Below, piece after piece: positions 1 to 64,000 of a stretch of DNA of 64,000 bases; positions within the stretch are counted from its first letter, which is position 1, and each line of letters starts with the position of its first letter. The stretch is from an uncultured Methanosarcinales archaeon (GTDB lineage: Archaea; Nanobdellota; Nanobdellia; Woesearchaeales; UBA9642). Under the pieces are notes generated by a model. It ran no database searches and was not told the origin of the DNA. It was given only the letters and a program-made list of their open reading frames with translations. Where the stretch lies: positions 7,232 through 71,231 of the forward strand of contig CAZQDS010000001.1 of assembly GCA_964591655.1 (NCBI GenBank), read 5' to 3'. Both the position numbers and the translations under genes were made by a program.

Positions 1-8
1 CTAACGCT

Positions 9-359
9 ATGCAAAGCCATTCTGATCAAAGCAGGTTCCAGAACAGCCAAGTGGCAGATAGTATGGATTCGAAAAACAAGGAGCTTATATTCCACATCAA
101 CAATGCAAAAAATTACAGATTCACGAAACAAGGTACGTTTGCAACTACGGGCAGCCTTGTCGAATTGATAGTGAACAACAAAGAAAACCGGCACTATATG
201 ATTCTTCCATTCTTAGGAGGATATGGCTGCGAAATAGATGGCAAATCGATATACATCATATCTCCAAAAGCGCCGCTGACACTACATATCATCAATAAAT
301 CTAAAGATAGCAAGTTTTCATTTAGAGGATTCGAGTATATCATAAAAGAAATATTCTAG
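9..359 (+). CDS. hypothetical protein (116 aa)
   Basis: ORF with ATG start; no recognisable motif. Lies upstream of the kinase gene. Confidence 0.3.
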   Translation: MQSHSDQSRFQNSQVADSMDSKNKELIFHINNAKNYRFTKQGTFATTGSLVELIVNNKENRHYMILPFLGGYGCEIDGKSIYIISPKAPLTLHIINKSKDSKFSFRGFEYIIKEIF

Positions 360-428
360 ACATCTATGGCGCGCCGGAAGTCCATATAAAAAGGAATATT
401 TTATATAATCTGCCGCTTTAAGCGCAAT

Positions 429-1382
429 ATGAAATATTTGCGTCAAATTAATAGCATAATAAATTCTAAAAAAAAACACATGGGTATTCCTGAAAAAATT
501 GTGAAAATAGAGCTATCAGAATTGGGCCGGGGAGAAAATTCGAGGAGCATTTTGGCAATAATAAACAAAAAATACAAGTTTGTCTTTAGGATAATATTGA
601 AAAACGTTTTCGAACAACATTCTTCTTTTGAAATGATGAATAAGATACACGCAGACATAGGTCCAAGATTCATTTTGTTCGATGATACAAGAAAGCACAT
701 GCAATTTCCTTATGCGATTTTTACATATGTAGAGGGCAAATCAAAGAAAAAATGGTCTAAAAAGGATTTGATGCTACACGCAAAATCCCTGGCACTTTTA
801 CATAGGGATTCTGAATTTCCCATCTCGCGAGCCCATAGACGTTCGGCCATCGACCCCGAGAAGAAGTTAAGGCATGATTTGAAATTGTTTAAAGGATCAA
901 GCGAAAATCCATCTGTTAAAATGCTGTTGCCAAAAATCATCAGATTCATACGCGATAATAAAAATTATTTTCCCCAAAAGAAAATGAATATCATACATGG
1001 AGACGCATGCAGCATAAATATCATGTTTCATAGCAATTCGGCCAGGTATATCGATTGGGAAAACTGCGCTTTCGGAGACAATGCAGAAGATATGGCGAGG
1101 ATATTTATACTAGGACATGGAGTTGAACCGTGGTTCATTGGACTAAGCGAATCTCGTCTTGAATCTTTTATAAAAGAATACATGAAATATTACCCTGACA
1201 TCAATCTGTATCCTCGGGTAATTGTTTGGAACATAACAAAATTATTCACTTCGCTTTTATATTTCATTTGGCGCATAAATAATTTTGATAAAAATAAAGT
1301 AATGTACCCAAAACACATGTATGAACAAGCAATCATCTCGATAACTGTTTTTCTTAAAAAAAGATTAGACACAAAAATATAA
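429..1382 (+). CDS. phosphotransferase family kinase (APH/choline-kinase-like fold)
   Basis: Catalytic-loop-like 'IIHGDACSINIMF' (HGD) and 'IDWENCAFGD' (DWE...D) motifs typical of the aminoglycoside phosphotransferase / ChoK family. Substrate unknown. Confidence 0.55.
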   Translation: MKYLRQINSIINSKKKHMGIPEKIVKIELSELGRGENSRSILAIINKKYKFVFRIILKNVFEQHSSFEMMNKIHADIGPRFILFDDTRKHMQFPYAIFTYVEGKSKKKWSKKDLMLHAKSLALLHRDSEFPISRAHRRSAIDPEKKLRHDLKLFKGSSENPSVKMLLPKIIRFIRDNKNYFPQKKMNIIHGDACSINIMFHSNSARYIDWENCAFGDNAEDMARIFILGHGVEPWFIGLSESRLESFIKEYMKYYPDINLYPRVIVWNITKLFTSLLYFIWRINNFDKNKVMYPKHMYEQAIISITVFLKKRLDTKI

Positions 1383-1499
1383 TTATATAATTACATATAA
1401 TAATTATAATTGGCAAAAGTATATATATTTTTCTAACATATATAGAATTATTCCGGAGCAAAAGGAAAGCTTTCCGTAATGGCTCGGAGATAAGACAAA

Positions 1500-1961
1500 A
1501 TGAACACCGATGATCTGAAGATAATTGCGCATTTGAGACAGGATTCGAGAAGGAATTTGACTAAGATAAGCAAACAAACATTGATGCCTGTAAGCACTAT
1601 ATTTGACAGGATGAAGAAATACAATAAGGAGATAATAACGAAGAGCACCGTCTTGGTCGATTTCAAGAAACTCGGATACGACATTAAAGTAAATATTCTT
1701 GTAAAGATATGTCAAGAGAAGAGGGAGCCCTTGAAGAAGTTCCTAGAATCCTGCCTCGCAGTCAATTCAGTATACCGTATCAACAATGGTTTTGACTATT
1801 TCATTGAGGCCATATTCAAGGACATGCTGCAATTAGAGCAGTTCAATGACAAGATTGATTCGATCGGCGCAGAATTGAAACAAGTCCATTACATACTCGA
1901 AGAGATTAAGAGGGAAGATTTCATAAGTCAACCGGACTTGGTCGACATGATGGGAAAATAA
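1500..1961 (+). CDS. Lrp/AsnC-family transcriptional regulator
   Basis: N-terminal HTH ('DLKIIAHLRQDSRRNLTKISKQTLMPVSTIFDRMKKY') plus C-terminal RAM-like domain; about 150 aa. Confidence 0.55.
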   Translation: MNTDDLKIIAHLRQDSRRNLTKISKQTLMPVSTIFDRMKKYNKEIITKSTVLVDFKKLGYDIKVNILVKICQEKREPLKKFLESCLAVNSVYRINNGFDYFIEAIFKDMLQLEQFNDKIDSIGAELKQVHYILEEIKREDFISQPDLVDMMGK

Positions 1962-2047
1962 GCACATGAAGAATCTCCGGAATAACCCAGAAAAATTCCG
2001 ATTTTCACCAGATAACGCTTATTAAAGCAAGAAACATACAATGATGA

Positions 2048-2515
2048 ATGGAAAATAAAATGTTAAACACTAAAGAAAAAAGATTGATTGTCGCATTAAG
2101 GAAGAAGGACAGCCAAAACATAATGAATGTGTCGAAAAAACAAGAGATACCGAAAAGCACATTGTATGACATAATGCATAAGCTTCAGAGGACAGAGATA
2201 GTGAGACAGATAACAAAGATATCATTCGAGAAAATAGGGTTCCCTATAAAGATATTTTTCATAATACGGACAGACAACCAGAACAAAGAGAGACTTAAAC
2301 AGTTTTTATTGTCAGAAAAAAACGTGAACAACATACACCTGATCAACAACAGCACGAGCTTCCATGTTGAATGCATATTCAAGAACCAGAAGTCTGCAGA
2401 GGAATTTTTAGAATTGCTCGAAGAACAAATCCCTCTGACACAATTATCGGCATATAATCTCCTGGAAACTATCCGAGAAGAAAACTTCCTCACGGAAGAA
2501 GAGCATTTCGCATAG
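2048..2515 (+). CDS. Lrp/AsnC-family transcriptional regulator (tandem paralogue)
   Basis: Same architecture as the upstream gene ('KEKRLIVALRKKDSQNIMNVSKKQEIPKSTLYDIMHKL'); tandem duplicate. Confidence 0.55.
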   Translation: MENKMLNTKEKRLIVALRKKDSQNIMNVSKKQEIPKSTLYDIMHKLQRTEIVRQITKISFEKIGFPIKIFFIIRTDNQNKERLKQFLLSEKNVNNIHLINNSTSFHVECIFKNQKSAEEFLELLEEQIPLTQLSAYNLLETIREENFLTEEEHFA

Positions 2516-2576
2516 GAACCGGATGAATTGGGGATAAGATACAGAAAAAGATAGCGATAGCTATGGAGACATTAAA

Positions 2577-3731
2577 ATGCAAGATGTTGCGACGATAGTG
2601 AAAGACTATCAGTACTCGAATGATTTCAGCCTGACTACCCAGTTGAAGAGCTGGATGGCCATAAATCCCAGTTATGGATGCATTTGGGATTGTGCATACT
2701 GCATACAGCATAAGGATGCCTTTTTTGATAAATCAGACTATAAGAAAGTCATGAAAATAAGAAACATCTCTGGAGGAGAGATAACTCCTGAAGAGGTGGT
2801 GGCTGAAATAATGACTAATCCTAGAATAACAAACAACACGCCATTGGCATTCTACAATTTTTCAGATCCGTTCCTGCCGCAGAATAAGAGAGATCTGATA
2901 AGCATATTGAAAGGATTGGACAATAGGGAATTCAGGAACCCCATAGGCCTGATAACAAGGACATTTGCAGACAATGAAACAGTTGAAGCCATAGCACAAT
3001 TAGAAAATATAAAACCAGTGATCATAGTGTCTTATGCAGGCTATTCTAACAAAGAGATAGAATCTGCACCAAACAGTAAGCGTGTTGAGATGATGAAACG
3101 TTTCCATGATGCAGGAGTCCCTATTTTACAATACATGAGGCCGCTTGTCAAGGAATGGATGGAAGAAGGACAGATAGAAAAGGCCCGCGATACAGTGATA
3201 GACAAGATAGACGGAGTGGTCATGAGCGGGATAAGGCTTACCCCAGAGATAATATCAAAAATACAAAAACGGAACGTGACCGTTCCATTCACCAAGAATT
3301 ATGAGAATAAATACTTCCCAGAATCATTGCAGGAGGAAGTCGTTAAAGCATATGACGGGGTCGCCCCTGTCTTCAGATACACTAGTTGTGCGGTATCCAC
3401 GATGCTAGAAAGGCCGGATTATAACGCGCACCTGCAATACACGAAATTCACGAATAAAACCGACGATAATGAATGCAAGCTACCATGCAAATCGGGGCAA
3501 TCTAAGATATGCGCGGGATGTAAGACTCCGTTGGAGTCTACAGTCAAGGAATTGCTTTCGAAGATAGATAAAAAAGATGTTGAATTTGAGATAAAGAACG
3601 AGGGAGTGATATATGTCAAGACAGAGATGGACAAGCAAGAGAAGACGTTCTTGAGGCACAACACATCAAACCATGTGGAATCATTGGACGAGGAAGATCA
3701 TAAGGATCAAGTGTATGTGATGAAAAGCTGA
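2577..3731 (+). CDS. radical SAM protein with C-terminal Cys-rich (auxiliary Fe-S, SPASM/twitch-like) region
   Basis: CX3CX2C motif 'CIWDCAYC' near the N-terminus. Six further Cys in the last ~60 aa ('SCAV...ECKLPCKSGQSKICAGC'). Confidence 0.55.
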   Translation: MQDVATIVKDYQYSNDFSLTTQLKSWMAINPSYGCIWDCAYCIQHKDAFFDKSDYKKVMKIRNISGGEITPEEVVAEIMTNPRITNNTPLAFYNFSDPFLPQNKRDLISILKGLDNREFRNPIGLITRTFADNETVEAIAQLENIKPVIIVSYAGYSNKEIESAPNSKRVEMMKRFHDAGVPILQYMRPLVKEWMEEGQIEKARDTVIDKIDGVVMSGIRLTPEIISKIQKRNVTVPFTKNYENKYFPESLQEEVVKAYDGVAPVFRYTSCAVSTMLERPDYNAHLQYTKFTNKTDDNECKLPCKSGQSKICAGCKTPLESTVKELLSKIDKKDVEFEIKNEGVIYVKTEMDKQEKTFLRHNTSNHVESLDEEDHKDQVYVMKS

Positions 3732-3735
3732 CAAA

Positions 3736-4314
3736 ATGAAAAATGATGGATATTTTGGGAGAAAAGCAAGACTTGCACATCTGAAAGAATTGATAGGAGA
3801 GAAAAGTTTTAACAAAATTTCAGATTTCGGATGTAAGGAAGGATACTTGCTGCATAATCTTGATGCGAAAGAAAAAAACGGATACGACATGCATCCTGTG
3901 GAAGAGTTCGACGACATACGATATGCAGAAGCAGACATAGCATGCGCCACATCAGAAAACAATGATTTGATAGTGTGCAGTGAAGTGATAGAGCATATGC
4001 GAGATGATGTTGAGGCCATAAGAAATATCCATAAGTCCTTGAAGATAGGAGGATTTGTTTTTCTGACGACGCTGAACAAGAATACGGGATTCGACAAGTC
4101 CGAAATAGATAAGAAGCGAGGACATCTCAGGAGATATGGTCCTGAATTGAAAGTTTTGATGGAAAAGGAAGGATTCTCTACAATAAGATTTTATCCGTTC
4201 AGAGGCAAGCATTATTACGATTGTAAAAATGACGGGACATCATATTACCCGAAAATGGACGGCGACTCGCAAGGTTTCGCTTCAGGATGGATATATTTTG
4301 GTGTAAAAAAATGA
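3736..4314 (+). CDS. class I SAM-dependent methyltransferase
   Basis: Motif I-like 'ISDFGCKEG' and 'LIVCSEVIEHMRDDVEAIRNIHKSLKIGGFVFLTT' (typical MTase motif II-IV region). Starts 4 bp after the rSAM gene. Confidence 0.5.
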   Translation: MKNDGYFGRKARLAHLKELIGEKSFNKISDFGCKEGYLLHNLDAKEKNGYDMHPVEEFDDIRYAEADIACATSENNDLIVCSEVIEHMRDDVEAIRNIHKSLKIGGFVFLTTLNKNTGFDKSEIDKKRGHLRRYGPELKVLMEKEGFSTIRFYPFRGKHYYDCKNDGTSYYPKMDGDSQGFASGWIYFGVKK

Positions 4315-4826
4315 TTGAAGAAAACTATGATATAATATTAATTGGTGGAGCAAAAGGAACAGGAAAGAGCACCATAACAAAGAAAATCAGCGAAATAACT
4401 GGAAAAAACCATCTGCACACAGGCACACTATTTTTAGACGCCGATAAGAATCTAGAAATTTATGAGAAGATGCTCTTTGAAAAGGTTGCGGGATTCTCAG
4501 GCATAATGGATACACATTATGCGGGGTATCATGCGGATGGTTTCTGTAGAGGCATAAGTGAAGGCTTGTTGAAAAATATTGGGAAGATGAAGACCGGGCT
4601 CGTGCTCATAGAGTTGGATGTCGACACATTATATGAAAGAAGGATGATTGATAAAAAGATCAGGATAATGGATAAGAAACATATGTCAGAAGAGCTTTAT
4701 TGGAACAGAAAATATTTTAATGAGTATTGTGATGAACTCCGTATTGAAGGGAAATCATTGTCTAATTACGATCTTGAAAATACCATAAATGGAGTGATAG
4801 GGTATCTCGGAGGAAAAAATGGATAA
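4287..4826 (+). CDS. P-loop NTPase / nucleotide(-side) kinase-like
   Basis: Walker A '[13 protein letters not shown]'. About 180 aa; overlaps flanking genes (operon). Confidence 0.45.
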
Positions 4827-5244
4827 GCCGAAGAAGCAGATAGTCATAGTTAAATCTTTGATTGTTGATGATGGAAAAGTGCTCCTCGTAAGAAGAAGGA
4901 GAGAGTGGCATAAGGAATCTCATGATAAATGGGAATTTCCTGGCGGGAAGATAGATTTTGGAGAGACGCCTGAAGAGGCCGCAGTAAGGGAGGCAAAGGA
5001 AGAATCAGGATATGATGTCAAGATATTGCAGCTTTTGCCTAAGATAATCTCTGCTCAATGGGAATATGAAGATAGGATGAGCCAACAGATACTCATCTGT
5101 TACGTGTGCAAAAAGATAAGCGGCGATCCGATATTGGGCGATCATGGTGTTTCTGAAATAAGATGGTTCTCTAAAGAAGATGCTCTAGGACTGGAATGCC
5201 TTCCAGGAACGAAGGAATTTTTAGTCACTTTCTTCCCTGAGTGA
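4819..5244 (+). CDS. NUDIX hydrolase
   Basis: Nudix box '[23 protein letters not shown]'. Confidence 0.65.
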
Positions 5245-5368
5245 CAATTAATCTATGAAACCATTCTTTAAAAGTAAAAAACCGTAACATATTTAAAGTA
5301 GTATTCATATGCGTTTGACATAATCTTATAATAGTAAAAAAAAGAGGGGGTGAGGACCGACATGTTTA

Positions 5369-6202
5369 TTGTCGGAGGGAAAAATGATAGTTAAAGACGA
5401 ATTTTTAAGCAAACTAAGAAGGCACTTCGGACTTAATCTTTACGAAGTCAAGATATGGACTGCGCTGCTTTCCAGAGGCATAAGCACTGCTGGAGAACTT
5501 TCTGACATAGCGAACGTCCCAAGATCAAGAAGCTACGATATTCTTGAATCGCTGGAGAAGAAAGGATTTGTAGTCATGAAGATAGGGAAGCCCATAAAGT
5601 ATATAGCGGTCTCCCCGAAAGAGATTGTTGACAGGGTAAAGAAGAACGTCCGTGTAGAATCGGAAGACAGGCTGAAGAGACTTGAAGAATTGAAAGGCAC
5701 AGACATCGTGGACGAGTTGAACAACTTGCACACGCAAGGCATAGAGCTTGTAGAGCCTACAGAATTGTCTGGATCGTTGAAGGGAAGGCACAACCTATAC
5801 AATCATATGGAGTTGACGATAAAGAATGCTGAAGAGACAGTCACGATAATGACTACGACACAAGGATTGTTGAGGAAGATCGAAGGCATGAAGCCCGTGT
5901 TTGAGCAGTTGAAGAAACGTGGCGTAAAGATAAGGATATGCGCACCTTTGACTAAAGAGGCAGTCCCTGCAATAAAGGATCTTGGCAATGTCGCTGAAGT
6001 GAGAGGCACCGATGCGAAGGCAAGATTTGTCATCGTCGACCGTAAAGAGCTGCTTTTCATGATAACAGACGACACACAGGTCCATCCGACATATGACGTC
6101 GGAATATGGGTGAACACCCCATTCTTTGCGAATGCTCTTGAAGAATTGTTCGAGCTTGCATGGAAAGAGATGAAGCCTGCGAAACAAGTCTTGAAATTAT
6201 AA
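5369..6202 (+). CDS. TrmB-family transcriptional regulator
   Basis: N-terminal wHTH 'LYEVKIWTALLSRGISTAGELSDIANVPRSRSYDILESLEKKGFV' is characteristic of TrmB. Paralogue of 27074..27877. Confidence 0.7.
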   Translation: MSEGKMIVKDEFLSKLRRHFGLNLYEVKIWTALLSRGISTAGELSDIANVPRSRSYDILESLEKKGFVVMKIGKPIKYIAVSPKEIVDRVKKNVRVESEDRLKRLEELKGTDIVDELNNLHTQGIELVEPTELSGSLKGRHNLYNHMELTIKNAEETVTIMTTTQGLLRKIEGMKPVFEQLKKRGVKIRICAPLTKEAVPAIKDLGNVAEVRGTDAKARFVIVDRKELLFMITDDTQVHPTYDVGIWVNTPFFANALEELFELAWKEMKPAKQVLKL

Positions 6203-6229
6203 GTGCAAATATTTTTTTATTTTTTTATA

Positions 6230-7117
6230 TTATTTTTGTTCTTTCTCAATCAAATACAACAGCTCGTTCTCTATAAGTATTTTCTCATATTTCCATTGAA
6301 GTTTCTCGAGCAATTTCTCAAGCCATACTCGACGATATTCTTTTATCTCGCGCACTCCAGAAAGCGATAATGTGGGGAAAGTGACTGCGATCAATTTGGT
6401 GTCGAGCGACTTGAATAATTTTTCTGTGATGTTCCTTTCTACACGCTCCAGGCCATCCAGTGTCTTGAATATGAAACACACATCACATTTTATTTTAGAT
6501 AGTTTCTTCAGGCTCTCTTTCTCCACTAAATCGAGAGGAAAAACTTCGTTGTCAATTCTTGTCTTAGAAAAATATTCTTTCAAGAACTTGCAGTCCTCTG
6601 AAGAGATGTCTGATGCGTAGTATTTCTTTATCTTGTCCCTGACGAATATGTTCGCGATCGGATTGAGGCCGCATGCGAGATCAAGAATGACGGCTTTTCC
6701 TTTCACATTCTCAAATATTCTCTCATACAATTCCTTATAATGGCCGAGTCGTTCATTTGTAGATTTGTGTAATTTCAACAATTCTATGTGTGTATCAATA
6801 TCGTTTTCGTCGATTAATTTTTTTAGTATCTTGTTCTTCTTCTCATACTCTTTCAATATGAACGCGCCATACACTTTCCGAAGCTCTGCACGGACATTCT
6901 TTATCAGGAAATCATGCTCCTTGCTCTTCGTGAATTGCTTATAATTCTTGCTCTTCGATAATTTTTCAAGTATCTTTTCCTTATACTGATAATTGCTGAT
7001 GTCAGAGAAGAACTCTCTTAATTTTCTCGCGACAAAATCCTCATCTAAGGCCCGCAACTCCTTCTTATCTTTAACATCGCTTACAATATCTTCAAAGAAA
7101 GCCATTTCTTCCATATC
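6230..7117 (-). CDS. FmrO/Rmt-ArmA-family 16S rRNA (guanine-N7) methyltransferase homologue
   Basis: 'AVILDLACGLNPIANIF...YASDIS' and 'LIAVTFPTLSLSGV' closely mirror RmtB/ArmA motifs ('VLDIACGLNPLAL', 'AVSFPTRSLGG'). The ORF track extends to 7183, but the likely start is the Met (MEEMAFF) whose ATG overlaps the Pelota stop. Confidence 0.5.
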   Translation of the reverse strand, partial: DMEEMAFFEDIVSDVKDKKELRALDEDFVARKLREFFSDISNYQYKEKILEKLSKSKNYKQFTKSKEHDFLIKNVRAELRKVYGAFILKEYEKKNKILKKLIDENDIDTHIELLKLHKSTNERLGHYKELYERIFENVKGKAVILDLACGLNPIANIFVRDKIKKYYASDISSEDCKFLKEYFSKTRIDNEVFPLDLVEKESLKKLSKIKCDVCFIFKTLDGLERVERNITEKLFKSLDTKLIAVTFPTLSLSGVREIKEYRRVWLEKLLEKLQWKYEKILIENELLYLIEKEQK

Positions 7118-8162
7118 AATAATTCTCCTTCCAGCGTAAAAGACAGGCAATCCCCGATAGTCCGTCAAGCTTCCTTGCCGCATCTTCTGAACTTATTATC
7201 CTTATCTCCGCATTCAATGTTTCTGCCTGTTCCATCATTGAATCTATCTGCCCATAGGACTTTTCTGAACGCATCTTCCTTATAAGGTTCTCCGATATAA
7301 GCAGCACCGAGATGTTCCCTGAATCTATCTTAGACTTCACATCAGCAATCCCGTATGCCGCATTCTCCTTGCTTATTGCGCCGAGCAATTCCTCTATCAA
7401 TGTTGTCTCTCTCGAAGATTGATCCTTTTCAAGCACCGTCTTAAGCTCGGGCCTCTTGAGTATCTCGTTTATCGTGCTTCCATCTATGCTGGAACATGAC
7501 GCGAGCGTAATCTTCTTTCTCAGCACTTCATCATCCAATTCCTTCAAAAGATACTCTTTCCAGAATGCAGGGCTCGCCAATACTATGCTGTTGAAAAGGT
7601 ATTTGTTATCGTAATCTTTCATTTTAGTTATTATCTCTTTGTAGAAGCTTGTCTTTTTCTCATCTGACTGCTCTTTCTTTGCGACATCGCCTTTTATCTC
7701 AAGGAGTATATCATAGCCATTATTCTTCAATAAGGCAAATATTGCCTCTTCCCTATCAAATGCGACAACTAGGACATGGAATGTCGTCTGTTTTGTCCCG
7801 TCATCAAGTTTTTTCAGGACATATTTTGTCCAATGGTCCTTCTCTATGCTTATGACTGTGCCTTCTTCTATGCCGAACGTGTGATACTCGCCCCTAGGGA
7901 CGTCTTCGGGTCCTTCAATTATCGGACCGGACACCCTCAACATCTCTTCGAAAGAAATCTTTTCGACCTTTATCTTCAAAAACACATTTATCCGCGATAT
8001 CTTTGATTTCTCATCAGCGCCACCCATCTTGATCTTCCTTTCAGTCATTCCACCAACTATATCTGATGGCTCTATTATCCCCTCTAAATACCACAGGTCG
8101 TCAGGGGCCTCTACCCTTATTTTTATCATCCCGTGTTTCAGGTCTTTTTGCAGCATCTTCAT
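7116..8162 (-). CDS. pelA: Pelota (Dom34) mRNA surveillance / ribosome rescue factor
   Basis: N-terminus 'MKMLQKDLKHGMIKIRVEAPDDLWYLEGIIEPSDIVGGMTERKIK' and an aRF1-like central/C-terminal domain; 348 aa. Confidence 0.75.
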   Translation of the reverse strand: MKMLQKDLKHGMIKIRVEAPDDLWYLEGIIEPSDIVGGMTERKIKMGGADEKSKISRINVFLKIKVEKISFEEMLRVSGPIIEGPEDVPRGEYHTFGIEEGTVISIEKDHWTKYVLKKLDDGTKQTTFHVLVVAFDREEAIFALLKNNGYDILLEIKGDVAKKEQSDEKKTSFYKEIITKMKDYDNKYLFNSIVLASPAFWKEYLLKELDDEVLRKKITLASCSSIDGSTINEILKRPELKTVLEKDQSSRETTLIEELLGAISKENAAYGIADVKSKIDSGNISVLLISENLIRKMRSEKSYGQIDSMMEQAETLNAEIRIISSEDAARKLDGLSGIACLLRWKENY

Positions 8163-8319
8163 ACAGCAATAGAATGAGACCCGTTATTTAAATTTAATTG
8201 TGATACATGACAATACGTAGCGCCATATATTGTGCTCAGGCAAGCACACAGATATATTGAGAATATAGTAAGATTTATAAACCGCAACAACGAAGAATTT
8301 ACATTAATTAACGACAAAG

Positions 8320-10002
8320 GTGAGCGTGATGCGTAAAGGACAATCTTCAAGCAGCGCAGCTGCATTTATCGCAATAATGACTGTGATAATCATTCTATAC
8401 ATATTATTCCTGCCTCCAGACATCAGGGAAGATCTTCTGTCTGACGGAAGTTCAGGTGGTGGAGGAAGCGGCGGCGGAGGCACAGGCTCAGGCACAACAA
8501 ATGTGTTGTTGAGGGAGACTGTAGGAAAAGTCTCATACCTCAAGGATACAGAAAAATATTATGACATACCCACCGTACGTGTCTATGCACCGACTTCTGG
8601 ACAGTTATTGAAAGGCGTCCCTTCGATTTTCATAAAGAATGCGTTGTTTGACAAGACACAATCGACATATAATATGAATTTTGATATAGACAAAAAATCT
8701 ACGACCAATATAATGTTGAGCTTCAACGTTAAAAACCATTACGGCCCATTATCGATATCATTGAATGATAGGGAGATATTCAATGGTGAAGTCGATGGCA
8801 ATAAGTTCTTAAGGATATCCGATTCAGACATTTTCGGGACTAATGAATTGAAACTCAGCGTCCCTAATCCGGGAGTGGTATTCTGGAAATCGAGCACGTA
8901 CAGCATAGAAAATCTTCAGATAACGGGTGATGTGACCGACTACAGCAGCAGCGTATCTTCACAGAGGTTCACTTTGACACAGACAGAAAAAGATAACCTA
9001 GAATCCGTGACCCTCTATTTCAGGCCGGTATGCACTATATCAGAAGTCGGGCCATTAGAGATACAATTGAACAAGAGGGTAATATTTGACTCTGTTGCAG
9101 ATTGTGGAACAAGAAGTTTTGCATCGCTGGACATAAACGAGATTGATGCAGGTTCAAATGAACTGAAGTTCAGCGTGGAGAAGGGATCATACCTATTGGA
9201 CAATCTTGCTGTAAAAGTGGATCTAGAGAAGCCCACATACAAGACATATTTCTTTGACATAGATGATGAATTCTTCATCAAGGACCCTGAACAGGCGAGA
9301 TGCGGCGATTATGACGATATCTGCCCGTCAGGATGCTCAGACATAAAGGATGCAGACTGCTGTTTCAGGCATAACGGGAATTGGTGCGCACTTCCGACAA
9401 GAAATGCAAACGACAGATGCGTATATTATGTCGATCCAGGTGATTGCGACCTTTGTCCGACAGGCTACTATGATGATTCATTCGACGTCCCAGACACCTG
9501 TGAAGAGAGGTGTGGAGACAATGATGACGGCATATGTCCTGAAGACTGCCCGAGCCCGTCAAGCGATTATGACGCAGATTGCTGTTATGAGGAGAACCCT
9601 GATTATTTCTTCTGTCAAGAAGTGCCTATAACAGGGTTGACGGATAAATGTAGGGCATCAGTCAGCTATACACAATGTGAATTATGCCCTTCAGGATATG
9701 AAGATGAAGACGGATCTGAGCCGGATTCCTGCGACGGCAGCATATATGAATATGAAGAGCTTGATGAATCGTTGGATACTGATTATGAAATGAGGCTTGT
9801 CGTCAGGTTCGTCAATGACGAGGACAGGAAAAGGATTGACGTAAACATAAACGGACATAAAGTGTCTATCGATACTAGGGAAATAGAATTCAAGAGGAAT
9901 ATCGATGATTACGTCAGGTCAGGAAGCAATAGCATAGAGCTTATTCCAAGAGAGGATGTAGACATCGCAGAATTACGGATTGAACTGATAAAGGTAAGCT
10001 GA
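8320..10002 (+). CDS. secreted/anchored Cys-rich repeat protein
   Basis: N-terminal TM/signal, then a Gly-rich linker (GGGGSGGGGTGSGT). The C-terminal half has two ~70-aa internal repeats with 'ICPxxC...DADCC...C(D/E)LCP(T/S)GY(Y/E)D...D(T/S)C' spacing. Confidence 0.5.
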   Translation: MSVMRKGQSSSSAAAFIAIMTVIIILYILFLPPDIREDLLSDGSSGGGGSGGGGTGSGTTNVLLRETVGKVSYLKDTEKYYDIPTVRVYAPTSGQLLKGVPSIFIKNALFDKTQSTYNMNFDIDKKSTTNIMLSFNVKNHYGPLSISLNDREIFNGEVDGNKFLRISDSDIFGTNELKLSVPNPGVVFWKSSTYSIENLQITGDVTDYSSSVSSQRFTLTQTEKDNLESVTLYFRPVCTISEVGPLEIQLNKRVIFDSVADCGTRSFASLDINEIDAGSNELKFSVEKGSYLLDNLAVKVDLEKPTYKTYFFDIDDEFFIKDPEQARCGDYDDICPSGCSDIKDADCCFRHNGNWCALPTRNANDRCVYYVDPGDCDLCPTGYYDDSFDVPDTCEERCGDNDDGICPEDCPSPSSDYDADCCYEENPDYFFCQEVPITGLTDKCRASVSYTQCELCPSGYEDEDGSEPDSCDGSIYEYEELDESLDTDYEMRLVVRFVNDEDRKRIDVNINGHKVSIDTREIEFKRNIDDYVRSGSNSIELIPREDVDIAELRIELIKVS

Positions 10003-10009
10003 TCCTAAA

Positions 10010-11974
10010 ATGAGATTTCTAGGACGATTGGTGGGAAAAACAGAGGTGGCTAAAGAGAACATTAAGGACGAGATAAATACACGTATAGATAATACGAAGC
10101 AGAATTGGAGTGATTTCAAGCAAAGGACTTCTGAAAGATATGATTCTGCAAAAGAAAAGACCCGTACATTCGCCAATAATGTCGCTCATCCGATAGATTA
10201 TTCTAAAAGGAGTTTTGAAGAAGGGCGAGCAGAGGCATTAAGGGAGCGAGAAAGAGAGCGCGAGCTCATAGAAGAGAGATTCGCCCGTGAATTAGAATCT
10301 GAGAAGAGAAAGATCCAATCAGCATCATCTAACAGGGAGAAGATGTTGGGCGCTGCAGCCATTGTCGCGCCTGAAGCAGGCCCTGCAATAGGGATGGCTG
10401 AAGAGAAGATGCATGAGAAAGATAATAAGAAGATTCAGAAAGAAGAAGAAAAATTGATGAAGAAGGAAGAAAGAGAATTGGATAAATCTAGCGGTAATGA
10501 TAAGAAATTCATGAACCGCATTGATGACTTGAGACAGGGCCCCAGTAGGGGCAGCGGATGGATGCAGAGGGGGCCAGGGATATTGTTCATACTTGCAGTT
10601 TTCGCATATTTCTTCGACTTGTTCACGGGATTCACTAGGCCGCCGAATTATGGCGTCATCCTACTCTATGGATTCATGATAATCATCGCAATGATTATGA
10701 CAAAAGTGTCGACCAATAAGTGGGTTAAAGACAGTGATTTTATGGGTTTTGTTGCGGCCATAGCATTCACTGTTGCATATCCATGGGTCATTGATGTGTT
10801 GAGGGAAAATATTCCTTATCAATTCTTGGTGGACCTGTTAGGACCGTTCCTGCTGTTCCCTCCAATGATAATGTATCTGATGTTCAAATACCCAGAGAAT
10901 AGTGCGATGCATAAGACGGCCGTATGGATAATAATTGCGCTGGCACTCTATGCTTTCTTAGTGTTATTGAATAGTCCTACGCTTCAAGGAACGACTGTTG
11001 CAGGGAAGATAACGATTACTAAACCATGGGATCTGATTAAAGACTTCGGAGGGAATGTCGTCGATGCCGCAACAGGGGCGGTGAATAATATGGAAAGGTC
11101 TTTCCAGATAGCGATAGCGAAAGCTACCGGACAAAAATATGAAGGTGAAGAAGAGGAACAGCGAGGCATCCTCATCGAGAACGTCAAAGCTGTCGAGAAG
11201 AATTATTACACGAGTTCAGACATCTATGTCCAGGGCAAGATAAAGGCGCAGAATCTTGTCGGGGAAGTGAATGTGAGGACAAGATGTTACGTCAAAAATA
11301 AGGGAAACGGGACTACGTATCCTGAGATGTTGACGATGGTGACAAACGACGAGAACATCATTGACTGCCATCTAGGGCAATTGCCGAAGGGGAATTATCA
11401 GGTGTTTGTCGCGGCAACATTCATTTTCATAACGGATGCAGACATACAGTATTATTTTGTTGATGAAAAGACACGGCCGGAACTCTATGACAAGATGAAC
11501 ATACCTGATAAAGCCATGGCCACATATACCGGAGGCCCTGTTGAAGTAGGGTTGCCTTCACTGAATCTGCCTTTAAGGCTGAGCGCTGATGGGAGCAATC
11601 CGCGCGTAGGCAATTATCCTTTCGGAGTATCTCTCACAAACAAATGGAGTCAGGGGAAGGTTAACAGGGGGATCAATTATACATTAGAGGTCCCTGACGG
11701 TTTTGAATTGAAGGAATGCAACAGGGTGCTGACTTATTCTGGCCAAAAGAGCAGCGAGAGTGGACGAAGATGGGTATATACTTTCGATACGGACGATCAG
11801 AACATAAAAGAGACATTTGATAGTGTGACATGCAGGATGCATGCAGTCAACCCTTCATCGATATTCAACGGAGATATAGTCGCAATGAAGACATTCAACG
11901 CCAGGGCAGTCTATGAGTATACTGTTGAAGGAAGCGTAAGCATAAATGTCCAGCAAGATTATTATGGAGGATGA
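10010..11974 (+). CDS. polytopic membrane protein with N-terminal charged coiled-coil domain
   Basis: About 190 aa K/E/R-rich N-terminus, about 4 hydrophobic helices (residues ~195-330), and a large C-terminal non-cytoplasmic domain. 8 bp from the upstream gene. Confidence 0.5.
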   Translation: MRFLGRLVGKTEVAKENIKDEINTRIDNTKQNWSDFKQRTSERYDSAKEKTRTFANNVAHPIDYSKRSFEEGRAEALRERERERELIEERFARELESEKRKIQSASSNREKMLGAAAIVAPEAGPAIGMAEEKMHEKDNKKIQKEEEKLMKKEERELDKSSGNDKKFMNRIDDLRQGPSRGSGWMQRGPGILFILAVFAYFFDLFTGFTRPPNYGVILLYGFMIIIAMIMTKVSTNKWVKDSDFMGFVAAIAFTVAYPWVIDVLRENIPYQFLVDLLGPFLLFPPMIMYLMFKYPENSAMHKTAVWIIIALALYAFLVLLNSPTLQGTTVAGKITITKPWDLIKDFGGNVVDAATGAVNNMERSFQIAIAKATGQKYEGEEEEQRGILIENVKAVEKNYYTSSDIYVQGKIKAQNLVGEVNVRTRCYVKNKGNGTTYPEMLTMVTNDENIIDCHLGQLPKGNYQVFVAATFIFITDADIQYYFVDEKTRPELYDKMNIPDKAMATYTGGPVEVGLPSLNLPLRLSADGSNPRVGNYPFGVSLTNKWSQGKVNRGINYTLEVPDGFELKECNRVLTYSGQKSSESGRRWVYTFDTDDQNIKETFDSVTCRMHAVNPSSIFNGDIVAMKTFNARAVYEYTVEGSVSINVQQDYYGG

Positions 11975-13369
11975 ATGAGCAAGACACATCTATTTATCGG
12001 ATTGATGATCATTCTTGTCATGGTCAGTGCGTGTGACGGACAGAAAACGACCACTAACTATCATCTGGGGACGCAAGGCATTGTGTTAGAGAAATTATCT
12101 AGCAACCCGGATATTGTTTATGAGGAAGAAACATTCGCATTCGGGATGATGCTGAAGAATCAGGGGGCTGCAGATGTCGAAGGAGGCGTCCTCATGGTGA
12201 ATTTCGATGATTTCTTCCTGGAATTAGACGATTATCAATCACAGAGCGGAAAGACACAGCAAGTGACCCTAGAAGGCAAAAGCATAGAGAGCCCTATGGG
12301 AGGGGCTGATTATCTTGAATGGGTATTCAAATCAAAAACCCTTGAGGTGATCAGGACAGGTGTCGAAAGCAAAGTGAATTTCAACGTGTGCTATAATTAT
12401 AATACTGATTTGACGACAGAAGTATGTCTCGATACACGAACAAGGACTTCAGACCAGAGGAGCTATGCCTGCAAAAGCAAGGACTACTCTAGCAATTCCG
12501 GGCAGGGGGCGCCCATATCCATAACAAAAATAGAGCCGGAGATGATGCTCGTAGGCAACAATGTCAGGCCATTATTCAGGATATACATAAAAAATGAAGG
12601 AGAAGGATATACTTTGAGCCCGGAAAAAAATCTCTGCACGAACCCTACAAAGAATGCCTCTGAACTTAACAAATTGAAAGTCAGTGCATGGATATCCGAC
12701 GATATGCCATTAGAATGCAACCCTGAAGAAGTGCGATTGGTGGACGGGGAGACTATCGCGAGATGTTATGTTGAAGATGGGGACTTGGAGGAATTCGGCA
12801 GGGAGACCGTCAATTATCTGACCATATTGCGTGTATTATTAGAATACGATTATGTGGATTCAGAAGTCATCAATCTCAAGATAAACAGGATCAATGAGAT
12901 AGACATAAAGAGTCCGAGTGTTTGCGGATATTACGAGATGCAACAGGGTGACCGATGCATACCGTTGTGTGATTTCTGCGTCAACAATCCTAATGACGAA
13001 GCATGCAAACGAAACATGAATGCATCGATCGGATTCGATTGGAACGATGCGTCTGATTTCAGATGCGCATGCAGCAAAGAAAAATGTTTGGCATTGAATA
13101 AGGAGGGGAAATGCATATTCGGATATTGTCCAGGAAGTAGCTATTGTTGCTCTACAGATGAATGCAGAGAAAAGGCCGATGGCGCCAAGTGCGGAGACAA
13201 TAATGTGTGCATCGCGAACATATGTATGCGAGGCGTGACTCAATGTGATTATAAGTTCGGCATGCAGAATTATACTTGCAACAGCAGGCCAGACTGCATC
13301 AACACCACAATAAAGACAGGATATTGCCCTGGCGATGAGAATAATGTTTGCTGCAAAACGACAAATTAG
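11975..13369 (+). CDS. lipoprotein, paralogue family member 1, with Cys-rich C-terminal extension
   Basis: Lipobox-like 'VMVSAC'; conserved core 'VCYNYNTDLTTEVCLD...SNSGQGAPISITKIEPE'. The C-terminal ~150 aa carry more than 25 Cys. Confidence 0.5.
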   Translation: MSKTHLFIGLMIILVMVSACDGQKTTTNYHLGTQGIVLEKLSSNPDIVYEEETFAFGMMLKNQGAADVEGGVLMVNFDDFFLELDDYQSQSGKTQQVTLEGKSIESPMGGADYLEWVFKSKTLEVIRTGVESKVNFNVCYNYNTDLTTEVCLDTRTRTSDQRSYACKSKDYSSNSGQGAPISITKIEPEMMLVGNNVRPLFRIYIKNEGEGYTLSPEKNLCTNPTKNASELNKLKVSAWISDDMPLECNPEEVRLVDGETIARCYVEDGDLEEFGRETVNYLTILRVLLEYDYVDSEVINLKINRINEIDIKSPSVCGYYEMQQGDRCIPLCDFCVNNPNDEACKRNMNASIGFDWNDASDFRCACSKEKCLALNKEGKCIFGYCPGSSYCCSTDECREKADGAKCGDNNVCIANICMRGVTQCDYKFGMQNYTCNSRPDCINTTIKTGYCPGDENNVCCKTTN

Positions 13370-13444
13370 ACGAAAAATATGCTTGAATACGCTAAACAAG
13401 ATTGATTTAAAAACAAAATCTTTATATACTAAAAACGTAAGGAA

Positions 13445-14671
13445 TTGATAAATATGTTTTTTATGAATAAGAGATGGGCTTTCGTATTGATGATTATAGC
13501 TGTATTAGTAATTTCTGGATGCGGCGTAGGTCCTAATCGGGGAACTAGTTATCAAAAAAAGTATTATCAAGGATATGATAGCCTGGACATAAAATTCTTG
13601 GATGAGAGCCCTCCGACAAGATTCTATTATGATTCTGAAGGGATAGACAATGAGATCCCTGTTGTCGTGGAAGTACGGAATAAGGGCGCATCAGATGCGT
13701 ATGGCGCAATATATATTCATGGATATGACCCTAAAATAGTGGAGGTTGCTGGTGGAGGGATACCTGGCCAGGGAAATATTAATTGGAACCCTGGGAGCGG
13801 AGTCCTTAACATCGGCGGCATATATATCGGACTTCCTGGCGGAGGAAACTATGGACAAGGTAATATCGGATTCATCTCTCCGAACGGAAATTATTATGGT
13901 GCGTCAGTATTTACTCAAAACAACAATTTTGTAGGGCTTAATTTGAATATAAATCTAAATAGCAACAGGATAGGTGCAAGGCTTGCAGATCCGGTATGGG
14001 GTGCGATGCAAGGGACATATGGATGGAATGCGCCTATCGCTTTAGAGGGAGACACTCCTGAAAGCCCTGGTGGAGGGATGGAAGTCTATGAATTCCCATC
14101 ATACATTTATTATCTTCCGGAATCGCTGGACCAGTTCAGGCAACCAATAATGGTCACCGCGTGTTATAGTTATGTCACTAGGGCGACAACGATGGTGTGT
14201 ATCGACCCTAAACCTAATAGCAATTCTAAAAAAGCATGCATCGCAAGAGATGTCAGCCATTCAGGAGGACAGGGCGCGCCGGTGGCAGTGACACGTGTAG
14301 AGCAGCAGGCAAGCTCTGGAAAAGTCGTATTTACAATAAGTGTCAAGCACAGTAAAAAGAATAGTCTTGATGAATTGTTCGACATTACACAATTATTCTA
14401 CAAGTGCAATCCGCATGCGGGAGCGATAGTCAAGCCTTCTGATAAGAATGTAGTGGACATATTATACGTAGAACTATCGGGAGAGGACATAACGATGAGC
14501 TGTTCTGGCGGCGGAAAGATAAGGCTAGATACGGCAGGTAATGGCCAATTCACATGTACTGCTTACATGAACCAGATGTCTGAGTCAGCATATGAAGCGC
14601 CCTTGCTTGTGGAGCTAGGATACGGTTATGGGAAAAATATTTATAAAGAGATAACTATTAAGAAGATATAA
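13445..14671 (+). CDS. lipoprotein, paralogue family member 2
   Basis: Lipobox 'VISGC'; core 'ACYSYVTRATTMVCID...HSGGQGAPVAVTRVEQQ'. Confidence 0.5.
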   Translation: MINMFFMNKRWAFVLMIIAVLVISGCGVGPNRGTSYQKKYYQGYDSLDIKFLDESPPTRFYYDSEGIDNEIPVVVEVRNKGASDAYGAIYIHGYDPKIVEVAGGGIPGQGNINWNPGSGVLNIGGIYIGLPGGGNYGQGNIGFISPNGNYYGASVFTQNNNFVGLNLNINLNSNRIGARLADPVWGAMQGTYGWNAPIALEGDTPESPGGGMEVYEFPSYIYYLPESLDQFRQPIMVTACYSYVTRATTMVCIDPKPNSNSKKACIARDVSHSGGQGAPVAVTRVEQQASSGKVVFTISVKHSKKNSLDELFDITQLFYKCNPHAGAIVKPSDKNVVDILYVELSGEDITMSCSGGGKIRLDTAGNGQFTCTAYMNQMSESAYEAPLLVELGYGYGKNIYKEITIKKI

Positions 14672-14684
14672 AGAAGGTGATCTT

Positions 14685-15674
14685 ATGAGATTAGCAAATG
14701 TATTGGCAATTTTGGCTGTTATGGCCGTTATGGTTTTGTCTGGATGTACAAACACAGACAATAGAGGCGGGAAAGCATTTATCGGCGGAACAGAAGGTTT
14801 AAGGACTTCATTTCTTGGCGGAAACCCTCCTGACGAGATATTCGATGGCGGACAATCGACTTTCGCAATCGTCGTGAAACTTGAGAATGTCGGTGAAGAT
14901 GACATGGCCGCTAATGAAGGATATGTGAAGATAAACGGTCTCGATCCTGGAACATATGGCATGGGCAATCCTAAAAAGATGATTGATGTGGCCATTCCTG
15001 GCGCAAAGAAGAATTTTGACGGTTCAGTCCTTAATGGAGGCATTGCGACTGTAGAATTCGGAGACTTATCATACGAGCCGGTAATACAAGGAAATCTTCA
15101 ACAGACAGTCTGGGCAGATATCTGTTACAAATATACTACGAGGACAACAACACAATTATGTATAAAGAAGGATCCACAATTATTGCTTGGAGACAAGAAG
15201 ATATGTGATGTTGAGGGCGAGAAGTATCCACAGAATGCCGGAGCACCTATCCAGATCACTTCATTGAAGGAGAGCTTTGCAGGAAACGGTAAAGTGGGCA
15301 TAAGCATGATCCTCAGCCACATGGGCACAGGAGATGCATTCTTCGATCCTAGAGTTAGTTTGAATGATAATGCATGTAATGATGTAGAGTCAAACACTAA
15401 CAGGGGAAGAGTACATGTAAAAGTTTTGCCTGTAAGGATTGGCGGCGCACAGATAACGCCAGTATGTACTGGATTGTCTGAGCCTTCAGGAACTAACGAG
15501 GGATATATCAGGTTATACAAGGACGGTTCTGGAAGAGAGCAGTTCAGCCTGTATTGTACAGTCGATGCATCATCAACAGACAGCATCTTTGAAGTCCCTA
15601 TTGAAGTAGAGACAGACTATCTATACTTGCAGCACTTAGAGAAAGAGATAACTATAAGGCACGTAATTGGCTGA
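14685..15674 (+). CDS. lipoprotein, paralogue family member 3
   Basis: Lipobox 'VLSGC'; core 'ICYKYTTRTTTQLCIK...QNAGAPIQITSLKES'. Confidence 0.5.
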   Translation: MRLANVLAILAVMAVMVLSGCTNTDNRGGKAFIGGTEGLRTSFLGGNPPDEIFDGGQSTFAIVVKLENVGEDDMAANEGYVKINGLDPGTYGMGNPKKMIDVAIPGAKKNFDGSVLNGGIATVEFGDLSYEPVIQGNLQQTVWADICYKYTTRTTTQLCIKKDPQLLLGDKKICDVEGEKYPQNAGAPIQITSLKESFAGNGKVGISMILSHMGTGDAFFDPRVSLNDNACNDVESNTNRGRVHVKVLPVRIGGAQITPVCTGLSEPSGTNEGYIRLYKDGSGREQFSLYCTVDASSTDSIFEVPIEVETDYLYLQHLEKEITIRHVIG

Positions 15675-15711
15675 GTATAGGATAATTTTTTATTATTTTT
15701 CTTTATTTTAG

Positions 15712-16335
15712 GTGAACAAAATGTGGCTACACAAACATGGTTGGAAGTATTATCATTCTGGTTTTGAAGAAGCATATTCTTTGTTGCAGAAATTCAGTCA
15801 GAATTTCGATAATCCTCAAGGCAGTCAAGACACAGATATTATAAAAAGCGTTGTTGCTCGAATGAAAAAACTGAATAAAGAGCTTCTAGAACATACCACG
15901 AACATAGCGCAAGAAATTCGGAAAGAGGATAATTTACTGAAGAAGATTGAGAATAATATATATGAGGTCCATCTCGTCAATAAGATTAAGAACAAGCAAC
16001 CTCTGCAAAGCTACGAGAACGAGCTCTCAAACGAATTCAAAATTATAGAAACGCTTTATTTACAATTGGAGAAAGACTGCGCAAATTCTTTAGCAATCTG
16101 TGATAAGACCAAGATTAATAAGGAATGGAATAGGGAATTGCAGGGTGAGGCCGCCACAATAATTAGCAGGCTCAAAAGCATAGAGAGCGCATCATTGAAA
16201 CTGGCAGAATACTTGAAAAAAGTGCTCCCGCAGCTTGATGAATATAAGGAATGGATCAAGAAACAGGAAGAAGGGACTGAATGGATGGAAAACTGTGTCA
16301 GGAGCTGGGTAAGAACTGCTGAAGACACAAAATAA
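15712..16335 (+). CDS. coiled-coil hypothetical protein
   Basis: 207 aa, heptad-rich, no TM segment; last gene of the same-strand block. Confidence 0.4.
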   Translation: MNKMWLHKHGWKYYHSGFEEAYSLLQKFSQNFDNPQGSQDTDIIKSVVARMKKLNKELLEHTTNIAQEIRKEDNLLKKIENNIYEVHLVNKIKNKQPLQSYENELSNEFKIIETLYLQLEKDCANSLAICDKTKINKEWNRELQGEAATIISRLKSIESASLKLAEYLKKVLPQLDEYKEWIKKQEEGTEWMENCVRSWVRTAEDTK

Positions 16336-16351
16336 TATTTCTTTTTAAGGA

Positions 16352-17308
16352 TTATCTAGAAACTGTCAATATGAATCTTGCTATAAGGCTCTCTAATTGC
16401 AGGAATTCATCGCTTCCTTCTACCATCCTGAATTCTATCTCTGCACAGTCTTTCATCATCTCTAGACGTTTTTCTGGGGTGATGTTCAGTTTCCATACTT
16501 CCTTATGCAATTGCTTTATTATGTCGATGCCTGATAATCCGTAATTGAGCATTGTGTCTAATAGTTTTGATTTGGCCTTTTCGAAGTCTTTCTTTATCAC
16601 ATGGTCGAGTATCTGGCTTATCTCTTTCGGCCTGGCGAATCCTGCAACCTCAAACACGACGGCCTCAGTTATCTTATTGCTCAATACTGCGCATGCCTGC
16701 ATTATGTTCTCGAGCTTTCTCACATCGCCTTCTGAAACTTCAACAAGTGCGTCTTTTCCGCCTGCATCTATCGATAATTTCTCTCTTGTGGCGATTGTCT
16801 CTATTATCTCGAATATCTCCTCTTTTGATAATGGCTTGAACCTGAATACTGCGCATCTTGATTGTATCGGCTCTATGATTTTTGATGAGTAATTGCAGCT
16901 GAGTATGAATCTGCATGTCTGTGAATAGTTCTCCATTGTCCTCCTTAATGCCTGCTGTGCCTCTCTCGTCAATGCATCGCATTCATCTAGGTATATTATC
17001 TTGAACGGCACATCTCCAATGGATTTTGTCCTTGCGAATTCTTTTACTTTGACTCTTATTACATCTATTCCCCTTTCATCTGATGCGTTCAATTCTAAGA
17101 AGTTTTCATGCCAAGAATCTCCATATAATTGCTTAACCACAACTAATGCGAGCGTGGTCTTCCCTACGCCTGCAGGCCCTGCAAAGAGTACATGAGGCAT
17201 ATTCTTCTGGTCGACAAACCCCTTTATCCTCTTGACAATCTCTTTCTGCCCTTTCACTTCCTTAAACGTATCTGGCCTGTACTTTTCTGTCCATAATGAA
17301 TATTCCAT
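16352..17308 (-). CDS. rfcS: replication factor C small subunit
   Basis: 'WTEKYRPDTFKEVKGQKEIV...LFAGPAGVGKTT' (RFC box II/III, Walker A), 'YLDECDAL' (DEAD-like), SRC motif region; 318 aa with no intein. Confidence 0.9.
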   Translation of the reverse strand: MEYSLWTEKYRPDTFKEVKGQKEIVKRIKGFVDQKNMPHVLFAGPAGVGKTTLALVVVKQLYGDSWHENFLELNASDERGIDVIRVKVKEFARTKSIGDVPFKIIYLDECDALTREAQQALRRTMENYSQTCRFILSCNYSSKIIEPIQSRCAVFRFKPLSKEEIFEIIETIATREKLSIDAGGKDALVEVSEGDVRKLENIMQACAVLSNKITEAVVFEVAGFARPKEISQILDHVIKKDFEKAKSKLLDTMLNYGLSGIDIIKQLHKEVWKLNITPEKRLEMMKDCAEIEFRMVEGSDEFLQLESLIARFILTVSR

Positions 17309-17342
17309 ACTATAAGAATCTGTGAAGAATTTAAAAAGTTAT

Positions 17343-19141
17343 TTACCTATCTCTCAGCATCGCTGTCAAGTAAGGCCATAATTCTGCTTCCGGATCAGAA
17401 TATTTTATCAATAGCACTTGGCTTCCTGAAGTGTTTGTGTACTCATAATATGCTCCGCCTATCGTCTTATTGACATATTCTATGTTGAAAGAGTTGTTCT
17501 GAGGAATATTCTGTCCTGTCATATTTAGATACATCAATGTCATCAATTCCTGAACTTGCTCATCATACTTCCTTTCTTCAACGCCATAAACTTTCAGGGT
17601 GTTATTGTTCAGCACATATAGTCTTTCATAATTTTTAGTCTGCGCAGCCAATCCTAAAGGCTCTGAAGGAGTATACCCGAATAGGTTTTGGAAGAATCCT
17701 ACTATTGCATTCCATATGTTGCTGAAGAATCCTCCTTCAATATTTAATTCTGAATCGCTCACCAGATAATAAAATGAGTCTAAATTGACATAAAGATATA
17801 GGGCGCCGTTGGTGGCACCATAATGCCCGCACTTCACAAATGTTGCTTCGGCATCATATCCGTCGCAGACACGATAACTTTCTCTCACAAACGAAGGGAC
17901 TATCAATTCTATGTCTAAAACATTTCCTGTCAAATCCGCGATATGTTTTTGGTACAATCTCCACATTATATCATCTGATCCATCTACATCTGTCGTCGGA
18001 TCTTCTGCATAGAATCCTGTGATTATCCTTTCTTCATCGCCCTCTTTTGATATCAGCACGCAACCGCCAGGGATGACTCCTGAATCTACGCCTATAAGGT
18101 TGTTGAATATTGCCCCAGTATCATCACAGAATATTATGTATGGTTTGTCTGCAGAGATGTTCTCTAAAACATTGGCTATTAGGAACGTCTTCGTCGTCCA
18201 TTCGCCGTTCATGCAATAATGGTTACCTTGATTCATCACGAAATTATTGTTTATGAACTGTCCATTCTTTATGCACGAGCTTCTCGAATTATTTAAAGAG
18301 TCGATGAATGCTTGTCTGTTTTCTGGAGTCGTTCCGAATGTGTTACTGACGAAACAATCACTGTCTCTTATGCAATATCCTGATTCTTCGAAGTTCCAAT
18401 CATACTTGACTTGTGCCTCTTCCCAATTGGCATAATTAGAATCATTCAATATGCACCTGTATCCTCTTGAAAGCCAATGCATCGTCGTATTTACATGAGT
18501 CCTATAATAAGAATTGATATCTATTATGCTCCATAGATTAGAATTATTAGAGATATACCATGGATCAGATGTCACACATTGGCTTCCATCCCAACAATAC
18601 TCTGCAGGACAACAAGCAGTAGTAAGGTTTATCGGAGGCTGCAACTGTTGTTGCGCATCAATCGGAGAGACTTCCTTGAACGATATATCATCGAATTTCG
18701 CTTCAGTACATCCGGCATCAACATGTATCCTCACACTTACGTTTTTGAAATATCCTTGTGATGCGTCTGGATCGCTGGCTGGAAGAAGAACGGTTTTTGA
18801 ACCGCTGGTAGTTAATCTGAATGGCACATCATTAAAACAACCAGTCTGTACCCAATTTGTTCTGCTTAAACAACGACCATCATTCAAATCAACCCTTACG
18901 ACACATCCTGCGGCGACAGTTATGTTCGCCCTCAAAGTATATTCTTTCCCTAACCTAATATCGAATGGATCTGAATAGATATCGATAGCTGTGCCCGAGG
19001 TCGTTGTGCCTACTAAAACCAATTCTTCATTCACAGACCATCCTGTGCTTGTTGTACGCCAGCCACTCATGTCTGCATAAGCGCTCGGCAATAAAACTAA
19101 TGAAATTAATGCAATAATCCATAATGTTGTATTCTTCATTT
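17343..19141 (-). CDS. large secreted Cys-rich protein
   Basis: Probable start at 'MKNTTLWIIALISLVLLPSAYA' (signal peptide), abutting the stop of the upstream giant gene. Many Cys ('TACCPAEYCWDGSQC'). Confidence 0.5.
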
Positions 19142-22100
19142 TAATTTCCGGTATTGTTTCCTTGTTGTGCACATACTGTTGGAGGACAATCGCCACCAAA
19201 CTTTCCATTCTTCAACAACTCAGTAGCAGGAGGAATAGATTTCAGGTGTAGTTCTGAAGGGGTCGCGGGATAATACGAGTTATCAACTATATCGTATGAT
19301 TGCCCTATTCCCGGAGTATATTGTCTCCATATTCCATTGAAGCAATAATAATCATCTCTGACTTCACATTGGTCATTTACATAAGTATTCACCAATTGTG
19401 GATAGCTTGTCTGATATGTTCCATCATAACTTACTCTTATAGAATAATATTTTCCTGATGGAACTTGACATCCAATAAAAGTGTTGTTGAAATATAATAA
19501 ATCAGAATAATTATAAGATTTTAATTCATCTAACATACTAAAAAATTTAGTGTTATCTTCATAATATCCGTGTGATTTCCAAACAGATTCTCCTTCAGGA
19601 ACACCTATTCCTGCAAAGCATCCGGCAGATTTATCCCATGTCGGAACAGAACTATCATTAAAGTATTCAGGATATTTAGTAGGGTCAGTAATATCCGTGT
19701 CATCTCCACAACAATGATGTCCTGTCCATATATATGGCCATTGTGCTTCACATGTTACGGCGTATCGCCCGTATCCTTCAAGCCATGCGTCATCACCGAT
19801 AAAGAATGTGTCTGTCGGATTGGTTATTTCTGAATCTAATTGAGGAATCCATGCAGCGAACCCTCCTGTACAATAATGGTTATCTGACCCGGCAGTGGCT
19901 TGTGTAGGGTCTATTGTTAAGTATATATTATCATATTTGAATTCTGCAATACTAGGGAATACGCTTCCATTTAAATCTACTTTTATTGTTTGTAGTATTT
20001 GCTGTTTATTTTCAGGTTTTATCCTTATCTTAATATGATGTGGAATCAATTCCTGATCTCCGTTTGTAGAATAAGTAGTTAATAAATCGTAAGGAACATC
20101 ATTTATATAAACTTTCCCTACCCTATTTTTACGATTGTATACTACGTCCATTTCTATATAATCAAAATAACTTAGGAAAAAATTCTTGTCATCAATATTT
20201 GTGAGAGAGTATCGCACAGATGTTTCAGTCGTAAACCTTTTTGCTAAATCATCTATTTTTGATATGCCTGATTTAAAACGATCATAGGATTTTATAATAT
20301 TATAATTGAGCCCTAATGAAAATATCCTGTTTTGTGTTATATCAACATATGGTGTTCCGCCAAACTGCTTAAAATTATTACAATCACCTACACAGCACTG
20401 TCCAAAATAATTATTTGACTCTGATGCAAAACAAGAGAAGGTGGCATTATTCTCGTTTTCAAAAAAAGAGAATGGGAAAAAAAGTTTGTCCATAAATACG
20501 CCGAAACAACAATATGTGTCATCATCAATCATCACATCTTGATCTGGCGGAGCACATATTAGGTTTTCTGTTTTTTCATAAGGCGTGCCTCCTGCCAGAG
20601 TACATTCATCCTCATTTGTTATTAGGGTTCCGAGCAGACATTCTTTATCTTCAGGATCTCCAAAACAGCATCTTTCTCCTTGAGGATACACTATTGCTCC
20701 GTTAACGCAAACATTACCTAAAGCGCAAGGAAGCCCTCTCCCAAAATCTTGCGCTGCACAAGATTTTCCTTCATCATAGGTAGATAAATCTGAACATAAT
20801 CTTTCATTTTGTTTACATATTTCCTTCAAAATCTCTTCTTCGCCAAATCCTCCCGCACCCAAACAAAAAGGATTGGTTGGGTATAACAAACAAAAATAAT
20901 TTTCTGTACTCGCATCAGAGAAACAGTAACATCCTTTTGCCGATTCTGGGTCTGCAAAAATATTTTTTGGTTCTCCATTCTCACAACAAGGATATTGTAT
21001 TGGCACATTATTACAATCATAGTGCGGATTTCCTGTTAATATTGTAGCTATATCACTACACTCCATGTTGTTTAAATTTCTATTAGGCGGTGCAGGGAAA
21101 GAATCATATTCTAACACGGGCAATCCTTTCAATCCAGTCGTTCCATCCGCATTACAATAATACCACTTGTCCGAATTTGATATATAATCGACTGTTTTTC
21201 CAGAAAAATTCAATGGAGTTATCAAGAAAGGTTTTTCTGGAGCAGATATCCACATCCATTTATCTTCTGTGCCACCATAAAAGTTTGTTTTATTGTTATA
21301 ACATAAATATTTATTATCAGGAGTTACATACCCATAGTCTCCGCCATTCAATGGAAAACTTATTCTAATATAATCTACCCATGATTCTTGCCCAGTATTA
21401 TGTGTGGTCACTCTCAAAATCCTTAATCGCACATCGTTGACTGTTATTGAACAAGATCTTTCAACACCCGGCGTTACTGGATGTAATATGACGCCATGCA
21501 TTCTGCCCGGATCGCCCACTACTCTAAGAGGGTCGCATCCCTCAACAGTGATGTCAGCGTTATTAATGAAAAATCCTGTTCCAGTATCATCCATAAAATA
21601 AACACGTAAGGTCGCGCCTGATTTTGAAGGGTCGTCATTTATCGTGAAAGTCGTCTTTTGATTATTATAAGAATAAGAAATATCTTTCATGGCACCACTA
21701 TTCGCGGTGATTAATTTCAAAAAGCCATCTTCAATAGTTGGAGAAGGATAGCCCGGTTGTGGTTGCCAACCATTACTATTATCATTGAAAGGTTCGAAAA
21801 ACAATTCGTCTTCGCTAAAGTCATCTCCGCAACAACCATCGGCACCATCATTTGCAGAAGGATTATACCAGGGCTCCATCTCTATAAGCGGTTTTATTGA
21901 GCAATTGACTCCTCCACTCGTACAATCTTCATCATCTGTGTCTGTTTTTCCATCAAAATCATTATCATATTCATCGTTACATCTTGTTTCCTTATCATAT
22001 TCGCAAACACCTATCTTGCCATTGAAATCAAGTGGTCCTGTACGGGTTTTACAATCTTCATCAAAGCAATCGACATTTGGTTCTCCGAAATTAGGATAAC

Positions 22101-22920
22101 TGTCATTTCTAGCTAAATATCCTCTTGTAGTAAAATACTTCGTATGATCATACCATGAAACATTTACACCATCATCGGCATAAGTCCAATCGACATCATT
22201 GTCACGAAAATCATTACAGATAGTCTCGGTTTCTGTAATATAAGAATTCCATACAGAAGTGTATCTACTAGGAGGCATTACTGCGGCAAACGGATAATGA
22301 TTTCTAACATCATTGCCGCTCGCATCTACAAGTCGTACACGCATGAAATCCTTGCCGCCGCTTTCATGATAAAGAATAACTATCTTATTCCAGCCGCGCG
22401 TAACAGGGATGGCGGCGCTACTCCAGCCCCCTCCAGAGGTAATTGTGAAAGTGTGGGTATATGTTTGAGTTTCTGTTGTACCGACAAGCTCAAAGACTGC
22501 GAGTGTAAATGTATCATCAACACGATAGTTTATATAAAAATCCTTGTTAGAGGCAGAATACACAACGAAATCTGCTCTGGCATAATACGGACCGGTACAA
22601 TCGCCATCATCATCAAAATCTTCTGCGCCCTGATCAGCCATACAAAATCCAGCAAAATAATTTTCGTCCCACCCACGATCACCAGAATCAGAAGCAAAAA
22701 TTTTACCTAATACGGGCTCTCCACGATTAGTCCAATCTGATGGGAAACTCGGGCAAGAAAAATCACAAGTATGATATAAAAACTGATGCTCTCCATATGG
22801 ATAATTATCCCAGAATGAATCATTATAGAAAACCGGATCAAATTCTGCTCTTACACTAACCGATAATAATACGAATAGAACAGATATCAATAACCCTTTC
22901 CAGATTAGTTTCATAAACAC
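19141..22920 (-). CDS. giant secreted Cys-rich protein (1259 aa) with thrombospondin-type-3-like Ca-binding motif
   Basis: Signal peptide 'MFMKLIWKGLLISVLFVLLSVSVRA'; 'CNDEYDNDFDGKTDTDDEDC' (DxDxDGxxDxDDxDC); repeated 'CCGDD' motifs; more than 80 Cys. Confidence 0.55.
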   Translation of the reverse strand: MFMKLIWKGLLISVLFVLLSVSVRAEFDPVFYNDSFWDNYPYGEHQFLYHTCDFSCPSFPSDWTNRGEPVLGKIFASDSGDRGWDENYFAGFCMADQGAEDFDDDGDCTGPYYARADFVVYSASNKDFYINYRVDDTFTLAVFELVGTTETQTYTHTFTITSGGGWSSAAIPVTRGWNKIVILYHESGGKDFMRVRLVDASGNDVRNHYPFAAVMPPSRYTSVWNSYITETETICNDFRDNDVDWTYADDGVNVSWYDHTKYFTTRGYLARNDSYPNFGEPNVDCFDEDCKTRTGPLDFNGKIGVCEYDKETRCNDEYDNDFDGKTDTDDEDCTSGGVNCSIKPLIEMEPWYNPSANDGADGCCGDDFSEDELFFEPFNDNSNGWQPQPGYPSPTIEDGFLKLITANSGAMKDISYSYNNQKTTFTINDDPSKSGATLRVYFMDDTGTGFFINNADITVEGCDPLRVVGDPGRMHGVILHPVTPGVERSCSITVNDVRLRILRVTTHNTGQESWVDYIRISFPLNGGDYGYVTPDNKYLCYNNKTNFYGGTEDKWMWISAPEKPFLITPLNFSGKTVDYISNSDKWYYCNADGTTGLKGLPVLEYDSFPAPPNRNLNNMECSDIATILTGNPHYDCNNVPIQYPCCENGEPKNIFADPESAKGCYCFSDASTENYFCLLYPTNPFCLGAGGFGEEEILKEICKQNERLCSDLSTYDEGKSCAAQDFGRGLPCALGNVCVNGAIVYPQGERCCFGDPEDKECLLGTLITNEDECTLAGGTPYEKTENLICAPPDQDVMIDDDTYCCFGVFMDKLFFPFSFFENENNATFSCFASESNNYFGQCCVGDCNNFKQFGGTPYVDITQNRIFSLGLNYNIIKSYDRFKSGISKIDDLAKRFTTETSVRYSLTNIDDKNFFLSYFDYIEMDVVYNRKNRVGKVYINDVPYDLLTTYSTNGDQELIPHHIKIRIKPENKQQILQTIKVDLNGSVFPSIAEFKYDNIYLTIDPTQATAGSDNHYCTGGFAAWIPQLDSEITNPTDTFFIGDDAWLEGYGRYAVTCEAQWPYIWTGHHCCGDDTDITDPTKYPEYFNDSSVPTWDKSAGCFAGIGVPEGESVWKSHGYYEDNTKFFSMLDELKSYNYSDLLYFNNTFIGCQVPSGKYYSIRVSYDGTYQTSYPQLVNTYVNDQCEVRDDYYCFNGIWRQYTPGIGQSYDIVDNSYYPATPSELHLKSIPPATELLKNGKFGGDCPPTVCAQQGNNTGN

Positions 22921-23052
22921 CCTCTTTCCATCATTTCTCGACTTTATGCTTTTTAAATATTACTATTTTGTGCGTATTCATGACTTCAATCCTGCTTAAA
23001 CCCTTATTAACCTTTATATATAAGCTAATCATACTGATATTGGTGAATAAAT

Positions 23053-25260
23053 ATGAATAAGGTTTTATCATTATATATTGTCGGTTTATTGTTATTTGGA
23101 GGAATCGTATTGCTTGCAGGGTGTACCCCACAGGCACCCGCAACAGCGACTCCAGAAGGAGGAACGTATCTCGCCAATAGTACAGATATGCCTACTGGTG
23201 AAGATGCTGCCGCATTGTCTGGCAATGTAATAAGATTTAATTCTACTGCAGAATTGGATGCATTCTTGAGAGAGAGACAATCCTCTTATCCGTCTGTTTA
23301 TCGTGGCGGTGTAATGATGGATGCGATGGTGTCTGCGACTGGCGGTGCCAAAAGCGCAGGTGCTCCTGTAGCTTCTGGTGCAGAAGAGTATTCGCAGACC
23401 AATGTTCAGGTTGAAGGTGTCGATGAAGCAGACTTCGTAAAGAATGATGATAAATATATTTATTTGGCTCAAGACAATAAGCTGATAATAGTGGATGCAT
23501 TTGATGAGAAGGAGATAGTTTCAGAGACTGATCTTCCTAAAAATGCTTATGCATCAAATCTTTTCCTTTATGGCGACAAGGTTGTTGTCCTTGCGCATTC
23601 TAGTGAGGAATCTTTCTATTTCAGGAAGTATGATATAATGCCGCAGCCTTCTTATGAGTCTGTGACTAAGGTGCTGATATATGATGTCTCTGACAGGAGC
23701 GACCCGGAATTGACCGAAGATTTCAAAGTCTCTGGAGATTATTTCCAGTCAAGGATGATCGATGATGTCGTTTATCTTGTCGCGGTCAAATATGCACAGT
23801 ATCCTGTCATGCCTCCTATAATATATGCTGAAAAGATGATCTCTCCGCCGATATATTATTTTGATAATGGTGAGGAACAATACAACTATAACACTATAGT
23901 CTCAATAAATGTCGATACGGAGAAGATTGTAGATTCTGAAGTGTATCTTTTAGGATACAGCAACACTTTGATGATGTCAGAAGATAACATATACATCGCA
24001 TACCAGAAACAGCCATATAGGTGCTGGGGATGGTATTGCAGAGACAATAGTTATGACAAAGAAAGGTTTACAGAAGTTGTCGTCCCATTATTAGAGGGAG
24101 AATTGAAGAGAGACATCCAGATAGTATTGAATAGCAAGGATTCTGATGATGAGCAATGGAATAAGATATCTGAGATATTGACTGGATTCTTTGAAAACAT
24201 AAGGGACGATGAGACTGCTCAAGACCAATATGACGAGATGCTTTCAGACATACAGGACGCATTAGATGATTATGATGCGAAACAATTGCTTGAGAACTCA
24301 AAGACAGTAATCCATAAGATTTCAGTAGATGATGGTGAATTAGACTATCAATCCAAAGGAGAGGTGGATGGAAGACTATTGAACCAATTCAGCCTTGATG
24401 AATATAAAGGATATCTAAGAGTTGCGACGACTGTCGACTTGTGGATGAATACTGGAAGGAAGACATACAATAATGTGTATGTCCTGGATAAAGATATGGA
24501 TGTTGTCGGTTCAGTCGAAGATATAGCGAAGAACGAGACAATATACTCTACAAGATTCATGGGCGACAAATTATATATGGTCACTTTCAGGCAGATCGAC
24601 CCGTTCTTCGTCATTGATTTATCAGACCCCGAGGATCCGGAGATACTTGGTAAATTGAAGATCCCCGGATATTCAAGTTACTTGCACCCATATAATGAGA
24701 ATTTCATAATAGGCGTAGGTAAAGAGACTGGGGAGAATCAATGGGGCGGTGTGTCGACAAAAGGCGTTAAATTATCATTGTTTGACGTTACAGACATGGA
24801 AAAACCTGAAGAAGTAGATAAGTATGAGATAGGGATGGAAGGGACAGACAGTCCGATACTTTATGAGCATAAGGCATTCCTTTTGTTCAACAACATATTA
24901 GTCATACCGATATCTGAAGTGACTTCAAGAGAGACAGGAAGATATGGCTATGATTATAAGTATTGGGATGGCGCATACGTGTTTGAAGTCTCAGAAGATG
25001 GGTTCGAATTGCTCGGGAAAGTAAAGCACGACTCGAGAAGCACATCGTATTATGCGTGGTGGGACAGGGCATCTGTAACGCGAAGCATAATAATGGATAA
25101 TGAATTGTTCACGATAAGCAACAAGTACATAAAAGTGAACGATCTTGACAATGAATTGGACTCATTAGGAAGCATAGAACTCCCATATGAGAACAACTAT
25201 TATCCTATGTATGCGACAGGCGGCGGAGTCGCTGTTTCAGAACCTGCAATAATGGAATAA
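23053..25260 (+). CDS. beta-propeller domain lipoprotein (Beta_propel-like family)
   Basis: Lipobox 'LLAGC'; 'SQTNVQVEGVDEADFVKNDDKYIYL' matches the hallmark of the archaeal/Firmicute secreted beta-propeller family. Confidence 0.55.
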   Translation: MNKVLSLYIVGLLLFGGIVLLAGCTPQAPATATPEGGTYLANSTDMPTGEDAAALSGNVIRFNSTAELDAFLRERQSSYPSVYRGGVMMDAMVSATGGAKSAGAPVASGAEEYSQTNVQVEGVDEADFVKNDDKYIYLAQDNKLIIVDAFDEKEIVSETDLPKNAYASNLFLYGDKVVVLAHSSEESFYFRKYDIMPQPSYESVTKVLIYDVSDRSDPELTEDFKVSGDYFQSRMIDDVVYLVAVKYAQYPVMPPIIYAEKMISPPIYYFDNGEEQYNYNTIVSINVDTEKIVDSEVYLLGYSNTLMMSEDNIYIAYQKQPYRCWGWYCRDNSYDKERFTEVVVPLLEGELKRDIQIVLNSKDSDDEQWNKISEILTGFFENIRDDETAQDQYDEMLSDIQDALDDYDAKQLLENSKTVIHKISVDDGELDYQSKGEVDGRLLNQFSLDEYKGYLRVATTVDLWMNTGRKTYNNVYVLDKDMDVVGSVEDIAKNETIYSTRFMGDKLYMVTFRQIDPFFVIDLSDPEDPEILGKLKIPGYSSYLHPYNENFIIGVGKETGENQWGGVSTKGVKLSLFDVTDMEKPEEVDKYEIGMEGTDSPILYEHKAFLLFNNILVIPISEVTSRETGRYGYDYKYWDGAYVFEVSEDGFELLGKVKHDSRSTSYYAWWDRASVTRSIIMDNELFTISNKYIKVNDLDNELDSLGSIELPYENNYYPMYATGGGVAVSEPAIME

Positions 25261-25319
25261 TTTTATTTTTTTAATTATTTTAATTCTTTTAATAAGAGTA
25301 TATTAATATTATAAATCTA

Positions 25320-26012
25320 TCAATATATCTTATCTCTCTTATTCTCTTCTTTTTTTATCAATAAGAGCATCTCTTTCTCATGGCCTGCCCCGATCACTGT
25401 AAGGATTTTCTTTTCAGGATTCTTCTCCATTATCTTTACAAGATTCTTTGCCATGACAACATTCCTTTCATGTATCAGCACATTATATAGAGAAGGATAT
25501 CTGTCTTTCAACTGGTTCATCATCTCTGATATCAATTTCTCCTTCGGGACCTCGTTAAGGTTGATTTTTATCTTCTGTTTTGAGAACGGGCTTCGAATTA
25601 TATCCCATAATAATCGCATCTTTTCCTTGAACGTGAATTCTTTAGAGAACCTCTTCAATGTGATCTCTATATCTTGATCTATCAACATCAATTGCTTGTT
25701 GTTGCTCTTTGCGAGATTGACTGCCGTCAACATGTCGCTTCCCGGCTTTATACCGACGACATTACCTAATTTTCTTTGGAGGACGCCAGCAATTACCGCA
25801 AACAGGTATCCCTGCAAACCATATCTCTTTATTCCTGACAAAGAATAATCTGGTTTGGCATCTGTCAACAATGCGTGCAGCCTCTTATGGTCCAATTCTA
25901 CACAGACGATGTCAGGATCTAATCCTGAGAACCTGTCATTTATCTCCTTGACAGACTGTCTAGCGATGTGACTCGTCCCTATGATGAGAAGATTCTTGTA
26001 ATGCTCCGTCAT
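25320..26012 (-). CDS. TraB/PrgY-family protein
   Basis: 'LLIIGTSHIARQSVKEI...PDIVCVELDHKRL' is a TraB family signature (GTSHVS...VELD). Confidence 0.5.
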   Translation of the reverse strand: MTEHYKNLLIIGTSHIARQSVKEINDRFSGLDPDIVCVELDHKRLHALLTDAKPDYSLSGIKRYGLQGYLFAVIAGVLQRKLGNVVGIKPGSDMLTAVNLAKSNNKQLMLIDQDIEITLKRFSKEFTFKEKMRLLWDIIRSPFSKQKIKINLNEVPKEKLISEMMNQLKDRYPSLYNVLIHERNVVMAKNLVKIMEKNPEKKILTVIGAGHEKEMLLLIKKEENKRDKIY

Positions 26013-26042
26013 GATATTGGTAGAAAGAAGGTAATTATAAAT

Positions 26043-26420
26043 TTATTTCTTAATATTGTGTCTACCCTTAAAATAGGAATAAGCATTTTTTGCTACCCCA
26101 ACCAATAATAGGACAGAAAGCGCGGTTAGGACTCGGGAATAATTCCTCTCTGTACGTATATCGTCTGCCTTGACATCTAATCGGTCAAGCTCCTTCATAT
26201 CGATTGAAGTCATTTTTCCTTCCAATGATTTCTTTGTAGATTCAAAATCGTTGAAAAAGACGTGATCATCCAATGATATGTTATTTTTTGAATTGAAGCC
26301 CTTAAGATCTTCATAGAAAATGTTCATCTCTTTATTAGAGTCAACATACATATCGTAACTTATTTTTCCTGCTCCTGCTGCCACAACAAGAAACGCTCCG
26401 GCATAAATCAATTGTTTCAT
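26043..26420 (-). CDS. small type-I membrane/secreted protein
   Basis: N-terminal hydrophobic signal and C-terminal TM helix followed by a basic tail (KGRHNIKK). Confidence 0.35.
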   Translation of the reverse strand: MKQLIYAGAFLVVAAGAGKISYDMYVDSNKEMNIFYEDLKGFNSKNNISLDDHVFFNDFESTKKSLEGKMTSIDMKELDRLDVKADDIRTERNYSRVLTALSVLLLVGVAKNAYSYFKGRHNIKK

Positions 26421-26570
26421 TTTATTGCTAAACGAATTTTATTATCGATTATCATTAAACCCAAGCCGAGCCAAGAATGTTGGCTCGACTCAGGAAAAAG
26501 AGGTGAGTTAGCTTGAAAAGATGACTTGCAAAAATCCGAAGATTTCTAGTGAGTCGACCCGCTATGACGA

Positions 26571-27032
26571 TTACTTGCAATAATTCGTAAATTTTTGGTG
26601 TGTCGTCTGGTTATTGTCTTGCTCGCCTGCTTTGATTATTTTATTATTAGGCGTGAATATAGTATTTAATCTATCTACTAATTCACTCCTGTCATATGTT
26701 GTTCTTACACATATCAAATATGTTGAAACAACCCCATCGACGGTCGCATTCAACCCATCATCATTTGCCGAAAGGATTATGGGTTTTTTTCCGGCGCCAA
26801 AGATGTTTCGGCTTGCTTCTTTTGATCCTGCGTAATTCCTCACGACATTATAATCTAGATGGATGTCTTTCTTTAAGAGCGTTTTATTGATATTTCTTAC
26901 GGCACCCATCATATTTTTTAAATTTATATCTCCGTCCATATCGATATAAAGAATTATATTTGTTAATTGTTTTTTATCTTTATTCAATCCGCCATCGAAA
27001 ACGTCATATCGTGGATCATAATATTTTTTCAT
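26571..27032 (-). CDS. hypothetical protein (153 aa)
   Basis: ORF only; its 3' end is part of an imperfect direct repeat (see findings). Confidence 0.35.
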   Translation of the reverse strand: MKKYYDPRYDVFDGGLNKDKKQLTNIILYIDMDGDINLKNMMGAVRNINKTLLKKDIHLDYNVVRNYAGSKEASRNIFGAGKKPIILSANDDGLNATVDGVVSTYLICVRTTYDRSELVDRLNTIFTPNNKIIKAGEQDNNQTTHQKFTNYCK

Positions 27033-27073
27033 AAATATTCACCTTATTTTTTGTATTTATAAATATAAAAAAA

Positions 27074-27877
27074 TTATTTCTTCTTCCACATCTGCTCGAA
27101 CATTTCTTTCAATGTGTTTGCGAAGTAAGGTGTCTTGACCCAGACTCCGACATCATAGCTCGGATGTACGTCCTTGTCATCTGTCAACATGAACAGTATA
27201 TGTTGATCATCGACAATGATGAATCTTGCATTCATGCTTGGAACGCTCTTCACTTCTGCTATCCCTTTCAATTCTGCAGAATATTTCTCTAGATCCTTAT
27301 CTTTTCCTTGTGGAACGAGAACTTTCACTGCGACGCCCTTATCTGAAAGCTTCTTCAGTGTCTTCTTCATGTGCTGTGTCTTTCTTGATAATCCTTCATG
27401 TGAAGTCATTATGCAGACAGTCTTCTCTGCACCTTTTATCATTGATTCCATATGATCATAGATGTTTGTCCTATCTTTTACCAAACCGACCATTTCTGTA
27501 GGTTCGACCATGTCTATGCCGTGTGTATGTAATTCGGTCAATTGGTTCAGAATTTGAGAATCCTTCAATTCATCCATCTGTAATTCTTTCTGGACCGATT
27601 CTTCTTTTATCCTTTTCTTTATGGTGTTTATTACTTCTGATGGAGGTATTGCCATATATTTTATAGGTTTCCCCAGTTTCATTATGATGAATCCTTTCTT
27701 CTCTAATGATTCTAGAACGTCATATGTCCTTGATCTTGGGACGTTGGAGATGTCGCTTAATTCTCCTGCTGAACTTACTCCTCTTGATAAGAGTGCTGCC
27801 CATATCTTTGCTTCATAAGAATTCAATCCGAAATCCTTCATCTTCTTTACTAATTCTGGTTGTACTAACATTTTCAT
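27074..27877 (-). CDS. TrmB-family transcriptional regulator (paralogue)
   Basis: 'SYEAKIWAALLSRGVSSAGELSDISNVPRSRTYDVLESLEKKGFI' is nearly identical in motif to 5369..6202. Confidence 0.7.
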   Translation of the reverse strand: MKMLVQPELVKKMKDFGLNSYEAKIWAALLSRGVSSAGELSDISNVPRSRTYDVLESLEKKGFIIMKLGKPIKYMAIPPSEVINTIKKRIKEESVQKELQMDELKDSQILNQLTELHTHGIDMVEPTEMVGLVKDRTNIYDHMESMIKGAEKTVCIMTSHEGLSRKTQHMKKTLKKLSDKGVAVKVLVPQGKDKDLEKYSAELKGIAEVKSVPSMNARFIIVDDQHILFMLTDDKDVHPSYDVGVWVKTPYFANTLKEMFEQMWKKK

Positions 27878-28096
27878 TTACCCCCAACGGTCATAATTAT
27901 AAAACAAATCACAGTCTGAAAAGACTTGTTGTCTAGGGGAAGTAAATACTCTTTATAAAGGTTATTATTTTGTTGCTATTCTTGAGTGAATACTATTTTG
28001 GATGTTGTTTTTAGATGTTGTTTTTAGTGCTTACATTTTTTATATTGATCCTAATATATCGGAATTTGACCAGTATTTGATGGAATCTTACAGACT

Positions 28097-28114
28097 CCTT
28101 TGTTTCTTCTGGAA
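28097..28114 (-). promoter_or_regulatory. ORB-like origin recognition box 1
   Basis: Exact 18-mer cctttgtttcttctggaa. Its reverse complement TTCCAGAAGAAACAAAGG resembles the archaeal mini-ORB core TTCCAGTGGAAAC. Confidence 0.55.
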
Positions 28115-28149
28115 ATTTGTTTTGAGTGTTTGAACGATTGTGCTTCTTT

Positions 28150-28260
28150 TTTCTCTTCTTTATTTATTTACTATATTGAAAATAATATATATAATATATA
28201 TAATATATATAATAAATAATAAATATAATAATATGTATAAAAGAAAACATATATTGAAAG
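28150..28260. promoter_or_regulatory. AT-rich duplex-unwinding-element candidate
   Basis: Run of almost pure A/T ('ataatatatataatatatataatatatataataaataataaatataataatatg') between the two ORB-like repeats. Confidence 0.5.
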
Positions 28261-28531
28261 AAATATTTATTGTTATTTTTACAGTTTTTGTGCTTAAATC
28301 ACGATAGTTGGCGTTCTTTGAGAGTGATGTGTGAGAAGAAATATCTATTCATTTTAAATATAAGTTTAAAACATCTTTAACAGATTCCGATAACATTTTC
28401 CATTTCTCCATAAGAAATCATGGGGTGGTATAGTGTTTCAAAACGATAATTCAGATAAGGTACATTCATTCATTTATATTCTAAGAATAGGTTTCTTTAA
28501 TATATTATAGAAATACAAAATATTTATATAA

Positions 28532-28549
28532 CCTTTGTTTCTTCTGGAA
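28532..28549 (-). promoter_or_regulatory. ORB-like origin recognition box 2 (overlapping the orc1/cdc6 promoter)
   Basis: Second exact copy of cctttgtttcttctggaa, about 12 bp upstream of a TATA-like 'tattataag' (28561..28569). An RBS-like 'gagggg' (28583..28588) precedes the ATG at 28594. Confidence 0.55.
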
Positions 28550-28593
28550 GTAGTTCAGTCTATTATAAGTTATATTCGTGCTGAGGGGTTTAA

Positions 28594-29799
28594 ATGGTTA
28601 TAAGTGATTTTTTAGAAAATTTCATAAAAAAAGAATCTCTGTTCAAGAACAAAGCAGTCCTGCAAAGCTCATATTTTCCAGAGGAAGTATTGCATAGGGA
28701 GGAACAGATAAATCAGATAGCGAAAATACTTGCGCCAGGTCTTAGGGCGGAAAGGCCATCAAATATATTCGCATACGGAAAGACCGGTACAGGGAAAACA
28801 CTCACGATACAATACACCCTAAAGGAGATAATCAAGATATCTCAGAGAGAGAACATCCCTCTGAAATATATCTATATCAACTGCAAACTGAAAAAAGTTG
28901 CAGATACAGAATACAGGCTTATAGCAGAAATAGCAAGACATCTAGGGAAGACCATTCCTCCGACAGGACTTCCTACTGATGAAGTCTACAACATATTCTA
29001 CAGGGCCATCAATCAAGAAAAGAAAGTGATAATAATAGTGCTAGATGAGATAGATCAATTGGTGAAGAAAATAGGTGATGAAGTTATATATAATCTCACG
29101 AGGATAAATACGGAGCTGAAAGAAAGCCAGCTAGCAATAATCGGCATAAGCAACGATGTAATGTTCGCTGACAATCTGGACCCGAGAGTAAAAAGCTCAC
29201 TTAGTGAAGAGGAGATAGTGTTCCCATCATATAATGCAATACAGATACAGGACATATTGAAGAAAAGGTGCAATGAGGCCGTAAAAGATGGGGTGATAGA
29301 GGACGGCGTGATAGCGAAGTGTGCAGCATACGCCGCCAGGGAGCACGGCGACGCGAGAAGGGCATTGGAGCTGATAAGGGTCGCAGTAGAGATCGCAGAA
29401 AGAAAAGGGATATCGAGCATAACATTGAAAGAGCTCGATGAGTCGGAAGAAAAGATAGAGAAAGACAGGGTCATAGATATAATAACGACCCAGCCGAAAC
29501 AATTCCAGCTCGTTCTTTATTCGATACTTATCATCGGGAACAGGAAAAAGAGCAACGACCCGATATTTACAGGAGACATATATCTGTTGTACAAGGACCT
29601 ATGCAACAAGACAAACCTTCGGCCGCTCACCCAAAGGAGGGTGTCTGATGTGATTTCAGAGTTTGACCTTTTAGGGATAATCAATGCCAAAGTAATAAGC
29701 AAGGGGAGATATGGGCGGACGAGAGAAGTGAACATAGTCACGAACGAAACCACCAACAACAAGATAATATCCTTGTTAGAAACATCATTGAACCTTTGA
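28594..29799 (+). CDS. cdc6: Orc1/Cdc6 replication initiator
   Basis: AAA+ Walker A 'FAYGKTGTGKTL', Walker B 'IIVLDEID', sensor regions and a C-terminal winged helix; 401 aa. Confidence 0.9.
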   Translation: MVISDFLENFIKKESLFKNKAVLQSSYFPEEVLHREEQINQIAKILAPGLRAERPSNIFAYGKTGTGKTLTIQYTLKEIIKISQRENIPLKYIYINCKLKKVADTEYRLIAEIARHLGKTIPPTGLPTDEVYNIFYRAINQEKKVIIIVLDEIDQLVKKIGDEVIYNLTRINTELKESQLAIIGISNDVMFADNLDPRVKSSLSEEEIVFPSYNAIQIQDILKKRCNEAVKDGVIEDGVIAKCAAYAAREHGDARRALELIRVAVEIAERKGISSITLKELDESEEKIEKDRVIDIITTQPKQFQLVLYSILIIGNRKKSNDPIFTGDIYLLYKDLCNKTNLRPLTQRRVSDVISEFDLLGIINAKVISKGRYGRTREVNIVTNETTNNKIISLLETSLNL

Positions 29800-29827
29800 T
29801 ATTCACGATCTTTATTTTTTTATAACA

Positions 29828-31642
29828 ATGAAAATGGATAAACAACAAATAATAAGATTTTATTTGGAGAACAAGATATTGTTGAGTCCGGAATTGCTCG
29901 AATATCTAGATAAACCTTTCCCCCTGAACACCAATTTCTCAGTCCTCAATAAGGATGCGCTGCTGATAACTGAGAATAAGATACCTATAAACATCGCGGA
30001 TTATGAGCGGGCAGTGGTCCTTAAAGAAAAGAACCACAATAAAAGACTTTATGAGAAGTTCCAGGAATACATAATCAACAACATCAGGAAAGTGCAGACA
30101 GACATAAAAAAGAGCGATACAAAAGAAGACGAGCGCCTGAAAGAAACAGCAAGAGAAATAGAAGACACTCGCGCGGAGAAAAATGCCTTAACGGATGTCG
30201 ATAGAAAATACGATGTGGGTGCCGAAGAAAAAACATCCGCTGAAGAGACGCCCTCAGATAAGATAAAGAATGCGTCCGTCGAAAAAAATGACAGGCAGAA
30301 AGAAAACGCAGAAACGGTGTCTGAGTCAAAGCTCGACGCATATAAAGAGAACCTGATAAGGACCAACAGGATAAGGATAATCAGCGATTACAGGGAAAAG
30401 AGCAAGAAAAGAAGTGTGCAGGATTTTGTAGGGTTCTTCAATTCCAGATTCAAGGAACTCGAGAAGATATTGCGCTCGAGGCAAGAGTTGCAAAACCTCA
30501 CATCAATATCGAGGATAAACTCCAAGAAGGAGAAAGACAATGTCGCCCTGATAGGGATAGTCTACGACAAGCAGACGACAAAAAACAACAACATAATGTT
30601 GACATTGGAGGATCAGACAGGGACTGTGAAGGTCGTCGTGACACAGGCCAAAGAGGAGCTGTTCGCTCTGGCACAAGAGATACAATTAGATGAGACAATA
30701 GGCGTGACAGGGATGTACGATGGCCTGATATTCGCCAACAACATACTGTTGCCGGACATACCGTTGACAAAAGAGCTGAAAAAATCTCCGGAGGAAGGAT
30801 ATTTCGCCGTGATAACGGATCTGCAAGTAGGGAACAAGCTTTTCTTGGAGGAAGAATTCAAGAAATTTTTACAGTGGCTGAACGGCGAAGCAGGGAGTGA
30901 AACACAGAAAGAGATAGCATCTAAAGTGAAATACTTATTCATTGTCGGCGACATGGCCGAAGGCGTAGGGATATATCCTGATCAAGAATATGATCTGAGC
31001 ATAATAGATGTGCGTGACCAATATAGGAAATTGGCAGAATATCTCAAGGACGTAAAGATACCTATATTCATCTGTCCAGGAAATCACGACGTAGGAAGAT
31101 TGAGCGAGCCGCAGCCAGGGTTCAGGGACGAATATAGCAAGCCATTATGGATGCTCCCTAACGCAATATGCCTGAGCAACCCTTCGCTGGTCAATATATT
31201 CTCATCGGACAGCTTTGAAGGATTTGACGTATTGTTATATCATGGAGGATCATTCTTCTATTATTTCAACAACATCCCTACAATAAGGCAGAAAGGCGGC
31301 GCGACAAGGTCGGACCTCGTGATGAAATATCTGTTGCAGAGAAGACACTTGGCACCCTCACACACATCCACAGTATATATCCCTGATGCGCAAAGAGATC
31401 CCTTGGTCATCGATAGGGTCCCTGATTTTTTCTTTTCAGGACACGTGCACAGGGCCACAGTCAATAATTATCGCAATGTCACTTGCATAAATGCTTCATG
31501 CTGGGTCGCAAAGACAGATGAACAGGAAAGGAGGGGCCTCGACCCGCAACCCGGGAGAGCGTTCATCATTAACATGCAGACGAGAGAAGTGAAGATAATG
31601 AACTTCCTATCCAAAGATGAGGGCACAGAGAAAAATGAGTGA
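29828..31642 (+). CDS. polB: DNA polymerase II (PolD) small subunit DP1
   Basis: Calcineurin-like phosphoesterase motifs 'ICPGNHDVGRL' and 'FFSGHVHRA'. OB-fold middle region. The stop overlaps the DP2 start. Confidence 0.9.
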   Translation: MKMDKQQIIRFYLENKILLSPELLEYLDKPFPLNTNFSVLNKDALLITENKIPINIADYERAVVLKEKNHNKRLYEKFQEYIINNIRKVQTDIKKSDTKEDERLKETAREIEDTRAEKNALTDVDRKYDVGAEEKTSAEETPSDKIKNASVEKNDRQKENAETVSESKLDAYKENLIRTNRIRIISDYREKSKKRSVQDFVGFFNSRFKELEKILRSRQELQNLTSISRINSKKEKDNVALIGIVYDKQTTKNNNIMLTLEDQTGTVKVVVTQAKEELFALAQEIQLDETIGVTGMYDGLIFANNILLPDIPLTKELKKSPEEGYFAVITDLQVGNKLFLEEEFKKFLQWLNGEAGSETQKEIASKVKYLFIVGDMAEGVGIYPDQEYDLSIIDVRDQYRKLAEYLKDVKIPIFICPGNHDVGRLSEPQPGFRDEYSKPLWMLPNAICLSNPSLVNIFSSDSFEGFDVLLYHGGSFFYYFNNIPTIRQKGGATRSDLVMKYLLQRRHLAPSHTSTVYIPDAQRDPLVIDRVPDFFFSGHVHRATVNNYRNVTCINASCWVAKTDEQERRGLDPQPGRAFIINMQTREVKIMNFLSKDEGTEKNE

Positions 31643-34600
31643 AAATAGGTGTATTGAAAAAAATGGTTGATTGTTCGAAAGAGATGCAAAAATATTTCGA
31701 TGAATTGGAAGAAAGATGTTTCAAAGAGTTCAAGATAGCTTCAGATTCCCGAAAGAAAGGCTATGATCCGGCCACAGTCCCAGAGATAATACTCGCGAAG
31801 AACATGGCTGAAAGGGTAATAGGTCTGATAAGCGTAATCGCTCCCCAATTAAAGAACACCGGCGCAACAGAAAGGATAACGGAATTAGAGAAGGAATACG
31901 GCATACTCGATTGGCGTGTAGCATTCACTATCGCAGAAGAGGTCGCGAGAGAAAAATTTTGTAAATTTAAAGACCAAAAAGAGGCAATAGAAGTGGGCAT
32001 ACGTACAGGATTCGCATATGTCACGGTGGGTGTGGTGTCCAGTCCCATAGAGGGATTCACACATATAGACATAATGGACAGGATGGATGGTGCAGGAAAA
32101 TATTTTTGTGTTAATTTTTCTGGTCCGATAAGGAATGCCGGCGGGACGGCCGCAGCCGTCTGTGTCTTGATTGCCGATTTCTTGAGAAAGAAATTCGGAT
32201 ATGCCAAATATGATGCTACAGAATTGGAAATAAAGAGGACTTATTCTGAAGTGGAGGATTACCACACGAGGTTCAGTCCAAGGCAATATTTTCCCAGCAG
32301 GGAAGAGATAGACTTCCTGATGAGGAATGTCCCTGTGCAATTGGGAGCAGAGCCTTCAGAAAGATATGAGGTTTCCAACTATAAGGACCTTCCAAGAGTT
32401 CCAACGAACATAATCAGGAGCGGCTTCTGTCTGCTATATACTGATTGTATCCCCTTGAAGTCTGCAAAATTATGGAAACAGCTCAGCAAATGGGGCAAGA
32501 ATTTTGACATGGAAGATTGGATGTTTTTAGAGGAATATCTGAAGATCCAAAAATCTGCAAAGGCTTTGAAGAAAAAGGCAGAATCTTCAGGAAAGATAAC
32601 TCCAGATTATACATACATAAAAGATCTCGTCGCTGGAAGACCTGTCTTAGGTTATCCGTTGAGGAATGGCGCGTTCAGGCTAAGGTATGGGCGTTCAAGG
32701 GTTTCCGGGTATTCCGCGCAATCGGTACATCCTGCAACGATGCAAGTGCTTAATGGATATGTGGCTACGGCGACACAATTGAAGGTTGAGCGTCCAGGAA
32801 AGGCGACAGCGATATCGAGCTGCGACACCATAGATGGGCCGATCGTAAAGCTATATAACGGCAACGTATTGTTTTTAGAGACTGAAGCGATGGCCAAGCA
32901 GTATAAGAAAGAGGTCAAGGAAATACTTTACCTGGGGGATATCTTGGTCTCTTATGGAGATTTTTTCAATAGGAATCACCCTTTAGCGAACCCAGGATAT
33001 TGCCAGGAGTATTGGGTCCTGGAATTTGAGAAATCTGCATTTGAGAAATTTCCTTTGGATATAGAGGACCCTGAAGACGCTTACATAACGAGCTCTGATT
33101 ATAAAAAAATCGACCTTCAGAAACTTGCAGACGATGTACGGATATCTAAAGATAAGTTAGAGGTCATATTCAGGAAGCCTTTACGTACAAAACTCTCGGC
33201 AGATGCCGCCATAAGCATCTCTAGGAAATTAGATGTGCCGCTACACCCATATTACACTTATTATTGGAAATCATTGAATATCTACGAATTGAAGTCATTG
33301 ATTAACTGGTTCTTGGAAGCGAAGATATTGCATTATGAAAATAAACCGGACGCCAAAGTGGAAAAGATAGTCCTTCCGAAAGGAGAGGGGAAGAGGGCCT
33401 TGGAGCTTCTCGGGATCCCTCACCTGTTTGTGAATAACGAGTTCGTCGTCATAGAAGGAGACCACGCAGATGCATTGTTGGCGACATTGAATATACATGA
33501 GATAATGCTGAAGGACGATATAGAATCAATAAATAAGATAATCTCAGAAACACAGCCAGACATAGGCAAAGAAGATGAGCTGCTGTTGAAGATAATAAAC
33601 AGGATATCTCCTTTCCCGATAAGGGATAAGGCCGGCATATTCATAGGTTCGAGGATGGGGAGGCCAGAAAAAGCCAAGATGAGAAAGCTTGCCGGACAGC
33701 CGAACATGTTGTTTCCTGTGGGGGAAGAAGGAGGCAAGATGAGGAGCCTGCAATCTGCTATGGAGGCAGGAAAGATAACCTCAAGCTTCCCGATATTCTA
33801 TTGCGAGAAATGTAATAGGACGACTCCCCTGTCGATATGTGAAATGTGTGATAAGCCTACAACGAAAAAGATGTATTGCCGGGAATGTAAAAATACAGAA
33901 TGCGTCAATGAGTCCCACCCGAAATTCACATACTCTAATTACGCTTTGAATATCAATGAGATATTTCCGTTGATGCTGAAAAAACTCAATACAAAGATAT
34001 ATCCTGACATGATAAAAGGGATAAAAGGCACAGCGAACATAAACCATGTTCCTGAACATTTGGTTAAAGGGATACTGCGCGCAAAACACAGCGTATCGGT
34101 ATTCAAGGACGGGACAGTGAGGTACGACATATCTGAAGTGCCATTGACACATTTCAAACCTAAAGAGATAGGTGTGGGTGTAGAGAAGCTCCGTAAATTA
34201 GGATATGTCAGAGATACTAAAGGACGCCCATTAGAGCGAGAAGATCAAGTGCTTGAGCTAAAACCGCAAGACATAGTCCTCCCTTGCAGTCCAGATAGTC
34301 CTGATGAATCGGCAGACGAAGTCTTGTTCAGGACAGCAAATTTCATAGATGAATTGCTGGAAAAATTGTATGGGCAGAAACCATATTACAGGTTTAAAGA
34401 AAGACAGGACTTGGTCGGAACGGCAGTCATAGGTCTTGCGCCGCACACATCGGCAGGAATACTCGGCAGGATAATAGGATTTTCGAAGACACAGGCATAC
34501 CTTGCACATCCGATGTTCCATGCAGCGATGAGAAGAGATGCGGATGGAGATGAATCATGTATATTGTTGCTTCTTGACGGGCTTTTAAATTTCTCCAAAG

Positions 34601-35289
34601 AATACCTTTCGAACAAGAGGGGTGCTACGATGGATGCACCGTTGGTGCTTACATATATATTGAACCCTGCCGAAGTCGATGACATGGTATTCGATCTTGA
34701 TATAGGATGGAGATATCCTCTGGAGCTTTACGAAGCGGCAAAAGAGTTCAAGCCTGCACACACAATAAAGATAAATCAGTTAGGCAAACACATCGGAACG
34801 TCATTCCAATATGAAGGGATGGGATTCACACATGACACGGAAGATTTCAATGCAGGGATATTATGTTCGGAATATAAGCTTCTTCCTTCGATGGAAGAGA
34901 AACTTTTCGGACAGATGGATCTGGCGATGAAGATACGCGCAGTCGATTCTGGCGATGTGGCAAGATTGGTCATCGAGAAACACTTCATAAGAGATATAAA
35001 AGGAAACTTAAGAAAATTCTCCACACAGCAATTCAGATGCAGCAATTGCAATGAGAAGTATCGTAGGCCGCCATTAGCAGGAAAATGCACAAAATGTAAT
35101 GGAAAGATAATATTCACTATATCGGAAGGCTCTATAATAAAATATCTTGAACCGACGATAAGTTTGGGGGAGAAGTTCAAGATCCCCGCATATTTGACAC
35201 AGACCATAGAATTGACGAAACAAAGGATAGAGAGTTATTTCGGCAAGGAAGCAGAAAGCCAGGCAGGATTAGGGAAGTGGTTCGGGTGA
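31639..35289 (+). CDS. polC: DNA polymerase II (PolD) large subunit DP2
   Basis: Catalytic region 'AHPMFHAAMRRDADGDE' and C-terminal Zn-finger cysteines ('CSNCNEKYRRPPLAGKCTKCNGK'). 1216 aa, with no obvious intein. Confidence 0.9.
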   Translation: MKIGVLKKMVDCSKEMQKYFDELEERCFKEFKIASDSRKKGYDPATVPEIILAKNMAERVIGLISVIAPQLKNTGATERITELEKEYGILDWRVAFTIAEEVAREKFCKFKDQKEAIEVGIRTGFAYVTVGVVSSPIEGFTHIDIMDRMDGAGKYFCVNFSGPIRNAGGTAAAVCVLIADFLRKKFGYAKYDATELEIKRTYSEVEDYHTRFSPRQYFPSREEIDFLMRNVPVQLGAEPSERYEVSNYKDLPRVPTNIIRSGFCLLYTDCIPLKSAKLWKQLSKWGKNFDMEDWMFLEEYLKIQKSAKALKKKAESSGKITPDYTYIKDLVAGRPVLGYPLRNGAFRLRYGRSRVSGYSAQSVHPATMQVLNGYVATATQLKVERPGKATAISSCDTIDGPIVKLYNGNVLFLETEAMAKQYKKEVKEILYLGDILVSYGDFFNRNHPLANPGYCQEYWVLEFEKSAFEKFPLDIEDPEDAYITSSDYKKIDLQKLADDVRISKDKLEVIFRKPLRTKLSADAAISISRKLDVPLHPYYTYYWKSLNIYELKSLINWFLEAKILHYENKPDAKVEKIVLPKGEGKRALELLGIPHLFVNNEFVVIEGDHADALLATLNIHEIMLKDDIESINKIISETQPDIGKEDELLLKIINRISPFPIRDKAGIFIGSRMGRPEKAKMRKLAGQPNMLFPVGEEGGKMRSLQSAMEAGKITSSFPIFYCEKCNRTTPLSICEMCDKPTTKKMYCRECKNTECVNESHPKFTYSNYALNINEIFPLMLKKLNTKIYPDMIKGIKGTANINHVPEHLVKGILRAKHSVSVFKDGTVRYDISEVPLTHFKPKEIGVGVEKLRKLGYVRDTKGRPLEREDQVLELKPQDIVLPCSPDSPDESADEVLFRTANFIDELLEKLYGQKPYYRFKERQDLVGTAVIGLAPHTSAGILGRIIGFSKTQAYLAHPMFHAAMRRDADGDESCILLLLDGLLNFSKEYLSNKRGATMDAPLVLTYILNPAEVDDMVFDLDIGWRYPLELYEAAKEFKPAHTIKINQLGKHIGTSFQYEGMGFTHDTEDFNAGILCSEYKLLPSMEEKLFGQMDLAMKIRAVDSGDVARLVIEKHFIRDIKGNLRKFSTQQFRCSNCNEKYRRPPLAGKCTKCNGKIIFTISEGSIIKYLEPTISLGEKFKIPAYLTQTIELTKQRIESYFGKEAESQAGLGKWFG

Positions 35290-35354
35290 AATAGATATAT
35301 CGGATTTGAAATTTTAGAAAATATTTATAAAGAGTATTTGTATTGTAAAATAAT

Positions 35355-36764
35355 ATGAAAGTATTGCTAATGATGTTTTTTCTCATTCTAGTTTCCGGAT
35401 GTGTGAATATCGTTAATGATGCACCACAAGTAGTATCTACAGAATTGAATGAATCATCTGGGCAGCAAGATAAGGTCAATATAATTACTGATGACGCGAC
35501 CGATTCGAATGTATCTGTGCTTAATTTATCTACGCTTAATATGAGTGGCATAGAAGAATCTGACAACGCAACTGATAAAGAAAAAGATTCCTGCGTCCCT
35601 ACAAGGATGACTTTTTCAAGAAAGGAATCTGAAGCGCCGACAGGTTATCACTTCGAGTACATTAATATCAGCGGGAAGGTTTACGGTTTCGCATATTCAG
35701 ATACGGGCAATCTTGAAGTAGAACGACTTAAAAAGATACGCGGAGATATAGAATTGCGGCTAAGTATACCGACGGAAGCATATGCGCCAAAAGAGGCCGT
35801 GCGTATAGATGATTATTCTGCTGTAAGGATAATTTCAAAAAATAAAACAAGAATAGACTCATTGCATCACAATACTTCTTTTTCAATCGATATATTTGAG
35901 TTGAATGATTGTGCGCATATTTCGTTTGAGAAGGAACCAATAATCACCTTGAATTGTTATTCACAAACAGGGGATTGTATAGGCCCGGCGAGTAGCATGT
36001 ATTACATAAGTGTATCGGTGTTCGATGCCGAGAGTTATCCAGATATTAACATTACGTTGCGCATTGATGATGGCCCGGCACTTATGCCTACACGAGAACC
36101 ATCCAATCTCTTTAACACATATTCTTCTCAGTATGATTTTCCGGCGTACACATTCCGGCCCGCAAACCACGTACTTACAGTCACGGCGTATACCGATTAT
36201 GGCTTAGAATACACACGCAATTACCATCTAAATATCCTTCCAGATGACCAGGTCGGAGTTGAGTTGTTCTCTAAGTCTGAAATATGTAATTCGAAAGGAG
36301 AATCAGAATCGTTAAGATATTACGACAGTATAGATGGGAAGGATATACTGCGGCACGATTATTATCCGCAGAACATAACTCTCTCATCAGGAGAATGTGC
36401 TGACTCCGGGCATGAATTGACAATTTGCGAGACGGGTTTAAATTATATAGGAAGCGGCAATGTTTATAAGATATTCCGTCTAGTAAATGCAAAATCTTAT
36501 TGTTATTATGACTTCAATATACCTGATTCATGTTACTCTGAAGAGATAATAGAAGAGGGGGACAGTTTCACCTCCCGCTACACAGAATACGATTTCATCA
36601 AGGCCTACAAGAACCCGAAAGTCCTCTTCTTATATGACAATGAGAGGAAATGGTATGTTTATTATCCATATGATGTGTCCTCCGGATATTATTCTAGTAT
36701 GCGATTAAATTCTAACAATGACGGATCATATACAGTCATGACTCAGAAGCCCTCCTGTTCTTAA
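35355..36764 (+). CDS. secreted hypothetical protein (469 aa)
   Basis: Signal/lipobox-like 'LILVSGC', Asn/Ser/Tyr-rich, several Cys. Confidence 0.4.
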   Translation: MKVLLMMFFLILVSGCVNIVNDAPQVVSTELNESSGQQDKVNIITDDATDSNVSVLNLSTLNMSGIEESDNATDKEKDSCVPTRMTFSRKESEAPTGYHFEYINISGKVYGFAYSDTGNLEVERLKKIRGDIELRLSIPTEAYAPKEAVRIDDYSAVRIISKNKTRIDSLHHNTSFSIDIFELNDCAHISFEKEPIITLNCYSQTGDCIGPASSMYYISVSVFDAESYPDINITLRIDDGPALMPTREPSNLFNTYSSQYDFPAYTFRPANHVLTVTAYTDYGLEYTRNYHLNILPDDQVGVELFSKSEICNSKGESESLRYYDSIDGKDILRHDYYPQNITLSSGECADSGHELTICETGLNYIGSGNVYKIFRLVNAKSYCYYDFNIPDSCYSEEIIEEGDSFTSRYTEYDFIKAYKNPKVLFLYDNERKWYVYYPYDVSSGYYSSMRLNSNNDGSYTVMTQKPSCS

Positions 36765-37172
36765 CTATATCTTAGAATTTATTGCTGATTTCGCGCCGCA
36801 TGCCTGACATCTCATGAATGTAACGATTCCCTCTTTAGAAAGTTTTGTGTCCGGTTTACCGCACTCTTTGCATATCACGAACTGATCTACATACTGCTCT
36901 ATCTTCTCATTTATTTTCGAACTAGGTATCTTTGTGTTGAACACTAATAATTGTTTCTTTACCTCTCCTTTTGCTGCAGTCTCCCTTGAGATAAACTTTA
37001 GTAAATGCTCAGGAGTCCTCCTAAGAGCGGATGCTATCTGGAAGAAATTGCTTATGACAGTCTTATTGCCTTCGAGATGTCCGCTGACTTTAGGAACAAC
37101 AAACCTTTCTGAAGCTACAGAAACCTCTGGCAAATTCTTCTTTCCCCTGTCGAGCATCAGTTCATAATCCAT
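36765..37172 (-). CDS. eif2b: translation initiation factor 2 beta subunit
   Basis: C4 zinc ribbon 'CKECGKPDTKL...CQACGA' and a conserved N-terminal helix; 135 aa. Confidence 0.8.
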   Translation of the reverse strand: MDYELMLDRGKKNLPEVSVASERFVVPKVSGHLEGNKTVISNFFQIASALRRTPEHLLKFISRETAAKGEVKKQLLVFNTKIPSSKINEKIEQYVDQFVICKECGKPDTKLSKEGIVTFMRCQACGAKSAINSKI

Positions 37173-37229
37173 AAACTCAAGAATTTATGATGACTTATAA
37201 ATCTTTTCACTTTTCATAAAATATTTATA

Positions 37230-37628
37230 TTGTCGGAATGCTTTGGAAGCATGGTTTTCATCAATTACGTGGGTAGGGATGTCTCGCTTGAGGAAAAGCT
37301 CATGCCAGAGGACATGAGTTCGACCCGGCCGCCAAAGTTTGAAGAAATATCGACTTATGACCACAGATATATTTTTCCTGATAATGATTATGATGCCGTT
37401 GAAGTGGATTTTCTAGGTGCAGGTCCCGGGTGGGAGATAAGAGGGATGTTTGTCCCTGGCAATTCGAGGCCTTACGTGTTGAGGAATCTTCCAGGACCCG
37501 AGAAATATCGTACGAAAAAACATGAATTTGTGCATAAGGATTTCTATGATTCAGGAATTCCGCAATCAGAGTCTGAAGTTAGGAGGATAACTTCAACTAT
37601 CACGAATTTTACTGATTATTATATGTGA
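37230..37628 (+). CDS. hypothetical protein (132 aa)
   Basis: ORF only. Confidence 0.3.
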   Translation: MSECFGSMVFINYVGRDVSLEEKLMPEDMSSTRPPKFEEISTYDHRYIFPDNDYDAVEVDFLGAGPGWEIRGMFVPGNSRPYVLRNLPGPEKYRTKKHEFVHKDFYDSGIPQSESEVRRITSTITNFTDYYM

Positions 37629-37673
37629 GTCAATAAAATCAAAATACATAAATAACTTTATAAATCTCTTTTC

Positions 37674-38576
37674 TTGAATGAAAGAATGGTTTTGGAATCG
37701 TTGATAAGTCCGGAAAAGGCAGAAAACAAGCCAGCACTGCTAATATTTCTAGGATTTATTTACACGAGTTTGGCGATGTTCTTGGCGTACATGATATTCA
37801 AGCAGTATTCTAGCCTATTCATGGTGTTTTTAGCGACGATAGCTTCAGTTCCTTTGATGTATCGATTGATAAAGATGGAGGAAGAAAAGGATTTGACGGA
37901 CACTTCAGAAGTGATGCTGCTGAAAGAGCATTGGAAAGCTTTATCTGCACTCATGTATCTTTTTTTGGGCGCAACTCTTGCATTCGTCTTTTGGTACACG
38001 GTCCTTCCTTCTGACACCATATCTGTGCTTTTTGAGAGCCAGACATCTACAATCATATCGATAAATGGGCGCACCACAGAGATCAGTGGCGCAGGAGATA
38101 TTACTGGAAACGCCATAACGGGTAGGGCGACATCTTTCAGCGTCTTCTCAAAGATATTCTTCAACAACGTCAAAGTTCTTTTGTTTTGTGTGCTGTTCAG
38201 TTTCTTGTATGGCGCGGGCGCGATATTCATCCTTTTATGGAACGCATCAGTCATAGGCACCGCTATAGGTAATTTCATAAGGAGCAACATATCAGCATTG
38301 GCGACTCAGGCAGGGGGAGCGACCATAGGAGGATATTTTTCTGTCGTTTCAGTAGGGCTGTTCAAGTACGTGATACATGGTTTTCCGGAGATACTCGCGT
38401 ATTTTGTAGGTGCACTTGCAGGAGGGATAATAAGCATCGCAATAATAAACCACGATGTCGCGACAAGGAAATTCGAGCACGTGTTGCTCGATGCGGCAGA
38501 TCTGATGATGCTTGCATTAGTGATAACTTTCGTCGCAGCATTATTAGAAGTATATGTGACGCCGGCGATTTTCTAG
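37674..38576 (+). CDS. polytopic membrane protein (SpoIIM/DUF95-like?)
   Basis: About 6 predicted TM helices; Gly/Ala-rich helices near the C-terminus. Confidence 0.35.
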   Translation: MNERMVLESLISPEKAENKPALLIFLGFIYTSLAMFLAYMIFKQYSSLFMVFLATIASVPLMYRLIKMEEEKDLTDTSEVMLLKEHWKALSALMYLFLGATLAFVFWYTVLPSDTISVLFESQTSTIISINGRTTEISGAGDITGNAITGRATSFSVFSKIFFNNVKVLLFCVLFSFLYGAGAIFILLWNASVIGTAIGNFIRSNISALATQAGGATIGGYFSVVSVGLFKYVIHGFPEILAYFVGALAGGIISIAIINHDVATRKFEHVLLDAADLMMLALVITFVAALLEVYVTPAIF

Positions 38577-38616
38577 GGACCGTCACGTGAAGTAGGTCTA
38601 GGGTTTTTATCCCGAA

Positions 38617-39261
38617 CTACATCAACTTTATCTTTCCAGGCTTCCTCTCGAAGATATCGCCGCGGAGTATCATATCTTGTATAAGATCTTCGGCATTCTT
38701 TATCTTAGAAAAACGTATTATCTCATCAATGTCTGCCCCTTCGCCGCCATCTAGTTCTTTGATCAATGCGATTATCCGCTCTTTAGAGCCGAGCGTGTTT
38801 GTGCTCTCCACGATTTCTGCGTCTTTTTTCACATCATGGCGCGTAGTTGTCCTTATCTTCTTGATCAATGATAGCTCTTTCTTCCTATACGCGATCCATG
38901 CCTTGTCCTTGATTTTCTTGACCAAATCCAACGTCAAATAAATCTGCGAGTTATACTCTCTAGGCCTGGCGATCAGCAATACGGGGTCGCCTATCGAGAT
39001 ATTCATCAAAAGCTCCTTCTTATCGAAAACTCTTGCAACTATTTGTCCAGTACCGTCATCTACAGTCATGGATGATTCGTCCTTATTGACAACCACTGCG
39101 ATTATGTTCACTCTGGAGAAATCTCCATAATCAGTCATCAGATAACTTGATTCCCAACCAGGCCTTTTCACAAAAACACCCTTGTTAAGATTATCTATGC
39201 TGCACTTGAATGCTGTCTGCCGTTTGAAATCCGTTTTTTGTTCTTCAGCCATTTTGATCAT
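38617..39261 (-). CDS. OB-fold plus C-terminal winged-helix protein (RPA32/Stn1-like architecture)
   Basis: Central OB-like core 'VNIIAVVVNKDESSMTVDDGTGQIVARVF...GDPVLLIARPREY'; C-terminal 'RIIALIKELDGGEGADIDEIIRF...ILRGDIFERKPGKI' wH-like. 38 bp downstream of mcm on the same strand. Confidence 0.35.
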   Translation of the reverse strand: MIKMAEEQKTDFKRQTAFKCSIDNLNKGVFVKRPGWESSYLMTDYGDFSRVNIIAVVVNKDESSMTVDDGTGQIVARVFDKKELLMNISIGDPVLLIARPREYNSQIYLTLDLVKKIKDKAWIAYRKKELSLIKKIRTTTRHDVKKDAEIVESTNTLGSKERIIALIKELDGGEGADIDEIIRFSKIKNAEDLIQDMILRGDIFERKPGKIKLM

Positions 39262-39299
39262 CGATATTATGATTGGATCTATTTCATGATACTTTGGAT

Positions 39300-41327
39300 T
39301 TATAATCTGCTTATGAAATTGGATCTCGGCGCGAATATGTCCCCCGCCTTTTTCAGCCTGTCAAGTATCTCCTCTGTCTTCTCTTGGTCTATGCCTTTGT
39401 CTTTTGCCCTCATAACAATATCATCGACGGGTATTTGTTTACCTATCTGTCCCTCTAGTTCGTGGATTATCTCTTTGATGGTCGATATTGTTCCTCTCTG
39501 GCTTGCAGTTATCCCTGTCGTTATCCTGTCAATATCCAATTTTCCTGTTTCTGGGTCTACACCTATCTGTGATAAGCAGAAATGCACGAGCTCTATGGCT
39601 CTTTTTGCATCGGTCTTTGTCACTTTATCTGATAGTCTGGACCTTGCGCTCGCCTCACTCAATCTTATGAGCGCCTCTAATTGCCTGGCCGATATCGGGA
39701 TCGATTTATATCCCTCTTCACCCTCACCAGTGGATCGCATTTTTACATAATACTCCTTTATCTCTTCTAATGCGCCATCGGTCATCTGCGGGTTGATGTG
39801 CTGTCTTCCGTAGGCGATATATTTTTTTAATATCTGTGTAGGTATGTCTATCTCTCCTCCAGATGATTCCTTATGGAGTTTTAATATGAAATCTGCAGTC
39901 CTTTCATCTTTTGCCTTATTAGGGATGTCTCTTATGGGGAATATCAGGTCGAACCTGTTGATCAATGTCGATGGCAGCTCAATCTGTTTAGGGATCAATT
40001 CATACGGATCGAACCTTCCGAATTTTGGGTTTGCTGCCGCCAAAACAGTTGTTTCAGCACGTAGTGTCGCAGAGATGTTTGCCTTGTTTATGGAGATGGT
40101 CTGCTGTTCCAATGCCTCGTGCATTGCTGAAGTGTCCTCTTTAGTCATTTTATCCAACTCATCTATACAGCAGATTCCCCTGTTTGTCAGCACAAGTGCT
40201 CCGGCCTCTAATGCATATCCTCTCAGGAATTCGTCCTTGACGACTGTCGCAGTCAATCCTGCAGCGCTCGCACCCTTTCCAGAGACATATCTTGATTTTG
40301 GCGCAACGATGGAGACCCTCTTCAGCATCTGGCTCTTTCCAGATCCAGGATCTCCTATCAGGAGCACATGTATGTCTCCTCTTGTAACAGAGCCATCATC
40401 TTTCTTTTTTCTTACTCCGCCGAATAGTTGTAATATCAAGGCCTCTTTCACTTTTTCATGACCATATATCGAAGGGGCGACAGAATTGATTAGTCTCTTC
40501 GTGAGTTTAGGGTCTTCAGACAGCTCCTTTATCTCTTTGACTTCTTCATCAGTTATTAATAATTCGGTGAAATCTTCTGCTACGGCCTCTACATGGTTTG
40601 CTTCCAGCATCAAGTCGAATCTTGTAAGTTTTCCGCCGTCTCTTGCGATTATAGGGACTTCTTTCAACACTCCTGTGATTATGTTTTTAGATCCAGGATT
40701 CGTCTTTTTTTCAGACATGGGACTGACTAGGTCTGATTTCAAGAATATATCCAGCCGTTTTGGCTGTTCTGAACCTTCTAATTCTTCAGGCGCTTCTTCA
40801 AGAACTATCTTTTGCGCATCGATCATCTCTTTACTTATTAATTTGAATTTGCCTTTTCTTCCGCAACCACATTTTGTCGGCTCCCTGAATTTTGTATCGA
40901 ACTGTAAGACCGTCAAAGTGTTTCCACAACTAGGACATTCGAATCTTGCAGATGTGACTTGCGGTCTGACGTCTGATTTCTGTCGTATTATCCCGGTGAC
41001 TTGTATGAATTTGTTTAAGTGGGTGCTTCTGATGTTCCTTATCATCTCCTGCTGTGTTTTCGGCAGATTCCTGACCCTGACTTTGAAGTCTTTTATATTG
41101 AATCCGAATTGTTCTATGCTTATCTCTGCAGCCCTTATCGTGTCTTCAGGATTGTCTATCAGGTCTTGTGCAAGGTCTAGGTTGAACTTACTCAATTCAC
41201 TGAAATTAATGGATATTGATTTGTCTCCCTTGGACATCGCCTGATGCAATTGTTTTTTATATATCAGGTCAAAGAATTCATGAAACTTATCTATCTGTTC
41301 TGTGACGTCCATGGCTTTCAGGAACAT
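39300..41327 (-). CDS. mcm: MCM replicative helicase
   Basis: Zn finger 'CPSCGN...CGCG', Walker A 'LLIGDPGSGKSQML', Walker B 'CIDELDKM', arginine finger 'SARQLEALIRLSEA'. 675 aa, with no intein. Confidence 0.9.
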   Translation of the reverse strand: MFLKAMDVTEQIDKFHEFFDLIYKKQLHQAMSKGDKSISINFSELSKFNLDLAQDLIDNPEDTIRAAEISIEQFGFNIKDFKVRVRNLPKTQQEMIRNIRSTHLNKFIQVTGIIRQKSDVRPQVTSARFECPSCGNTLTVLQFDTKFREPTKCGCGRKGKFKLISKEMIDAQKIVLEEAPEELEGSEQPKRLDIFLKSDLVSPMSEKKTNPGSKNIITGVLKEVPIIARDGGKLTRFDLMLEANHVEAVAEDFTELLITDEEVKEIKELSEDPKLTKRLINSVAPSIYGHEKVKEALILQLFGGVRKKKDDGSVTRGDIHVLLIGDPGSGKSQMLKRVSIVAPKSRYVSGKGASAAGLTATVVKDEFLRGYALEAGALVLTNRGICCIDELDKMTKEDTSAMHEALEQQTISINKANISATLRAETTVLAAANPKFGRFDPYELIPKQIELPSTLINRFDLIFPIRDIPNKAKDERTADFILKLHKESSGGEIDIPTQILKKYIAYGRQHINPQMTDGALEEIKEYYVKMRSTGEGEEGYKSIPISARQLEALIRLSEASARSRLSDKVTKTDAKRAIELVHFCLSQIGVDPETGKLDIDRITTGITASQRGTISTIKEIIHELEGQIGKQIPVDDIVMRAKDKGIDQEKTEEILDRLKKAGDIFAPRSNFISRL

Positions 41328-41390
41328 TCAGCTAAGCTAAACTGTCCATCCCCCTCAAATTTTAAAAGTAAAAAAATTGAAAATATTTTA

Positions 41391-41449
41391 TTGAAATTTA
41401 TTAAAAATTTCAATTTTTAATTCCAAAACTTATTTTCTAAATAAGTTTT
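41391..41449. terminator. two perfect inverted repeats in the tbp-mcm intergenic region
   Basis: 41391..41413 is ttgaaattt-attaa-aaatttcaa. 41425..41449 is aaaacttattt-tct-aaataagtttt (11-bp arms), immediately 3' of the TBP stop. Confidence 0.35.
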
Positions 41450-41450
41450 G

Positions 41451-42074
41451 TTATATCTTCTTCAATATGACTATCAACTTGTCAAGCGCTTGTCTCGCTT
41501 CTTCTTCAGATTTTGTTCCCGTACATACTACTTTTCCGTTGCTGAAAAGCAAGAATGTCGCTTTTGCCTCTATCATCTTATATACTAGTCCCGGGAATTG
41601 TTCCGGCTCATATTCTGTGTTCGGAAGCTTCATCGCTAATGTATTCAGGTTGAGGTCCATCCCGGTTGTTCCTGCAGCGACCATGTTCTGTATTGTTATT
41701 TTTGGCTTGATAGTTATCTTTATGCCTATCTTTTGTAGGCTCTCTATTATTTTTTGTATGGACTCTTCCACTTTTTGTATGCTTCTTGCTCCTGTGCAGA
41801 CTATTTTTCCTGAGCTGAATATCAATGCTGATGTCTTAGGGTCCTTTATCCTTATTACCAATCCAGGGAACTGTTCCGGATTGTATTCTGTGTTGCTTAA
41901 TGTTGCAGCCATCTTTTCTAATGGTATGTTGTGCTCGAGTGAAGAGCTTACGACTATGTTCACTATCTGAAGATCTTTTGTTGATTCCTGATTCTTTTCA
42001 GAAGTTTTCTTTGTCGGTTTTTTTGCCATTTTACTTCCCCCTAACCTGTTGGTTATTGAATGTTTTTTTGTCAT
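41451..42074 (-). CDS. tbp: TATA-box binding protein
   Basis: Two direct repeats with 'PEQFPGLV(I/Y)' in each and a basic N-terminal extension; 207 aa. Confidence 0.9.
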   Translation of the reverse strand: MTKKHSITNRLGGSKMAKKPTKKTSEKNQESTKDLQIVNIVVSSSLEHNIPLEKMAATLSNTEYNPEQFPGLVIRIKDPKTSALIFSSGKIVCTGARSIQKVEESIQKIIESLQKIGIKITIKPKITIQNMVAAGTTGMDLNLNTLAMKLPNTEYEPEQFPGLVYKMIEAKATFLLFSNGKVVCTGTKSEEEARQALDKLIVILKKI

Positions 42075-42236
42075 TTTTTTTAGAGTATATAAATGCTTAT
42101 TTATAAAGGAAATCTTTGATTATTTATAAATGCTATGATTGATTGTCCTGTGTAAGCACGTTTTATACTTAAAACCCTCCATGAGAAATGAAGGTCTGCT
42201 GTCATTTTCAGGAGGCAAACCTTTGTTTCTTGTGGA

Positions 42237-42968
42237 GTGCTTGATTTTCCGATTTTGAGCACAGAAAATGCCACATTTCTTACATCAGTATACAAAAACA
42301 ACCCCTATGTTTCATGTGGAAACTTGAAAGGAGTGATTATTAGAAAACTATATATCTTGTATTTGTTTCTTATGTTCATGGATATAATAAAATTCAACGG
42401 ATTTCCATCAAATCCTGAATTCAATCTTCATGAAGTGACGAAGCTTCTTCTGGAGAATGGTGTTGATGGGTACATGATCACTCCGTCATCTGATTTTTTC
42501 TCTTACGTTTACGATATAGGAGAGACACATAATGCGAAAACACTTAATAAATTGCTTGAAACTTCAGATATAGAATTGCCAAAGCAACCATTTTTCTCGC
42601 TTTTCTATCGATTGGATGTGAGCGATTTCAACGCAGCATATCTTTATGGGCCCGGCTTTAAGGAATATCTCACGATGAAAACCCCTCGGCTCGAGAACAT
42701 AACGAATATCAGCAGAGGACTGAGCCAAATTGTCAGGATACCGTTGATTGCAGTATATGATGGAGAAAGATGGGCGTTGCCGAAATTCCAAGTTTATGAA
42801 AATGGGACGGTCACAAAAGAATCTGCCCTCGCAGGCAAAGAGCCTTTCAATCCCGATTACGGGGATAAAGACGAGCAGAAACTCATGGATAATTTTCGCA
42901 AAGCTTTTGATAATTATGATTCATTGGACGATGTGCTTGACAGATTCAGCAGGCTGTTCTTAGAGTGA
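42237..42968 (+). CDS. hypothetical protein
   Basis: ORF only; the true start is probably an internal Met (MFMDIIKF). Confidence 0.3.
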   Translation: MLDFPILSTENATFLTSVYKNNPYVSCGNLKGVIIRKLYILYLFLMFMDIIKFNGFPSNPEFNLHEVTKLLLENGVDGYMITPSSDFFSYVYDIGETHNAKTLNKLLETSDIELPKQPFFSLFYRLDVSDFNAAYLYGPGFKEYLTMKTPRLENITNISRGLSQIVRIPLIAVYDGERWALPKFQVYENGTVTKESALAGKEPFNPDYGDKDEQKLMDNFRKAFDNYDSLDDVLDRFSRLFLE

Positions 42969-42972
42969 TTAA

Positions 42973-43677
42973 TCATATCACAAATCTTTCTACTATCTTC
43001 CCTAATTCTTCGACATTATGCGCTTCAAAATTCCCTTTGTTAACGGCCGGATTGTTCCAATCGACGACTATCGTCTTTATGCCTAATTCCTTGCATGTGA
43101 GGATGTCCTTGTCTCCTTGACCGATGTAAAAGAGTGGCTTACCATGTTTCTTGATAAAAAGTTCGATCAATTCTTTCTTGCTAGGGACCTCTTCCATGGG
43201 ACTCGCGGAAACGATGTCGAACAGGTCCTTGCAGTTTATCTTTTCAAGTATGCCATTTATTGCTGCTGTAGGTGCAGAAGTGATAAGGACTATGACGAAT
43301 CTCTTCTTCATGCTTTTCAAATACTCCGCAAAATCCTCGACAAGATCCCATTTCTTTATCGATTCGACGACCATCATCGAGTAGATGTTCCTCGCGAACG
43401 CATTTCTGGTCTTTATATCTATATCCCCGAGATATTTCTTCATTATCTCCTGCACATCAGAGAAATAATCTTCCTTGAATGCCAGCTCATTTATAGAATA
43501 ATCCCTGATGAGCTCGCCCATGACCCTGAACCATTCCTTATGCGCAGCATCAAAAGGCCTCTGTTTAATCAATGCAACATTCAAGTCAATGATGATTGCA
43601 GGCTTAGACATAACAGGGCAAAAGCATGTCAGGTTAAAATATTTTACTGAATAAAAAGAATAAACTATATAAAACAT
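42973..43677 (-). CDS. HAD-superfamily hydrolase-like (degenerate motif I)
   Basis: Motif I-like 'IIIDLNVAL' (D-x-N), 'VLITSAP' (motif II), and 'YIGQGDKDILTCKELGIKTIVV' (motif IV GDxxxD). Confidence 0.4.
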   Translation of the reverse strand: MFYIVYSFYSVKYFNLTCFCPVMSKPAIIIDLNVALIKQRPFDAAHKEWFRVMGELIRDYSINELAFKEDYFSDVQEIMKKYLGDIDIKTRNAFARNIYSMMVVESIKKWDLVEDFAEYLKSMKKRFVIVLITSAPTAAINGILEKINCKDLFDIVSASPMEEVPSKKELIELFIKKHGKPLFYIGQGDKDILTCKELGIKTIVVDWNNPAVNKGNFEAHNVEELGKIVERFVI

Positions 43678-43693
43678 TTATATTCCACATTCA

Positions 43694-44131
43694 TTGGTGA
43701 TTGTAATGGAAAGGCATGGTGTTCAGATAATAACTTATGATAATAATGGAGAATTATTCTTCTTGATATTGAGAAGGGTCGAAGGATGGCATGGTTGGGA
43801 GTTCCCGAAGACATTGCTTGAAGACGGAGAGGGTGAGGAGACTGCAATAAACAGGCTTGTCAAAGAGCAGGTAGGGATATCCAAGTTCAAGATAGTTAAA
43901 GAGCTTAATTCTACATGCGCATTCCAGGACGGGCAGGACACTCACGTATTCCAATTCTATCTGATAAACGCATCGATGAACATCCCTGTAAAGAATTATG
44001 CTGCAGGAAAGAAGCATGATAATTATCTATGGGCGATGCTCGATTCAGTGCAGAACAAGCTGACATGGGAGCCTGAAAAGGTCGCACTGAAAGAAGCCCT
44101 GGAAGAAGTGAAGAAAGTGGAAGGGTTATAA
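43694..44131 (+). CDS. NUDIX hydrolase
   Basis: Nudix box 'GEGEETAINRLVKEQVGI'. Confidence 0.55.
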   Translation: MVIVMERHGVQIITYDNNGELFFLILRRVEGWHGWEFPKTLLEDGEGEETAINRLVKEQVGISKFKIVKELNSTCAFQDGQDTHVFQFYLINASMNIPVKNYAAGKKHDNYLWAMLDSVQNKLTWEPEKVALKEALEEVKKVEGL

Positions 44132-44186
44132 TTTTTTTAATATTTTTTCTGAAATAAAATAAAAAAATATAATTGAAAAATTATTC

Positions 44187-45128
44187 TTAGCAGTTTGTCT
44201 CATACTTGAATGCGTTGCATGAGCACCTGTATGTCCATGGCGGACCCTGTCCTACGCCGACGCAGTTCCCTGTCTGGCATTCTCCTCCATGCGCACATAG
44301 TTCCCCTACGGCTTTCTTAGTCGGCTGTTGAGGTGCAGGATTGTCCACACAGAAGTTCAATGGTGCCGCTTGCGATCCTCTCGGCCTTGCATTGTCGAAT
44401 GGACACGTCTTGAGCAATTGTGAATCCGCACAAGGCACAGTACACACGACAATCCCGTTCTCTTCGCATTTCACTGCCTTGGCATTTATGCTTCCGATCG
44501 TCGTCACGCAGAATGTATCGCCGCCTTTATATGCTGCACATGTGACGAGCTTCTTGTTTGTCTGGTAGAATTCACACACCCTGTTTCCAGGATATTCTCC
44601 TATGTCCTGTGATTGTTGAGGTGGAGAGAGCACTATCGGCACTTGTGCCTTGTTCATTCCTATGCTTATGAATGGTCTCGCGACAAACAATAATACTCCT
44701 CTGAAGAACATGTTCGCTTCTATCTTTATCTTCTTCTGTTTATACAGATATGCGAATGTCCCCATCCTATCTGTGCTTTGCAGCATCGCGTCAAAATCCT
44801 CTTCACTTACGTATGCCGTGTATGACGGCTTTGCAGAGACTTCTTTTGAGAATGAGATTATCTTTCCGCTTTTCAATGTGAGCATGAACTGTTTAGAATC
44901 CCCTACTCTGACATTGAAATCGCCGTTCTTGTACAATGTCTTTACATATCCCGGGATCTCTGGCTGGCAGGAGTTCAATTGATCATTCAATTGAGGTATC
45001 TCCTCGATGAATGCGTTAGTATATTTTGCACCGACAGTTATCGTGCACTCCGCAGATGCGAACGCCGCTAAAGAAATAAACATCAACATATATATCCATA
45101 TCTTCATATTATCGACCCCCTTATGCAC
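44187..45128 (-). CDS. secreted Cys-rich protein
   Basis: Signal peptide 'MKIWIYMLMFISLAAFASA'; C-terminal Cys cluster 'CAHGGECQTGNCVG...YRCSCNAFKYETNC'. Confidence 0.4.
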   Translation of the reverse strand: MHKGVDNMKIWIYMLMFISLAAFASAECTITVGAKYTNAFIEEIPQLNDQLNSCQPEIPGYVKTLYKNGDFNVRVGDSKQFMLTLKSGKIISFSKEVSAKPSYTAYVSEEDFDAMLQSTDRMGTFAYLYKQKKIKIEANMFFRGVLLFVARPFISIGMNKAQVPIVLSPPQQSQDIGEYPGNRVCEFYQTNKKLVTCAAYKGGDTFCVTTIGSINAKAVKCEENGIVVCTVPCADSQLLKTCPFDNARPRGSQAAPLNFCVDNPAPQQPTKKAVGELCAHGGECQTGNCVGVGQGPPWTYRCSCNAFKYETNC

Positions 45129-45191
45129 ATAGTATCTTTTTTATATTTAAAGGTTGTGGAATGCTCAAGAATTACAAATGATATTGATATC

Positions 45192-45869
45192 TCATCTCAT
45201 CAAGTCATCGACTTCTCTTTTCGTCAAGTATCTCCATTTGCCTATCTTGACGTCCATCCTAAGATTTCCTATCTTCACCCTAGAAAGCTCTTTGACGAAA
45301 TATCCTTGCTTGAAGAACAGCCTCTTGATTATGTGTTTCTTGCCCTCATGTATTGTGACTTCTACCTGGTCCTTCTGGAACAGTTTTATCTTCGCCTTTA
45401 TCCACCCGTCCTGCAGGTTTATCCCTTGTTCCATCTTTTTTATGTCCTTCTCTTCAATCCTCTTGTCGAGTTTCACATAGTATGTCTTCTCTTTCTCATA
45501 TCTTGGATGTGTTATCTTGTTCGCGAAGTCTCCATCGTTTGTCAATAAGAGAAGCCCTGTCGTGTTCTTGTCCAGTCTGCCTACAGGAAAAATCCTGTCG
45601 GGGATGTTTATCAATTGCAATACTGATTTTGTTCCTGGCGCAAGCGTCGATTCATAATGCTTCGGCTTGTTCAGCATTATATATATCGGCTTGGCTTTTT
45701 TTATGGATTCATCATTTGCCAATATCTCGTCCTTCTCAGGATCTGCCTTATCGCCAAGCTTTATCCGCTTACCATTGACTAACACTTTTCCTTTAGAGAT
45801 TAGCTCTTCAGCATGTCTCCTGGAGCAGTACCCTGCATTCGCCATTATCTTCTGAACACGTTCTTCCAT
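45192..45869 (-). CDS. RsuA/RluB-type pseudouridine synthase
   Basis: S4 domain 'ANAGYCSRRHAEELISKGKVLVNGK' and catalytic 'VGRLDKNTTGLLLLTNDG'. Confidence 0.7.
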   Translation of the reverse strand: MEERVQKIMANAGYCSRRHAEELISKGKVLVNGKRIKLGDKADPEKDEILANDESIKKAKPIYIMLNKPKHYESTLAPGTKSVLQLINIPDRIFPVGRLDKNTTGLLLLTNDGDFANKITHPRYEKEKTYYVKLDKRIEEKDIKKMEQGINLQDGWIKAKIKLFQKDQVEVTIHEGKKHIIKRLFFKQGYFVKELSRVKIGNLRMDVKIGKWRYLTKREVDDLMR

Positions 45870-45929
45870 GATTCAAGGGATATCATTCTGTATATAAACA
45901 TTTTTAAAATTAGCACACATTCTAGGAGT

Positions 45930-46454
45930 ATGTTCGATGTCGTGATGCCGAATAAGAATGAGGAAGAATTCATTGAGATGGCACTCTCTTTAGGGTATGA
46001 CGAGATAGTCTTCTTGACAAAAGACATCAGATATAGATATTCCTCGAATAAGATCAAGGTAAGGACTGCGTTCCTTGTCTCGACAACAAACCAGATAAGC
46101 GTCGCGAGAAAGAATTTTGATTACGTGTTCGCGAATGCAGAAAGACAATTCTTCGAATCTAAAGTCGATTATATAATAAATGCGGAATTGTATGATAGAA
46201 AGGACTCTTTCCATTATAAGAGGACTGCGCTCAACCAGGTGCATGCAAAACTTTGCAGAGAAAAAAATATCTGCTTAGTATTCTCATTCAATAATATCTT
46301 GGCAAGAAACAGGATACAGACACTTGGCAGGATGTTTCAGAATGCGACGATAGCGAAGAAATACAAGTTATCGACTGCGGCATTCAGCATGGCGCACGAT
46401 CCGATGAATATGAAATCCAGAACAATATTGGACGCGTTTAGAAGCATCCTATGA
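45930..46454 (+). CDS. RNase P protein subunit Rpp30-like (Rnp3)
   Basis: Start chosen at the internal Met 'MFDVVMPNKNEEEFIEMALSLGYDEIV'. Blocks 'QVHAKLCREKNICLVFSFNNIL' and 'KLSTAAFSMAHDPMNMKSRTILDAF' parallel archaeal Rpp30 ('HVLAKL..KNVALGFSL', '[23 protein letters not shown]'). Confidence 0.5.
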   Translation: MFDVVMPNKNEEEFIEMALSLGYDEIVFLTKDIRYRYSSNKIKVRTAFLVSTTNQISVARKNFDYVFANAERQFFESKVDYIINAELYDRKDSFHYKRTALNQVHAKLCREKNICLVFSFNNILARNRIQTLGRMFQNATIAKKYKLSTAAFSMAHDPMNMKSRTILDAFRSIL

Positions 46455-46496
46455 TTAAATTTATATATTGTCTATTTTTTCTTTAAATGTGATACG

Positions 46497-46901
46497 ATGA
46501 CATATATGAGCCCAGTCGATTTTAGATTTTTCAACAAATTTTATCAGCATCTTGAAACGCGTAGTTTGAAAGGAGATGCATTTAGAGACACTCTCGGCTA
46601 TATGAAAATTCTAGTCGATAAAATGAATAAGCTCTATGATGTGAATTTAGGATATGATTATAAAAGCGAATCTCATACACTCAAGAGGTTTTTTTGTGAT
46701 GCCCTGATTTGCAAAGAAAGCGAATATAAAAAATTTGTCAGCAATCTATCTGAAGTTGTAGATTTTATGGATAAAAATGTGCGTGCCCCTATTAGGAGTT
46801 CATTGAAGGAGTCTCTGGAAAAAGATTTGGGCACAATAATAAGACATATCAAGATTAAGACATTAGCGGACCTTAGGTCTCCAGTGAAAGATAATTCTTG
46901 A
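46497..46901 (+). CDS. hypothetical protein (134 aa)
   Basis: ORF only. Confidence 0.3.
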   Translation: MTYMSPVDFRFFNKFYQHLETRSLKGDAFRDTLGYMKILVDKMNKLYDVNLGYDYKSESHTLKRFFCDALICKESEYKKFVSNLSEVVDFMDKNVRAPIRSSLKESLEKDLGTIIRHIKIKTLADLRSPVKDNS

Positions 46902-46942
46902 GAGTCCATAACATTTAAATAATCTAGAAAAATTCTACATTT

Positions 46943-47371
46943 ATGAATAGCAAATTTCCTGGCGATGAAAATTATTCTTTTATTGCATACTCTTCTTCAT
47001 TGAAAAATTTTTTGGACATATGGGATGGCACGTATGTGCATTCAGATAGCGACAAGAAAAAAATTCTTGGTGATGCCAAGAGATTCATAACCGCAATAAA
47101 AGGCGTGGCGCAGGTCGGCGATATAGGATTTGGCGATTTAGCTGGAAGAACCTATAGGATCATGATTGCTGAAAAATTGAACCTTCAATCTACAGAACAG
47201 TTCGACTTGTTCATAAATGACTTGTCAAATATCGTCGATGCATTATATGAAGGTGAATCATTGCCAAAAAGAAGCGATGTGTATTTCGGCTTGCAAAAAA
47301 TCGAGCGATACCTATCTTCAGAAGCGGCGAAAAAACAATTTAAGTATATCCATTCCAATGATGACGATTAA
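46943..47371 (+). CDS. hypothetical protein (142 aa)
   Basis: ORF only. Confidence 0.3.
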   Translation: MNSKFPGDENYSFIAYSSSLKNFLDIWDGTYVHSDSDKKKILGDAKRFITAIKGVAQVGDIGFGDLAGRTYRIMIAEKLNLQSTEQFDLFINDLSNIVDALYEGESLPKRSDVYFGLQKIERYLSSEAAKKQFKYIHSNDDD

Positions 47372-47416
47372 AAAACACCCATAACATTTAAATACTCTTC
47401 AAAACCAGATTTCTAC

Positions 47417-48196
47417 ATGTATGGGTATTGGTATTCGGTCAAGGAGAACTTTTCTTTCTCAAGGATAGAATTATCACAATTGTTCTGGACATCGCTGGCT
47501 TTCGGGTTCGCGTTGTCTTTCAGGAAATGGGGTACCGGAGACAGTGTCGATGTCCCTGTAGGAATAGTCAATCTCCTATTTGCGACAGTCGTAGTGCTGT
47601 TGTGTATGTATGTGCATGTTTCATTGCAGAAACTCGTGGCCATAAAATTAGGCTATAAGGCAACGTACTCATATTGGCTTAACGGTGCATTGTTCGCCGT
47701 CTTCTTGGCGTTCTTATCATTCGGTTATATAGCATTCATACTTCCTGGCGCCGTCATGGTCGAACACATTCCTCGTCTGAGGGTCGGGAAATTCAGGTAT
47801 GGTACGAATCTTAAGGATATCGCAAGAGTGGCGTTGGCAGGTCCGGTGTCCCATATACTGCTTGTCTTGATAATCGGCCCGTTGTTTTTCGTTTCTGGAA
47901 GGAACGACGTATTGTTATCTATGATAATAGTCAATCTGTTGCTTGCGATATATTCCATTCTGCCGATACCAAAAATAGACATGCCTAGCAAGATGGATTC
48001 GGGATCTGATGGATTGGGGTTGTTCTATTTTTCAAGGACCTTATATGTCCTCGTCTTAGTTACTGTACTGGCGTTTTCCGCCCTCGTATTCTCGTCAGCG
48101 AATTCTGTAGGCATGGGGTGGTTATTCATAATAGCATTCGTAATAGGATGCATATTTGCTCTTTTCTATAGTGTTTCACTCGAGCAAAAAAATTAG
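47417..48196 (+). CDS. polytopic membrane protein
   Basis: 7-8 hydrophobic helices; no catalytic motif recognised. Confidence 0.4.
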   Translation: MYGYWYSVKENFSFSRIELSQLFWTSLAFGFALSFRKWGTGDSVDVPVGIVNLLFATVVVLLCMYVHVSLQKLVAIKLGYKATYSYWLNGALFAVFLAFLSFGYIAFILPGAVMVEHIPRLRVGKFRYGTNLKDIARVALAGPVSHILLVLIIGPLFFVSGRNDVLLSMIIVNLLLAIYSILPIPKIDMPSKMDSGSDGLGLFYFSRTLYVLVLVTVLAFSALVFSSANSVGMGWLFIIAFVIGCIFALFYSVSLEQKN

Positions 48197-48325
48197 CTCC
48201 GTCGAAAAAAACTCAAAATGTTTCGACAATGTTTTACCGTCTACAAATTTAATTTCTCCGACTGAAAAATAATAAACTTTATAAACTAGTTACTCCAGGA
48301 TACACTATAACTCGTATGAGTTGGG

Positions 48326-48577
48326 GTGACTAATATGGAAACAGTTGCAAAAGTTGGAGTAAAGAAACAAAAGGGATACCTGTATTTCGTAGATAAACAG
48401 GGAGACATCTCAGCTGCTACAATGGCTCGAGGCGGCGGAAAAGCAAAGAAGGGCTCAAAGAAGGTAGCAAAAGTTGGAGTAAAGAAAGAGAAGGGCTACT
48501 TATATTTCGTAGATAAGAAGGGAAACGTCTCTAGGGCAAAGATGGCTCGAGGCGGAAGAAAGAAAAAGAGAAAATAA
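48326..48577 (+). CDS. small highly basic protein made of two tandem ~38-aa repeats
   Basis: 'VAKVGVKKQKGYLYFVDKQGDISAATMARGGGKAKKG' followed by 'VAKVGVKKEKGYLYFVDKKGNVSRAKMARGGRKKKRK'. The repeat is also obvious at the DNA level. Confidence 0.5.
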   Translation: MTNMETVAKVGVKKQKGYLYFVDKQGDISAATMARGGGKAKKGSKKVAKVGVKKEKGYLYFVDKKGNVSRAKMARGGRKKKRK

Positions 48578-48655
48578 TAAAAATTTGTTAAACAAATTTT
48601 TAGAACAAGAAATTGTAACACAATTTCTTTGTAAATCTTTTTTAGTATTTTTTTC

Positions 48656-48680
48656 TAAAGAGGCAAAACCTCTTTTTTTA
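48656..48680. terminator. hairpin plus T-tract terminator between convergent genes
   Basis: aagagg-caaaa-cctctt followed by T7 (aaagaggcaaaacctcttttttt). Confidence 0.5.
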
Positions 48681-48699
48681 TTCTATTTTTTTGATTGCA

Positions 48700-48948
48700 C
48701 TACTTGCGCTTACATTTCTTCCAGTAGATGATTCCTACCAGAACAGATACTATTAGCGATGCCGTAGTATATATTATTCTAAAAAATTCCCATCTGGAAT
48801 AATCGCAACTAAACAGGTCATCGCTCACTTTGATGCAAGACATCTTTACGCTCATGCTAGAATTCACCACTATCAACAGTGCGCCCGTCAAAAAAACAAA
48901 AATCAACAATCCTAGGCCTATTGCTCTAATAACCGGTTTCATAATCAA
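48700..48948 (-). CDS. small membrane protein (82 aa)
   Basis: Two hydrophobic helices; basic C-terminus. Confidence 0.35.
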   Translation of the reverse strand: MIMKPVIRAIGLGLLIFVFLTGALLIVVNSSMSVKMSCIKVSDDLFSCDYSRWEFFRIIYTTASLIVSVLVGIIYWKKCKRK

Positions 48949-49042
48949 GAAATAGTGGCGCTATATTATAAATATTGTTTTTTTGAAGAAGTATTAAAAA
49001 AAAGAAATAAAAATTTCAGAAATCGGCGATTTCTGAACCCCT

Positions 49043-49402
49043 TTACTCGTCATGCGCTAAAGCATAGATGGCTTTCAATGCGACTATGATTGTTGCTGGT
49101 ATGACGAATGTCATCAATGCTTTTAATGTTCCCTCTAGGAATTCGCCAACACCTGCGACAGCACCTAACGTAGTGCTTCCGAAGTTTGCCACGATTACTA
49201 GTGATATTGCTGCTAGTAAGAATGGTGTTGTCTCTCTTCCTGTCACATTTAGGAATCCTACTATCAATCCAAGCACTATCAATACTGTCGTAGTCACAGC
49301 GCCTGCTCCTGAGAAGATTCCTACTATCAAAGCAATTATAACACCAATTATAAATGCCCAGCTACCTACTTTTGCCAACAAATCTGTAGATCCTTTTGCC
49401 AT
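49043..49402 (-). CDS. small membrane protein (119 aa)
   Basis: Gly/Ala/Ile-rich, 3-4 TM helices. Confidence 0.4.
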   Translation of the reverse strand: MAKGSTDLLAKVGSWAFIIGVIIALIVGIFSGAGAVTTTVLIVLGLIVGFLNVTGRETTPFLLAAISLVIVANFGSTTLGAVAGVGEFLEGTLKALMTFVIPATIIVALKAIYALAHDE

Positions 49403-49512
49403 TTTTAATCACCCTCCAAAATAGTTGATCTATAGAGGATAAATGGTACATATTTATAAATTTTTCTTTAAGTCGTTTCCAGAAAATTTATAAAAAACAC
49501 CCCTTTCTTAGC

Positions 49513-50076
49513 ATGGGTGAGACCATGATAGGTTGGATAATTACCGGCGTAGCAGTATTCATTGTGTTTATACTGATAGTGATGTATAATAGGTTTGTTG
49601 TTCTAAGGAACAGGATAGATAATGCTTGGGCCCAGATCGATGTTCAGCTCAAGAGAAGGTATGATCTGATACCTAATCTTGTTGAGACTGTCAAGGGATA
49701 TGCGAAGCATGAGAAAAAGGTCTTCACAGAAGTGACAAAGGCAAGGACTGCCATGATGGAAGCGAAGACTATCCCCGAAAAAGCAAAAGCGAACAATATG
49801 CTGACTGAGACTTTGAAAAGCTTATTTGCTGTTGCAGAGAACTATCCTAAACTAGAGGCATCAGAGAATTTCAGGATGCTGCAGGAAGAGCTTTCAGGAA
49901 CAGAGAGCAAGATAGCATATGCAAGGCAGGCATACAACGATTCTGTGCTTTCATACAATAATGGCACACAGCAGTTCCCAGGAAGCATCGTTGCAGGGAT
50001 GTTCAATTTCAAGCAGAGAGATTTCTTCAAGACAGAAGGTGCAGAGAAAGAGAATGTTGCTGTGAAGTTCGAGTAA
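49513..50076 (+). CDS. lemA: LemA-family protein
   Basis: N-terminal TM plus '[23 protein letters not shown]...[25 protein letters not shown]' (LemA signature). Confidence 0.75.
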
Positions 50077-50106
50077 TTTTTTTAGTTTTTTTATCTTATC
50101 TAATCG

Positions 50107-51015
50107 GTGATATTGATGGCTAACGCATTCGACGAGGTAGCAAAGAATAAGTTCAAGAGTTATCTCTTGATGTTCTTATTTGCCGCGATATTGATAGGAT
50201 TGGCATATGTAATAGGGTTGTGGTATGGAAACGGTAGTCCTGCTATCATAATAGGTTTCATGTTCATCGCATTCATAATATCTATATGCATGGCGCTCGC
50301 AAGTTATTTCTGGGGCGATAAGGCAGCATTGCAGATAAGCAACGCGAGGCCGGCAGACAGGCGACAGCATGCACATTACATAAATAGTGTGGAAGGTTTG
50401 GCTATTGCTGCACAAGTTCCTGTCCCTAAAATCTATGTCATCCCGGACCAATCGATCAATGCTTTCGCTACAGGCCGCGATCCTGAGCATGCAAGCATTG
50501 CCGTAACTGAAGGCGCATTAAAAAAGTTGAATCGCGTAGAGCTTGAAGGAGTCATCGCACACGAGATGGCACATGTGAAGAATTATGATATGCGATTGAT
50601 GACTGTCACAGTGATCCTTGTCGGCCTGATAGCACTATTGAGCGATCTATTCATAAGAAGCATGTGGTTCGGTGGTGGGAAGAGCGATAACAACGGGAAG
50701 GGGAACGCAGTGATACTCCTCGTAGGGATTGCTCTTGCGATACTCGCACCCCTATTTGCAGAGTTGATCAAGCTGGCGATAAGCAGGAAGAGGGAATATG
50801 CTGCAGATGCAACGGGCGCAATACTCGGTAGACATCCTCAAGGTCTGGCCGATGCATTGAAAAAGATAAAGAAGGATTCCGAAGAGACAAAAGTCGCCAC
50901 GAAAGCGACAGCGCACCTATATTTCAGCAACCCATTCAAGAAAGGAGCGTTCTCCAGTCTATTCTCGACACATCCTCCGATAGAAGAAAGGATAAGAAGA
51001 TTAGAAGCAATGTAG
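50107..51015 (+). CDS. htpX: HtpX-like M48 zinc metalloprotease
   Basis: 'HEMAHVKNYD' (HExxH), downstream 'EYAAD'; 4 TM helices. Confidence 0.75.
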   Translation: MILMANAFDEVAKNKFKSYLLMFLFAAILIGLAYVIGLWYGNGSPAIIIGFMFIAFIISICMALASYFWGDKAALQISNARPADRRQHAHYINSVEGLAIAAQVPVPKIYVIPDQSINAFATGRDPEHASIAVTEGALKKLNRVELEGVIAHEMAHVKNYDMRLMTVTVILVGLIALLSDLFIRSMWFGGGKSDNNGKGNAVILLVGIALAILAPLFAELIKLAISRKREYAADATGAILGRHPQGLADALKKIKKDSEETKVATKATAHLYFSNPFKKGAFSSLFSTHPPIEERIRRLEAM

Positions 51016-51032
51016 GCTTTTCTAAATATTTT

Positions 51033-51689
51033 TTATTGTTTCAAAACAAACAATTCCTTATTCAGCAAATTTTTTTCTAGGAGAGAATTTATCCTGTCTT
51101 TAAGTGCCATTCTCTCTTCAAATAACATTTCGATAGGGTCCTTATGGTCTGATCGTCCATTAGTCCGTGAACACGCCTCATAAAAATCCACTATACTCAC
51201 CCATTTTGACAATTCGATGCCCGTCTCTAACGTGTCTTTCTCCATCTTTATCCCGTTAACCTCTTTCAACTCTTCAGGATAAGACCCGAAATAACTTTTA
51301 TCTTGATATTTATGATGATATCCTGACACTATTGCTGCAACAGGGAATATTTTTGCCAGAAGGGCATATCCTAATTCAGGATGCTTCTTTATAGGGTGTC
51401 CTTCTGGGGGTATGCTCCTGAACGCTTTTCCATCAGCATCGAACAGCTCTTTTGGGAGGAATGATTTCCCTATGTCATGCATCAATCCTGCAGTGATTAT
51501 TGTATTATCAGAAAACTCTTTGAACATTTCCTTAAGATTATATGTGCCTATGGCGATATATGTGGAATGCGTCAATAACGCATTATTCACGTCATGTAGT
51601 CTTTTCAGATTATTTTTTATGAATTTTTTCTCTACTTCTCCATAATTGCCGATTTCCAACAATCTATCTATGACTTTGTAGTATGTCAT
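51033..51689 (-). CDS. HD-domain phosphohydrolase
   Basis: 'AGLMHDIGKSFLP' HD motif. Confidence 0.55.
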   Translation of the reverse strand: MTYYKVIDRLLEIGNYGEVEKKFIKNNLKRLHDVNNALLTHSTYIAIGTYNLKEMFKEFSDNTIITAGLMHDIGKSFLPKELFDADGKAFRSIPPEGHPIKKHPELGYALLAKIFPVAAIVSGYHHKYQDKSYFGSYPEELKEVNGIKMEKDTLETGIELSKWVSIVDFYEACSRTNGRSDHKDPIEMLFEERMALKDRINSLLEKNLLNKELFVLKQ

Positions 51690-51693
51690 TCTC

Positions 51694-52464
51694 TCACTCT
51701 AGCAATGTCAATGCAAACATAGAAGCTATTCCTAGAAGCATCATCAAGACTTGAAGGACGCTTATCTTCAATGTCCCTTCCTCGTGAGCGCTCTTGTGCA
51801 GTTGAGGTATCAATGTTGCGGCAACGATATATATTAGCGTTCCCGCAGAGAATGGTAGAAGGAATGCTAGCAACCCCTCTGTTTTTATCAATATGAATCC
51901 TATTATTGCGCCTATTATCGCTGTTGCAGACACTAAAAGGTTGAACATTATCGCTTTAGTTTTTGAATATCCTCCTGCAAGAAGCACCGCGAAATCTCCT
52001 ATCTCTTGAGGTATCTCGTGAAGTATGACCGCTATGGTTGTCGCTATCCCTACAGGGATGCTTATGACGTAGCTTGTCGCTATTATTATTCCGTCTATGA
52101 AATTATGGAATGCGTCCCCGAAAAGGTTCATTGTCGCGAATGCGTGTGTGTGCTCCTTATGGGGCAGGTCTTTATTGTGTATGTGTCTATGCTTGTAGTG
52201 TATTATCTTCTCTATTATGAATGAGAATACTATCCCGAACAATATGTATGTCGATGTCGTTGTCGTCTCATATTCAGTGAATGCTTCTGGAAGGAGGTGT
52301 ATGAACACATCCCCTATCAGTACGCCTACTGCGAAGCTTATGACATAGATGAGTATTTTTTTTATCTTTGATTCCTTCAAGAAAAAAAGTATCACTCCTA
52401 CAAGAGAAAGTATGCTTACTATGACTACGCTCGATAGGCCGTATATCACTGTTTGTATATCCAT
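51694..52464 (-). CDS. ZIP-family metal (Zn/Fe) transporter
   Basis: 'HLLPEAF' and 'HEIPQEIGDFAVLL' ZIP signatures; about 8 TM helices. Confidence 0.7.
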   Translation of the reverse strand: MDIQTVIYGLSSVVIVSILSLVGVILFFLKESKIKKILIYVISFAVGVLIGDVFIHLLPEAFTEYETTTTSTYILFGIVFSFIIEKIIHYKHRHIHNKDLPHKEHTHAFATMNLFGDAFHNFIDGIIIATSYVISIPVGIATTIAVILHEIPQEIGDFAVLLAGGYSKTKAIMFNLLVSATAIIGAIIGFILIKTEGLLAFLLPFSAGTLIYIVAATLIPQLHKSAHEEGTLKISVLQVLMMLLGIASMFALTLLE

Positions 52465-52547
52465 GTAGTTGGTAACTTAGAGGTATTTATATATCTTACT
52501 GGACATCCCCCCAAAACCTATTTAAACATGGTTCTGTTCTCTTTTTC

Positions 52548-54122
52548 ATGCTTCAGCTTCATCAGACATTATCATATTATAAGAGAAAAGAGGTCCAGAA
52601 ACTTCTTCTCATGTATGCGCAGGACAAGGAGATTGCCGTGCGTTATAATGAATCATTCGGGAAGCGTCCTGATGCATTGATGTACGAGAATGATGTGCTT
52701 GAATCTGCAAAGAAGGGCGCGACAAGTTTCCATTGCTCTGAAGAGCTATGGACTAATCCGTTGCAGATAAATCCTAACCTGAAAAAGAACGAGATCGATG
52801 ATCTGCGTAAAGGATGGGACTTGATACTGGACATAGATTGTCCTTATTGGACATTCTCAAGGCTTGCAGCTTACGTTTTCATCAAAGCATTGAAGGATCA
52901 CGGCGTCAGTTCTGTGACAGTTAAATTCTCAGGAAGCAAGGGATTCCATATTGCTGTGCCTTTCGAGGCATTCCCGAAGAAGCAATATTATCTTGACGGG
53001 AAATATTATGCTGTAAAAGAATTGTTCCCTGAAGGACCGAGAAGGATTGCGGCATATCTTGTCGATTACGCTGATAAGACATTGATAAAGATAGATGATG
53101 AGAAGATCACTTTCGGGAAGGTCTCTGTCCCTATAAGCAAGCTTGAGTCAGAGACAGGAACTAAGCGAGCGGACATGATTGTTACGAAATGCAACAAGTG
53201 CAATTCATCAATAACTGAGATGAAACAGTCAAGGATACAGTATATCTGTCCTAATTGCGAATACTCTGTAGAGGATGCAGATAAACAGTTCATGCAATGC
53301 CCGAAATGCAAGAAGATAATGGAGAAACATTCCTTGAATAAGAGCATCTGTAAATGCGGCTCTAATTCTGTAAGGACAGAATTCGACCTCTCAAAGATAG
53401 TCGCGGTCGACACGATACTGATAAGTTCCAGGCATCTTTACAGGATGCCATATTCTCTGCACGAGAAAACAGGATTAGTGTCTATGCCTTTCGACATAAA
53501 GCACATATTGAAATTTGAGAAATCAGAGGCCTCACCTGATAAGTTCAAGCCATACAAATTCTTAGACCGCACGGAATGTAAAGTCGATGAGGCAGAACAA
53601 TTATTCCAGAAAGCATTCGATTTCCAGACAGAGAAACAGAAGAAAGACATCTTGAAGAAAGATTACGTGAAAGAATACGGTTCAGGCAAAGGACAGGACA
53701 TGGAAGGGAATGCGCAGGCTGTCCCTGAAGAATATTTCCCTCCATGCATAAAGAAGATATCTTCCGGTTTGGAAGACGGGAAGAAAAGGGCATTGTTGAT
53801 ATTGATAAATTTCCTTTCATCATGCAATTGGCCTCATGAAAAGATTGAGGAGTATGTTTTGAAATGGAATGAAAGGAATTCTCCGGATAAACTTCGTGAA
53901 ACTTATATCAAAGGACAATTACGTTATCATAAGACACAGAAGGAGAAATTATCTCCTCCTAATTGCGACAATCGCGGATACATGATCGACACACAATTCT
54001 GCCAGCCAGACGAATTCTGCAAAAAGATCAAGAATCCCGCACAATATGCATCAAGGAAAGTATGGATGGCGAACAACGCTGGCGGAAGAAAGAAGAAGGC
54101 GGGGAAGAAGGGCGCGAATTGA
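52548..54122 (+). CDS. DNA primase, single-chain PriS catalytic domain fused to a PriL-CTD-like Cys-rich domain
   Basis: PriS catalytic 'LILDIDCPYW' (DxD) and 'FSGSKGFHIAVPF'. Internal Zn knuckles 'CNKCNSS...CPNCEY' and 'CPKCKK...CKCGSN'. C-terminal ~150 aa with four spaced Cys ('PPCIKKI', 'SSCNWPHEKIEEYVLKW', 'PPNCDN', 'FCQPDEFC'), consistent with a PriL-like 4Fe-4S module. 524 aa. Confidence 0.7.
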   Translation: MLQLHQTLSYYKRKEVQKLLLMYAQDKEIAVRYNESFGKRPDALMYENDVLESAKKGATSFHCSEELWTNPLQINPNLKKNEIDDLRKGWDLILDIDCPYWTFSRLAAYVFIKALKDHGVSSVTVKFSGSKGFHIAVPFEAFPKKQYYLDGKYYAVKELFPEGPRRIAAYLVDYADKTLIKIDDEKITFGKVSVPISKLESETGTKRADMIVTKCNKCNSSITEMKQSRIQYICPNCEYSVEDADKQFMQCPKCKKIMEKHSLNKSICKCGSNSVRTEFDLSKIVAVDTILISSRHLYRMPYSLHEKTGLVSMPFDIKHILKFEKSEASPDKFKPYKFLDRTECKVDEAEQLFQKAFDFQTEKQKKDILKKDYVKEYGSGKGQDMEGNAQAVPEEYFPPCIKKISSGLEDGKKRALLILINFLSSCNWPHEKIEEYVLKWNERNSPDKLRETYIKGQLRYHKTQKEKLSPPNCDNRGYMIDTQFCQPDEFCKKIKNPAQYASRKVWMANNAGGRKKKAGKKGAN

Positions 54123-54182
54123 AAATAAAATCCGTCAAACTCTTTGATCATTCGAAACTCAGCTAAACTGCGTTCGCAGAGT

Positions 54183-54383
54183 TTATTTTTCAGAAAGAAT
54201 ATAGAGACTCATCGAACAAAAAATGCCTTTAGCGAAGAAATATATCCCTATAGCAACCCACATGAAACTTTCCTCAAAATCCATGCGAGAATAATATAGC
54301 ATAATTGCTGCGGCAAGAGTGCATAATATAAATATAAGTATGCTCGCAAACGGAACCAATTTTCGTATGAATTGCAACGACAT
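54183..54383 (-). CDS. small membrane protein (66 aa)
   Basis: Two hydrophobic helices; weak. Confidence 0.25.
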   Translation of the reverse strand: MSLQFIRKLVPFASILIFILCTLAAAIMLYYSRMDFEESFMWVAIGIYFFAKGIFCSMSLYILSEK

Positions 54384-54463
54384 GGTATAATCATATTACT
54401 AAGCCTATTTATATCTTTCGGAAAAATAACTTGAAACTAATCGATATCAGTTTCTCAAAAGAA

Positions 54464-55381
54464 TTACAATTTCACTTTCATGAAATCATATGCGACTTCT
54501 ACGTTCTCATAGACGTCTCTGGCGTCTTCTAACACCTCGCCAGGTGTCTTGTATCTTTGTGAGATGTGTGTCAATATGAGTTTTTTTGAATTAGAGTTTG
54601 ATGCGAGCAATGCTGCCTGTTTTGCAGTCAAGTGCTTGTTGTTCTCTGCTTTTTCTTCTATTGCAGATGAATAAGATGCCTCGCATATCAACAAGTCCGC
54701 ATCTTCGGCAACGAGTGATGCGCCAGGGCATAATCCCGTGTCTAAGACTATGCCGATTTTTTTACCTCTCTTGATTGTAGAGACCATGTCTGGAGTGATT
54801 GTCTTCCCCCCTAATTGTACGTCTATCCCTTTCTGTATCTTCCCGATTAATGGTCCTTCAGTCAATCCGATTGCCGAAGCCTTCTTCATATCTATCTTCC
54901 TCACATCCTTTTCTATGAATCTGTATCCCAAGCAGGGTATTCCATGATCAAGTGCTGCAGCCTCTATGTAGAATTCCTCCTTGTCAAGAACGACCATCTT
55001 CTCATTCTTCTTAGGATTTATCTCATGCACTTGCATCATCAGCTTATTATCGAATATGCATGTTTGCAGGAGATGTTCAATCCTTTTTTCAGTCTCTCTA
55101 GGGCCGAATATCACTAATTTTTTCCTATCCTCATTCTGCGCATTCTGATTGCCAAGGGTCTGTATCAATCCGATCAATCCGGACACATGATCCCCGTGCC
55201 AATGGGATATGAGAACATGTGTGACTTTATTCCTGTTTATCCCTGCAATATTCATCTGCCTCTGCGTTCCTTCTCCGCAATCGAACAGCAATCCGTAAGT
55301 GTCATAACTAAGAAAGATTCCCGTCACGTTTCTCTCCTTTGTAGGCACCATGCAAGATGTGCCTAAGAATGTGAGCTCCAT
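54464..55381 (-). CDS. rnz: ribonuclease Z (tRNA 3' endonuclease)
   Basis: 'VLISHWHGDHVSGLIGL' metallo-beta-lactamase motif; short-form tRNase Z length (305 aa). Confidence 0.8.
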   Translation of the reverse strand: MELTFLGTSCMVPTKERNVTGIFLSYDTYGLLFDCGEGTQRQMNIAGINRNKVTHVLISHWHGDHVSGLIGLIQTLGNQNAQNEDRKKLVIFGPRETEKRIEHLLQTCIFDNKLMMQVHEINPKKNEKMVVLDKEEFYIEAAALDHGIPCLGYRFIEKDVRKIDMKKASAIGLTEGPLIGKIQKGIDVQLGGKTITPDMVSTIKRGKKIGIVLDTGLCPGASLVAEDADLLICEASYSSAIEEKAENNKHLTAKQAALLASNSNSKKLILTHISQRYKTPGEVLEDARDVYENVEVAYDFMKVKL

Positions 55382-55413
55382 GATATATTAGAATAGAAAT
55401 AGGTTTATAAAGT

Positions 55414-55968
55414 TTAAGGGTCGTATTGTTTCAGCGGTTCTGTAAAAATAAGGACATAATTATCCATCTCTTTTTCATCTTGTAGCATCATGGAAGGGAC
55501 CTTCATCGCCAGATAATTATTTCCTATAAAATATCTCGGGGCATATTGATGGATGTTCCATTTTCTTGTAGAAAATGTTTTTTTGCTCAACGGTATTATT
55601 ATTGAGAAGTCTTGCAAGATTATATCTACGCTTTCTTTGATGACGTTGAATGGCACGAGGCGATTCTTTAATAGGCCTCCGAATTTTGAATTTTCGGAAT
55701 ATCTGACGTCCGATACTTCTTGCGCAGGATGTTTTCTCCATCTCGTGTTTTTTTTGACATAGACTGTCGCAAACTTATTTTTTATGAGGGATAATTTATT
55801 TGCATGATACTTTGCTTGGCTTTGTGAAAGCGGTTCTTTGGCGCTTATTATCATCCCCTCAAGACTGTTGCTTATGATTTCATCAACATTCATCCAATTC
55901 ATATTGTTAGTATTCTCTAGTGGTATATAAATTTTTTTCTTATTAGCCAAACATTTAAAAACCGTCAT
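55414..55968 (-). CDS. hypothetical protein (184 aa)
   Basis: ORF only. Confidence 0.3.
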   Translation of the reverse strand: MTVFKCLANKKKIYIPLENTNNMNWMNVDEIISNSLEGMIISAKEPLSQSQAKYHANKLSLIKNKFATVYVKKNTRWRKHPAQEVSDVRYSENSKFGGLLKNRLVPFNVIKESVDIILQDFSIIIPLSKKTFSTRKWNIHQYAPRYFIGNNYLAMKVPSMMLQDEKEMDNYVLIFTEPLKQYDP

Positions 55969-55976
55969 TCCATTCT

Positions 55977-56585
55977 ATGATAATGCCTGAAGAGCTAATA
56001 GATGCAGACCTGTCGAAACTTAAAGTCAAGGACATAATAATAGATAGCAAACCGAGAAAGGAGAAGGTCAAGGCAGTATTTGCGAACGAAAGAGTGATCG
56101 CTGATGCATCTGATGAATCAAGAGAATTATATAATCAATCCAGATACGGGACAACACTCGAATCAGGGAAATTGCAGTTATCGCTCCTTGAAGCGCTTTA
56201 TCTGATGGAGAAGAACAGGCTCGAGTTGAGAGATTCGAGGAGCAAGGTCTTGAATTTTGAATCATTGCTGAAGAAAGCCACCAAGTTAGAGCCGAATTTC
56301 TATATACGATATTGTGTATTCAAGGACATGCGAAATCGGGGATACATAATAAAGACTGCATTGAAGTTCGGTGCAGACTTCAGGGTATATGATAGAGGTG
56401 TCAAGCCCGGCGAGGACCATGCACGATGGATAATCTATCCTGTCCATGAAGGATCAACACTTACGTGGTATGAGTTCGCGGCAAAGAACAGAGTAGCACA
56501 TTCTACGAAGAAGAGATTGATGATGGGCATAGTAGATGATGAAGGAGACGTCACATATTACGAGATAAAATGGCTAAAGCCGTAA
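55977..56585 (+). CDS. endA: tRNA-splicing endonuclease
   Basis: Catalytic domain 'RGYIIKTALKFGADFRVYDRG...HARWIIYPV' (conserved Y, H, K context). Confidence 0.75.
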   Translation: MIMPEELIDADLSKLKVKDIIIDSKPRKEKVKAVFANERVIADASDESRELYNQSRYGTTLESGKLQLSLLEALYLMEKNRLELRDSRSKVLNFESLLKKATKLEPNFYIRYCVFKDMRNRGYIIKTALKFGADFRVYDRGVKPGEDHARWIIYPVHEGSTLTWYEFAAKNRVAHSTKKRLMMGIVDDEGDVTYYEIKWLKP

Positions 56586-56980
56586 TCCACAAAATTGTTG
56601 CAGTCGTCATACGGGATAATAAGTTCTTTATGGTCCGCAAGAAGGGAAAAGACATATGGACCAGTTTAGGCGGCAAGCCTGAAAAAGGAGAGACTGAGGA
56701 AGAGGCCCTTCTGAGAGAGATTAATGAAGAGATACATTGTAAGGCCATGGTCTTGAGAAAGCTTGGAGATTTCACTGCTAAAGCAGTATTCGATGATGCG
56801 CTTGTAGTGTTATCCACGTATCTTGTAGATTTAGATGGAGACATCAAGCTCGACGATCCTGAACTTGAAGAGTGTGCGTTCATAGGTGCAGATTACAAGG
56901 ATAATGGAATCAAGTTACCTCCATCGATAGAGGAGCAGATAATCCCCTATTGCATAGAGAATAAATTGTTGTATTGGTAA
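56570..56980 (+). CDS. NUDIX hydrolase
   Basis: Nudix box 'GGKPEKGETEEEALLREINEEIHC'. Confidence 0.6.
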   Translation: MAKAVIHKIVAVVIRDNKFFMVRKKGKDIWTSLGGKPEKGETEEEALLREINEEIHCKAMVLRKLGDFTAKAVFDDALVVLSTYLVDLDGDIKLDDPELEECAFIGADYKDNGIKLPPSIEEQIIPYCIENKLLYW

Positions 56981-57061
56981 ACATTTATCGTCATCAATAC
57001 TTTTAATAATATTACTACTGTAAAGAGATAACTTTATAAACTCTTTTTTAATTCTATAAAA

Positions 57062-58015
57062 ATGACTTATTTCGGATTAGACATATTGCCTGCCAAGATT
57101 AATGGCAAGACAGAATTGATTATTGGAGAAATCGGCGGGATAGATACTGGCAGAGTAGGATTCAGTTTGTTATATGATGATAATCGTGTAAATGAGCAAA
57201 TTCGGAGCATGATAAATCTGCGGTATGGAGAGGTGTTGTTCAATAATGGACTATTCAATACGGTCTTTCAAAAAACGGGGTTAAGCGATTATGATTCTGT
57301 TCTAGAGTATGCTTCGAGAAATCTTTTTCAGCAATTTAATGATGATTCAATCTATGTAGAGAGTCCACAGAATCCATTCGGCAAAGAAATTTACTTGGGG
57401 CAGGAGGGGTCATATGTCGCGAACGCGATTAATCCGCCAAAAGGCCCTAAATTAATCAATCCATTTATTGCGCAATATGCGGCAAGAGACAAGGCAAGCC
57501 AATTATTCATAATATCGCATTTCAAAAACAGCATACCATACATACGCGGCGAGATATATGGTGCAAAAGACTCGGACTTATGTGCGATATTGGGACCGAC
57601 AGACAAGGTTGTCGTCAAGCAAAGCACAGGCTCATGTGGCGTAGGCATTGCTGTGCTTTCCAGGAAAGAGATTGTCAGGCGTTCAAGGAATTGGGAGAAA
57701 ACCGGTGATGAATTGGCTTCAAGCCCAGATACTGTAAAGAACCGCTCACTCAGGATAATGCAGCCATTTTATGACACATCTATATCGAATGGCATATATG
57801 GGTCTATACGCTCGGTCGTATGTAATGAGGAATTCGTGGACGCATACATGAGAGTTTCAGAAGATCCCATAGTAAATCTTTCTAGAAATGCAGAGCCGGT
57901 ATCATTGGATGGCGGTTTGAAGAGAGAGGTTGCGAGACTTTCTGAAATGGTTGTTGCTGAGTTCTTAAGGATATCTGCACTTGCAGAGAAGGAGATGCTT
58001 TCTGAGGAAGAGTGA
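57062..58015 (+). CDS. ATP-grasp-like ligase
   Basis: 'KVVVKQSTGSCGVGIAVL' resembles the ATP-grasp phosphate-binding loop; weak. Confidence 0.35.
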   Translation: MTYFGLDILPAKINGKTELIIGEIGGIDTGRVGFSLLYDDNRVNEQIRSMINLRYGEVLFNNGLFNTVFQKTGLSDYDSVLEYASRNLFQQFNDDSIYVESPQNPFGKEIYLGQEGSYVANAINPPKGPKLINPFIAQYAARDKASQLFIISHFKNSIPYIRGEIYGAKDSDLCAILGPTDKVVVKQSTGSCGVGIAVLSRKEIVRRSRNWEKTGDELASSPDTVKNRSLRIMQPFYDTSISNGIYGSIRSVVCNEEFVDAYMRVSEDPIVNLSRNAEPVSLDGGLKREVARLSEMVVAEFLRISALAEKEMLSEEE

Positions 58016-58054
58016 GTTGCTTTGTAGGATAAGTTTTTCTCTCACGATTTTAAA

Positions 58055-58107
58055 TACTTACAATGTAAGTAATTAAAGAAGGCATATTAATACTTACAAT
58101 GTAAGTA
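58055..58107. promoter_or_regulatory. two copies of a perfect 17-bp palindrome upstream of 58210
   Basis: tacttaca-a-tgtaagta at 58055..58071 and 58091..58107. A TATA-like 'tatttaaa' sits about 25 bp upstream of the ATG at 58210. Confidence 0.45.
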
Positions 58108-58209
58108 TAGATATCTTTCTGTGTTTCTCAACATGTCAGAATTGTTCAATGCGTGTTTTAGTGGACAATTCTTGACAAATTATTTAAACCATTACAATTC
58201 TTTAGTAGT

Positions 58210-59163
58210 ATGCTTCAGAACATCCCTAAAGAAAAAATCCTTGAGATAGTGAAACAAGGCCCCACAATCCCGAGCAAGATAGTGAAGATTGTAGGTGGGG
58301 ACACGATGCTCATAGGGGCAATACTCTCAACTATGATAAGCACAGGAGAGGTTAAATATTCCACATTGAAAGTCGGCGGCTCTCCAGTCTATTATGTGCC
58401 TGAACAAGAGGCAAAGTTGGAAGAGTTCATACAATACCTCAATGACAAGGATCAGAAAGTCGCGAGGGCGTTGAAAGAGCAGAAAATTATGCTGGATTCG
58501 AGACAGGACTCGTTGACGAAATTCTCACTCAAGACAATTAAAGACTTTGCAAAGGCATTCGAAGTCAACAACAACGGGAAGAACGAATTATTCTATAGAT
58601 ATTTCCTTATTTCAAAGGAAGATGCTGAATCGCTTGCGAAAGAGATGTTGAAAGAGCACGCCATTATCAGAGAAGCAGAAAAAGAGGCAGCGGCAGAGAA
58701 AGAAGAGGTCGTGACAGCATCTGAAGCTGCCGAAGAGCCTGTGGAAGAACCTGTCAAAGCGACAAAACACCATAAACCAGAAGAGACTCACCATGAGAAA
58801 AAAATAGTGTCGCCGGATGAAGAAAAACATGAGAAAACAAAAGAGAAAACACGTGAGGAGAAGAAAGACTTCTTCGAAGCGATAAAAGAATATGTGCATA
58901 ATGCCGGCTTGGACATAATCAGCAAAGAAAAAATAAAAAAGACGGAATATTCGTTAGTCTTGAAGAATCATGACTCAAACGAGTACATATATTGCATCGC
59001 GAAGGACAAGAAAGCAATAAATGAAGGAGATCTGAGCACTGCTTTCGTCTTTTCTCATCAGAAGAAGATGCCATGCATATTCCTTATGACCGGTAAGCTC
59101 ACGAAAAAAGCGGAATCGATGTCACAGAAAGAGTTCAAGGACATGAAGATAGAACAGTTGTGA
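58210..59163 (+). CDS. hypothetical protein with N-terminal wH-like domain and acidic/charged low-complexity middle
   Basis: N-terminus 'ILEIVKQGPTIPSKIVKIVGG...STGEVKYSTLKVGGSPVYYV' (possible winged helix); 'EKEAAAEKEEVVTASEAAEEPVEEPV' linker. Confidence 0.35.
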   Translation: MLQNIPKEKILEIVKQGPTIPSKIVKIVGGDTMLIGAILSTMISTGEVKYSTLKVGGSPVYYVPEQEAKLEEFIQYLNDKDQKVARALKEQKIMLDSRQDSLTKFSLKTIKDFAKAFEVNNNGKNELFYRYFLISKEDAESLAKEMLKEHAIIREAEKEAAAEKEEVVTASEAAEEPVEEPVKATKHHKPEETHHEKKIVSPDEEKHEKTKEKTREEKKDFFEAIKEYVHNAGLDIISKEKIKKTEYSLVLKNHDSNEYIYCIAKDKKAINEGDLSTAFVFSHQKKMPCIFLMTGKLTKKAESMSQKEFKDMKIEQL

Positions 59164-59170
59164 TCATCAA

Positions 59171-60766
59171 TCACGCGCCATCTATACTTATCAATTCAGA
59201 TGATGCTTTTATCTCTTTCTTACAACGCTCTATTGTAGAATTCATGTACTTATACCATCTCTTTATGCCTAAAATCATGAGGCCTAAAGAGAGTGCATCC
59301 ATCACATAATTAGTTATCCCGTTTGTCTTTTTAGAATAATATTGCCCGACCAACCCTATTCCTATGCCTATTGTCTGTGTTGCCGACTCTATCTTGCCTA
59401 TATGAGAATCAAATATGTTCTCTATATCTGCTCCGCCAGATATGGTGGGATCCTTATTCAATTCATCCATCATGTAATTCAGTCTCAGAATGTTATTTAT
59501 CCTCTCGAAACCTACGGCATTCCATATTTTCAGGCCTTCCTCTCCGACATACCAAGAAAGGAGCAATTCTTTCGGGACTTGCAGGTTGCTCGATGCAAGA
59601 TATGCCAATGGATATTTCCCTAGGAATATGCCTGTATCGATAAGTATATTTTTTTCAAGATCTCGCTTTACATCGCTTATGGTCTCTAAGTACTCTTCTT
59701 TCGAAGGATCTTTTATGACTTTTCTTATCTTATCACATAGGTCTTTTCTCAGTTCAGGGATTGTCTTCCCGGCGAATCCCCAAGATATCTTTCCAATCGT
59801 CTTTTCTACATCGATGCCTGATTTTAGAAGTTTTTTTGTATCCAAAAAAATTATATACTGCTTTATAAGATCCCCTATCGCAGAATAATTTATCGGCTCT
59901 ATCTCTTTCACGGTATTCTTGAATTTCTCATCAGGTATCTTCCAAGAATCTATCTCCTCATTGAACTTGTTCTTGTCCTCTAATAACAGCTTTTCTAATT
60001 TCGATATCCTTACGGGCGCAGAGAACCTGTTCTGTGTCAATCCATATTGTGGAGCGACTTCTCTCGTCAATTCAAGAAGCCTTTCCCATGCGACCACATC
60101 TCTCCTTTCGACAATCTGGTTTATGGTGTTTCTAGGCGATTCCTGTAGCGAGGCATATCTCGCCTGTGGCAATCTAGAGGTGATTGTTGTGGCTTTTTTT
60201 GAGAATCCTTTCTCTGCATTTATCTCTATGAATGATGCCCCGCCGCCTGCAAGGATATACCATGCATCATCTTCAAAATTGTTTATTACCCTCGCAGCGG
60301 TTGTCGTATTAAGTATTGTCTCCGATAAGACATCCACTATCCTGAACTCGACTCTTGATTTAAGTTCAGGCATTATCTCGTAGAGTTTCTTTAACGGGAC
60401 AGATTTTGTCCCGTATATAATCCCCGATAGGAATGAATGGAATTCCGTCTCAGAATTTGTTTTTTGAGTATAGCTCAATAGCGGTTTCTCTCCATTTAGT
60501 GTTTTTTTCTTGAATCGGAATTCGTATTTGGAGTTCTCCGGGCATAAATAGGGTTCGCCCCTATCTGTGAGTGTTGCAACGACACCGTCATATATGGGCC
60601 TTCTTATCTTCAGGTCCAATTCTCTCGGAACATGATTCGACGTCAGTGTTATTATGTTGTCGTTCTTGTGCGGTCCGATATGTCCTATGGTGTAATCGCG
60701 TGCATTCAGGAATCTTGTTATTTCAGATATCACCATTTCATCTGTAGTTTTCTTATATTCTGACAT
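59171..60766 (-). CDS. hypothetical protein (531 aa)
   Basis: Long ORF with no recognisable motif. Confidence 0.35.
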   Translation of the reverse strand: MSEYKKTTDEMVISEITRFLNARDYTIGHIGPHKNDNIITLTSNHVPRELDLKIRRPIYDGVVATLTDRGEPYLCPENSKYEFRFKKKTLNGEKPLLSYTQKTNSETEFHSFLSGIIYGTKSVPLKKLYEIMPELKSRVEFRIVDVLSETILNTTTAARVINNFEDDAWYILAGGGASFIEINAEKGFSKKATTITSRLPQARYASLQESPRNTINQIVERRDVVAWERLLELTREVAPQYGLTQNRFSAPVRISKLEKLLLEDKNKFNEEIDSWKIPDEKFKNTVKEIEPINYSAIGDLIKQYIIFLDTKKLLKSGIDVEKTIGKISWGFAGKTIPELRKDLCDKIRKVIKDPSKEEYLETISDVKRDLEKNILIDTGIFLGKYPLAYLASSNLQVPKELLLSWYVGEEGLKIWNAVGFERINNILRLNYMMDELNKDPTISGGADIENIFDSHIGKIESATQTIGIGIGLVGQYYSKKTNGITNYVMDALSLGLMILGIKRWYKYMNSTIERCKKEIKASSELISIDGA

Positions 60767-60896
60767 TCTGCCTGCCCGCGGGAGTAGTATCTGTAGTCAA
60801 CTCTTTTTTAATGTTTTTATTTTAGAATGGTGAAAAGCGTTTTTTCTTTTCAATCCACATAAGAAAATATATAAACACACTTCCTATTCAAAAGAC

Positions 60897-62006
60897 ATGG
60901 TTGACATGAATGTTTTCAACCCCTGGGAAGTCCGGGGCGACATAGATTATGCGAAATTAATGAATGATTTTGGCGTATCGGAATTAGATTCACTTCCAGA
61001 AATTTTCGATCATGATGTGCTCTTCAGAAGAAAAACGGTATTCGCGCACAGGGGATTCGGCCAGATAGTCAGCGCAATACAGAACAAGAAGCCGTTCGTC
61101 ATGATGACTGGATTGATGCCGACAGGGAAATTCCATATAGGCCATATGCTTGTCGCACAGCAGATGATATTCTACCAGAATCTCGGAGCAAAACTATATG
61201 TTGCTGTTGCAGATATAGAAACATACAATGCGCGTAACCAATCACTTGACGAATCAAGAAAGGTCGCTATTGAGCAATACATAAAGAATTATATCGCACT
61301 CGGGTTGAAGCCAGAGAATCTTGAGATATATTTCCAGAGCGACAGGAGCAAGCATCAAGAAAAAGCGAATGCATATTATCGGCTACAGAATGTTTTGGCG
61401 AGACACGCCACATTCAATGAATTCAGAGCAGTCTATGGGGAAATATCTCCTGGAAAGATGCTTTCAGCATTATTGCAGGCCGCTGACATGCTCCATCCAC
61501 AATTGAAAGAATTTGAAGGACCGATACCTGTTGTTGTTCCAGTAGGCATAGATCAGGATCCGCACATAAGGCTTGCGAGGGATGTCGCATCTAGATGCAA
61601 GGAATTCCAGTCCAAGGAATTATGCTCGACATATCACCTGTTCATGCCAGGACTTTCCGGAGGGAAGATGTCGAGCTCTGATCCGAATTCTTTCATCGCA
61701 TTGACAGACACTCCGAAAGAAGCAGAGAAGAAGATAAAGAAATATGCATTCTCCGGCGGGAAAGACACGGTCGAAGAGCACAGGAGACATGGCGGAAATC
61801 CTGATATCGATGTCTCATTCCTTTACTTGAAATACTTCTTCGAGCCAGATGACAAAAGACTTTCTGGAATCTATCAAGATTACAAATCAGGGAAGATTCT
61901 TTCAGGAGAATTGAAACAGATACTTATAGACAAGATGACGTATTTCTTAGAGCATCACCAGAAGGAATTGGAGAAGGCAGAAAGATATGTGGAGAGGTAT
62001 GTGTGA
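60897..62006 (+). CDS. trpS: tryptophanyl-tRNA synthetase
   Basis: HIGH-class motif 'PTGKFHIGHML'; 'GGKMSSSDPNSFIALTD' closely matches the archaeal/eukaryotic TrpRS KMSAS region. Confidence 0.8.
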   Translation: MVDMNVFNPWEVRGDIDYAKLMNDFGVSELDSLPEIFDHDVLFRRKTVFAHRGFGQIVSAIQNKKPFVMMTGLMPTGKFHIGHMLVAQQMIFYQNLGAKLYVAVADIETYNARNQSLDESRKVAIEQYIKNYIALGLKPENLEIYFQSDRSKHQEKANAYYRLQNVLARHATFNEFRAVYGEISPGKMLSALLQAADMLHPQLKEFEGPIPVVVPVGIDQDPHIRLARDVASRCKEFQSKELCSTYHLFMPGLSGGKMSSSDPNSFIALTDTPKEAEKKIKKYAFSGGKDTVEEHRRHGGNPDIDVSFLYLKYFFEPDDKRLSGIYQDYKSGKILSGELKQILIDKMTYFLEHHQKELEKAERYVERYV

Positions 62007-62569
62007 TGTTCTCAGAAAGAATTGAGTTAGCTATAAATATTGTTGCTAAGGCACATGAAGGACAGTATAGGATATCAAAGCACAAGTGGCCGTATGCGGG
62101 CCACCCTTATAATGTCGCAATAATATTATATTCTCATGGCTTTTCTGAAGATGTCGTTATTGCAGGATTATTGCACGATATTGTTGAAGACACTGATTAC
62201 GATATAGAATTGATTGAAAAAGATTTTGGGGAAGAAGTGAGGGAAATAGTTGATGCTGTAACTCAAAAAAAGAAGATGCACTTCAAAGAAAGGAAACGAT
62301 ATCAATTAGATTATTTGAAGAATTCCTCCATAGATGTCAAGGCGGTGAAGGCAGCAGACAAATTGCATAATCTTTATTCTAAAGTCTTTGCCCTGAGAGA
62401 AAAAGATGATGCATTTATGGACATTCTCGATAGCACGGCAGAAGAATCTTTGGAAGGTTATAAAGAAGTATTGGATGTACTTAGGGACGGATGGAATCAT
62501 CCCATACTTGACGAATTAGAGAAATACATTAAAGAGTATGAGGCGCTTTTGAGGGAGCATGGGCACTAA
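62003..62569 (+). CDS. HD-domain phosphohydrolase
   Basis: 'GHPYNVAIILYSHGFSEDVVIAGLLHDIVEDT'. Confidence 0.6.
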   Translation: MMFSERIELAINIVAKAHEGQYRISKHKWPYAGHPYNVAIILYSHGFSEDVVIAGLLHDIVEDTDYDIELIEKDFGEEVREIVDAVTQKKKMHFKERKRYQLDYLKNSSIDVKAVKAADKLHNLYSKVFALREKDDAFMDILDSTAEESLEGYKEVLDVLRDGWNHPILDELEKYIKEYEALLREHGH

Positions 62570-63596
62570 AATAACCGAGTTGTTGGAGAGCAAGGAGCTG
62601 TCTATCGATGATCTGAAAGGGAAGACTATTGTTGTTGATGCTTTCAATCAATTGTACATGTTTCTTGCATCGATAAGACAACCTGACGGGACGCTTCTCA
62701 AGGACAGCCAAGGGAATGTGACGAGCCATCTCAATGGTCTATTCTATAGGTTCACTAAGTTGATGCAGCATGATATAAGGTTCATATTTGTATTTGATGG
62801 GAAACCACCAGAACTTAAGCTTAAAGAGCGTGCAAGACGTGCAGAGTTGAAGAATGAAGCAGAAAAGAAATATGAAGAAGCAAGAGAGAAGGAAGATCTG
62901 GAAGAGATGAAGAAGTATGCTGCACGGACGTCCAAATTGACCAAGGAAATGATTGCTGATGTGAAGGAATTGATTGATGCACTTGGGATGTGTATCGTGC
63001 AGGCACCATCAGAGGGGGAGGCACAGGCAGCATTGATTGTCAAAAACAAGCAAGCATACGCATCGCTCAGTCAAGATGCTGATTCATTGATATTTGGCTG
63101 TCCTTTGGTCGTAAAGAACCTTACATTGTCCGGAAGAAGAAAACGTGCAGGCAAACTTGATTATGACACTATAACGCCTGAACTGATAAATTTGCATGAT
63201 ACATTGAGAAGTCTTGATATAACGCTTGACCAATTGATCGTCATCGCAATGCTCACAGGAACAGATTACAATATCGGCGGGATAAAAGGCATAGGCCACA
63301 AGACTGCATTGAAATTAGTGAAGGAATACGGCCATAAAGAATCAGACTTCGACAGGCTGTTCAAAGAAAAAGGGTGGGATGAGCATTTCAGTTATTCTTG
63401 GAAAGACGTATTTGACATAATAAAGCACACTGAGACGACAGATGATTATCGCATAGTTTTCAAGGAAGTTGATGATGAAAAAGTCGTCGATATACTCTGC
63501 AAGAAACATGATTTCTCAGAAGAGCGAGTAAGGAAGCTCCTCGAGACGCTCCACACGAAGCCCAAATCACAGAAGGGATTAGGAGAATGGTTCTAG
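62559..63596 (+). CDS. fen: flap endonuclease FEN-1
   Basis: N-domain 'IVVDAFNQLYMF', I-domain 'GEAQAALI', and the C-terminal H3TH region; 345 aa. Confidence 0.9.
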   Translation: MGTKITELLESKELSIDDLKGKTIVVDAFNQLYMFLASIRQPDGTLLKDSQGNVTSHLNGLFYRFTKLMQHDIRFIFVFDGKPPELKLKERARRAELKNEAEKKYEEAREKEDLEEMKKYAARTSKLTKEMIADVKELIDALGMCIVQAPSEGEAQAALIVKNKQAYASLSQDADSLIFGCPLVVKNLTLSGRRKRAGKLDYDTITPELINLHDTLRSLDITLDQLIVIAMLTGTDYNIGGIKGIGHKTALKLVKEYGHKESDFDRLFKEKGWDEHFSYSWKDVFDIIKHTETTDDYRIVFKEVDDEKVVDILCKKHDFSEERVRKLLETLHTKPKSQKGLGEWF

Positions 63597-63608
63597 GCCC
63601 ATTTCGGT

Positions 63609-64000
63609 TTATTTCTTTCTGGCGACATAAATTGTGAATATCGGGTTGTTCAAGAATTTTATGTATCCGTCAGGGGCATATTTTTTGAATTTTTTGGTCG
63701 GCTTGCAATGCGTCATATCTATCAATTCAAATCCTGCTTTTTGCAAGGCTTTTAATTGTTTTCTTAACGATAGATGTACTGTGATCATTTCCATCCCCGG
63801 AAGCATAGTCCATTCGGCTTTGCCATCTTTCCATGCATTACCGAAAGGTATTATCTTGTTTTTATCCTTTATATATCCTATCCCGAGTATTTTTGCTCCT
63901 TTAAACGTTATCTCTTCTCTTGCAGTTATGAATATGCTATCATATGAATAATGGAATGTTCCTCCTTTTTTAAGGACACGGCTTATCTCTTTGAAAGGGG
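63609..64000 (-). CDS. C-terminal part of a class I SAM-methyltransferase-like gene truncated by the window end
   Basis: The minus-strand frame is open from the window edge ('PFKEISRVLKKGGTFHYSYDS...FGNAWKDGKAEWTMLPGMEM...') down to the stop at 63609. 'LKKGG' is an MTase post-motif-II-like element. Confidence 0.35.
   Translation of the reverse strand, partial: PFKEISRVLKKGGTFHYSYDSIFITAREEITFKGAKILGIGYIKDKNKIIPFGNAWKDGKAEWTMLPGMEMITVHLSLRKQLKALQKAGFELIDMTHCKPTKKFKKYAPDGYIKFLNNPIFTIYVARKK

Follow-up and report, generated by a model that had tools for sequence, protein, structure and literature searches.

An archaeal Arm-family rRNA methyltransferase encoded next to pelota in Woesearchaeota/Nanoarchaeota

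Why should an uncultured archaeon encode a relative of the methyltransferases that protect bacterial ribosomes from aminoglycosides? The gene in question lies in a stretch of 64,000 nucleotides of contig CAZQDS010000001.1 (assembly GCA_964591655.1), assigned to the Woesearchaeales and referred to below as the window. An earlier note, made from the sequence alone, recognized the resemblance and allowed for either an intrinsic rRNA-modification enzyme or an acquired antibiotic-defence function. The gene, its signals and its neighbours are:

6230..7114, minus strand: gene for an Arm/Kgm/FmrO-family SAM-dependent rRNA methyltransferase, 294-aa ORF (Pfam, NCBIfam, AlphaFold2, Foldseek)
7114..7112, minus strand: methyltransferase start codon ATG (sequence; deposited 294-aa protein)
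6232..6230, minus strand: methyltransferase stop codon TAA (sequence)
7125..7128, minus strand: GGAG, Shine-Dalgarno-like motif read from the sequence, of putative function
7116..8162, minus strand: pelota (aPelota/Dom34) gene, upstream in the same operon (TIGR00111; eRF1_1, eRF1_2 and eRF1_3 domains)
8186..8195, minus strand: TATA-like box AATTTAAATA, read from the sequence, putative
5369..6202, plus strand: winged-helix gene of TrmB/TrmBL2 type, facing the methyltransferase gene in convergent orientation (Pfam TrmB, E=5e-19)
429..1382, strand opposite to the methyltransferase: APH-fold ORF (generic PF01636 match, 32.6 bits)

The methyltransferase ORF is intact, and its product is identical to the 294-aa protein deposited at NCBI. 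The start had previously been placed at 7117, where there is a GAT codon; the true start is the ATG at 7114, which gives the length of 294 aa. Nor does this start overlap the stop codon of pelota, as had been proposed: in the window the two are one nucleotide apart (TGAtATG, with the pelota TGA at 7118..7116), whereas an overlap of 4-22 nt is usual among the relatives. The GGAG motif is found 10 nt upstream of the ATG, within the 3' end of pelota. A 317-aa version starting at ATG 7183 was rejected, as it would run 68 nt into pelota, carry an extension without counterpart in the homologues, and disagree with the length of the NCBI protein. Searches for RNA elements in the window returned no Rfam matches and no tRNAs.

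The protein is truly homologous to the 16S rRNA m7G1405 methyltransferases of the ArmA/Rmt/Sgm group (FmrO, PF07091). The sequence blocks on which the resemblance had been based, VILDLACGLNPIAN, YYASDISS and LIAVTFPTLSLSGV, are all present in the minus-strand ORF, and the homology is borne out at the level of profiles, PDB sequences and fold. The Pfam FmrO model matches with 79.1 bits (E=4.7e-22; gathering cut-off 27) over 222 of its 255 positions; the generic Rmt model of NCBIfam, NF000466, scores 147.4 bits (E=4.8e-43), under its equivalog cut-off of 250, and the best specific model, RmtH, reaches 75.8 bits against a cut-off of 500. In a sequence search of PDB, the matches include ArmA (3fzg, 8.7e-18) and Sgm (3lcu, 1.6e-17), and a family profile retrieves Sgm, RmtC, ArmA, RmtF and RmtB at 3e-39 to 8e-29. 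The first matches outside the Arm family have E values near 3e-3 in the sequence comparison and near 1e-7 in the fold comparison, the latter being generic methyltransferases. Membership in some unrelated family, such as Trm or RsmB-like proteins, finds no support among Pfam and NCBIfam matches at E<=0.1; the same searches gave no match to RsmG, Bud23 or the NpmA/Kam A1408 family. With phmmer there was also a weak match to mS56, a mitoribosomal protein of Leishmania (7ane_ai, E=0.003); the family profile did not recover it at E<=0.01, and it is therefore treated as generic methyltransferase similarity.

The AlphaFold2 model (mean pLDDT 91.2) has eight helices followed by a core of alternating β-strands and α-helices; the protein is thus divided into a helical N-terminal domain, approximately residues 1-134, and a C-terminal Rossmann domain. 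The first 16 Foldseek matches in PDB are all Sgm, RmtB, RmtC, RmtF or ArmA, with TM scores of 0.53-0.75 when normalized by query (0.61-0.75 for full-length targets) and 0.64-0.84 when normalized by target; Sgm, RmtF and RmtB align over their full length, with target-normalized TM of 0.82-0.84. The best match by both profile and structure is Sgm, a member of the Kgm family together with KgmB, GrmA and FmrO (3lcu, 3e-39; 3lcv, TM 0.74 query-normalized and 0.83 target-normalized).

Conservation of individual residues was counted over 117 archaeal homologues, and the main conserved elements, located by alignment, are:

6749..6769, minus strand: H-K-S-T-N-E-R motif (H116..R122)
6659..6682, minus strand: motif I DLACGLNP (D145..P152), the glycine-containing SAM loop
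6464..6466, minus strand: Lys217 (K217), equivalent of RmtC Lys204, in 117/117 homologues
6356..6379, minus strand: FPTLSLSG block (F246..G253), preceding the equivalent of RmtC Loop237-246

Within the first of these elements, S118, E121 and R122 are found in all 117 homologues and H116 in 116; S118 and R122 are the equivalents of RmtC S107 and Sgm R108, respectively, both of which contact the carboxyl group of SAM (for Sgm, see Husain et al. 2010, PMC2896518). The D, C, G, N and P of motif I, including D145 and G149, are each present in 117/117 sequences, and G149 corresponds to Sgm G135, the role of which has been described (PMC2896518). The SAM-binding set of Sgm, consisting of R108, G135, D156 and D182, thus maps onto R122, G149, D169 and D195 (the RmtC set also includes S107 and D160); position 169 is acidic (D or E) throughout the 117 homologues, and D195 is found in 115. 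As to the catalytic site, the universally conserved Lys204 of RmtC contacts N7 of the flipped G1405 (PMC10288597). The position of F85, equivalent to RmtC Y60, is aromatic in all homologues (F in 115, Y in 2); R75, the equivalent of RmtC R50, is retained in 116/117, and the position of I257, equivalent to RmtC M245, is hydrophobic in 117/117. That the SAM-binding and catalytic residues are invariant in 117/117 sequences, whose overall identity is no more than 31-85%, points to catalysis being under purifying selection.

What, then, does the genomic setting tell us? The identity of the upstream gene as pelota is clear (TIGR00111 with 202.7 bits; cut-off 177.65), and the arrangement recurs: among 77 informative species-representative loci, 34 have pelota immediately ahead of the methyltransferase gene in the same orientation, and three more have it there with an inserted gene. 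The two genes are almost certainly co-transcribed. The TATA-like box, located some 30 nt upstream of the start codon of pelota, is a candidate promoter for what may be a leaderless pelota-methyltransferase transcript. At 13 of the 77 loci, the place directly upstream is occupied instead by a pair consisting of eIF1A and the KH protein aDim2/Pno1, which is universal in archaea (TIGR03665, 200 bits), and in two further loci this pair is nearby; 25 loci have unrelated neighbours. The TrmB-like gene, 70-97% identical across loci, is part of a conserved pelota-methyltransferase-TrmB(-PheRS) block, and has no part in the function of the methyltransferase. There are no aminoglycoside-biosynthesis genes near the methyltransferase in the loci inspected, which include about 10 of the 25 with unrelated neighbours, and over the same coverage of these other contexts the only mobile-element gene is one phage-type integrase, directly upstream in 1 of 80 loci. 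Association in one operon with genes of ribosome rescue or ribosome assembly, in hundreds of related species, gives this gene the look of a built-in ribosome modifier.

Relatives of the methyltransferase are found in at least 586 GTDB species-representative genomes, and the best 80 of them are all from Woesearchaeota/Nanoarchaeota MAGs; at E<=1e-3, the homologues form 1242 clusters at 50% identity. In neighbour-joining trees the archaeal sequences make up one bipartition, separate in 100/100 bootstraps from RmtC, RmtH, Sgm and the relatives of ArmA. Pairwise distances of methyltransferase and pelota are correlated (Mantel r=0.88, p=0.001) and the two proteins diverge at similar rates, with mean p-distances of 0.59 and 0.55; local GC content at the methyltransferase gene, 0.40, is the same as in the remainder of the window. 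Recent horizontal acquisition is rejected on the grounds of composition, clade monophyly and co-divergence with pelota. Of the two possibilities left open at the outset, intrinsic rRNA modification is the one that fits, and acquisition is disfavoured by a gene that is widespread, monophyletic and co-diverging with its neighbour.

The view that the family is otherwise typical of antibiotic producers and resistance plasmids has to be amended as well. NEQ545 of Nanoarchaeum equitans was reported as an archaeal Arm member in 2010 (Husain et al. 2010, PMC2896518), an Arm homologue was listed among Nanoarchaeota signature genes in 2013 (Podar et al. 2013, PMC3655853), and the nearest relatives of ArmA are themselves chromosomal genes of uncultivated bacteria. 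Archaeal members have been known since 2010, and the gene studied here does not represent a novel type of system. Our literature search on FmrO in archaea found nothing, and that on Woesearchaeota with aminoglycosides found nothing relevant. NEQ545 and its Nst1 orthologue are likewise chromosomal Arm members of Nanoarchaeota whose function is only predicted (PMC2896518, PMC3655853); the same C-terminal catalytic motifs are kept and the helical N-terminal domain has diverged. By description, NEQ545 differs in lacking one N-terminal helix (PMC2896518), whereas the N-terminal domain of the window protein is longer than in bacteria. Neither the phylum-wide spread of the clade nor its operon with pelota or aDim2 is mentioned in these two papers (PMC2896518, PMC3655853).

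With the ArmA/RmtA-H enzymes (3fzg, 3frh, 6pqb, 8ghu, 6pi9) the window protein shares the two-domain fold and SAM-binding residues, and RmtC K204, Y60, R50 and M245 are matched by K217, F85, R75 and I257, that is, by the lysine, the aromatic residue, the arginine and the h44 wedge; yet identity is only 25-30%, the NCBIfam Rmt cut-off is not reached, Y21, H54, K236 and P207 are replaced, and the clade is separate. Unlike the acquired Rmt genes, the gene in the window is chromosomal rather than plasmid-borne and has no adjoining IS91-family transposase genes; rmtH lies between two such genes, and rmtC between an IS91-family transposase gene and blaNDM-1. Sgm, KgmB, GrmA and FmrO serve producer self-resistance, whereas the window gene is outside any aminoglycoside cluster, in a low-GC archaeal genome and in an operon with a translation gene.

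Taken together, these observations favour, with a probability that we put at roughly 0.6, a catalytically competent small-subunit rRNA guanine-N7 methyltransferase, a vertically inherited housekeeping gene of Woesearchaeota/Nanoarchaeota (DPANN) that is co-transcribed with pelota and is not a recent resistance determinant. Its most likely role, by analogy with the characterized enzymes, would be intrinsic guanine-N7 methylation of small-subunit rRNA near the decoding centre. Transcription would start at a promoter ahead of pelota, and translation would be initiated from a Shine-Dalgarno site of its own, at a start codon 1 nt past the pelota stop. On the model of RmtC, the helical domain at the N-terminus is expected to dock on the h24/h27/h44/h45 surface of the mature or nearly mature small subunit, while the loop that follows the FPTxSLxG strand would put hydrophobic I257 into h44; a guanine, most probably the G1405 equivalent in the decoding centre, would then flip into the pocket made of F85, K217 and SAM, to be methylated at N7. 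If it is indeed the G1405 equivalent that is methylated, the result would include insensitivity to 4,6-disubstituted deoxystreptamine aminoglycosides, as a side effect and not as the selected function.

The choice of G1405 is supported by precedent, as every family member that has been tested biochemically methylates N7 of this nucleotide, and is called into question by the residues that read the rRNA. In RmtC, docking on 30S and distortion of h44 depend on K20, Y21, R50, H54, K236 and M245, which are nearly universal in the characterized members, and changes Y21F, K236E and those of H54 lower or abolish activity (PMC10288597 among the sources). In archaea, the equivalent of Y21 is L or I in 115/117 homologues (L in the window protein), that of H54 is R in 105/117, including the window protein, that of P/T207 is D in 116/117, and that of K236 is L, V or I in 91/117; K20 is replaced by E, with a KK pair offset by one position. 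The FPTxSLxG target-recognition block proposed for this protein is indeed present, and well conserved at its ends (F in 117/117, P in 101/117, G in 107/117), but its inner Lys/Arg, equivalent to RmtC K236, is a leucine here: position 249 is L in 79 homologues, as in the window protein (L249), against 17 with K, 9 with V and 5 with R. Judging from the alignment, four of the positions through which RmtC contacts 30S rRNA are systematically replaced throughout the clade, which would count against G1405 as the target.

These replacements, which include the readers of h45 G1516 (Y21 and H54) and of G1405 (K236) as well as the change of P207 to D, would be compatible with an enzyme of the same family retargeted to some other guanine in the 3' minor domain, e.g., G1401, or to a pre-small-subunit particle. 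Such an enzyme might act at a late checkpoint of small-subunit maturation, possibly replacing KsgA/Dim1 on the same h24/h27/h44/h45 surface. We consider this possible but unlikely, and the closest competitor of the preferred reading. It would agree with the N-terminal domain being about 27 residues longer than in bacteria (median 117 against 90 residues before HxST), and with the 13 loci where the gene adjoins, and often overlaps, aDim2/Pno1 with eIF1A. KsgA/RsmA/Dim1 is a functional analogue only: it is likewise a late small-subunit methyltransferase docking on the above four helices, but it belongs to PF00398, makes m6,2A at A1518/A1519 of h45, and is unrelated in sequence. The eukaryotic Dim1 acts together with Dim2/Pno1, the archaeal homologue of which is encoded upstream of the methyltransferase in those same 13 loci. 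N. equitans, Nst1 and N. acidilobi have been reported to lack RsmA/Dim1, and the Arm homologue is a signature of Nanoarchaeota (PMC3655853).

Published, indirect evidence on the target comes from N. equitans, the one cultured archaeon for which an Arm homologue has been reported, where mass spectrometry of 16S rRNA detected the fragment 1406-1410 released by RNase T1. As m7G1405 prevents cleavage by T1 at this position, and T1 does cut after G1405, G1405 of N. equitans is probably not stoichiometrically N7-methylated; in addition, the fragments containing 1402 deviate from their predicted mass, and there are signs of a modification at G1401. The G1401 signal, however, was reported as "sequence ambiguity", with a type of modification that is not necessarily m7G, and the orthology of NEQ545 to the clade of the window is taken from the literature. 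Against retargeting there is also the record of the characterized enzymes, all acting on G1405, and the retention of the base-stacking aromatic residue, catalytic lysine and h44-inserting hydrophobic residue. A bolder proposal, in which the Arm methyltransferase of Nanoarchaeota sensu GTDB (including Woesearchaeota) is no G1405 enzyme of the resistance type but stands in for the nearly universal late KsgA/Dim1 checkpoint, docking on the same h24/h27/h44/h45 surface, acting along with aDim2/Pno1 and the quality control that depends on pelota, and modifying another guanine of the decoding region, e.g., G1401, seems to us decidedly improbable.

We also doubt strongly that the gene is a dedicated antibiotic defence, shielding the ribosome from 4,6-DOS aminoglycosides of neighbouring bacteria in the manner of producer self-resistance. 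The characterized relatives do all confer high-level resistance to kanamycin and gentamicin (published, including PMC2896518). In the one archaeon examined, N. equitans, 16S rRNA keeps A1408 (as Am1408). G1405 is generally kept in archaea as well, and the aminoglycoside site would therefore be present there. Yet the gene is phylum-wide in MAGs from varied sources (groundwater, lake sediment and others, judging from isolate names), is closely packed into an operon with pelota or aDim2, and co-diverges with pelota. Uptake of aminoglycosides requires a respiration-driven membrane potential, according to a CPR preprint; by extension, fermentative DPANN would take up little. Linkage to other resistance genes is likewise missing. 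The APH-fold kinase, cited as lying 6 kb upstream and as hinting at an antibiotic theme, is in fact downstream of the 3' end of the methyltransferase gene, on the opposite strand; it scores 17.9 bits against the APH(3') model, with a cut-off of 205, and a homologue occurs near the methyltransferase in 1 of about 98 related loci. A functional link between the two is rejected, the match being generic and the arrangement not syntenic.

A catalytically dead or moonlighting small-subunit binder, such as an assembly or hibernation-like factor, might suit a gene adjoined by pelota and aDim2, and a CPR "grm-like" homologue left aminoglycoside MICs unchanged in E. coli (preprint), but this reading is very improbable given SAM-binding and catalytic residues that are invariant in 117/117 sequences.

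At present, the annotation is well supported, and what is built on it is a number of hypotheses. If constitutive m7G at or near G1405 is true, a whole archaeal phylum would natively bear the rRNA mark that causes clinical pan-aminoglycoside resistance, and Arm would be an old housekeeping family of rRNA modification, from which the resistance genes were recruited. The linkage to pelota and aDim2, along with the reported absence of KsgA/Dim1 from cultured Nanoarchaeota, makes this enzyme a candidate for finishing the maturation of the small subunit in these reduced organisms.

Pfam, NCBIfam, PDB sequences and predicted fold agree in assigning the methyltransferase to the Arm family, as the earlier note had proposed, and not to an unrelated group such as Trm or RsmB-like enzymes. 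FmrO (PF07091) matches the protein with 79.1 bits (E=4.7e-22), and no other Pfam family scores over threshold. The generic Rmt model of NCBIfam, NF000466, gives 147.4 bits (E=4.8e-43), under its equivalog cut-off of 250, and each of the RmtB-H specific models scores far under its own cut-off. When the single protein was searched against PDB sequences, the matches were ArmA, Sgm, RmtF (6pi9), RmtB and RmtC only; a profile of 28 archaeal homologues extended from Sgm (3e-39) down to RmtB (8e-29), and no other family scored better than 3e-3. AlphaFold2 models the protein with confidence (mean pLDDT 91.2, pTM 0.81), and the model's 16 best Foldseek matches in PDB are, without exception, Sgm, RmtC, RmtB, RmtF or ArmA, with TM-scores of 0.53-0.75 normalised by query (0.61-0.75 for full-length targets) and up to 0.84 normalised by target. 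These alignments span the full length, helical N-terminal domain included, and generic methyltransferases rank after them, at about 1e-7. There is also a weak phmmer match (E=0.003, query residues 66-211) to the kinetoplastid mitoribosomal small-subunit protein mS56 (PDB 7ane, chain ai); it is absent with the family profile at E<=0.01, and so probably reflects generic methyltransferase similarity.

The gene and its upstream neighbour are arranged as follows.

6230..7114, minus strand: methyltransferase ORF, 294 aa, start ATG 7114..7112, stop TAA 6232..6230
7128..7125, minus strand: GGAG Shine-Dalgarno-like motif, 10 nt upstream of the methyltransferase ATG
7116..8162, minus strand: pelota ORF (TIGR00111, 202.7 bits, cut-off 177.65), stop TGA 7118..7116

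The product is identical over its full length to the NCBI-deposited protein P0001, and all three peptide blocks quoted in the earlier note are found in this ORF. Position 7117, taken there as the start, is where a GAT codon begins; the positions of the pelota TGA and the methyltransferase ATG make the junction TGA-t-ATG, with a 1-nt spacer and no overlap. A mechanically called ORF of 317 aa from ATG 7183 was rejected, as it overlaps pelota by 68 nt and its extension has no counterpart in homologues. In the window, a AATTTAAATA box occurs some 30 nt ahead of the pelota ATG, and the methyltransferase has no A/T-rich box like it upstream. We infer from the sequence a leaderless pelota-methyltransferase bicistron, whose second cistron would be Shine-Dalgarno-led.

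The same order recurs in relatives. Among 80 species-representative loci, 77 had informative context, and in 34 of these pelota is directly upstream on the same strand, as in the window, which supports the proposed operon; three more have a gene inserted between the two. In 13 of the 77 the direct upstream neighbour codes for a protein with a KH domain and usually follows eIF1A; two others have the KH gene nearby. This protein scores 200 bits with TIGR03665 ('arCOG04150 universal archaeal KH domain protein', cut-off 114), and is KH_KRR1/KH_PNO1, i.e., aDim2/Pno1, by Pfam. The other 25 have varied neighbours, such as an MFS transporter, a MiaB-like radical-SAM enzyme, an Rsm22-like methyltransferase or MutS; an integrase was seen at one locus among these, about 10 of the 25 having been examined. 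Spacers were measured from the upstream stop to the nearest in-frame methyltransferase ATG. Of 33 pelota loci, 25 have values between -4 and -22 nt; the 13 KH loci include 12 with a negative spacer, seven of these at -4 nt. The mostly negative spacers indicate translational coupling to the upstream gene across the family, so the start/stop overlap that fails in the window itself is true of its relatives. In some Woesearchaeota, L002 (4457-4987) and L012 among them, a GNAT acetyltransferase (Acetyltransf_1/3), for which no NCBIfam match was found, lies between pelota and the methyltransferase.

We aligned 117 archaeal homologues with RmtC, RmtH, ArmA and 31 ArmA relatives, and compared the positions defined by experiment in Sgm and RmtC. 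In the HxSTxER motif, S118, E121 and R122 (Sgm R108) are invariant in the archaeal set and H116 is present in 116 of 117; D145, C148, G149, N151 and P152 of motif I and the catalytic lysine K217 (RmtC K204) are likewise found in all 117. The acidic D169 of motif II (Sgm D156, RmtC D160) is D in 108 and E in 9, and D195 (Sgm D182) is kept in 115. Position 85, equivalent to RmtC Y60, which stacks between SAM and the flipped guanine, is F in 115 and Y in 2. R75 (RmtC R50; 116/117) and K72 (RmtC K47) are conserved across the archaeal clade, and the h44 wedge I257 (RmtC M245) is always I, F, M or L. In contrast, RmtC Y21, a tyrosine in 33 of 34 bacterial sequences, is replaced by L20 (L 108, I 7 of 117), and RmtC H54, histidine in 34/34, by R79 (105/117); RmtC K20 corresponds to E19, with the archaeal KK pair shifted by one towards the N-terminus; bacterial P/T207 is D220 (116/117); RmtC K236 aligns with position 249 (L 79, K 17, V 9, R 5; n=117); and the median number of residues N-terminal of HxST is 117 in archaea vs 90 in bacteria. 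With SAM-binding and catalytic residues conserved and several rRNA-contact residues replaced, the protein looks like a competent enzyme whose rRNA-reading surface differs from that of characterised G1405 methyltransferases.

A word-indexed protein search gave 137 relatives, the named ones all from 'Candidatus Woesearchaeota', 'Nanoarchaeota' or 'Nanoarchaeia' MAGs, and when one genome per GTDB species was scanned by pattern, at least 586 genomes encoded a relative; the best 80 of these loci all belong to the Woesearchaeota/Nanoarchaeota lineage. Exhaustive phmmer against 1.84 billion 50%-identity representatives returned 1242 clusters at E<=1e-3, 732 at <=1e-10 and 136 at <=1e-30. Neighbour-joining (254 columns) of 28 archaeal sequences together with 35 ArmA relatives, RmtC, RmtH and Sgm put the archaeal sequences into a single bipartition in 100/100 bootstraps; the members of each group had been chosen for their similarity to that group's seed. 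Pairwise distances of methyltransferase and pelota in 34 genomes are correlated (Mantel r=0.877, p=0.001), the two have diverged to a similar mean extent (0.59 vs 0.55), and GC at the gene, 0.40, equals the window average. Some locus labels are implausible, for example one 'Alphaproteobacteria bacterium' and 'uncultured Methanosarcinales archaeon' (co-assemblies), and these loci carry the same archaeal pelota-methyltransferase-TrmB-PheRS block. Record titles look taxonomically wrong for L018 (DASPMU010000053.1) and for many 'uncultured Methanosarcinales archaeon' loci, L013, L019 and L020 among them; proteins encoded on these contigs reach identities of up to 84-97% with those of the window, and their gene order is the Woesearchaeal pelota-methyltransferase-TrmB(-archaeal PheRS) block. 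Three 50%-identity clusters (P0270, P0284, P0314) are fusions of about 480 aa, in which an FmrO domain precedes a second, class I methyltransferase domain of generic type (Methyltransf_11/25), matched best in NCBIfam by the DVU_1556 family; loci L055 and L089 have a separate methyltransferase gene directly upstream in place of the fusion.

Other features of the window around the pair are these.

429..1382, plus strand: APH/choline-kinase-fold phosphotransferase ORF (PF01636, APH, 32.6 bits)
between this ORF and the methyltransferase: seven unrelated genes (TrmB-like, NUDIX, AAA_17, a methyltransferase, radical-SAM-like protein, two Lrp/TrmB-like regulators)
5369-6202, plus strand: TrmB/TrmBL2-like winged-helix gene, adjoining the methyltransferase
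8320-10002, plus strand: large ORF, 560 aa, divergent from pelota
10010-11974, plus strand: large ORF, 654 aa, divergent from pelota
11975-13369, plus strand: large ORF, 464 aa, divergent from pelota

Across Nanoarchaeota loci the TrmB-like protein is unusually conserved: its identity is 70-97%, against only 31-85% for pelota and the methyltransferase (mean p-distance 0.23 vs 0.55-0.59), a pattern compatible with an abundant regulator of chromatin type or global reach. Of the large ORFs, the first two were scanned with Pfam and gave no match. Cysteine is abundant in at least the first and the third. The first also has an N-terminal hydrophobic segment and a Gly-rich tract, and 36 related loci carry its homologue close to pelota. 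The three may act at the cell surface. Neither a tRNA gene nor an Rfam match was found anywhere in the 64-kb window.

An archaeal branch of the family was known before. Husain et al. 2010 (PMC2896518) introduced NEQ545 of Nanoarchaeum equitans, 'the first archaeal ortholog' of the Arm family; they found its C-terminal motifs perfect and its N-terminal domain diverged, and called its function unclear. Podar et al. 2013 (PMC3655853) listed 15 signature genes specific to Nanoarchaeota, this homologue being the one among them to which a function could be assigned. Our literature search found no further paper naming NEQ545 and none on the Arm family in DPANN or Woesearchaeota; some homologues are already auto-annotated by JGI as '16S rRNA (guanine(1405)-N(7))-methyltransferase'. 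The window gene is therefore a new member of this known branch. We favour, with a probability of about 0.6, an intrinsic, vertically inherited small-subunit rRNA guanine-N7 methyltransferase, which would be expressed together with pelota and act in the decoding-centre region of the near-mature small subunit, aminoglycoside insensitivity being a by-product at most.

In the main rival, to which we give a fairly low probability, an enzyme of this family would have a shifted target or serve as a checkpoint. It draws on MALDI-MS of N. equitans 16S rRNA nucleotides 1390-1446 (Seistrup et al. 2016), where the T1 fragment UC(Am)(Am)Gp, 1406-1410, was observed, which means that T1 cut after G1405; fragments with nucleotide 1402 were never at the expected mass, and RiboMeth-seq suggested a modified G1401. 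According to a 2009 study, every family member tested biochemically methylates N7 of G1405, and m7G1405 prevents T1 cleavage at that position. Together these data argue, indirectly, that stoichiometric m7G1405 is unlikely in N. equitans, and the archaeal branch may have an altered target or role. The same study reported RsmA/KsgA/Dim1 to be absent from all three Nanoarchaeota then known, and in a 2026 preprint a CPR 'grm-like' gene left aminoglycoside MICs unchanged in E. coli.

A dedicated antibiotic-defence role, the other option raised in the earlier note beside the better-supported intrinsic modifier, is improbable, as it fits poorly with the distribution and the operon data. The APH-fold ORF, mentioned in the earlier note, lends it nothing: with 17.9 bits against an APH(3') cut-off of 205, and similar scores for thiamine kinase, homoserine kinase and Bud32, it is by sequence a generic phosphotransferase with no specific family assignment, located about 4.8 kb past the 3' end of the methyltransferase on the opposite strand, and a homologue is near the methyltransferase in only 1 of about 98 related loci. 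That the protein is catalytically dead is very improbable, being contradicted by the invariant catalytic residues.

The closest relatives of ArmA, at about 37-41% identity (loci L095, 5001-5798, and L097, 5001-5780), belong to the chromosomes of uncultivated bacteria, of which one bears the label Moranbacteria, and are placed amid housekeeping genes (fmt, or L7/L12-L10-L1-L11-NusG), not mobile elements. Given this setting, the clinical resistance genes may descend from intrinsic genes of such uncultivated bacterial lineages.

Follow-up and report, generated by a model that had tools for sequence, protein, structure and literature searches.

In archaea, S-layer proteins are typically heavily N-glycosylated, and Sulfolobus SlaB and the haloarchaeal S-layer glycoprotein use stalk- or lipid-based anchoring. 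Archaea also possess large globular proteins with class III (prepilin-like) signals. In Methanococcus, processing by the prepilin peptidase EppA needs Gln at +1 (PMC4390842), and predicted lipoproteins, together with the AliA family implicated in lipoprotein lipidation, have been reported in DPANN archaea (PMC12462473). Published work on Woesearchaeota and Pacearchaeota connects their large SLT proteins with attaching to bacteria or attacking them (PMC8204110, PMC9723730, PMC12352652). Here, we describe a cluster of five genes, g1-g5, in the genome of a Woesearchaeota-type DPANN archaeon, and consider, at a probability of roughly 0.5, that it encodes a glycan-free, partner-contacting platform of fixed composition with lineage-variable distal modules.

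The window, that is, the whole stretch of 64,000 nucleotides analysed, carries six plus-strand ORFs at 8320-16335, separated by 7, 0, 75, 13 and 37 bp. An earlier note had read them as a tightly packed six-gene operon for a possible, undescribed cell-surface assembly in a small AT-rich, DPANN-like archaeon (the GC content is ~40%). The packing, the operon-like character, the lack of earlier annotation, a predicted location outside the membrane and the type of organism all hold, but the six-gene composition is not supported: the unit consists of g1-g5 (8329-15674), and g6 lies outside it. Relative to the nearest relative (L089), g6 corresponds to an exact 626-bp insertion (15710-16335, plus strand) in the T-rich spacer that separates g5 from RFC, two convergent genes. 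It was found in none of the related loci, nor in relatives whose g5 is 79-88% identical, and its PADLOC search gave a weak, sub-significant match only (E 0.018). g6 is thus a strain-specific insertion unrelated to the five-gene unit.

Upstream of the cluster, where Pelota (minus strand) and g1 (plus strand) diverge, a TATA-box-like element in the intergenic region, TTTATAAA (8274..8281, plus strand), lies ~47 bp 5′ of the ATG at 8329 and is a candidate cluster promoter. The g1 ORF is open from a GTG at 8320, and translation probably begins at ATG 8329, which is preceded by a GGTGA Shine-Dalgarno sequence at 8319-8323. A TATA-like CTTTATATAC (13420..13429, plus strand) in the g3-g4 gap is a possible internal promoter, read, like the first element, from the sequence. 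An oligo-T-rich tract 3′ of the g5 stop codon (15680..15709, plus strand) can be aligned with the corresponding T-rich spacer between g5 and RFC in L089; it likely marks the end of the transcription unit, with a putative terminator role. That g1-g5 form a single transcription unit belongs to the platform reading and has the same even chance.

The clustering of g1-g5 is far above chance. The earlier note had proposed synteny in relatives as a check on the operon, and among the 39 related loci with at least 7 kb of upstream DNA, 36 retain g1, g2 and at least three paralogues, colinear and on one strand. Median intergenic gaps across related loci range from -2 to 55 bp, the paralogue order 3-4-5 is kept in 40 of 51 loci, and the synteny holds in some 50 species-level genomes or more; the cluster itself was found in at least 106, a lower bound limited by the search motif. 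That the genes constitute no functional unit, their order reflecting chance or recent shared ancestry, is scarcely credible. Several related loci do come from close relatives, in which any gene order would persist, but the order also persists at 29-35% protein identity while flanking genes change, as at one locus (L004) where L34e rather than RFC adjoins g5. The synteny counts thus lead us to reject this explanation.

The neighbourhood of the cluster is made up of core replication and translation genes: of 82 loci, 60 have RFC close by and 40 have Pelota. Compared with the window proteins, the cluster proteins of related loci reach a median identity of 27-34%, Pelota 44% and RFC 66%. The cluster proteins are constrained, yet change faster than cytoplasmic housekeeping genes. 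Many lineages carry the bare core, without any accessory module. As part of the platform reading, and with the same even odds, the cluster may be regarded as a lineage-defining feature of Woesearchaeota/Pacearchaeota-type DPANN archaea.

No window protein scored above the curated Pfam or NCBIfam cut-offs, PADLOC matched none of g1-g5, PHROGs gave no match at E <= 0.01, the family profiles of g1 and g5 had no match among PDB sequences, and that of g2 had insignificant matches only (best E 0.037). These results agree with the earlier note, which had recognised no characterised domain; by such searches, the five products belong to no described family. The note had also named well-known enzyme folds as a finding that would count against it, and the structural models instead predict tandem Ig-like beta-sandwiches, with no enzyme fold.

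Three of the genes, g3 (464 aa; 11975..13369, its start codon abutting the g2 stop codon), g4 (405 aa; 13454..14671, starting at ATG 13454 in an ORF open from TTG 13445) and g5 (329 aa; 14685..15674), all on the plus strand, are the three paralogous lipoproteins that the earlier note had seen. Their mutual BLASTP E-values (2e-18, 2e-13 and 1e-06) and a g5-family HMM that matches only these ORFs in the window (1e-147, 4e-34 and 2e-22) support the relationship. Each begins with a predicted Sec-type signal peptide that terminates in [LVI][ASTVI][GAS]-Cys (VSAC in g3, ISGC in g4, LSGC in g5), and lipidation of the Cys, which in archaea depends on AliA/AliB, is predicted accordingly. The lipobox Cys is invariant across 44 aligned g5 homologues and the canonical motif is present in 162 of 206 orthologues; among the sampled exceptions, a G/S/A-Cys mostly still closes a hydrophobic stretch. 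Two Ig-like sandwiches are modelled in each protein (pLDDT 92). In g5, the best conserved, with 83 homologues found, the AF2 model (mean pLDDT 91.8, pTM 0.85) closes each sandwich domain with a long beta-hairpin; the motif NSGAPIQ lies between the domains, and six Cys other than that of the lipobox are conserved. g4 carries a Gly/Asn-rich insertion of ~100 aa in domain 1, and its orthologues in close relatives measure 402-405 aa. The core of g3 has ~310 aa, the length of most orthologues, and is followed, at the C-terminus, by a lineage-specific tail rich in Cys (about 12911-13366, plus strand), a type present in 14 g3 orthologues only. A profile search at E <= 1e-3 places the lipoprotein family in 2,737 clusters at 50% identity. 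The three paralogues diverged anciently. This divergence, and their fixed positions in the cluster, imply that each lipoprotein is non-redundant, and the products therefore most likely come together as a single glycan-free hetero-oligomer, a platform whose composition is fixed.

The membrane subunit, g2 (654 aa; 10010..11974, plus strand), comprises a K/E-rich cytoplasmic N-terminus (10010-10564), five TM helices (about 10565-10975), a long stalk helix (about 11024-11128) ending in a conserved ATGQxYEGEEEEQRGI motif, and two Ig-like beta-sandwich domains with four invariant Cys (about 11165-11971), as predicted by AF2 (pLDDT 83). The earlier note had correctly taken g2 for a membrane protein, but counted ~4 TM helices where five hydrophobic helices are present, and did not mention the conserved ectodomain of ~270 aa. 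Its proposal that cytoplasmic coiled-coils form an inner scaffold finds no footing: g6 is not conserved, and the g2 N-terminus is the least-conserved part of the cluster: orthologues differ in its length and make-up, and it is rich in G/S instead of coiled-coil in one (L002) and nearly missing in several.

Beyond the ectodomain, 16 of the 47 g2 orthologues continue into an extracellular tail of 100 aa or more. SLT (PF01464) is found above the gathering threshold of 21.3 bits in three of them (L052, 39.4; L043, 38.1; L047, 28.1) and borderline, at 20.8 bits, in a fourth (L012), and the incomplete g2 genes of L039, L056 and L060 carry related tails. The tails of L050 and L055 are GH73-like, at about 23 bits under a cut-off of 30.2; that of L055 is similar to a phage cell-wall hydrolase (E 0.0015), and the alignment pairs its KQETS with IHETG, the catalytic-type Glu included. 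L050 and L052 share a near-identical linker and carry different muramidase types. Such murein-hydrolase tails are limited to about 9 of 50 g2 orthologues, mostly of one clade; the window g2 has none, and no window protein matches SLT or GH73 in Pfam. The earlier note had suggested an envelope or host-attachment apparatus; host attachment gains indirect support from these C-termini of g2 orthologues.

The first gene, g1 (557 aa; 8329..10002, plus strand), encodes a basic N-terminus with RKG-Q, a hydrophobic stretch of ~21 aa, LPP, a G/S linker and beta domains A, B and C, which are related repeats (hhalign probability 96% for A and B, 80% for B and C). Between B and C, at residues about 320-475 (9277..9744, plus strand), lies a lineage-specific Cys-rich insert of two tandem repeats that are homologous to each other (hhalign probability 99.3%, E 4e-20). 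It is gapped out in 19 of the 32 sequences of the g1 alignment (A4) and present in 13 of 43 orthologues, and repeats of this type were seen only in those 13 g1 orthologues. The secreted Cys-rich repeat protein of the earlier note is thus better described as one with a retained hydrophobic N-terminal anchor and an optional Cys-rich part.

Of the 43 g1 orthologues, 42 have a [KR][GAS]x motif ahead of the hydrophobic stretch, with Q at +1 in 26, and most have [KR][GA]Q just before the hydrophobic segment. In an alternative reading, an EppA-type prepilin peptidase would process g1, a large and modular pilin-like subunit, g2-g5 would be its membrane platform or anchor, and the product would be a short pseudopilus or pilus-tip adhesin. 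Besides the Gln at +1 that EppA requires, it draws on TFF system 1, which has two platform genes and is known in DPANN (bioRxiv 10.64898/2026.04.22.720090), and on the TFF system 1-type locus that adjoins the cluster in L002. The strict FlaFind-type pattern (a short charged leader, [KR] at -2, G/A at -1 and a hydrophobic helix right after the cleavage site) is nevertheless found in only 3 of 43 g1 orthologues, since 3-10 small or polar residues sit between the motif and the hydrophobic core in the others. T2SSE or T2SSF homologues occur within 10 kb at 6-7 of 82 loci (the T2SSE-type ATPase at just 7) and not among the window ORFs scanned. Lipid-anchored partners are, moreover, not known from any type IV filament machine. 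Overall, a filament seems unlikely.

An extracytoplasmic location of the cluster products is predicted from the invariant lipobox Cys, the conserved Cys pairs of g2 and g5, the five TM helices of g2 and a purge of N-glycosylation sequons. In 68 g4 orthologues, 1 N-x-S/T sequon was observed against 176 expected, and the observed/expected ratio is 0.01 for g4, 0.08 for g5, 0.21 for the g3 core and 0.11 for the g2 tails, compared with 0.74-1.9 for control motifs and 1.35 for cytoplasmic-like ORFs. So specific a purge would be expected only for exported proteins that meet the oligosaccharyltransferase. Typical archaeal surface glycoproteins show the opposite trend, which counts against the platform reading.

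In the platform reading, five different proteins would be held at the outer face of the cytoplasmic membrane, g1 by its prepilin-like N-terminus, g2 by five TM helices and a stalk, and g3, g4 and g5 by lipid-modified cysteines, exposing ectodomains built almost wholly of Ig-like beta-sandwich modules. The distal modules would be Cys-rich knobs on g1 and g3 in this archaeon and, in other lineages, a murein hydrolase, SLT or GH73-like, with which g2 ends outside the cell. The platform would bind a partner cell, in some lineages a bacterium, whose wall the muramidase head, where present, may cut locally. Given the many bare-core lineages, the conserved function cannot be muralytic. The combination of a bare core in many lineages with a hydrolase tail in few counts against the platform and its contact role.

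The same cluster could instead encode a housekeeping envelope scaffold, a constitutive layer or spacer that serves integrity or shape as a wall substitute or outer-layer anchor, with muramidase and Cys-rich modules as opportunistic add-ons on an abundant scaffold. Near-universal, single-copy occurrence in fixed order within a core replication/translation neighbourhood, an even conservation modestly below that of Pelota and FmrO, and the lineages with the core alone all suit a scaffold; the extreme sequon purge would fit tightly packed protein-protein surfaces, and lipid and stalk anchoring recalls, by analogy, that of S-layers. Sequons are purged here, however, whereas archaeal S-layer proteins are typically rich in N-glycans, and five distinct subunits would be unusual in a lattice. 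Two muramidase families have, in addition, been recruited at one position, which suggests that the distal end meets bacterial wall material. We regard such a scaffold as possible, if doubtful. Host-facing adhesins are usually fast-evolving and variable in copy number, and a single-copy, evenly conserved cluster suits housekeeping in the envelope no less well than a contact role.

The SLT and GH73-like tails of g2 could also belong to a nutrient-capture device that binds extracellular polymers such as murein fragments and, with hydrolase heads, degrades them, with no stable partner. SusE/F are surface glycan-binding lipoproteins, and the tandem beta-sandwiches of g3-g5 may recall them by analogy; the reduced metabolism of Woesearchaeota (PMC8204110) points the same way. 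No transporter gene is linked at any of the loci examined, however, the catalytic module is absent from most lineages and no carbohydrate-binding family was detected, which makes nutrient capture quite improbable. Returning to the platform, we propose tentatively that the cluster is the core of a Woesearchaeota/Pacearchaeota cell-cell contact machine, whose exchangeable heads (Cys-rich knobs, SLT or GH73 muramidases) would dock onto and breach bacterial host walls. If so, it would represent a new class of archaeal interface complex, glycan-free, lipid- and TM-anchored and Ig-like, and these archaea would be cross-domain episymbionts or predators with a dedicated, genomically recognisable apparatus.

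Several described systems invite comparison. Membership of the class II fusogens (HAP2/archaeal Fusexin1), defined by a three-domain elongated trimeric ectodomain, fusion loops and a C-terminal TM anchor, was tested and rejected. So was membership of the bacterial WxL/WxLIP surface complex of Enterococcus and Lactobacillus (PDB 9i1y, 9i25), defined by a DUF916/DUF3324 WxLIP protein and WxL-domain partners: Pfam gave no match, and the likeness lies at fold level only (Foldseek TM-score 0.21, 7% identity). WxL domain, LPXTG partner and peptidoglycan anchoring are lacking, and anchors and subunit number differ, so that the resemblance is an analogy of design, not membership. With membrane-anchored archaeal S-layers (Sulfolobus SlaA/SlaB; the haloarchaeal glycoprotein), the cluster as read here would share the Ig-like build, the stalk or lipid anchoring and co-transcribed envelope proteins; unlike them, it has five distinct subunits rather than one or two and purged rather than enriched sequons, with no sequence match to solved structures and no S-layer protein among the top fold matches listed. 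Membership of the S-layer glycoproteins, which form the outermost lattice and usually abound in N-glycosylation sites, was rejected as well. In g1, as in the archaeal class III signal proteins (Methanococcus Epd pilins, the Sulfolobus bindosome), a short basic leader with G/A at -1 leads, usually through Q at +1, into a hydrophobic helix, but the motif-to-core spacer breaks the FlaFind rule in most orthologues, and most genomes have no linked ATPase or platform. The large extracellular SLT (GH23) proteins (fam00969, PMC8204110; PMC9723730) share organisms, proposed role and catalytic family with the cluster. These are single large proteins and ours is a conserved five-gene cluster, in which an SLT domain is absent from the window g2 and from most orthologues; of the conserved core (TM region, stalk, two sandwiches, g1 and g3-g5), the searchable texts of the two papers give no description. 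The g2 orthologues of L043, L047, L052 and possibly L012 are, for their part, membrane-anchored SLT proteins themselves.

Six open reading frames (ORFs) of 560, 654, 464, 408, 329 and 207 codons, designated g1 to g6, lie on the forward strand between window positions 8320 and 16335, and they are as tightly packed as first described, with gaps of 7, 0, 75, 13 and 37 bp between successive ORFs. Translation of g1 most likely begins at the ATG at 8329, which a GGTGA Shine-Dalgarno sequence precedes by five bases; direct reading of the DNA also reveals a TTTATAAA box near this start, at 8274-8281. The most likely start of g4 is the ATG at 13454, giving a protein of 405 aa (orthologues in close relatives have 402-405 aa), and that of g6 the ATG at 15721.

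Loci around g5 homologues were drawn from assemblies as well as from GTDB species, each represented by a single genome, and their ORFs were sorted by iterative HMM searches that started from the window proteins. The GTDB-species scan gave 106 species-level matches, 80 of which were kept; because it relied on a single g5 motif, 106 genomes is a lower bound. In 36 of the 39 loci having at least 7 kb of upstream sequence, g1, g2 and three to five paralogues of the lipoprotein genes follow one another on one strand, and median intergenic distances within the related clusters are -2 to 55 bp. The order g3-g4-g5 after g2 is found in 40/51 loci, the others having an extra or a missing copy. Gene order is kept at 29-35% protein identity and with different neighbours, ribosomal protein L34e, for instance, directly following g5 in locus L004. 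The genes g1 to g5 are a conserved five-gene unit, of which no earlier description was found in the literature searched. The six-gene operon proposed in the earlier note is therefore supported, as an operon-like set, for g1-g5, whose colinearity is retained in relatives, but not for g6, which is absent from every related locus.

HMM classification of the ORFs yielded no g6 homologue in 85 related loci. In the nearest relative, L089, and in relatives with a g5 79-88% identical, g5 is directly followed by the convergent gene for the RFC small subunit, and blastn comparison with L089 delimits window 15710-16335 as a precise 626-bp insertion into the T-rich spacer between these two genes. No relative of g6 was present among the JGI metagenome contigs scanned, and its exact sequence had no match in the protein collection searched. 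The inserted ORF encodes a K/E-rich helical product of 204 aa on the forward strand and has a GGTGA Shine-Dalgarno sequence of its own. Given the clean insertion relative to L089 and the lack of homologues in the 85 loci and the JGI scan, g6 was rejected as a scaffold partner.

Housekeeping genes surround the cluster: upstream are those for a TrmB-type regulator, an FmrO-type methyltransferase and Pelota, downstream that for RFC. Named homologues and genome titles point to a Woesearchaeota-type DPANN archaeon with a GC content of ~40%. Taxonomy was taken from record titles, some of them clearly wrong (Methanosarcinales, Alphaproteobacteria); the RFC of the loci so labelled is still 60-70% identical to that of the window. 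Two large secreted Cys-rich proteins of 621 and 1259 aa, encoded on the reverse strand at 17343-22920, have no family match; they were rejected as members of the deeply conserved cluster because their homologues are limited to close relatives (L001, L007). At 23053-26012, a Beta_propel (PF09826) lipobox protein adjoins a TraB/PrgY/GumN (Tiki-like) protein, and a Tiki-superfamily arCOG has been reported to co-occur with lipoproteins across archaea (PMC12462473). Further along, an AT-rich intergenic region of 716 bp upstream of cdc6 (27878-28593) contains an exact 18-nt direct repeat, CCTTTGTTTCTTCTGGAA, whose copies at 28097 and 28532 lie on either side of a (TA)n-rich stretch at ~28150-28240. 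This region is a candidate replication origin, with ORB-like repeats and a putative unwinding element, and shares the window with PolD, MCM, RFC and primase genes. A single ORF of 524 aa on the forward strand (52548-54122) matches both the small- and large-subunit families of DNA primase and appears to encode a fused PriS-PriL primase.

As had been stated from the first reading, the products of the cluster contain no recognised characterised domain: g1-g6 have no significant match in Pfam, NCBIfam, PADLOC or PHROGs, and the family profiles of g1, g2 and g5 have no significant sequence match in the PDB. The three lipoproteins g3, g4 and g5 are indeed paralogues (BLASTP 1e-6 to 2e-18), are the only window ORFs matched by the g5-family HMM, and each possess a signal peptide with a lipobox Cys at its end. 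This Cys and six further Cys are invariant across the g5 family. In the AF2 model of g5 (mean pLDDT 91.8), a long beta-hairpin closes each of two beta-sandwich domains. Exhaustive searching with the g5-family profile returned 2,737 clusters at 50% identity, almost all of them 300-350 aa long, making it a large family without annotation. The genes g3, g4 and g5 are ancient, position-fixed paralogues. The Cys-rich tail of g3 is optional among its orthologues.

The first gene, g1, encodes a conserved core of ~400 aa that starts with a basic leader, a [KR][GA]Q-type motif and 3-10 small residues, followed by a hydrophobic helix of ~21 residues, LPP and three homologous beta domains. Its description as a Cys-rich repeat protein is correct for the window, where two such repeats occur, but they are an insert present in only 13/43 orthologues. 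Shuffling of Cys-rich modules between subunits was considered and discarded, since the insert occurs in g1 orthologues only and the tail in g3 orthologues only. A role of g1 in a type IV filament would be possible but weakly indicated: EppA processing requires Gln at +1 (PMC4390842), and the g1 motif usually provides it, yet the strict FlaFind pattern occurs in just 3/43 orthologues and linkage to a type IV filament ATPase in just 7/82 loci. Given this low count of linked loci, linkage of the cluster to such a machine was rejected. In those seven loci, the filament genes (two T2SSF platform genes, a T2SSE ATPase and a VWA protein) directly follow the cluster and are encoded on the other strand, as in L002 (11683-20976, reverse strand), a position occupied in the window by RFC.

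The second product, g2, is polytopic, as expected of the membrane anchor first described, but has five transmembrane helices rather than about four, a count based on a single AF2 model (residues 186-654, mean pLDDT 83.3) and on the sequence itself, where five hydrophobic segments can be seen. The helices lead into a 35-residue stalk helix, terminated by a conserved ATGQxYEGEEEEQRGI motif, and an ectodomain of two beta-sandwiches that resembles g5 in general design and has four invariant Cys. Profile-profile comparison with the lipoprotein family was not significant (hhalign probability 0.2), so that kinship between the two is argued from fold alone. On the cytoplasmic side, the K/E-rich N-terminus of the window's g2 shows little conservation, being G/S-rich in L002 and short or absent in several orthologues. 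Long orthologues contain no informative cytoplasmic domain, the one exception being L029 with a weak ZapB-like coiled coil. With g6 an insertion and this N-terminus so variable, the inner coiled-coil scaffold once envisaged finds no support.

Extracellular g2 tails extending at least 100 aa past the second sandwich occur in 16/47 complete orthologues. Those of L052, L043 and L047 contain an SLT lytic transglycosylase domain above the Pfam gathering threshold, that of L012, from a distant lineage, has a borderline SLT score, and related tails are found in L039, L056 and L060, where g2 is partial. The tails of L050 and L055 resemble GH73 glucosaminidases with Pfam scores below threshold, and in the PDB the latter aligns with a phage cell-wall hydrolase at E 0.0015, the Glu motif included. 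The SLT or GH73-like domains of these six loci (L043, L047, L052, L012, L050 and L055) are preceded by a Cys-rich linker. L050 and L052 have an almost identical Cys-rich linker joined to different catalytic domains, which argues for selection for some muramidase there. The L048 tail has no family match and looks Fn3-like by eye. We know of no peptidoglycan wall in these archaea themselves, and the substrate of the hydrolase-like tails is therefore likely bacterial. Large SLT proteins have been reported in Woesearchaeota and Pacearchaeota, with attachment to or attack on bacteria proposed (PMC8204110, PMC9723730, PMC12352652).

Across the orthologues of L001-L085, the lipoproteins contain almost no N-x-S/T sequons, with 1 observed against 176 expected in g4 (ratio 0.01), 15 against 188 in g5 (0.08) and 23 against 112 in the g3 core (0.21); the figures are 59 against 156 for g1 (0.38), 50 against 96 for the g2 core ectodomain (0.52) and 3 against 26 for the g2 tails (0.11). 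Four control tripeptide classes in the lipoprotein sets gave ratios of 0.74-1.9, and cytoplasmic-like ORFs from related loci a sequon ratio of 1.35. The neighbouring secreted protein of 621 aa has more sequons than expected (14 against 7.6), and the other exported controls are a small set, of which 8 carry a signal or anchor and 2 a lipobox. We read the purge as evidence that these proteins pass an N-glycosylating enzyme on export and have to remain free of glycans. Such an unusual evolutionary signature could help find other glycan-free archaeal surface machines.

The cluster products are predicted to be tethered to the membrane in three ways; their ectodomains consist of Ig-like modules, and g1, g2 and g3 can carry additional distal modules. 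In our preferred reading, to which we give roughly even odds (about 0.5), the five products would assemble into a single hetero-oligomeric platform at the outer face of the membrane, whose distal end would bear lineage-specific heads, Cys-rich knobs in the window genome, that meet other cells. That muramidase heads were recruited points to such contact, with bacteria in at least some lineages. The surface or attachment apparatus of the earlier note is in this respect partly supported, as a conserved membrane-tethered unit, host contact being argued from the muramidase heads. A housekeeping envelope scaffold that merely displays the head modules would fit both the universal, single-copy and evenly conserved pattern of the cluster and the many lineages with a bare core, AR15 (L059) among them; we consider it the main rival, though rather unlikely, and even in that case the cluster would be the first envelope component described for the lineage.

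Few uncultured archaea match Woesearchaeota and Pacearchaeota in abundance and diversity, and to our knowledge their attachment partners and mode are not known. As a platform with distal heads, the cluster is a concrete attachment candidate, being lineage-wide, single-copy and composed of five unannotated protein families. The two kinds of murein hydrolase fused to g2 connect isolated reports of large SLT proteins with a conserved machine, and their occasional fusion points to bacteria as partners. The cluster also offers ectodomains for binding and muramidase tests, antibody targets and a marker operon for metatranscriptomes.

With respect to known systems, HAP2/Fusexin identity was rejected, the matches being of the domain-III-type Ig kind. 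The WxL/WxLIP surface-complex loci of Firmicutes are the top Foldseek match, with likeness at the fold level only, while archaeal S-layers with dedicated membrane anchors and prepilin-signal surface proteins each have a design principle in common with the cluster. In tests, the cluster lacked the defining features of the first two, and in most loci also the genomic linkage to a filament machine expected of the third. The Ig-like sandwiches, lipobox and signal anchor are ordinary building blocks; because the five families in their fixed combination belong to no described system, we rate the composition of the cluster as new.

Follow-up and report, generated by a model that had tools for sequence, protein, structure and literature searches.

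A trio of paralogous lipobox proteins in a syntenic five-gene cassette of Woesearchaeota-like nano-archaea

Three adjacent genes within a 64,000-nucleotide stretch of archaeal DNA (hereafter the window) were read in a preliminary description as a tandem triplet of paralogous lipoproteins belonging to a diversifying surface family, which raises the question of whether such a trio is a set of variable surface antigens or a fixed assembly with a role of its own. Few uncultivated archaea are as widespread as Woesearchaeota and their relatives and, to our knowledge, neither their hosts nor their mode of host attachment are known. As developed below, the trio is a fixed and strongly conserved set in Woesearchaeota-like nano-archaea and belongs to an undescribed cassette, g1-g2-c1-c2-c3, no description of which was retrieved by a full-text literature search.

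Three paralogues behind a lipobox

All features reported here lie on the + strand unless otherwise indicated. The first gene of the trio, c1 (11975..13369, 464 aa), has its first codon abutting the stop codon of g2; c2 (13445..14671) encodes 408 aa when counted from the TTG at 13445, the ATG at 13454 or 13463 being likelier starts and the database orthologue beginning at ATG 13454; c3 (14685..15674, 329 aa) is the bare module and the best-conserved copy. Pairwise identity among the three is 21-32% and BLASTP relates c1 to c2 (E = 2e-14), c1 to c3 (E = 2e-7) and, this last pair across the full length, c2 to c3 (E = 1e-20), which establishes them well beyond chance as the true paralogues announced by the preliminary description. 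The pattern common to the three copies, CYxYxT..TT..C … C … GAP(I/V)x(I/V)T, is carried by CYNYNTDLTTEVC (12389..12427) and GAPISIT (12506..12526) in c1, by CYSYVTRATTMVC (14162..14200) and GAPVAVT (14273..14293) in c2, and by CYKYTTRTTTQLC (15123..15161) and GAPIQIT (15240..15260) in c3, these positions, as well as those of the lipoboxes below, being read from the sequence. The conserved core proposed earlier thus stands with some corrections: the residue following the second cysteine is L instead of I in c1, GQGAP holds for c1 and c2 but gives way to NAGAP in c3, and the N-proximal block said to be shared by all three departs in c1 at the FL and PP positions. Nor is cysteine conservation limited to the central disulfide-type block: six further, non-lipobox cysteines are common to c1, c2 and c3, all retained in 226/237 family members, and probably form three disulfides.

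Regarding export, each of c1, c2 and c3 starts with a Sec-type signal peptide made of a charged n-region and a hydrophobic h-region, the hydrophobic segment lying within residues 1-26 and ending in a lipobox of the form [LVI][ASTVI][GAS]C, namely VSAC in c1 (Cys20, 12023..12034), ISGC in c2 (Cys26, 13511..13522) and LSGC in c3 (Cys21, 14736..14747), exactly as first described; in the c3 model, the N-terminal helix covers residues 2-19. When the three orthologue groups are aligned jointly (alignment A5), the lipobox cysteine does not vary, and a lipobox or close cysteine variant closes the signal peptide in >90% of the 237 family members. The n-regions (MSKTH, MNKRW and MRLAN) contain no RR, i.e. 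no twin-arginine motif. Besides, the class III motif [KR][GAS]Q precedes the h-region in 0/237 family members, the cysteine coming after it, by which c1, c2 and c3 are ruled out as archaeal type IV pilins. A lipid is predicted on the N-terminal cysteine. Lipoproteins and the enzyme AliA (arCOG02177) are reported as prevalent in DPANN, the latter "with some gaps" (PMC12462473). Like the lipobox lipoproteins of the AliA/AliB pathway of Haloferax volcanii, the trio combines a Sec peptide ending in [LVI][AST][GA]C with a conserved anchor cysteine (PMC12462473), but it has no sequence relationship to characterised archaeal lipoproteins, and neither its triple-paralogue arrangement nor its function has a described counterpart among them.

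As for the fold, the AF2 model of c3 (pLDDT 93.2) is elongated and all-β, with long strands at residues 138-160 and 302-325, the first of which, 23 residues in length, contains CYKYTTRTTTQLC. Foldseek searches of PDB with the c3 and g2 models, and of BFVD with the c3 model, returned generic tandem β-sandwich matches only, and no sequence-profile or fold match was specific to one solved structure family; because the matches of c3 are generic, with TM-scores of 0.25 or lower, the fold gives no functional clue. The well-characterised family that would have explained the trio away was not encountered in Pfam, NCBIfam or PDB searches: no Pfam-A family (including CARDB, DUF11, Big, fn3 and S-layer domains) matched c1, c2 or c3 at E ≤ 1, save for a chance match of c2 at 12.5 bits, NCBIfam gave no meaningful match for them, nothing rose above noise in either library when g1, g2 and the neighbours were scanned too, and a profile search of PDB sequences with the c3 alignment gave 0 matches. 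A pore-forming toxin of the aerolysin or ETX-MTX2 type also came to mind, given the long strands and a CYxYxT..TT segment rich in Thr, but the idea was rejected as the top 50 Foldseek PDB matches listed contain no entry of the aerolysin family.

Two of the copies bear additions to the module. The extra Cys-rich module of ~150 aa attributed to c1 is indeed present as a C-terminal tail of 155 aa with 22 Cys (12902..13366); such a tail occurs in 28/66 c1 orthologues and never in the c2 and c3 lines, and the length of the c1 tail ranges from 82 to 584 aa between clades. The Gly/Asn-rich repeat tail attributed to c2 is instead an internal insertion of 84 aa (aa 109-192, 13769..14020) with 18 Gly and 16 Asn, in which no tandem repeat is found at the DNA level; it is confined to the c2 lines, at one fixed site (profile column 102) in 32/76 orthologues. 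Both are paralogue-specific and lineage-conserved decorations.

A fixed cassette between Pelota and RFC

The trio forms the last three genes of a cassette in the order Pelota(-) / g1 / g2 / c1 / c2 / c3 / RFC(-), where g1 (8320..10002) encodes 560 aa and g2 (10010..11974) 654 aa; in the window, the intergenic distances from g1 to c3 are 7, 0, 75 and 13 nt. A possible archaeal TATA box, TTTATAAA (8274..8281), is located ~39 nt 5' of g1 and may be the cassette promoter, and TTTATATA (13421..13428), inside the 75-nt c1-c2 spacer, is a possible internal promoter, both on the strength of their letters.

Wherever a related genome offers flanks of sufficient length (~60/80 species loci), the order c1-c2-c3 is the same. 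The arrangement Pelota(-)-g1-g2-F-F-F(-F)-RFC(-), F being a family member, recurs in all loci with sufficient flanks; three members were counted at 54 loci and four at 14. Relatives were found in 133 species-representative genomes, all labelled as of Woesearchaeota or Nanoarchaeota type, and the family amounts to 3,631 clusters at 50% identity; within the window it is limited to three members. Two adjoining 317-aa ORFs at 57062-59163 are not paralogues. No relative was found in IMG/VR, which, together with the fixed chromosomal position, led to the rejection of a prophage or mobile-element origin.

Each copy corresponds to a distinct line of orthologues that are constant in length class. Identity to the nearest relative reaches 92% for c3, 84% for c2 and 72% for c1, against 48-54% for variable neighbours; dN versus locus L008 is 0.04 for c3, 0.10 for c2 and 0.20 for c1, compared with 0.04 for RFC and 0.40-0.41 for variable neighbours, with dS of at least 1 for c1, c2 and c3. 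The three genes are under strong purifying selection, c3 evolving as slowly as RFC. Since every genome retains all three, with their order unchanged and under such selection, the members of the trio are non-redundant.

The cassette proteins g1 and g2

The g1 protein presents an N-terminal RKGQ motif, one hydrophobic helix and a β-rich ectodomain, and no Pfam family matches the protein; it also carries a Cys-rich insert of 148 aa with 20 Cys (9295-9738), which, scanned alone as was the c1 tail, gave no Pfam match, and the two show no mutual similarity. The motif [KR][GAS]Q lies ahead of the hydrophobic helix in 34/46 g1 orthologues, with 5-9 polar residues in between, and only 7/46 fit a FlaFind-type pattern. 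The g1 protein is signal-anchored, β-rich and possibly prepilin-like.

The g2 protein comprises long N-terminal helices, ~5-6 TM helices (aa 187-327), poorly conserved between clades, and an all-β ectodomain (aa ~386-648) modelled by AF2 with pLDDT 75-88. The model is of medium confidence overall because the homologue search, whose candidate list was swamped by low-complexity words, gave few proteins (at least 18). In the model, the strand architecture of the ectodomain is the same as that of c3, and the sets of PDB entries matched by the g2 and c3 models in Foldseek overlap. When g2 and g1 were represented by alignments of six sequences, hhalign found no significant similarity of c3 to either; deeper alignments brought weak significance for g2 against the lipoprotein module (E 8.9e-4, 230 collinear columns, score 31.5, with none of 42 reversed or shuffled controls exceeding 24.2, probability 23%) but none for g1. 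The homology is weak, and we regard the g2 ectodomain as a probable and very distant fourth copy of the lipoprotein module.

Peptidoglycan hydrolase domains (SLT, M23) are present on g2 at the end of the ectodomain in at least five other species: SLT lies above the Pfam threshold in the orthologues of loci L006, L026, L063 and L068, and Peptidase_M23 is found in that of L044 (64.7 bits). In addition, sub-threshold SLT or glucosaminidase matches were obtained for the orthologues of L018, L074 and L077, and SLT-like tails were revealed by jackhmmer for those of L046, L058 and L078. Neither the g2 of the window nor the majority of its orthologues has such a domain.

Possible roles of the cassette

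The reading tentatively preferred here, to which we would grant somewhat less than an even chance, is that c1, c2 and c3 are non-redundant subunits of a g2-centred, membrane-proximal surface complex acting at cell-cell or cell-wall contact. Behind its signal peptide and predicted lipid-anchor cysteine, each has a tether of ~15 residues and then an all-β module of ~290 residues, built as two β-sandwich halves with two strands of ~24 residues spanning both; the three modules and the g2 ectodomain would assemble into one hetero-oligomeric complex and provide a platform for docking or scaffolding at the contact of the nano-archaeon with a foreign cell envelope. It is the hydrolase domains of g2 in several other species that make contact with the envelope of another cell the most likely setting, and since the g2 of the window is devoid of a lytic domain, only a scaffold or contact role would apply in this organism. 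Two reports take the extracellular SLT proteins of Woese-/Pacearchaeota to bind or degrade the walls of bacteria (PMC8204110; PMC9723730). The g2 orthologues of L006, L026, L063 and L068 resemble these proteins (fam00969, PMC8204110; GH23, PMC9723730) in being membrane proteins with an SLT domain, come from the same lineages and may be part of those counted there; the passages searched mention neither the cassette nor the trio, nor the placement of the SLT domain on a protein with a hydrolase-free orthologue in every related genome examined, and the window's g2 differs in having no SLT domain. As most g2 proteins, that of the window included, are without hydrolase, the fusions could also be opportunistic additions such as any exposed protein might acquire. 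With the level of conservation and the core position between Pelota and RFC, a housekeeping envelope role fits equally well, and we know of no host of any Woesearchaeota.

Among known systems, PrgK, TraG and CwlT, the VirB1-like hydrolases of monoderm conjugative T4SS, are likewise membrane-anchored, of SLT and/or M23 type, and part of a multi-protein envelope apparatus. Unlike them, the cassette has no VirB4/VirD4 ATPase and no homology to these proteins, its g2 is polytopic, and it is chromosomal and syntenic instead of mobile. A bolder proposal, which we hold as doubtful, makes the cassette a lineage-defining surface machine of Woesearchaeota/Nanoarchaeota that would dock onto the wall of a bacterial partner and breach it where hydrolase-bearing, and that would consist of the prepilin-like protein and four β-modules paralogous to one another, three of them lipid-anchored and the fourth borne by a polytopic membrane protein. 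If this docking machine were true, the cassette would be the long-sought molecular interface of uncultivated episymbionts. Should it be a contact apparatus, the presence or absence of the lytic domain would offer a genomic marker of a bacterial versus archaeal partner, and its proteins would provide antigens for imaging and host-cell pull-down, as well as a set for complex modelling. In any case, three "hypothetical proteins" become a defined target, that is a fixed trio from a large family without annotation, in a five-gene syntenic cassette one member of which, g2, repeatedly gains peptidoglycan-cleaving domains, and the trio would add a conserved DPANN substrate set to the recently discovered archaeal lipoprotein pathway.

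Unlikely, although deserving serious attention, is a structural role in which the trio, with or without g1 and g2, would supply the subunits or anchors of an S-layer-like wall as a lipid-tethered Ig-like lattice. β-sandwiches are the building blocks of archaeal S-layers such as those of Haloferax (csg), Sulfolobus (SlaA/SlaB) and Nitrosopumilus (SLP), which, like the trio, are membrane-anchored and extracytoplasmic and where hetero-oligomers are possible; the core position of the cassette, its presence in all related genomes examined and the strong purifying selection on it agree with this, and a p3 or p6 unit would be well served by three or four paralogues. However, S-layer proteins are usually large and fast-evolving, whereas the present subunits are three, small (~300 aa) and very highly conserved, c3 evolving at the pace of RFC, and their predicted anchor is an N-terminal lipid, not a C-terminal one. 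With so short a tether the module lies next to the membrane, searches of Pfam and NCBIfam matched no S-layer family and no homology links these three to four paralogues to S-layer proteins; the window encodes better S-layer or adhesin candidates in two further large, variable secreted proteins of 621 aa and 1259 aa, and the g2 hydrolase fusions are left without explanation. Such a hypothetical lattice would represent an unusual multi-subunit archaeal envelope with N-terminal lipid anchors.

Improbable is the view that the cassette anchors, or is an accessory to, a filament resembling type IV pili, in which a large prepilin-like subunit, g1, would be cut at [KR][G/A]↓Q, with g2 and the lipoproteins forming a membrane-proximal base by analogy with the PilP-type lipoproteins of type IV pili and T2SS in bacteria. 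The motif ahead of the single g1 helix speaks for it, as does one subclade (~10 of 80 loci: L001-4, L013-15, L017, L020 and L024) where two T2SSF genes, a T2SSE (PilB3_C) gene and a VWA protein gene directly follow c3, the proteins of this adjoining cluster bearing classic class III signal peptides. The β-sandwich (lipo)proteins PilP and GspC-HR are small like the trio and bridge a membrane platform, but no sequence or specific fold match connects them to it. In most species, including that of the window and its nearest relatives, c3 is followed by RFC, the window ORFs that went through the Pfam scan include no T2SSE/T2SSF gene, and the cassette is without ATPase; the polar residues after the g1 motif, the few g1 orthologues fitting the FlaFind-type pattern and the lack of a class III motif throughout the lipoprotein family likewise weigh against a pilus.

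Very little credit can be given to the lipoproteins as substrate-binding or scavenging proteins that pass a host-derived lipid, wall fragment or nutrient to g2: the operon does join lipoproteins to a polytopic membrane protein as in binding-protein-dependent uptake, and DPANN rely on scavenging (PMC8204110), but there is no ATPase and no recognisable permease family, the fold is a β-sandwich and not that of periplasmic binding proteins, and the poor conservation of the g2 TM region would be unusual in a transporter. Finally, it is barely credible that the trio represents variable adhesins or antigens produced by tandem duplication and fitted with divergent tails, for the low identity between copies, the variable c1 tails and the fourth copy at 14 loci are opposed by an inter-copy divergence that is ancient, not ongoing, with separate conserved orthologue lines in fixed order, low dN and three members only in the window; from the original wording, "diversifying" has to be abandoned and "surface family" is upheld by the Sec-type signal peptides, the invariant lipobox cysteine and the all-β ectoproteins.

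The three lipoproteins and their family

In the window, three + strand ORFs follow one another at 11975-13369 (c1, 464 aa), 13445-14671 (c2, 408 aa counted from TTG) and 14685-15674 (c3, 329 aa), exactly where the preliminary description had placed them; regarding c2, an ATG at 13454 or 13463 is more likely the true start than the TTG. Pairwise BLASTP (c1/c2, E = 2e-14; c1/c3, 2e-7; c2/c3, 1e-20, full length) establishes them as true paralogues, with a mutual identity of 21-32%. As also described, the hydrophobic signal segment ends in a lipobox in each copy, namely VSAC (c1), ISGC (c2) and LSGC (c3); the three satisfy the sequence definition of lipobox lipoproteins and would be lipid-modified through the conserved Cys. 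The central motifs are present as CYNYNTDLTTEVC, CYSYVTRATTMVC and CYKYTTRTTTQLC in c1, c2 and c3, respectively, but some details had been misread: in c1 the residue after the second Cys is L rather than the I of a "CI" attributed to every copy, and c3 reads NAGAP where GQGAP had been reported throughout, the GAP motif itself running GAPISIT (c1), GAPVAVT (c2) and GAPIQIT (c3).

Ancestrally, each of the three lipoproteins measured about 305-345 aa, to which paralogue-specific segments have been added. Of 66 c1 orthologues, 28 carry a C-terminal tail rich in Cys (82-584 aa, 10-15% Cys), which no c2 or c3 has; 32 of 76 c2 orthologues, and no other members, have an insertion, always at the same profile position; and c3 is bare in all cases. 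The extra Cys-rich module reported for the window's c1 is indeed such a tail, with 155 residues and 22 Cys, while the Gly/Asn-rich stretch of c2, taken for a repeat tail, is actually an internal 84-residue insertion in which Tandem Repeats Finder detected no tandem repeat. In the window clade, Cys-rich modules have been added to c1 (12902-13366, 22 Cys) as well as to g1 (9295-9738, 20 Cys), the signal-anchored β-rich protein encoded further 5'; their Cys count is always even, they show neither a Pfam match nor mutual similarity, and the g1 insert contains two CGD(x)DD(x)CPxxC…DADCC repeats.

No Pfam or NCBIfam model matched c1, c2 or c3, and a profile of c3 orthologues found nothing among PDB sequences; the trio belongs to none of the curated or solved-structure families tested, and the match to a well-characterised family that the preliminary description had named as counting against it did not appear. 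At the 90% identity level, searches with c3 returned 83 clusters, whose members have about 320-340 aa and are down to 31% identical, and those with c2 returned 198 clusters, in which orthologues mostly have 400-450 aa and shorter matches cover the shared core only. When a profile built jointly from the three paralogue groups was run against 1.84 billion cluster representatives, 3,631 proteins matched at E ≤ 1e-3, of which 1,887 reached E ≤ 1e-30; nearly all of the 150 best matches listed are 300-460 aa long and aligned over their full length. Where stated, source names are Woesearchaeota, Nanoarchaeota or Nanobdellota; relatives occur in 133 genomes in a scan of GTDB species representatives, and none was found among IMG/VR viral contigs. 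In the joint alignment (c3 numbering), no variation occurs at the lipobox Cys, G35, N68, G70, C147, Y150, C159, C174, G186, P188, C231, C261 and C291. All six non-lipobox Cys are kept in 226 of the 237 members taken from the loci, and the joint absence of C147 and C231 in four of the exceptions hints that these two residues pair.

The cassette and the g2 ectodomain

In 87 fetched loci, ORFs were called and labelled by phmmer, jackhmmer and the family HMM. Every locus with sufficient flanks has one gene order: Pelota on the minus strand, then on the + strand g1 (395-570 aa), g2 (520-1125 aa), a polytopic membrane protein with a β ectodomain, and c1-like, c2-like and c3-like genes, usually followed by the RFC small subunit; 54 loci hold three family members and 14 hold four. 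The window keeps this order, with Pelota at 7116-8162 (minus strand), g1 as first cassette gene at 8320-10002 (+), g2 directly 5' of the trio at 10010-11974 (+), and RFC at 16352-17308, a 207-aa ORF standing between c3 and RFC; the intergenic spacers within the cassette are 7, 0, 75 and 13 nt. In some genomes (L016/L017, which are the same MAG, CAVZPN01; L022; L031-L043), extra family members occur as a lone c3-like gene on a separate contig, a reverse-strand copy, as upstream of Pelota in L022, or a fourth tandem copy, which is then c3-c3 or c2-c2. Many cassette contigs (L008, L012, L014 and L018 among others) are titled 'uncultured Methanosarcinales', and single records 'Alphaproteobacteria bacterium' or 'Allocoleopsis sp.' (P0027 and P0029 are also among the records concerned); since these contigs share the archaeal synteny, such titles probably stem from a placeholder taxonomy or from mis-binning in public MAGs.

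While g1 has no similarity to the family, g2 probably contributes a fourth, very old copy of the module, a reading we favour with some reserve. In its structure model, built from 18 sequences only (mean pLDDT 68.9; 75-88 in the ectodomain), long helices occupy the N-terminal part (3-175) and membrane helices follow (190-320); the ectodomain (386-648) is all-β and again has one long strand in its interior (461-485) and another at its C-terminal end (624-648). When deep alignments of 237 family members and 65 g2 ectodomains were compared with hhalign, they aligned end to end over 230 collinear columns (E 8.9e-4, score 31.5), pairing CY.Y.T with F.F.T, QGAPV with TGGPV and the terminal Y.Y with Y.Y, against scores of at most 24.2 for reversed, column-shuffled and block-shuffled controls. 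The c3 and g2 models also share PDB matches (AglB, RbmA, integrin and 7akk).

In other species, g2 orthologues carry peptidoglycan hydrolase domains C-terminal to the ectodomain. SLT (PF01464) lies above the gathering threshold in L006:5640-8888, L026:5702-7894 (44.9 bits), L063:5908-8007 (34.9) and L068:5468-7888 (26.0), and Peptidase_M23 (PF01551) reaches 64.7 bits in L044:3211-6156; below threshold are SLT in L018 and glucosaminidase in L074 and L077, and jackhmmer disclosed SLT-like tails in L046, L058 and L078. In the window, g2 lacks a lytic domain. Two firmly identified murein-cleaving domain classes, and possibly a third, are thus found on one scaffold in different lineages, which argues that the ectodomain is exposed within reach of peptidoglycan. 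In Woese- and Pacearchaeota, genome surveys have noted SLT proteins of extracellular location, which they interpret as means of binding or degrading bacterial walls (PMC8204110; PMC9723730; PMC12352652); the passages searched in these surveys mention neither the cassette nor the lipoprotein trio.

The most likely mechanism, which as a whole chain we hold at a little under an even chance, would start with the export of three non-redundant Sec lipoproteins, which a lipid on the conserved Cys would anchor and up to three disulfides would stabilise; for DPANN, the lipoprotein machinery has been described (PMC12462473). A short tether would keep them within a few nanometres of the membrane, where they may assemble with the homologous g2 ectodomain, and possibly g1, into a hetero-oligomeric platform working at the contact with another cell's envelope and bearing wall-cleaving enzymes in some lineages. 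Of this chain, the paralogy, the conserved lipobox, the fold class, the synteny of the cassette, the purifying selection and the domain fusions are established, and lipidation, disulfides, assembly and the role at the contact are inferred. That these uncultivated archaea use the cassette as their machine for host contact is possible but doubtful. Its layout loosely recalls monoderm T4SS wall-hydrolase modules, the PilP-type lipoproteins of type IV filament machines and Ig-domain S-layers, yet has no defining component in common with any of them. As far as the literature searched shows, neither the sequence family nor the cassette has been described before, while the fold class and the notion of a lipoprotein surface complex are already familiar.

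Selection, filament genes and alternative roles

Compared with the nearest species (L008), identity is 92% for c3, 84% for c2, 72% for c1, 88% for g1, 68% for g2, 85% for Pelota and 93% for RFC; the corresponding Nei-Gojobori dN values are 0.04, 0.10, 0.20, 0.09, 0.26, 0.10 and 0.04, with dS ≥ 1, which is close to saturation or past it. Purifying selection on the trio is therefore strong, and strongest on c3, followed by c2 and then c1. Conservation in all related genomes examined would agree with an S-layer-like housekeeping lattice, but the slow evolution, small size, number of subunits and hydrolase fusions are at odds with it, and we consider such a lattice unlikely.

In g1, a conserved [KR][G/A/S]Q motif (window 8320-8420) shortly precedes the only hydrophobic helix, which ends in LYILFLPP, and is present in 34 of 46 g1 orthologues (L001-L086) vs. 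none of the 237 lipoproteins. As a putative class III (prepilin) cleavage site it resembles archaeal ones that have Gln at +1, the 5-9-residue polar spacer being atypical. In one subclade of about 10 loci (L001:11141-20867; also L003, L013-L015, L017, L020 and L024), c3 is followed by a type IV filament cluster of two T2SSF, a T2SSE/PilB3_C ATPase, two unknown proteins and a 917-aa VWA protein, three products having classic class III signals (RKG|FTYVLIV, RKA|ILYTIDAIL and RNA|QVWTIDFIAG). The tie between cassette and filament is suggestive only, because elsewhere, window included, RFC follows c3, and the window ORFs scanned included no T2SSE or T2SSF; that the cassette serves a type IV pilus-like filament, as its base or as an accessory module, is quite improbable. 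Still less probable is ligand capture by the lipoproteins on behalf of g2 as a transporter. The diversifying adhesin family of the preliminary description, contradicted by the fixed synteny and by the low dN relative to L008, is barely credible.

Neighbouring genes of the window

Adjoining the cassette, a 207-aa coiled-coil ORF (15712-16335, +) and a 621-aa secreted-looking protein (17343-19208, -), both without significant Pfam match, evolve much faster (48% and 54% identity to L008, respectively; dN 0.40-0.41) and are better candidates for variable surface proteins than c1-c3. Beyond them lie a 1259-aa ORF (19141-22920, -) without Pfam match and, beside it, a 735-aa protein (23053-25260, +) matching Beta_propel (PF09826, E 1e-152); both large and near the cassette, they are possibly extracytoplasmic.

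No tRNA or Rfam RNA was detected anywhere in the 64 kb. A dense replication neighbourhood spans 28594-41327, with Cdc6/Orc1, the small and large PolD subunits (DP1 and DP2) and MCM, and further replication genes are RFC-S (16352-17308), FEN1/XPG (62559-63596) and a primase gene. This last, a 524-aa ORF at 52548-54122 (+), matches both DNA_primase_S (small subunit) and DNA_primase_lrg (large subunit) and appears to encode a fused PriS-PriL primase.
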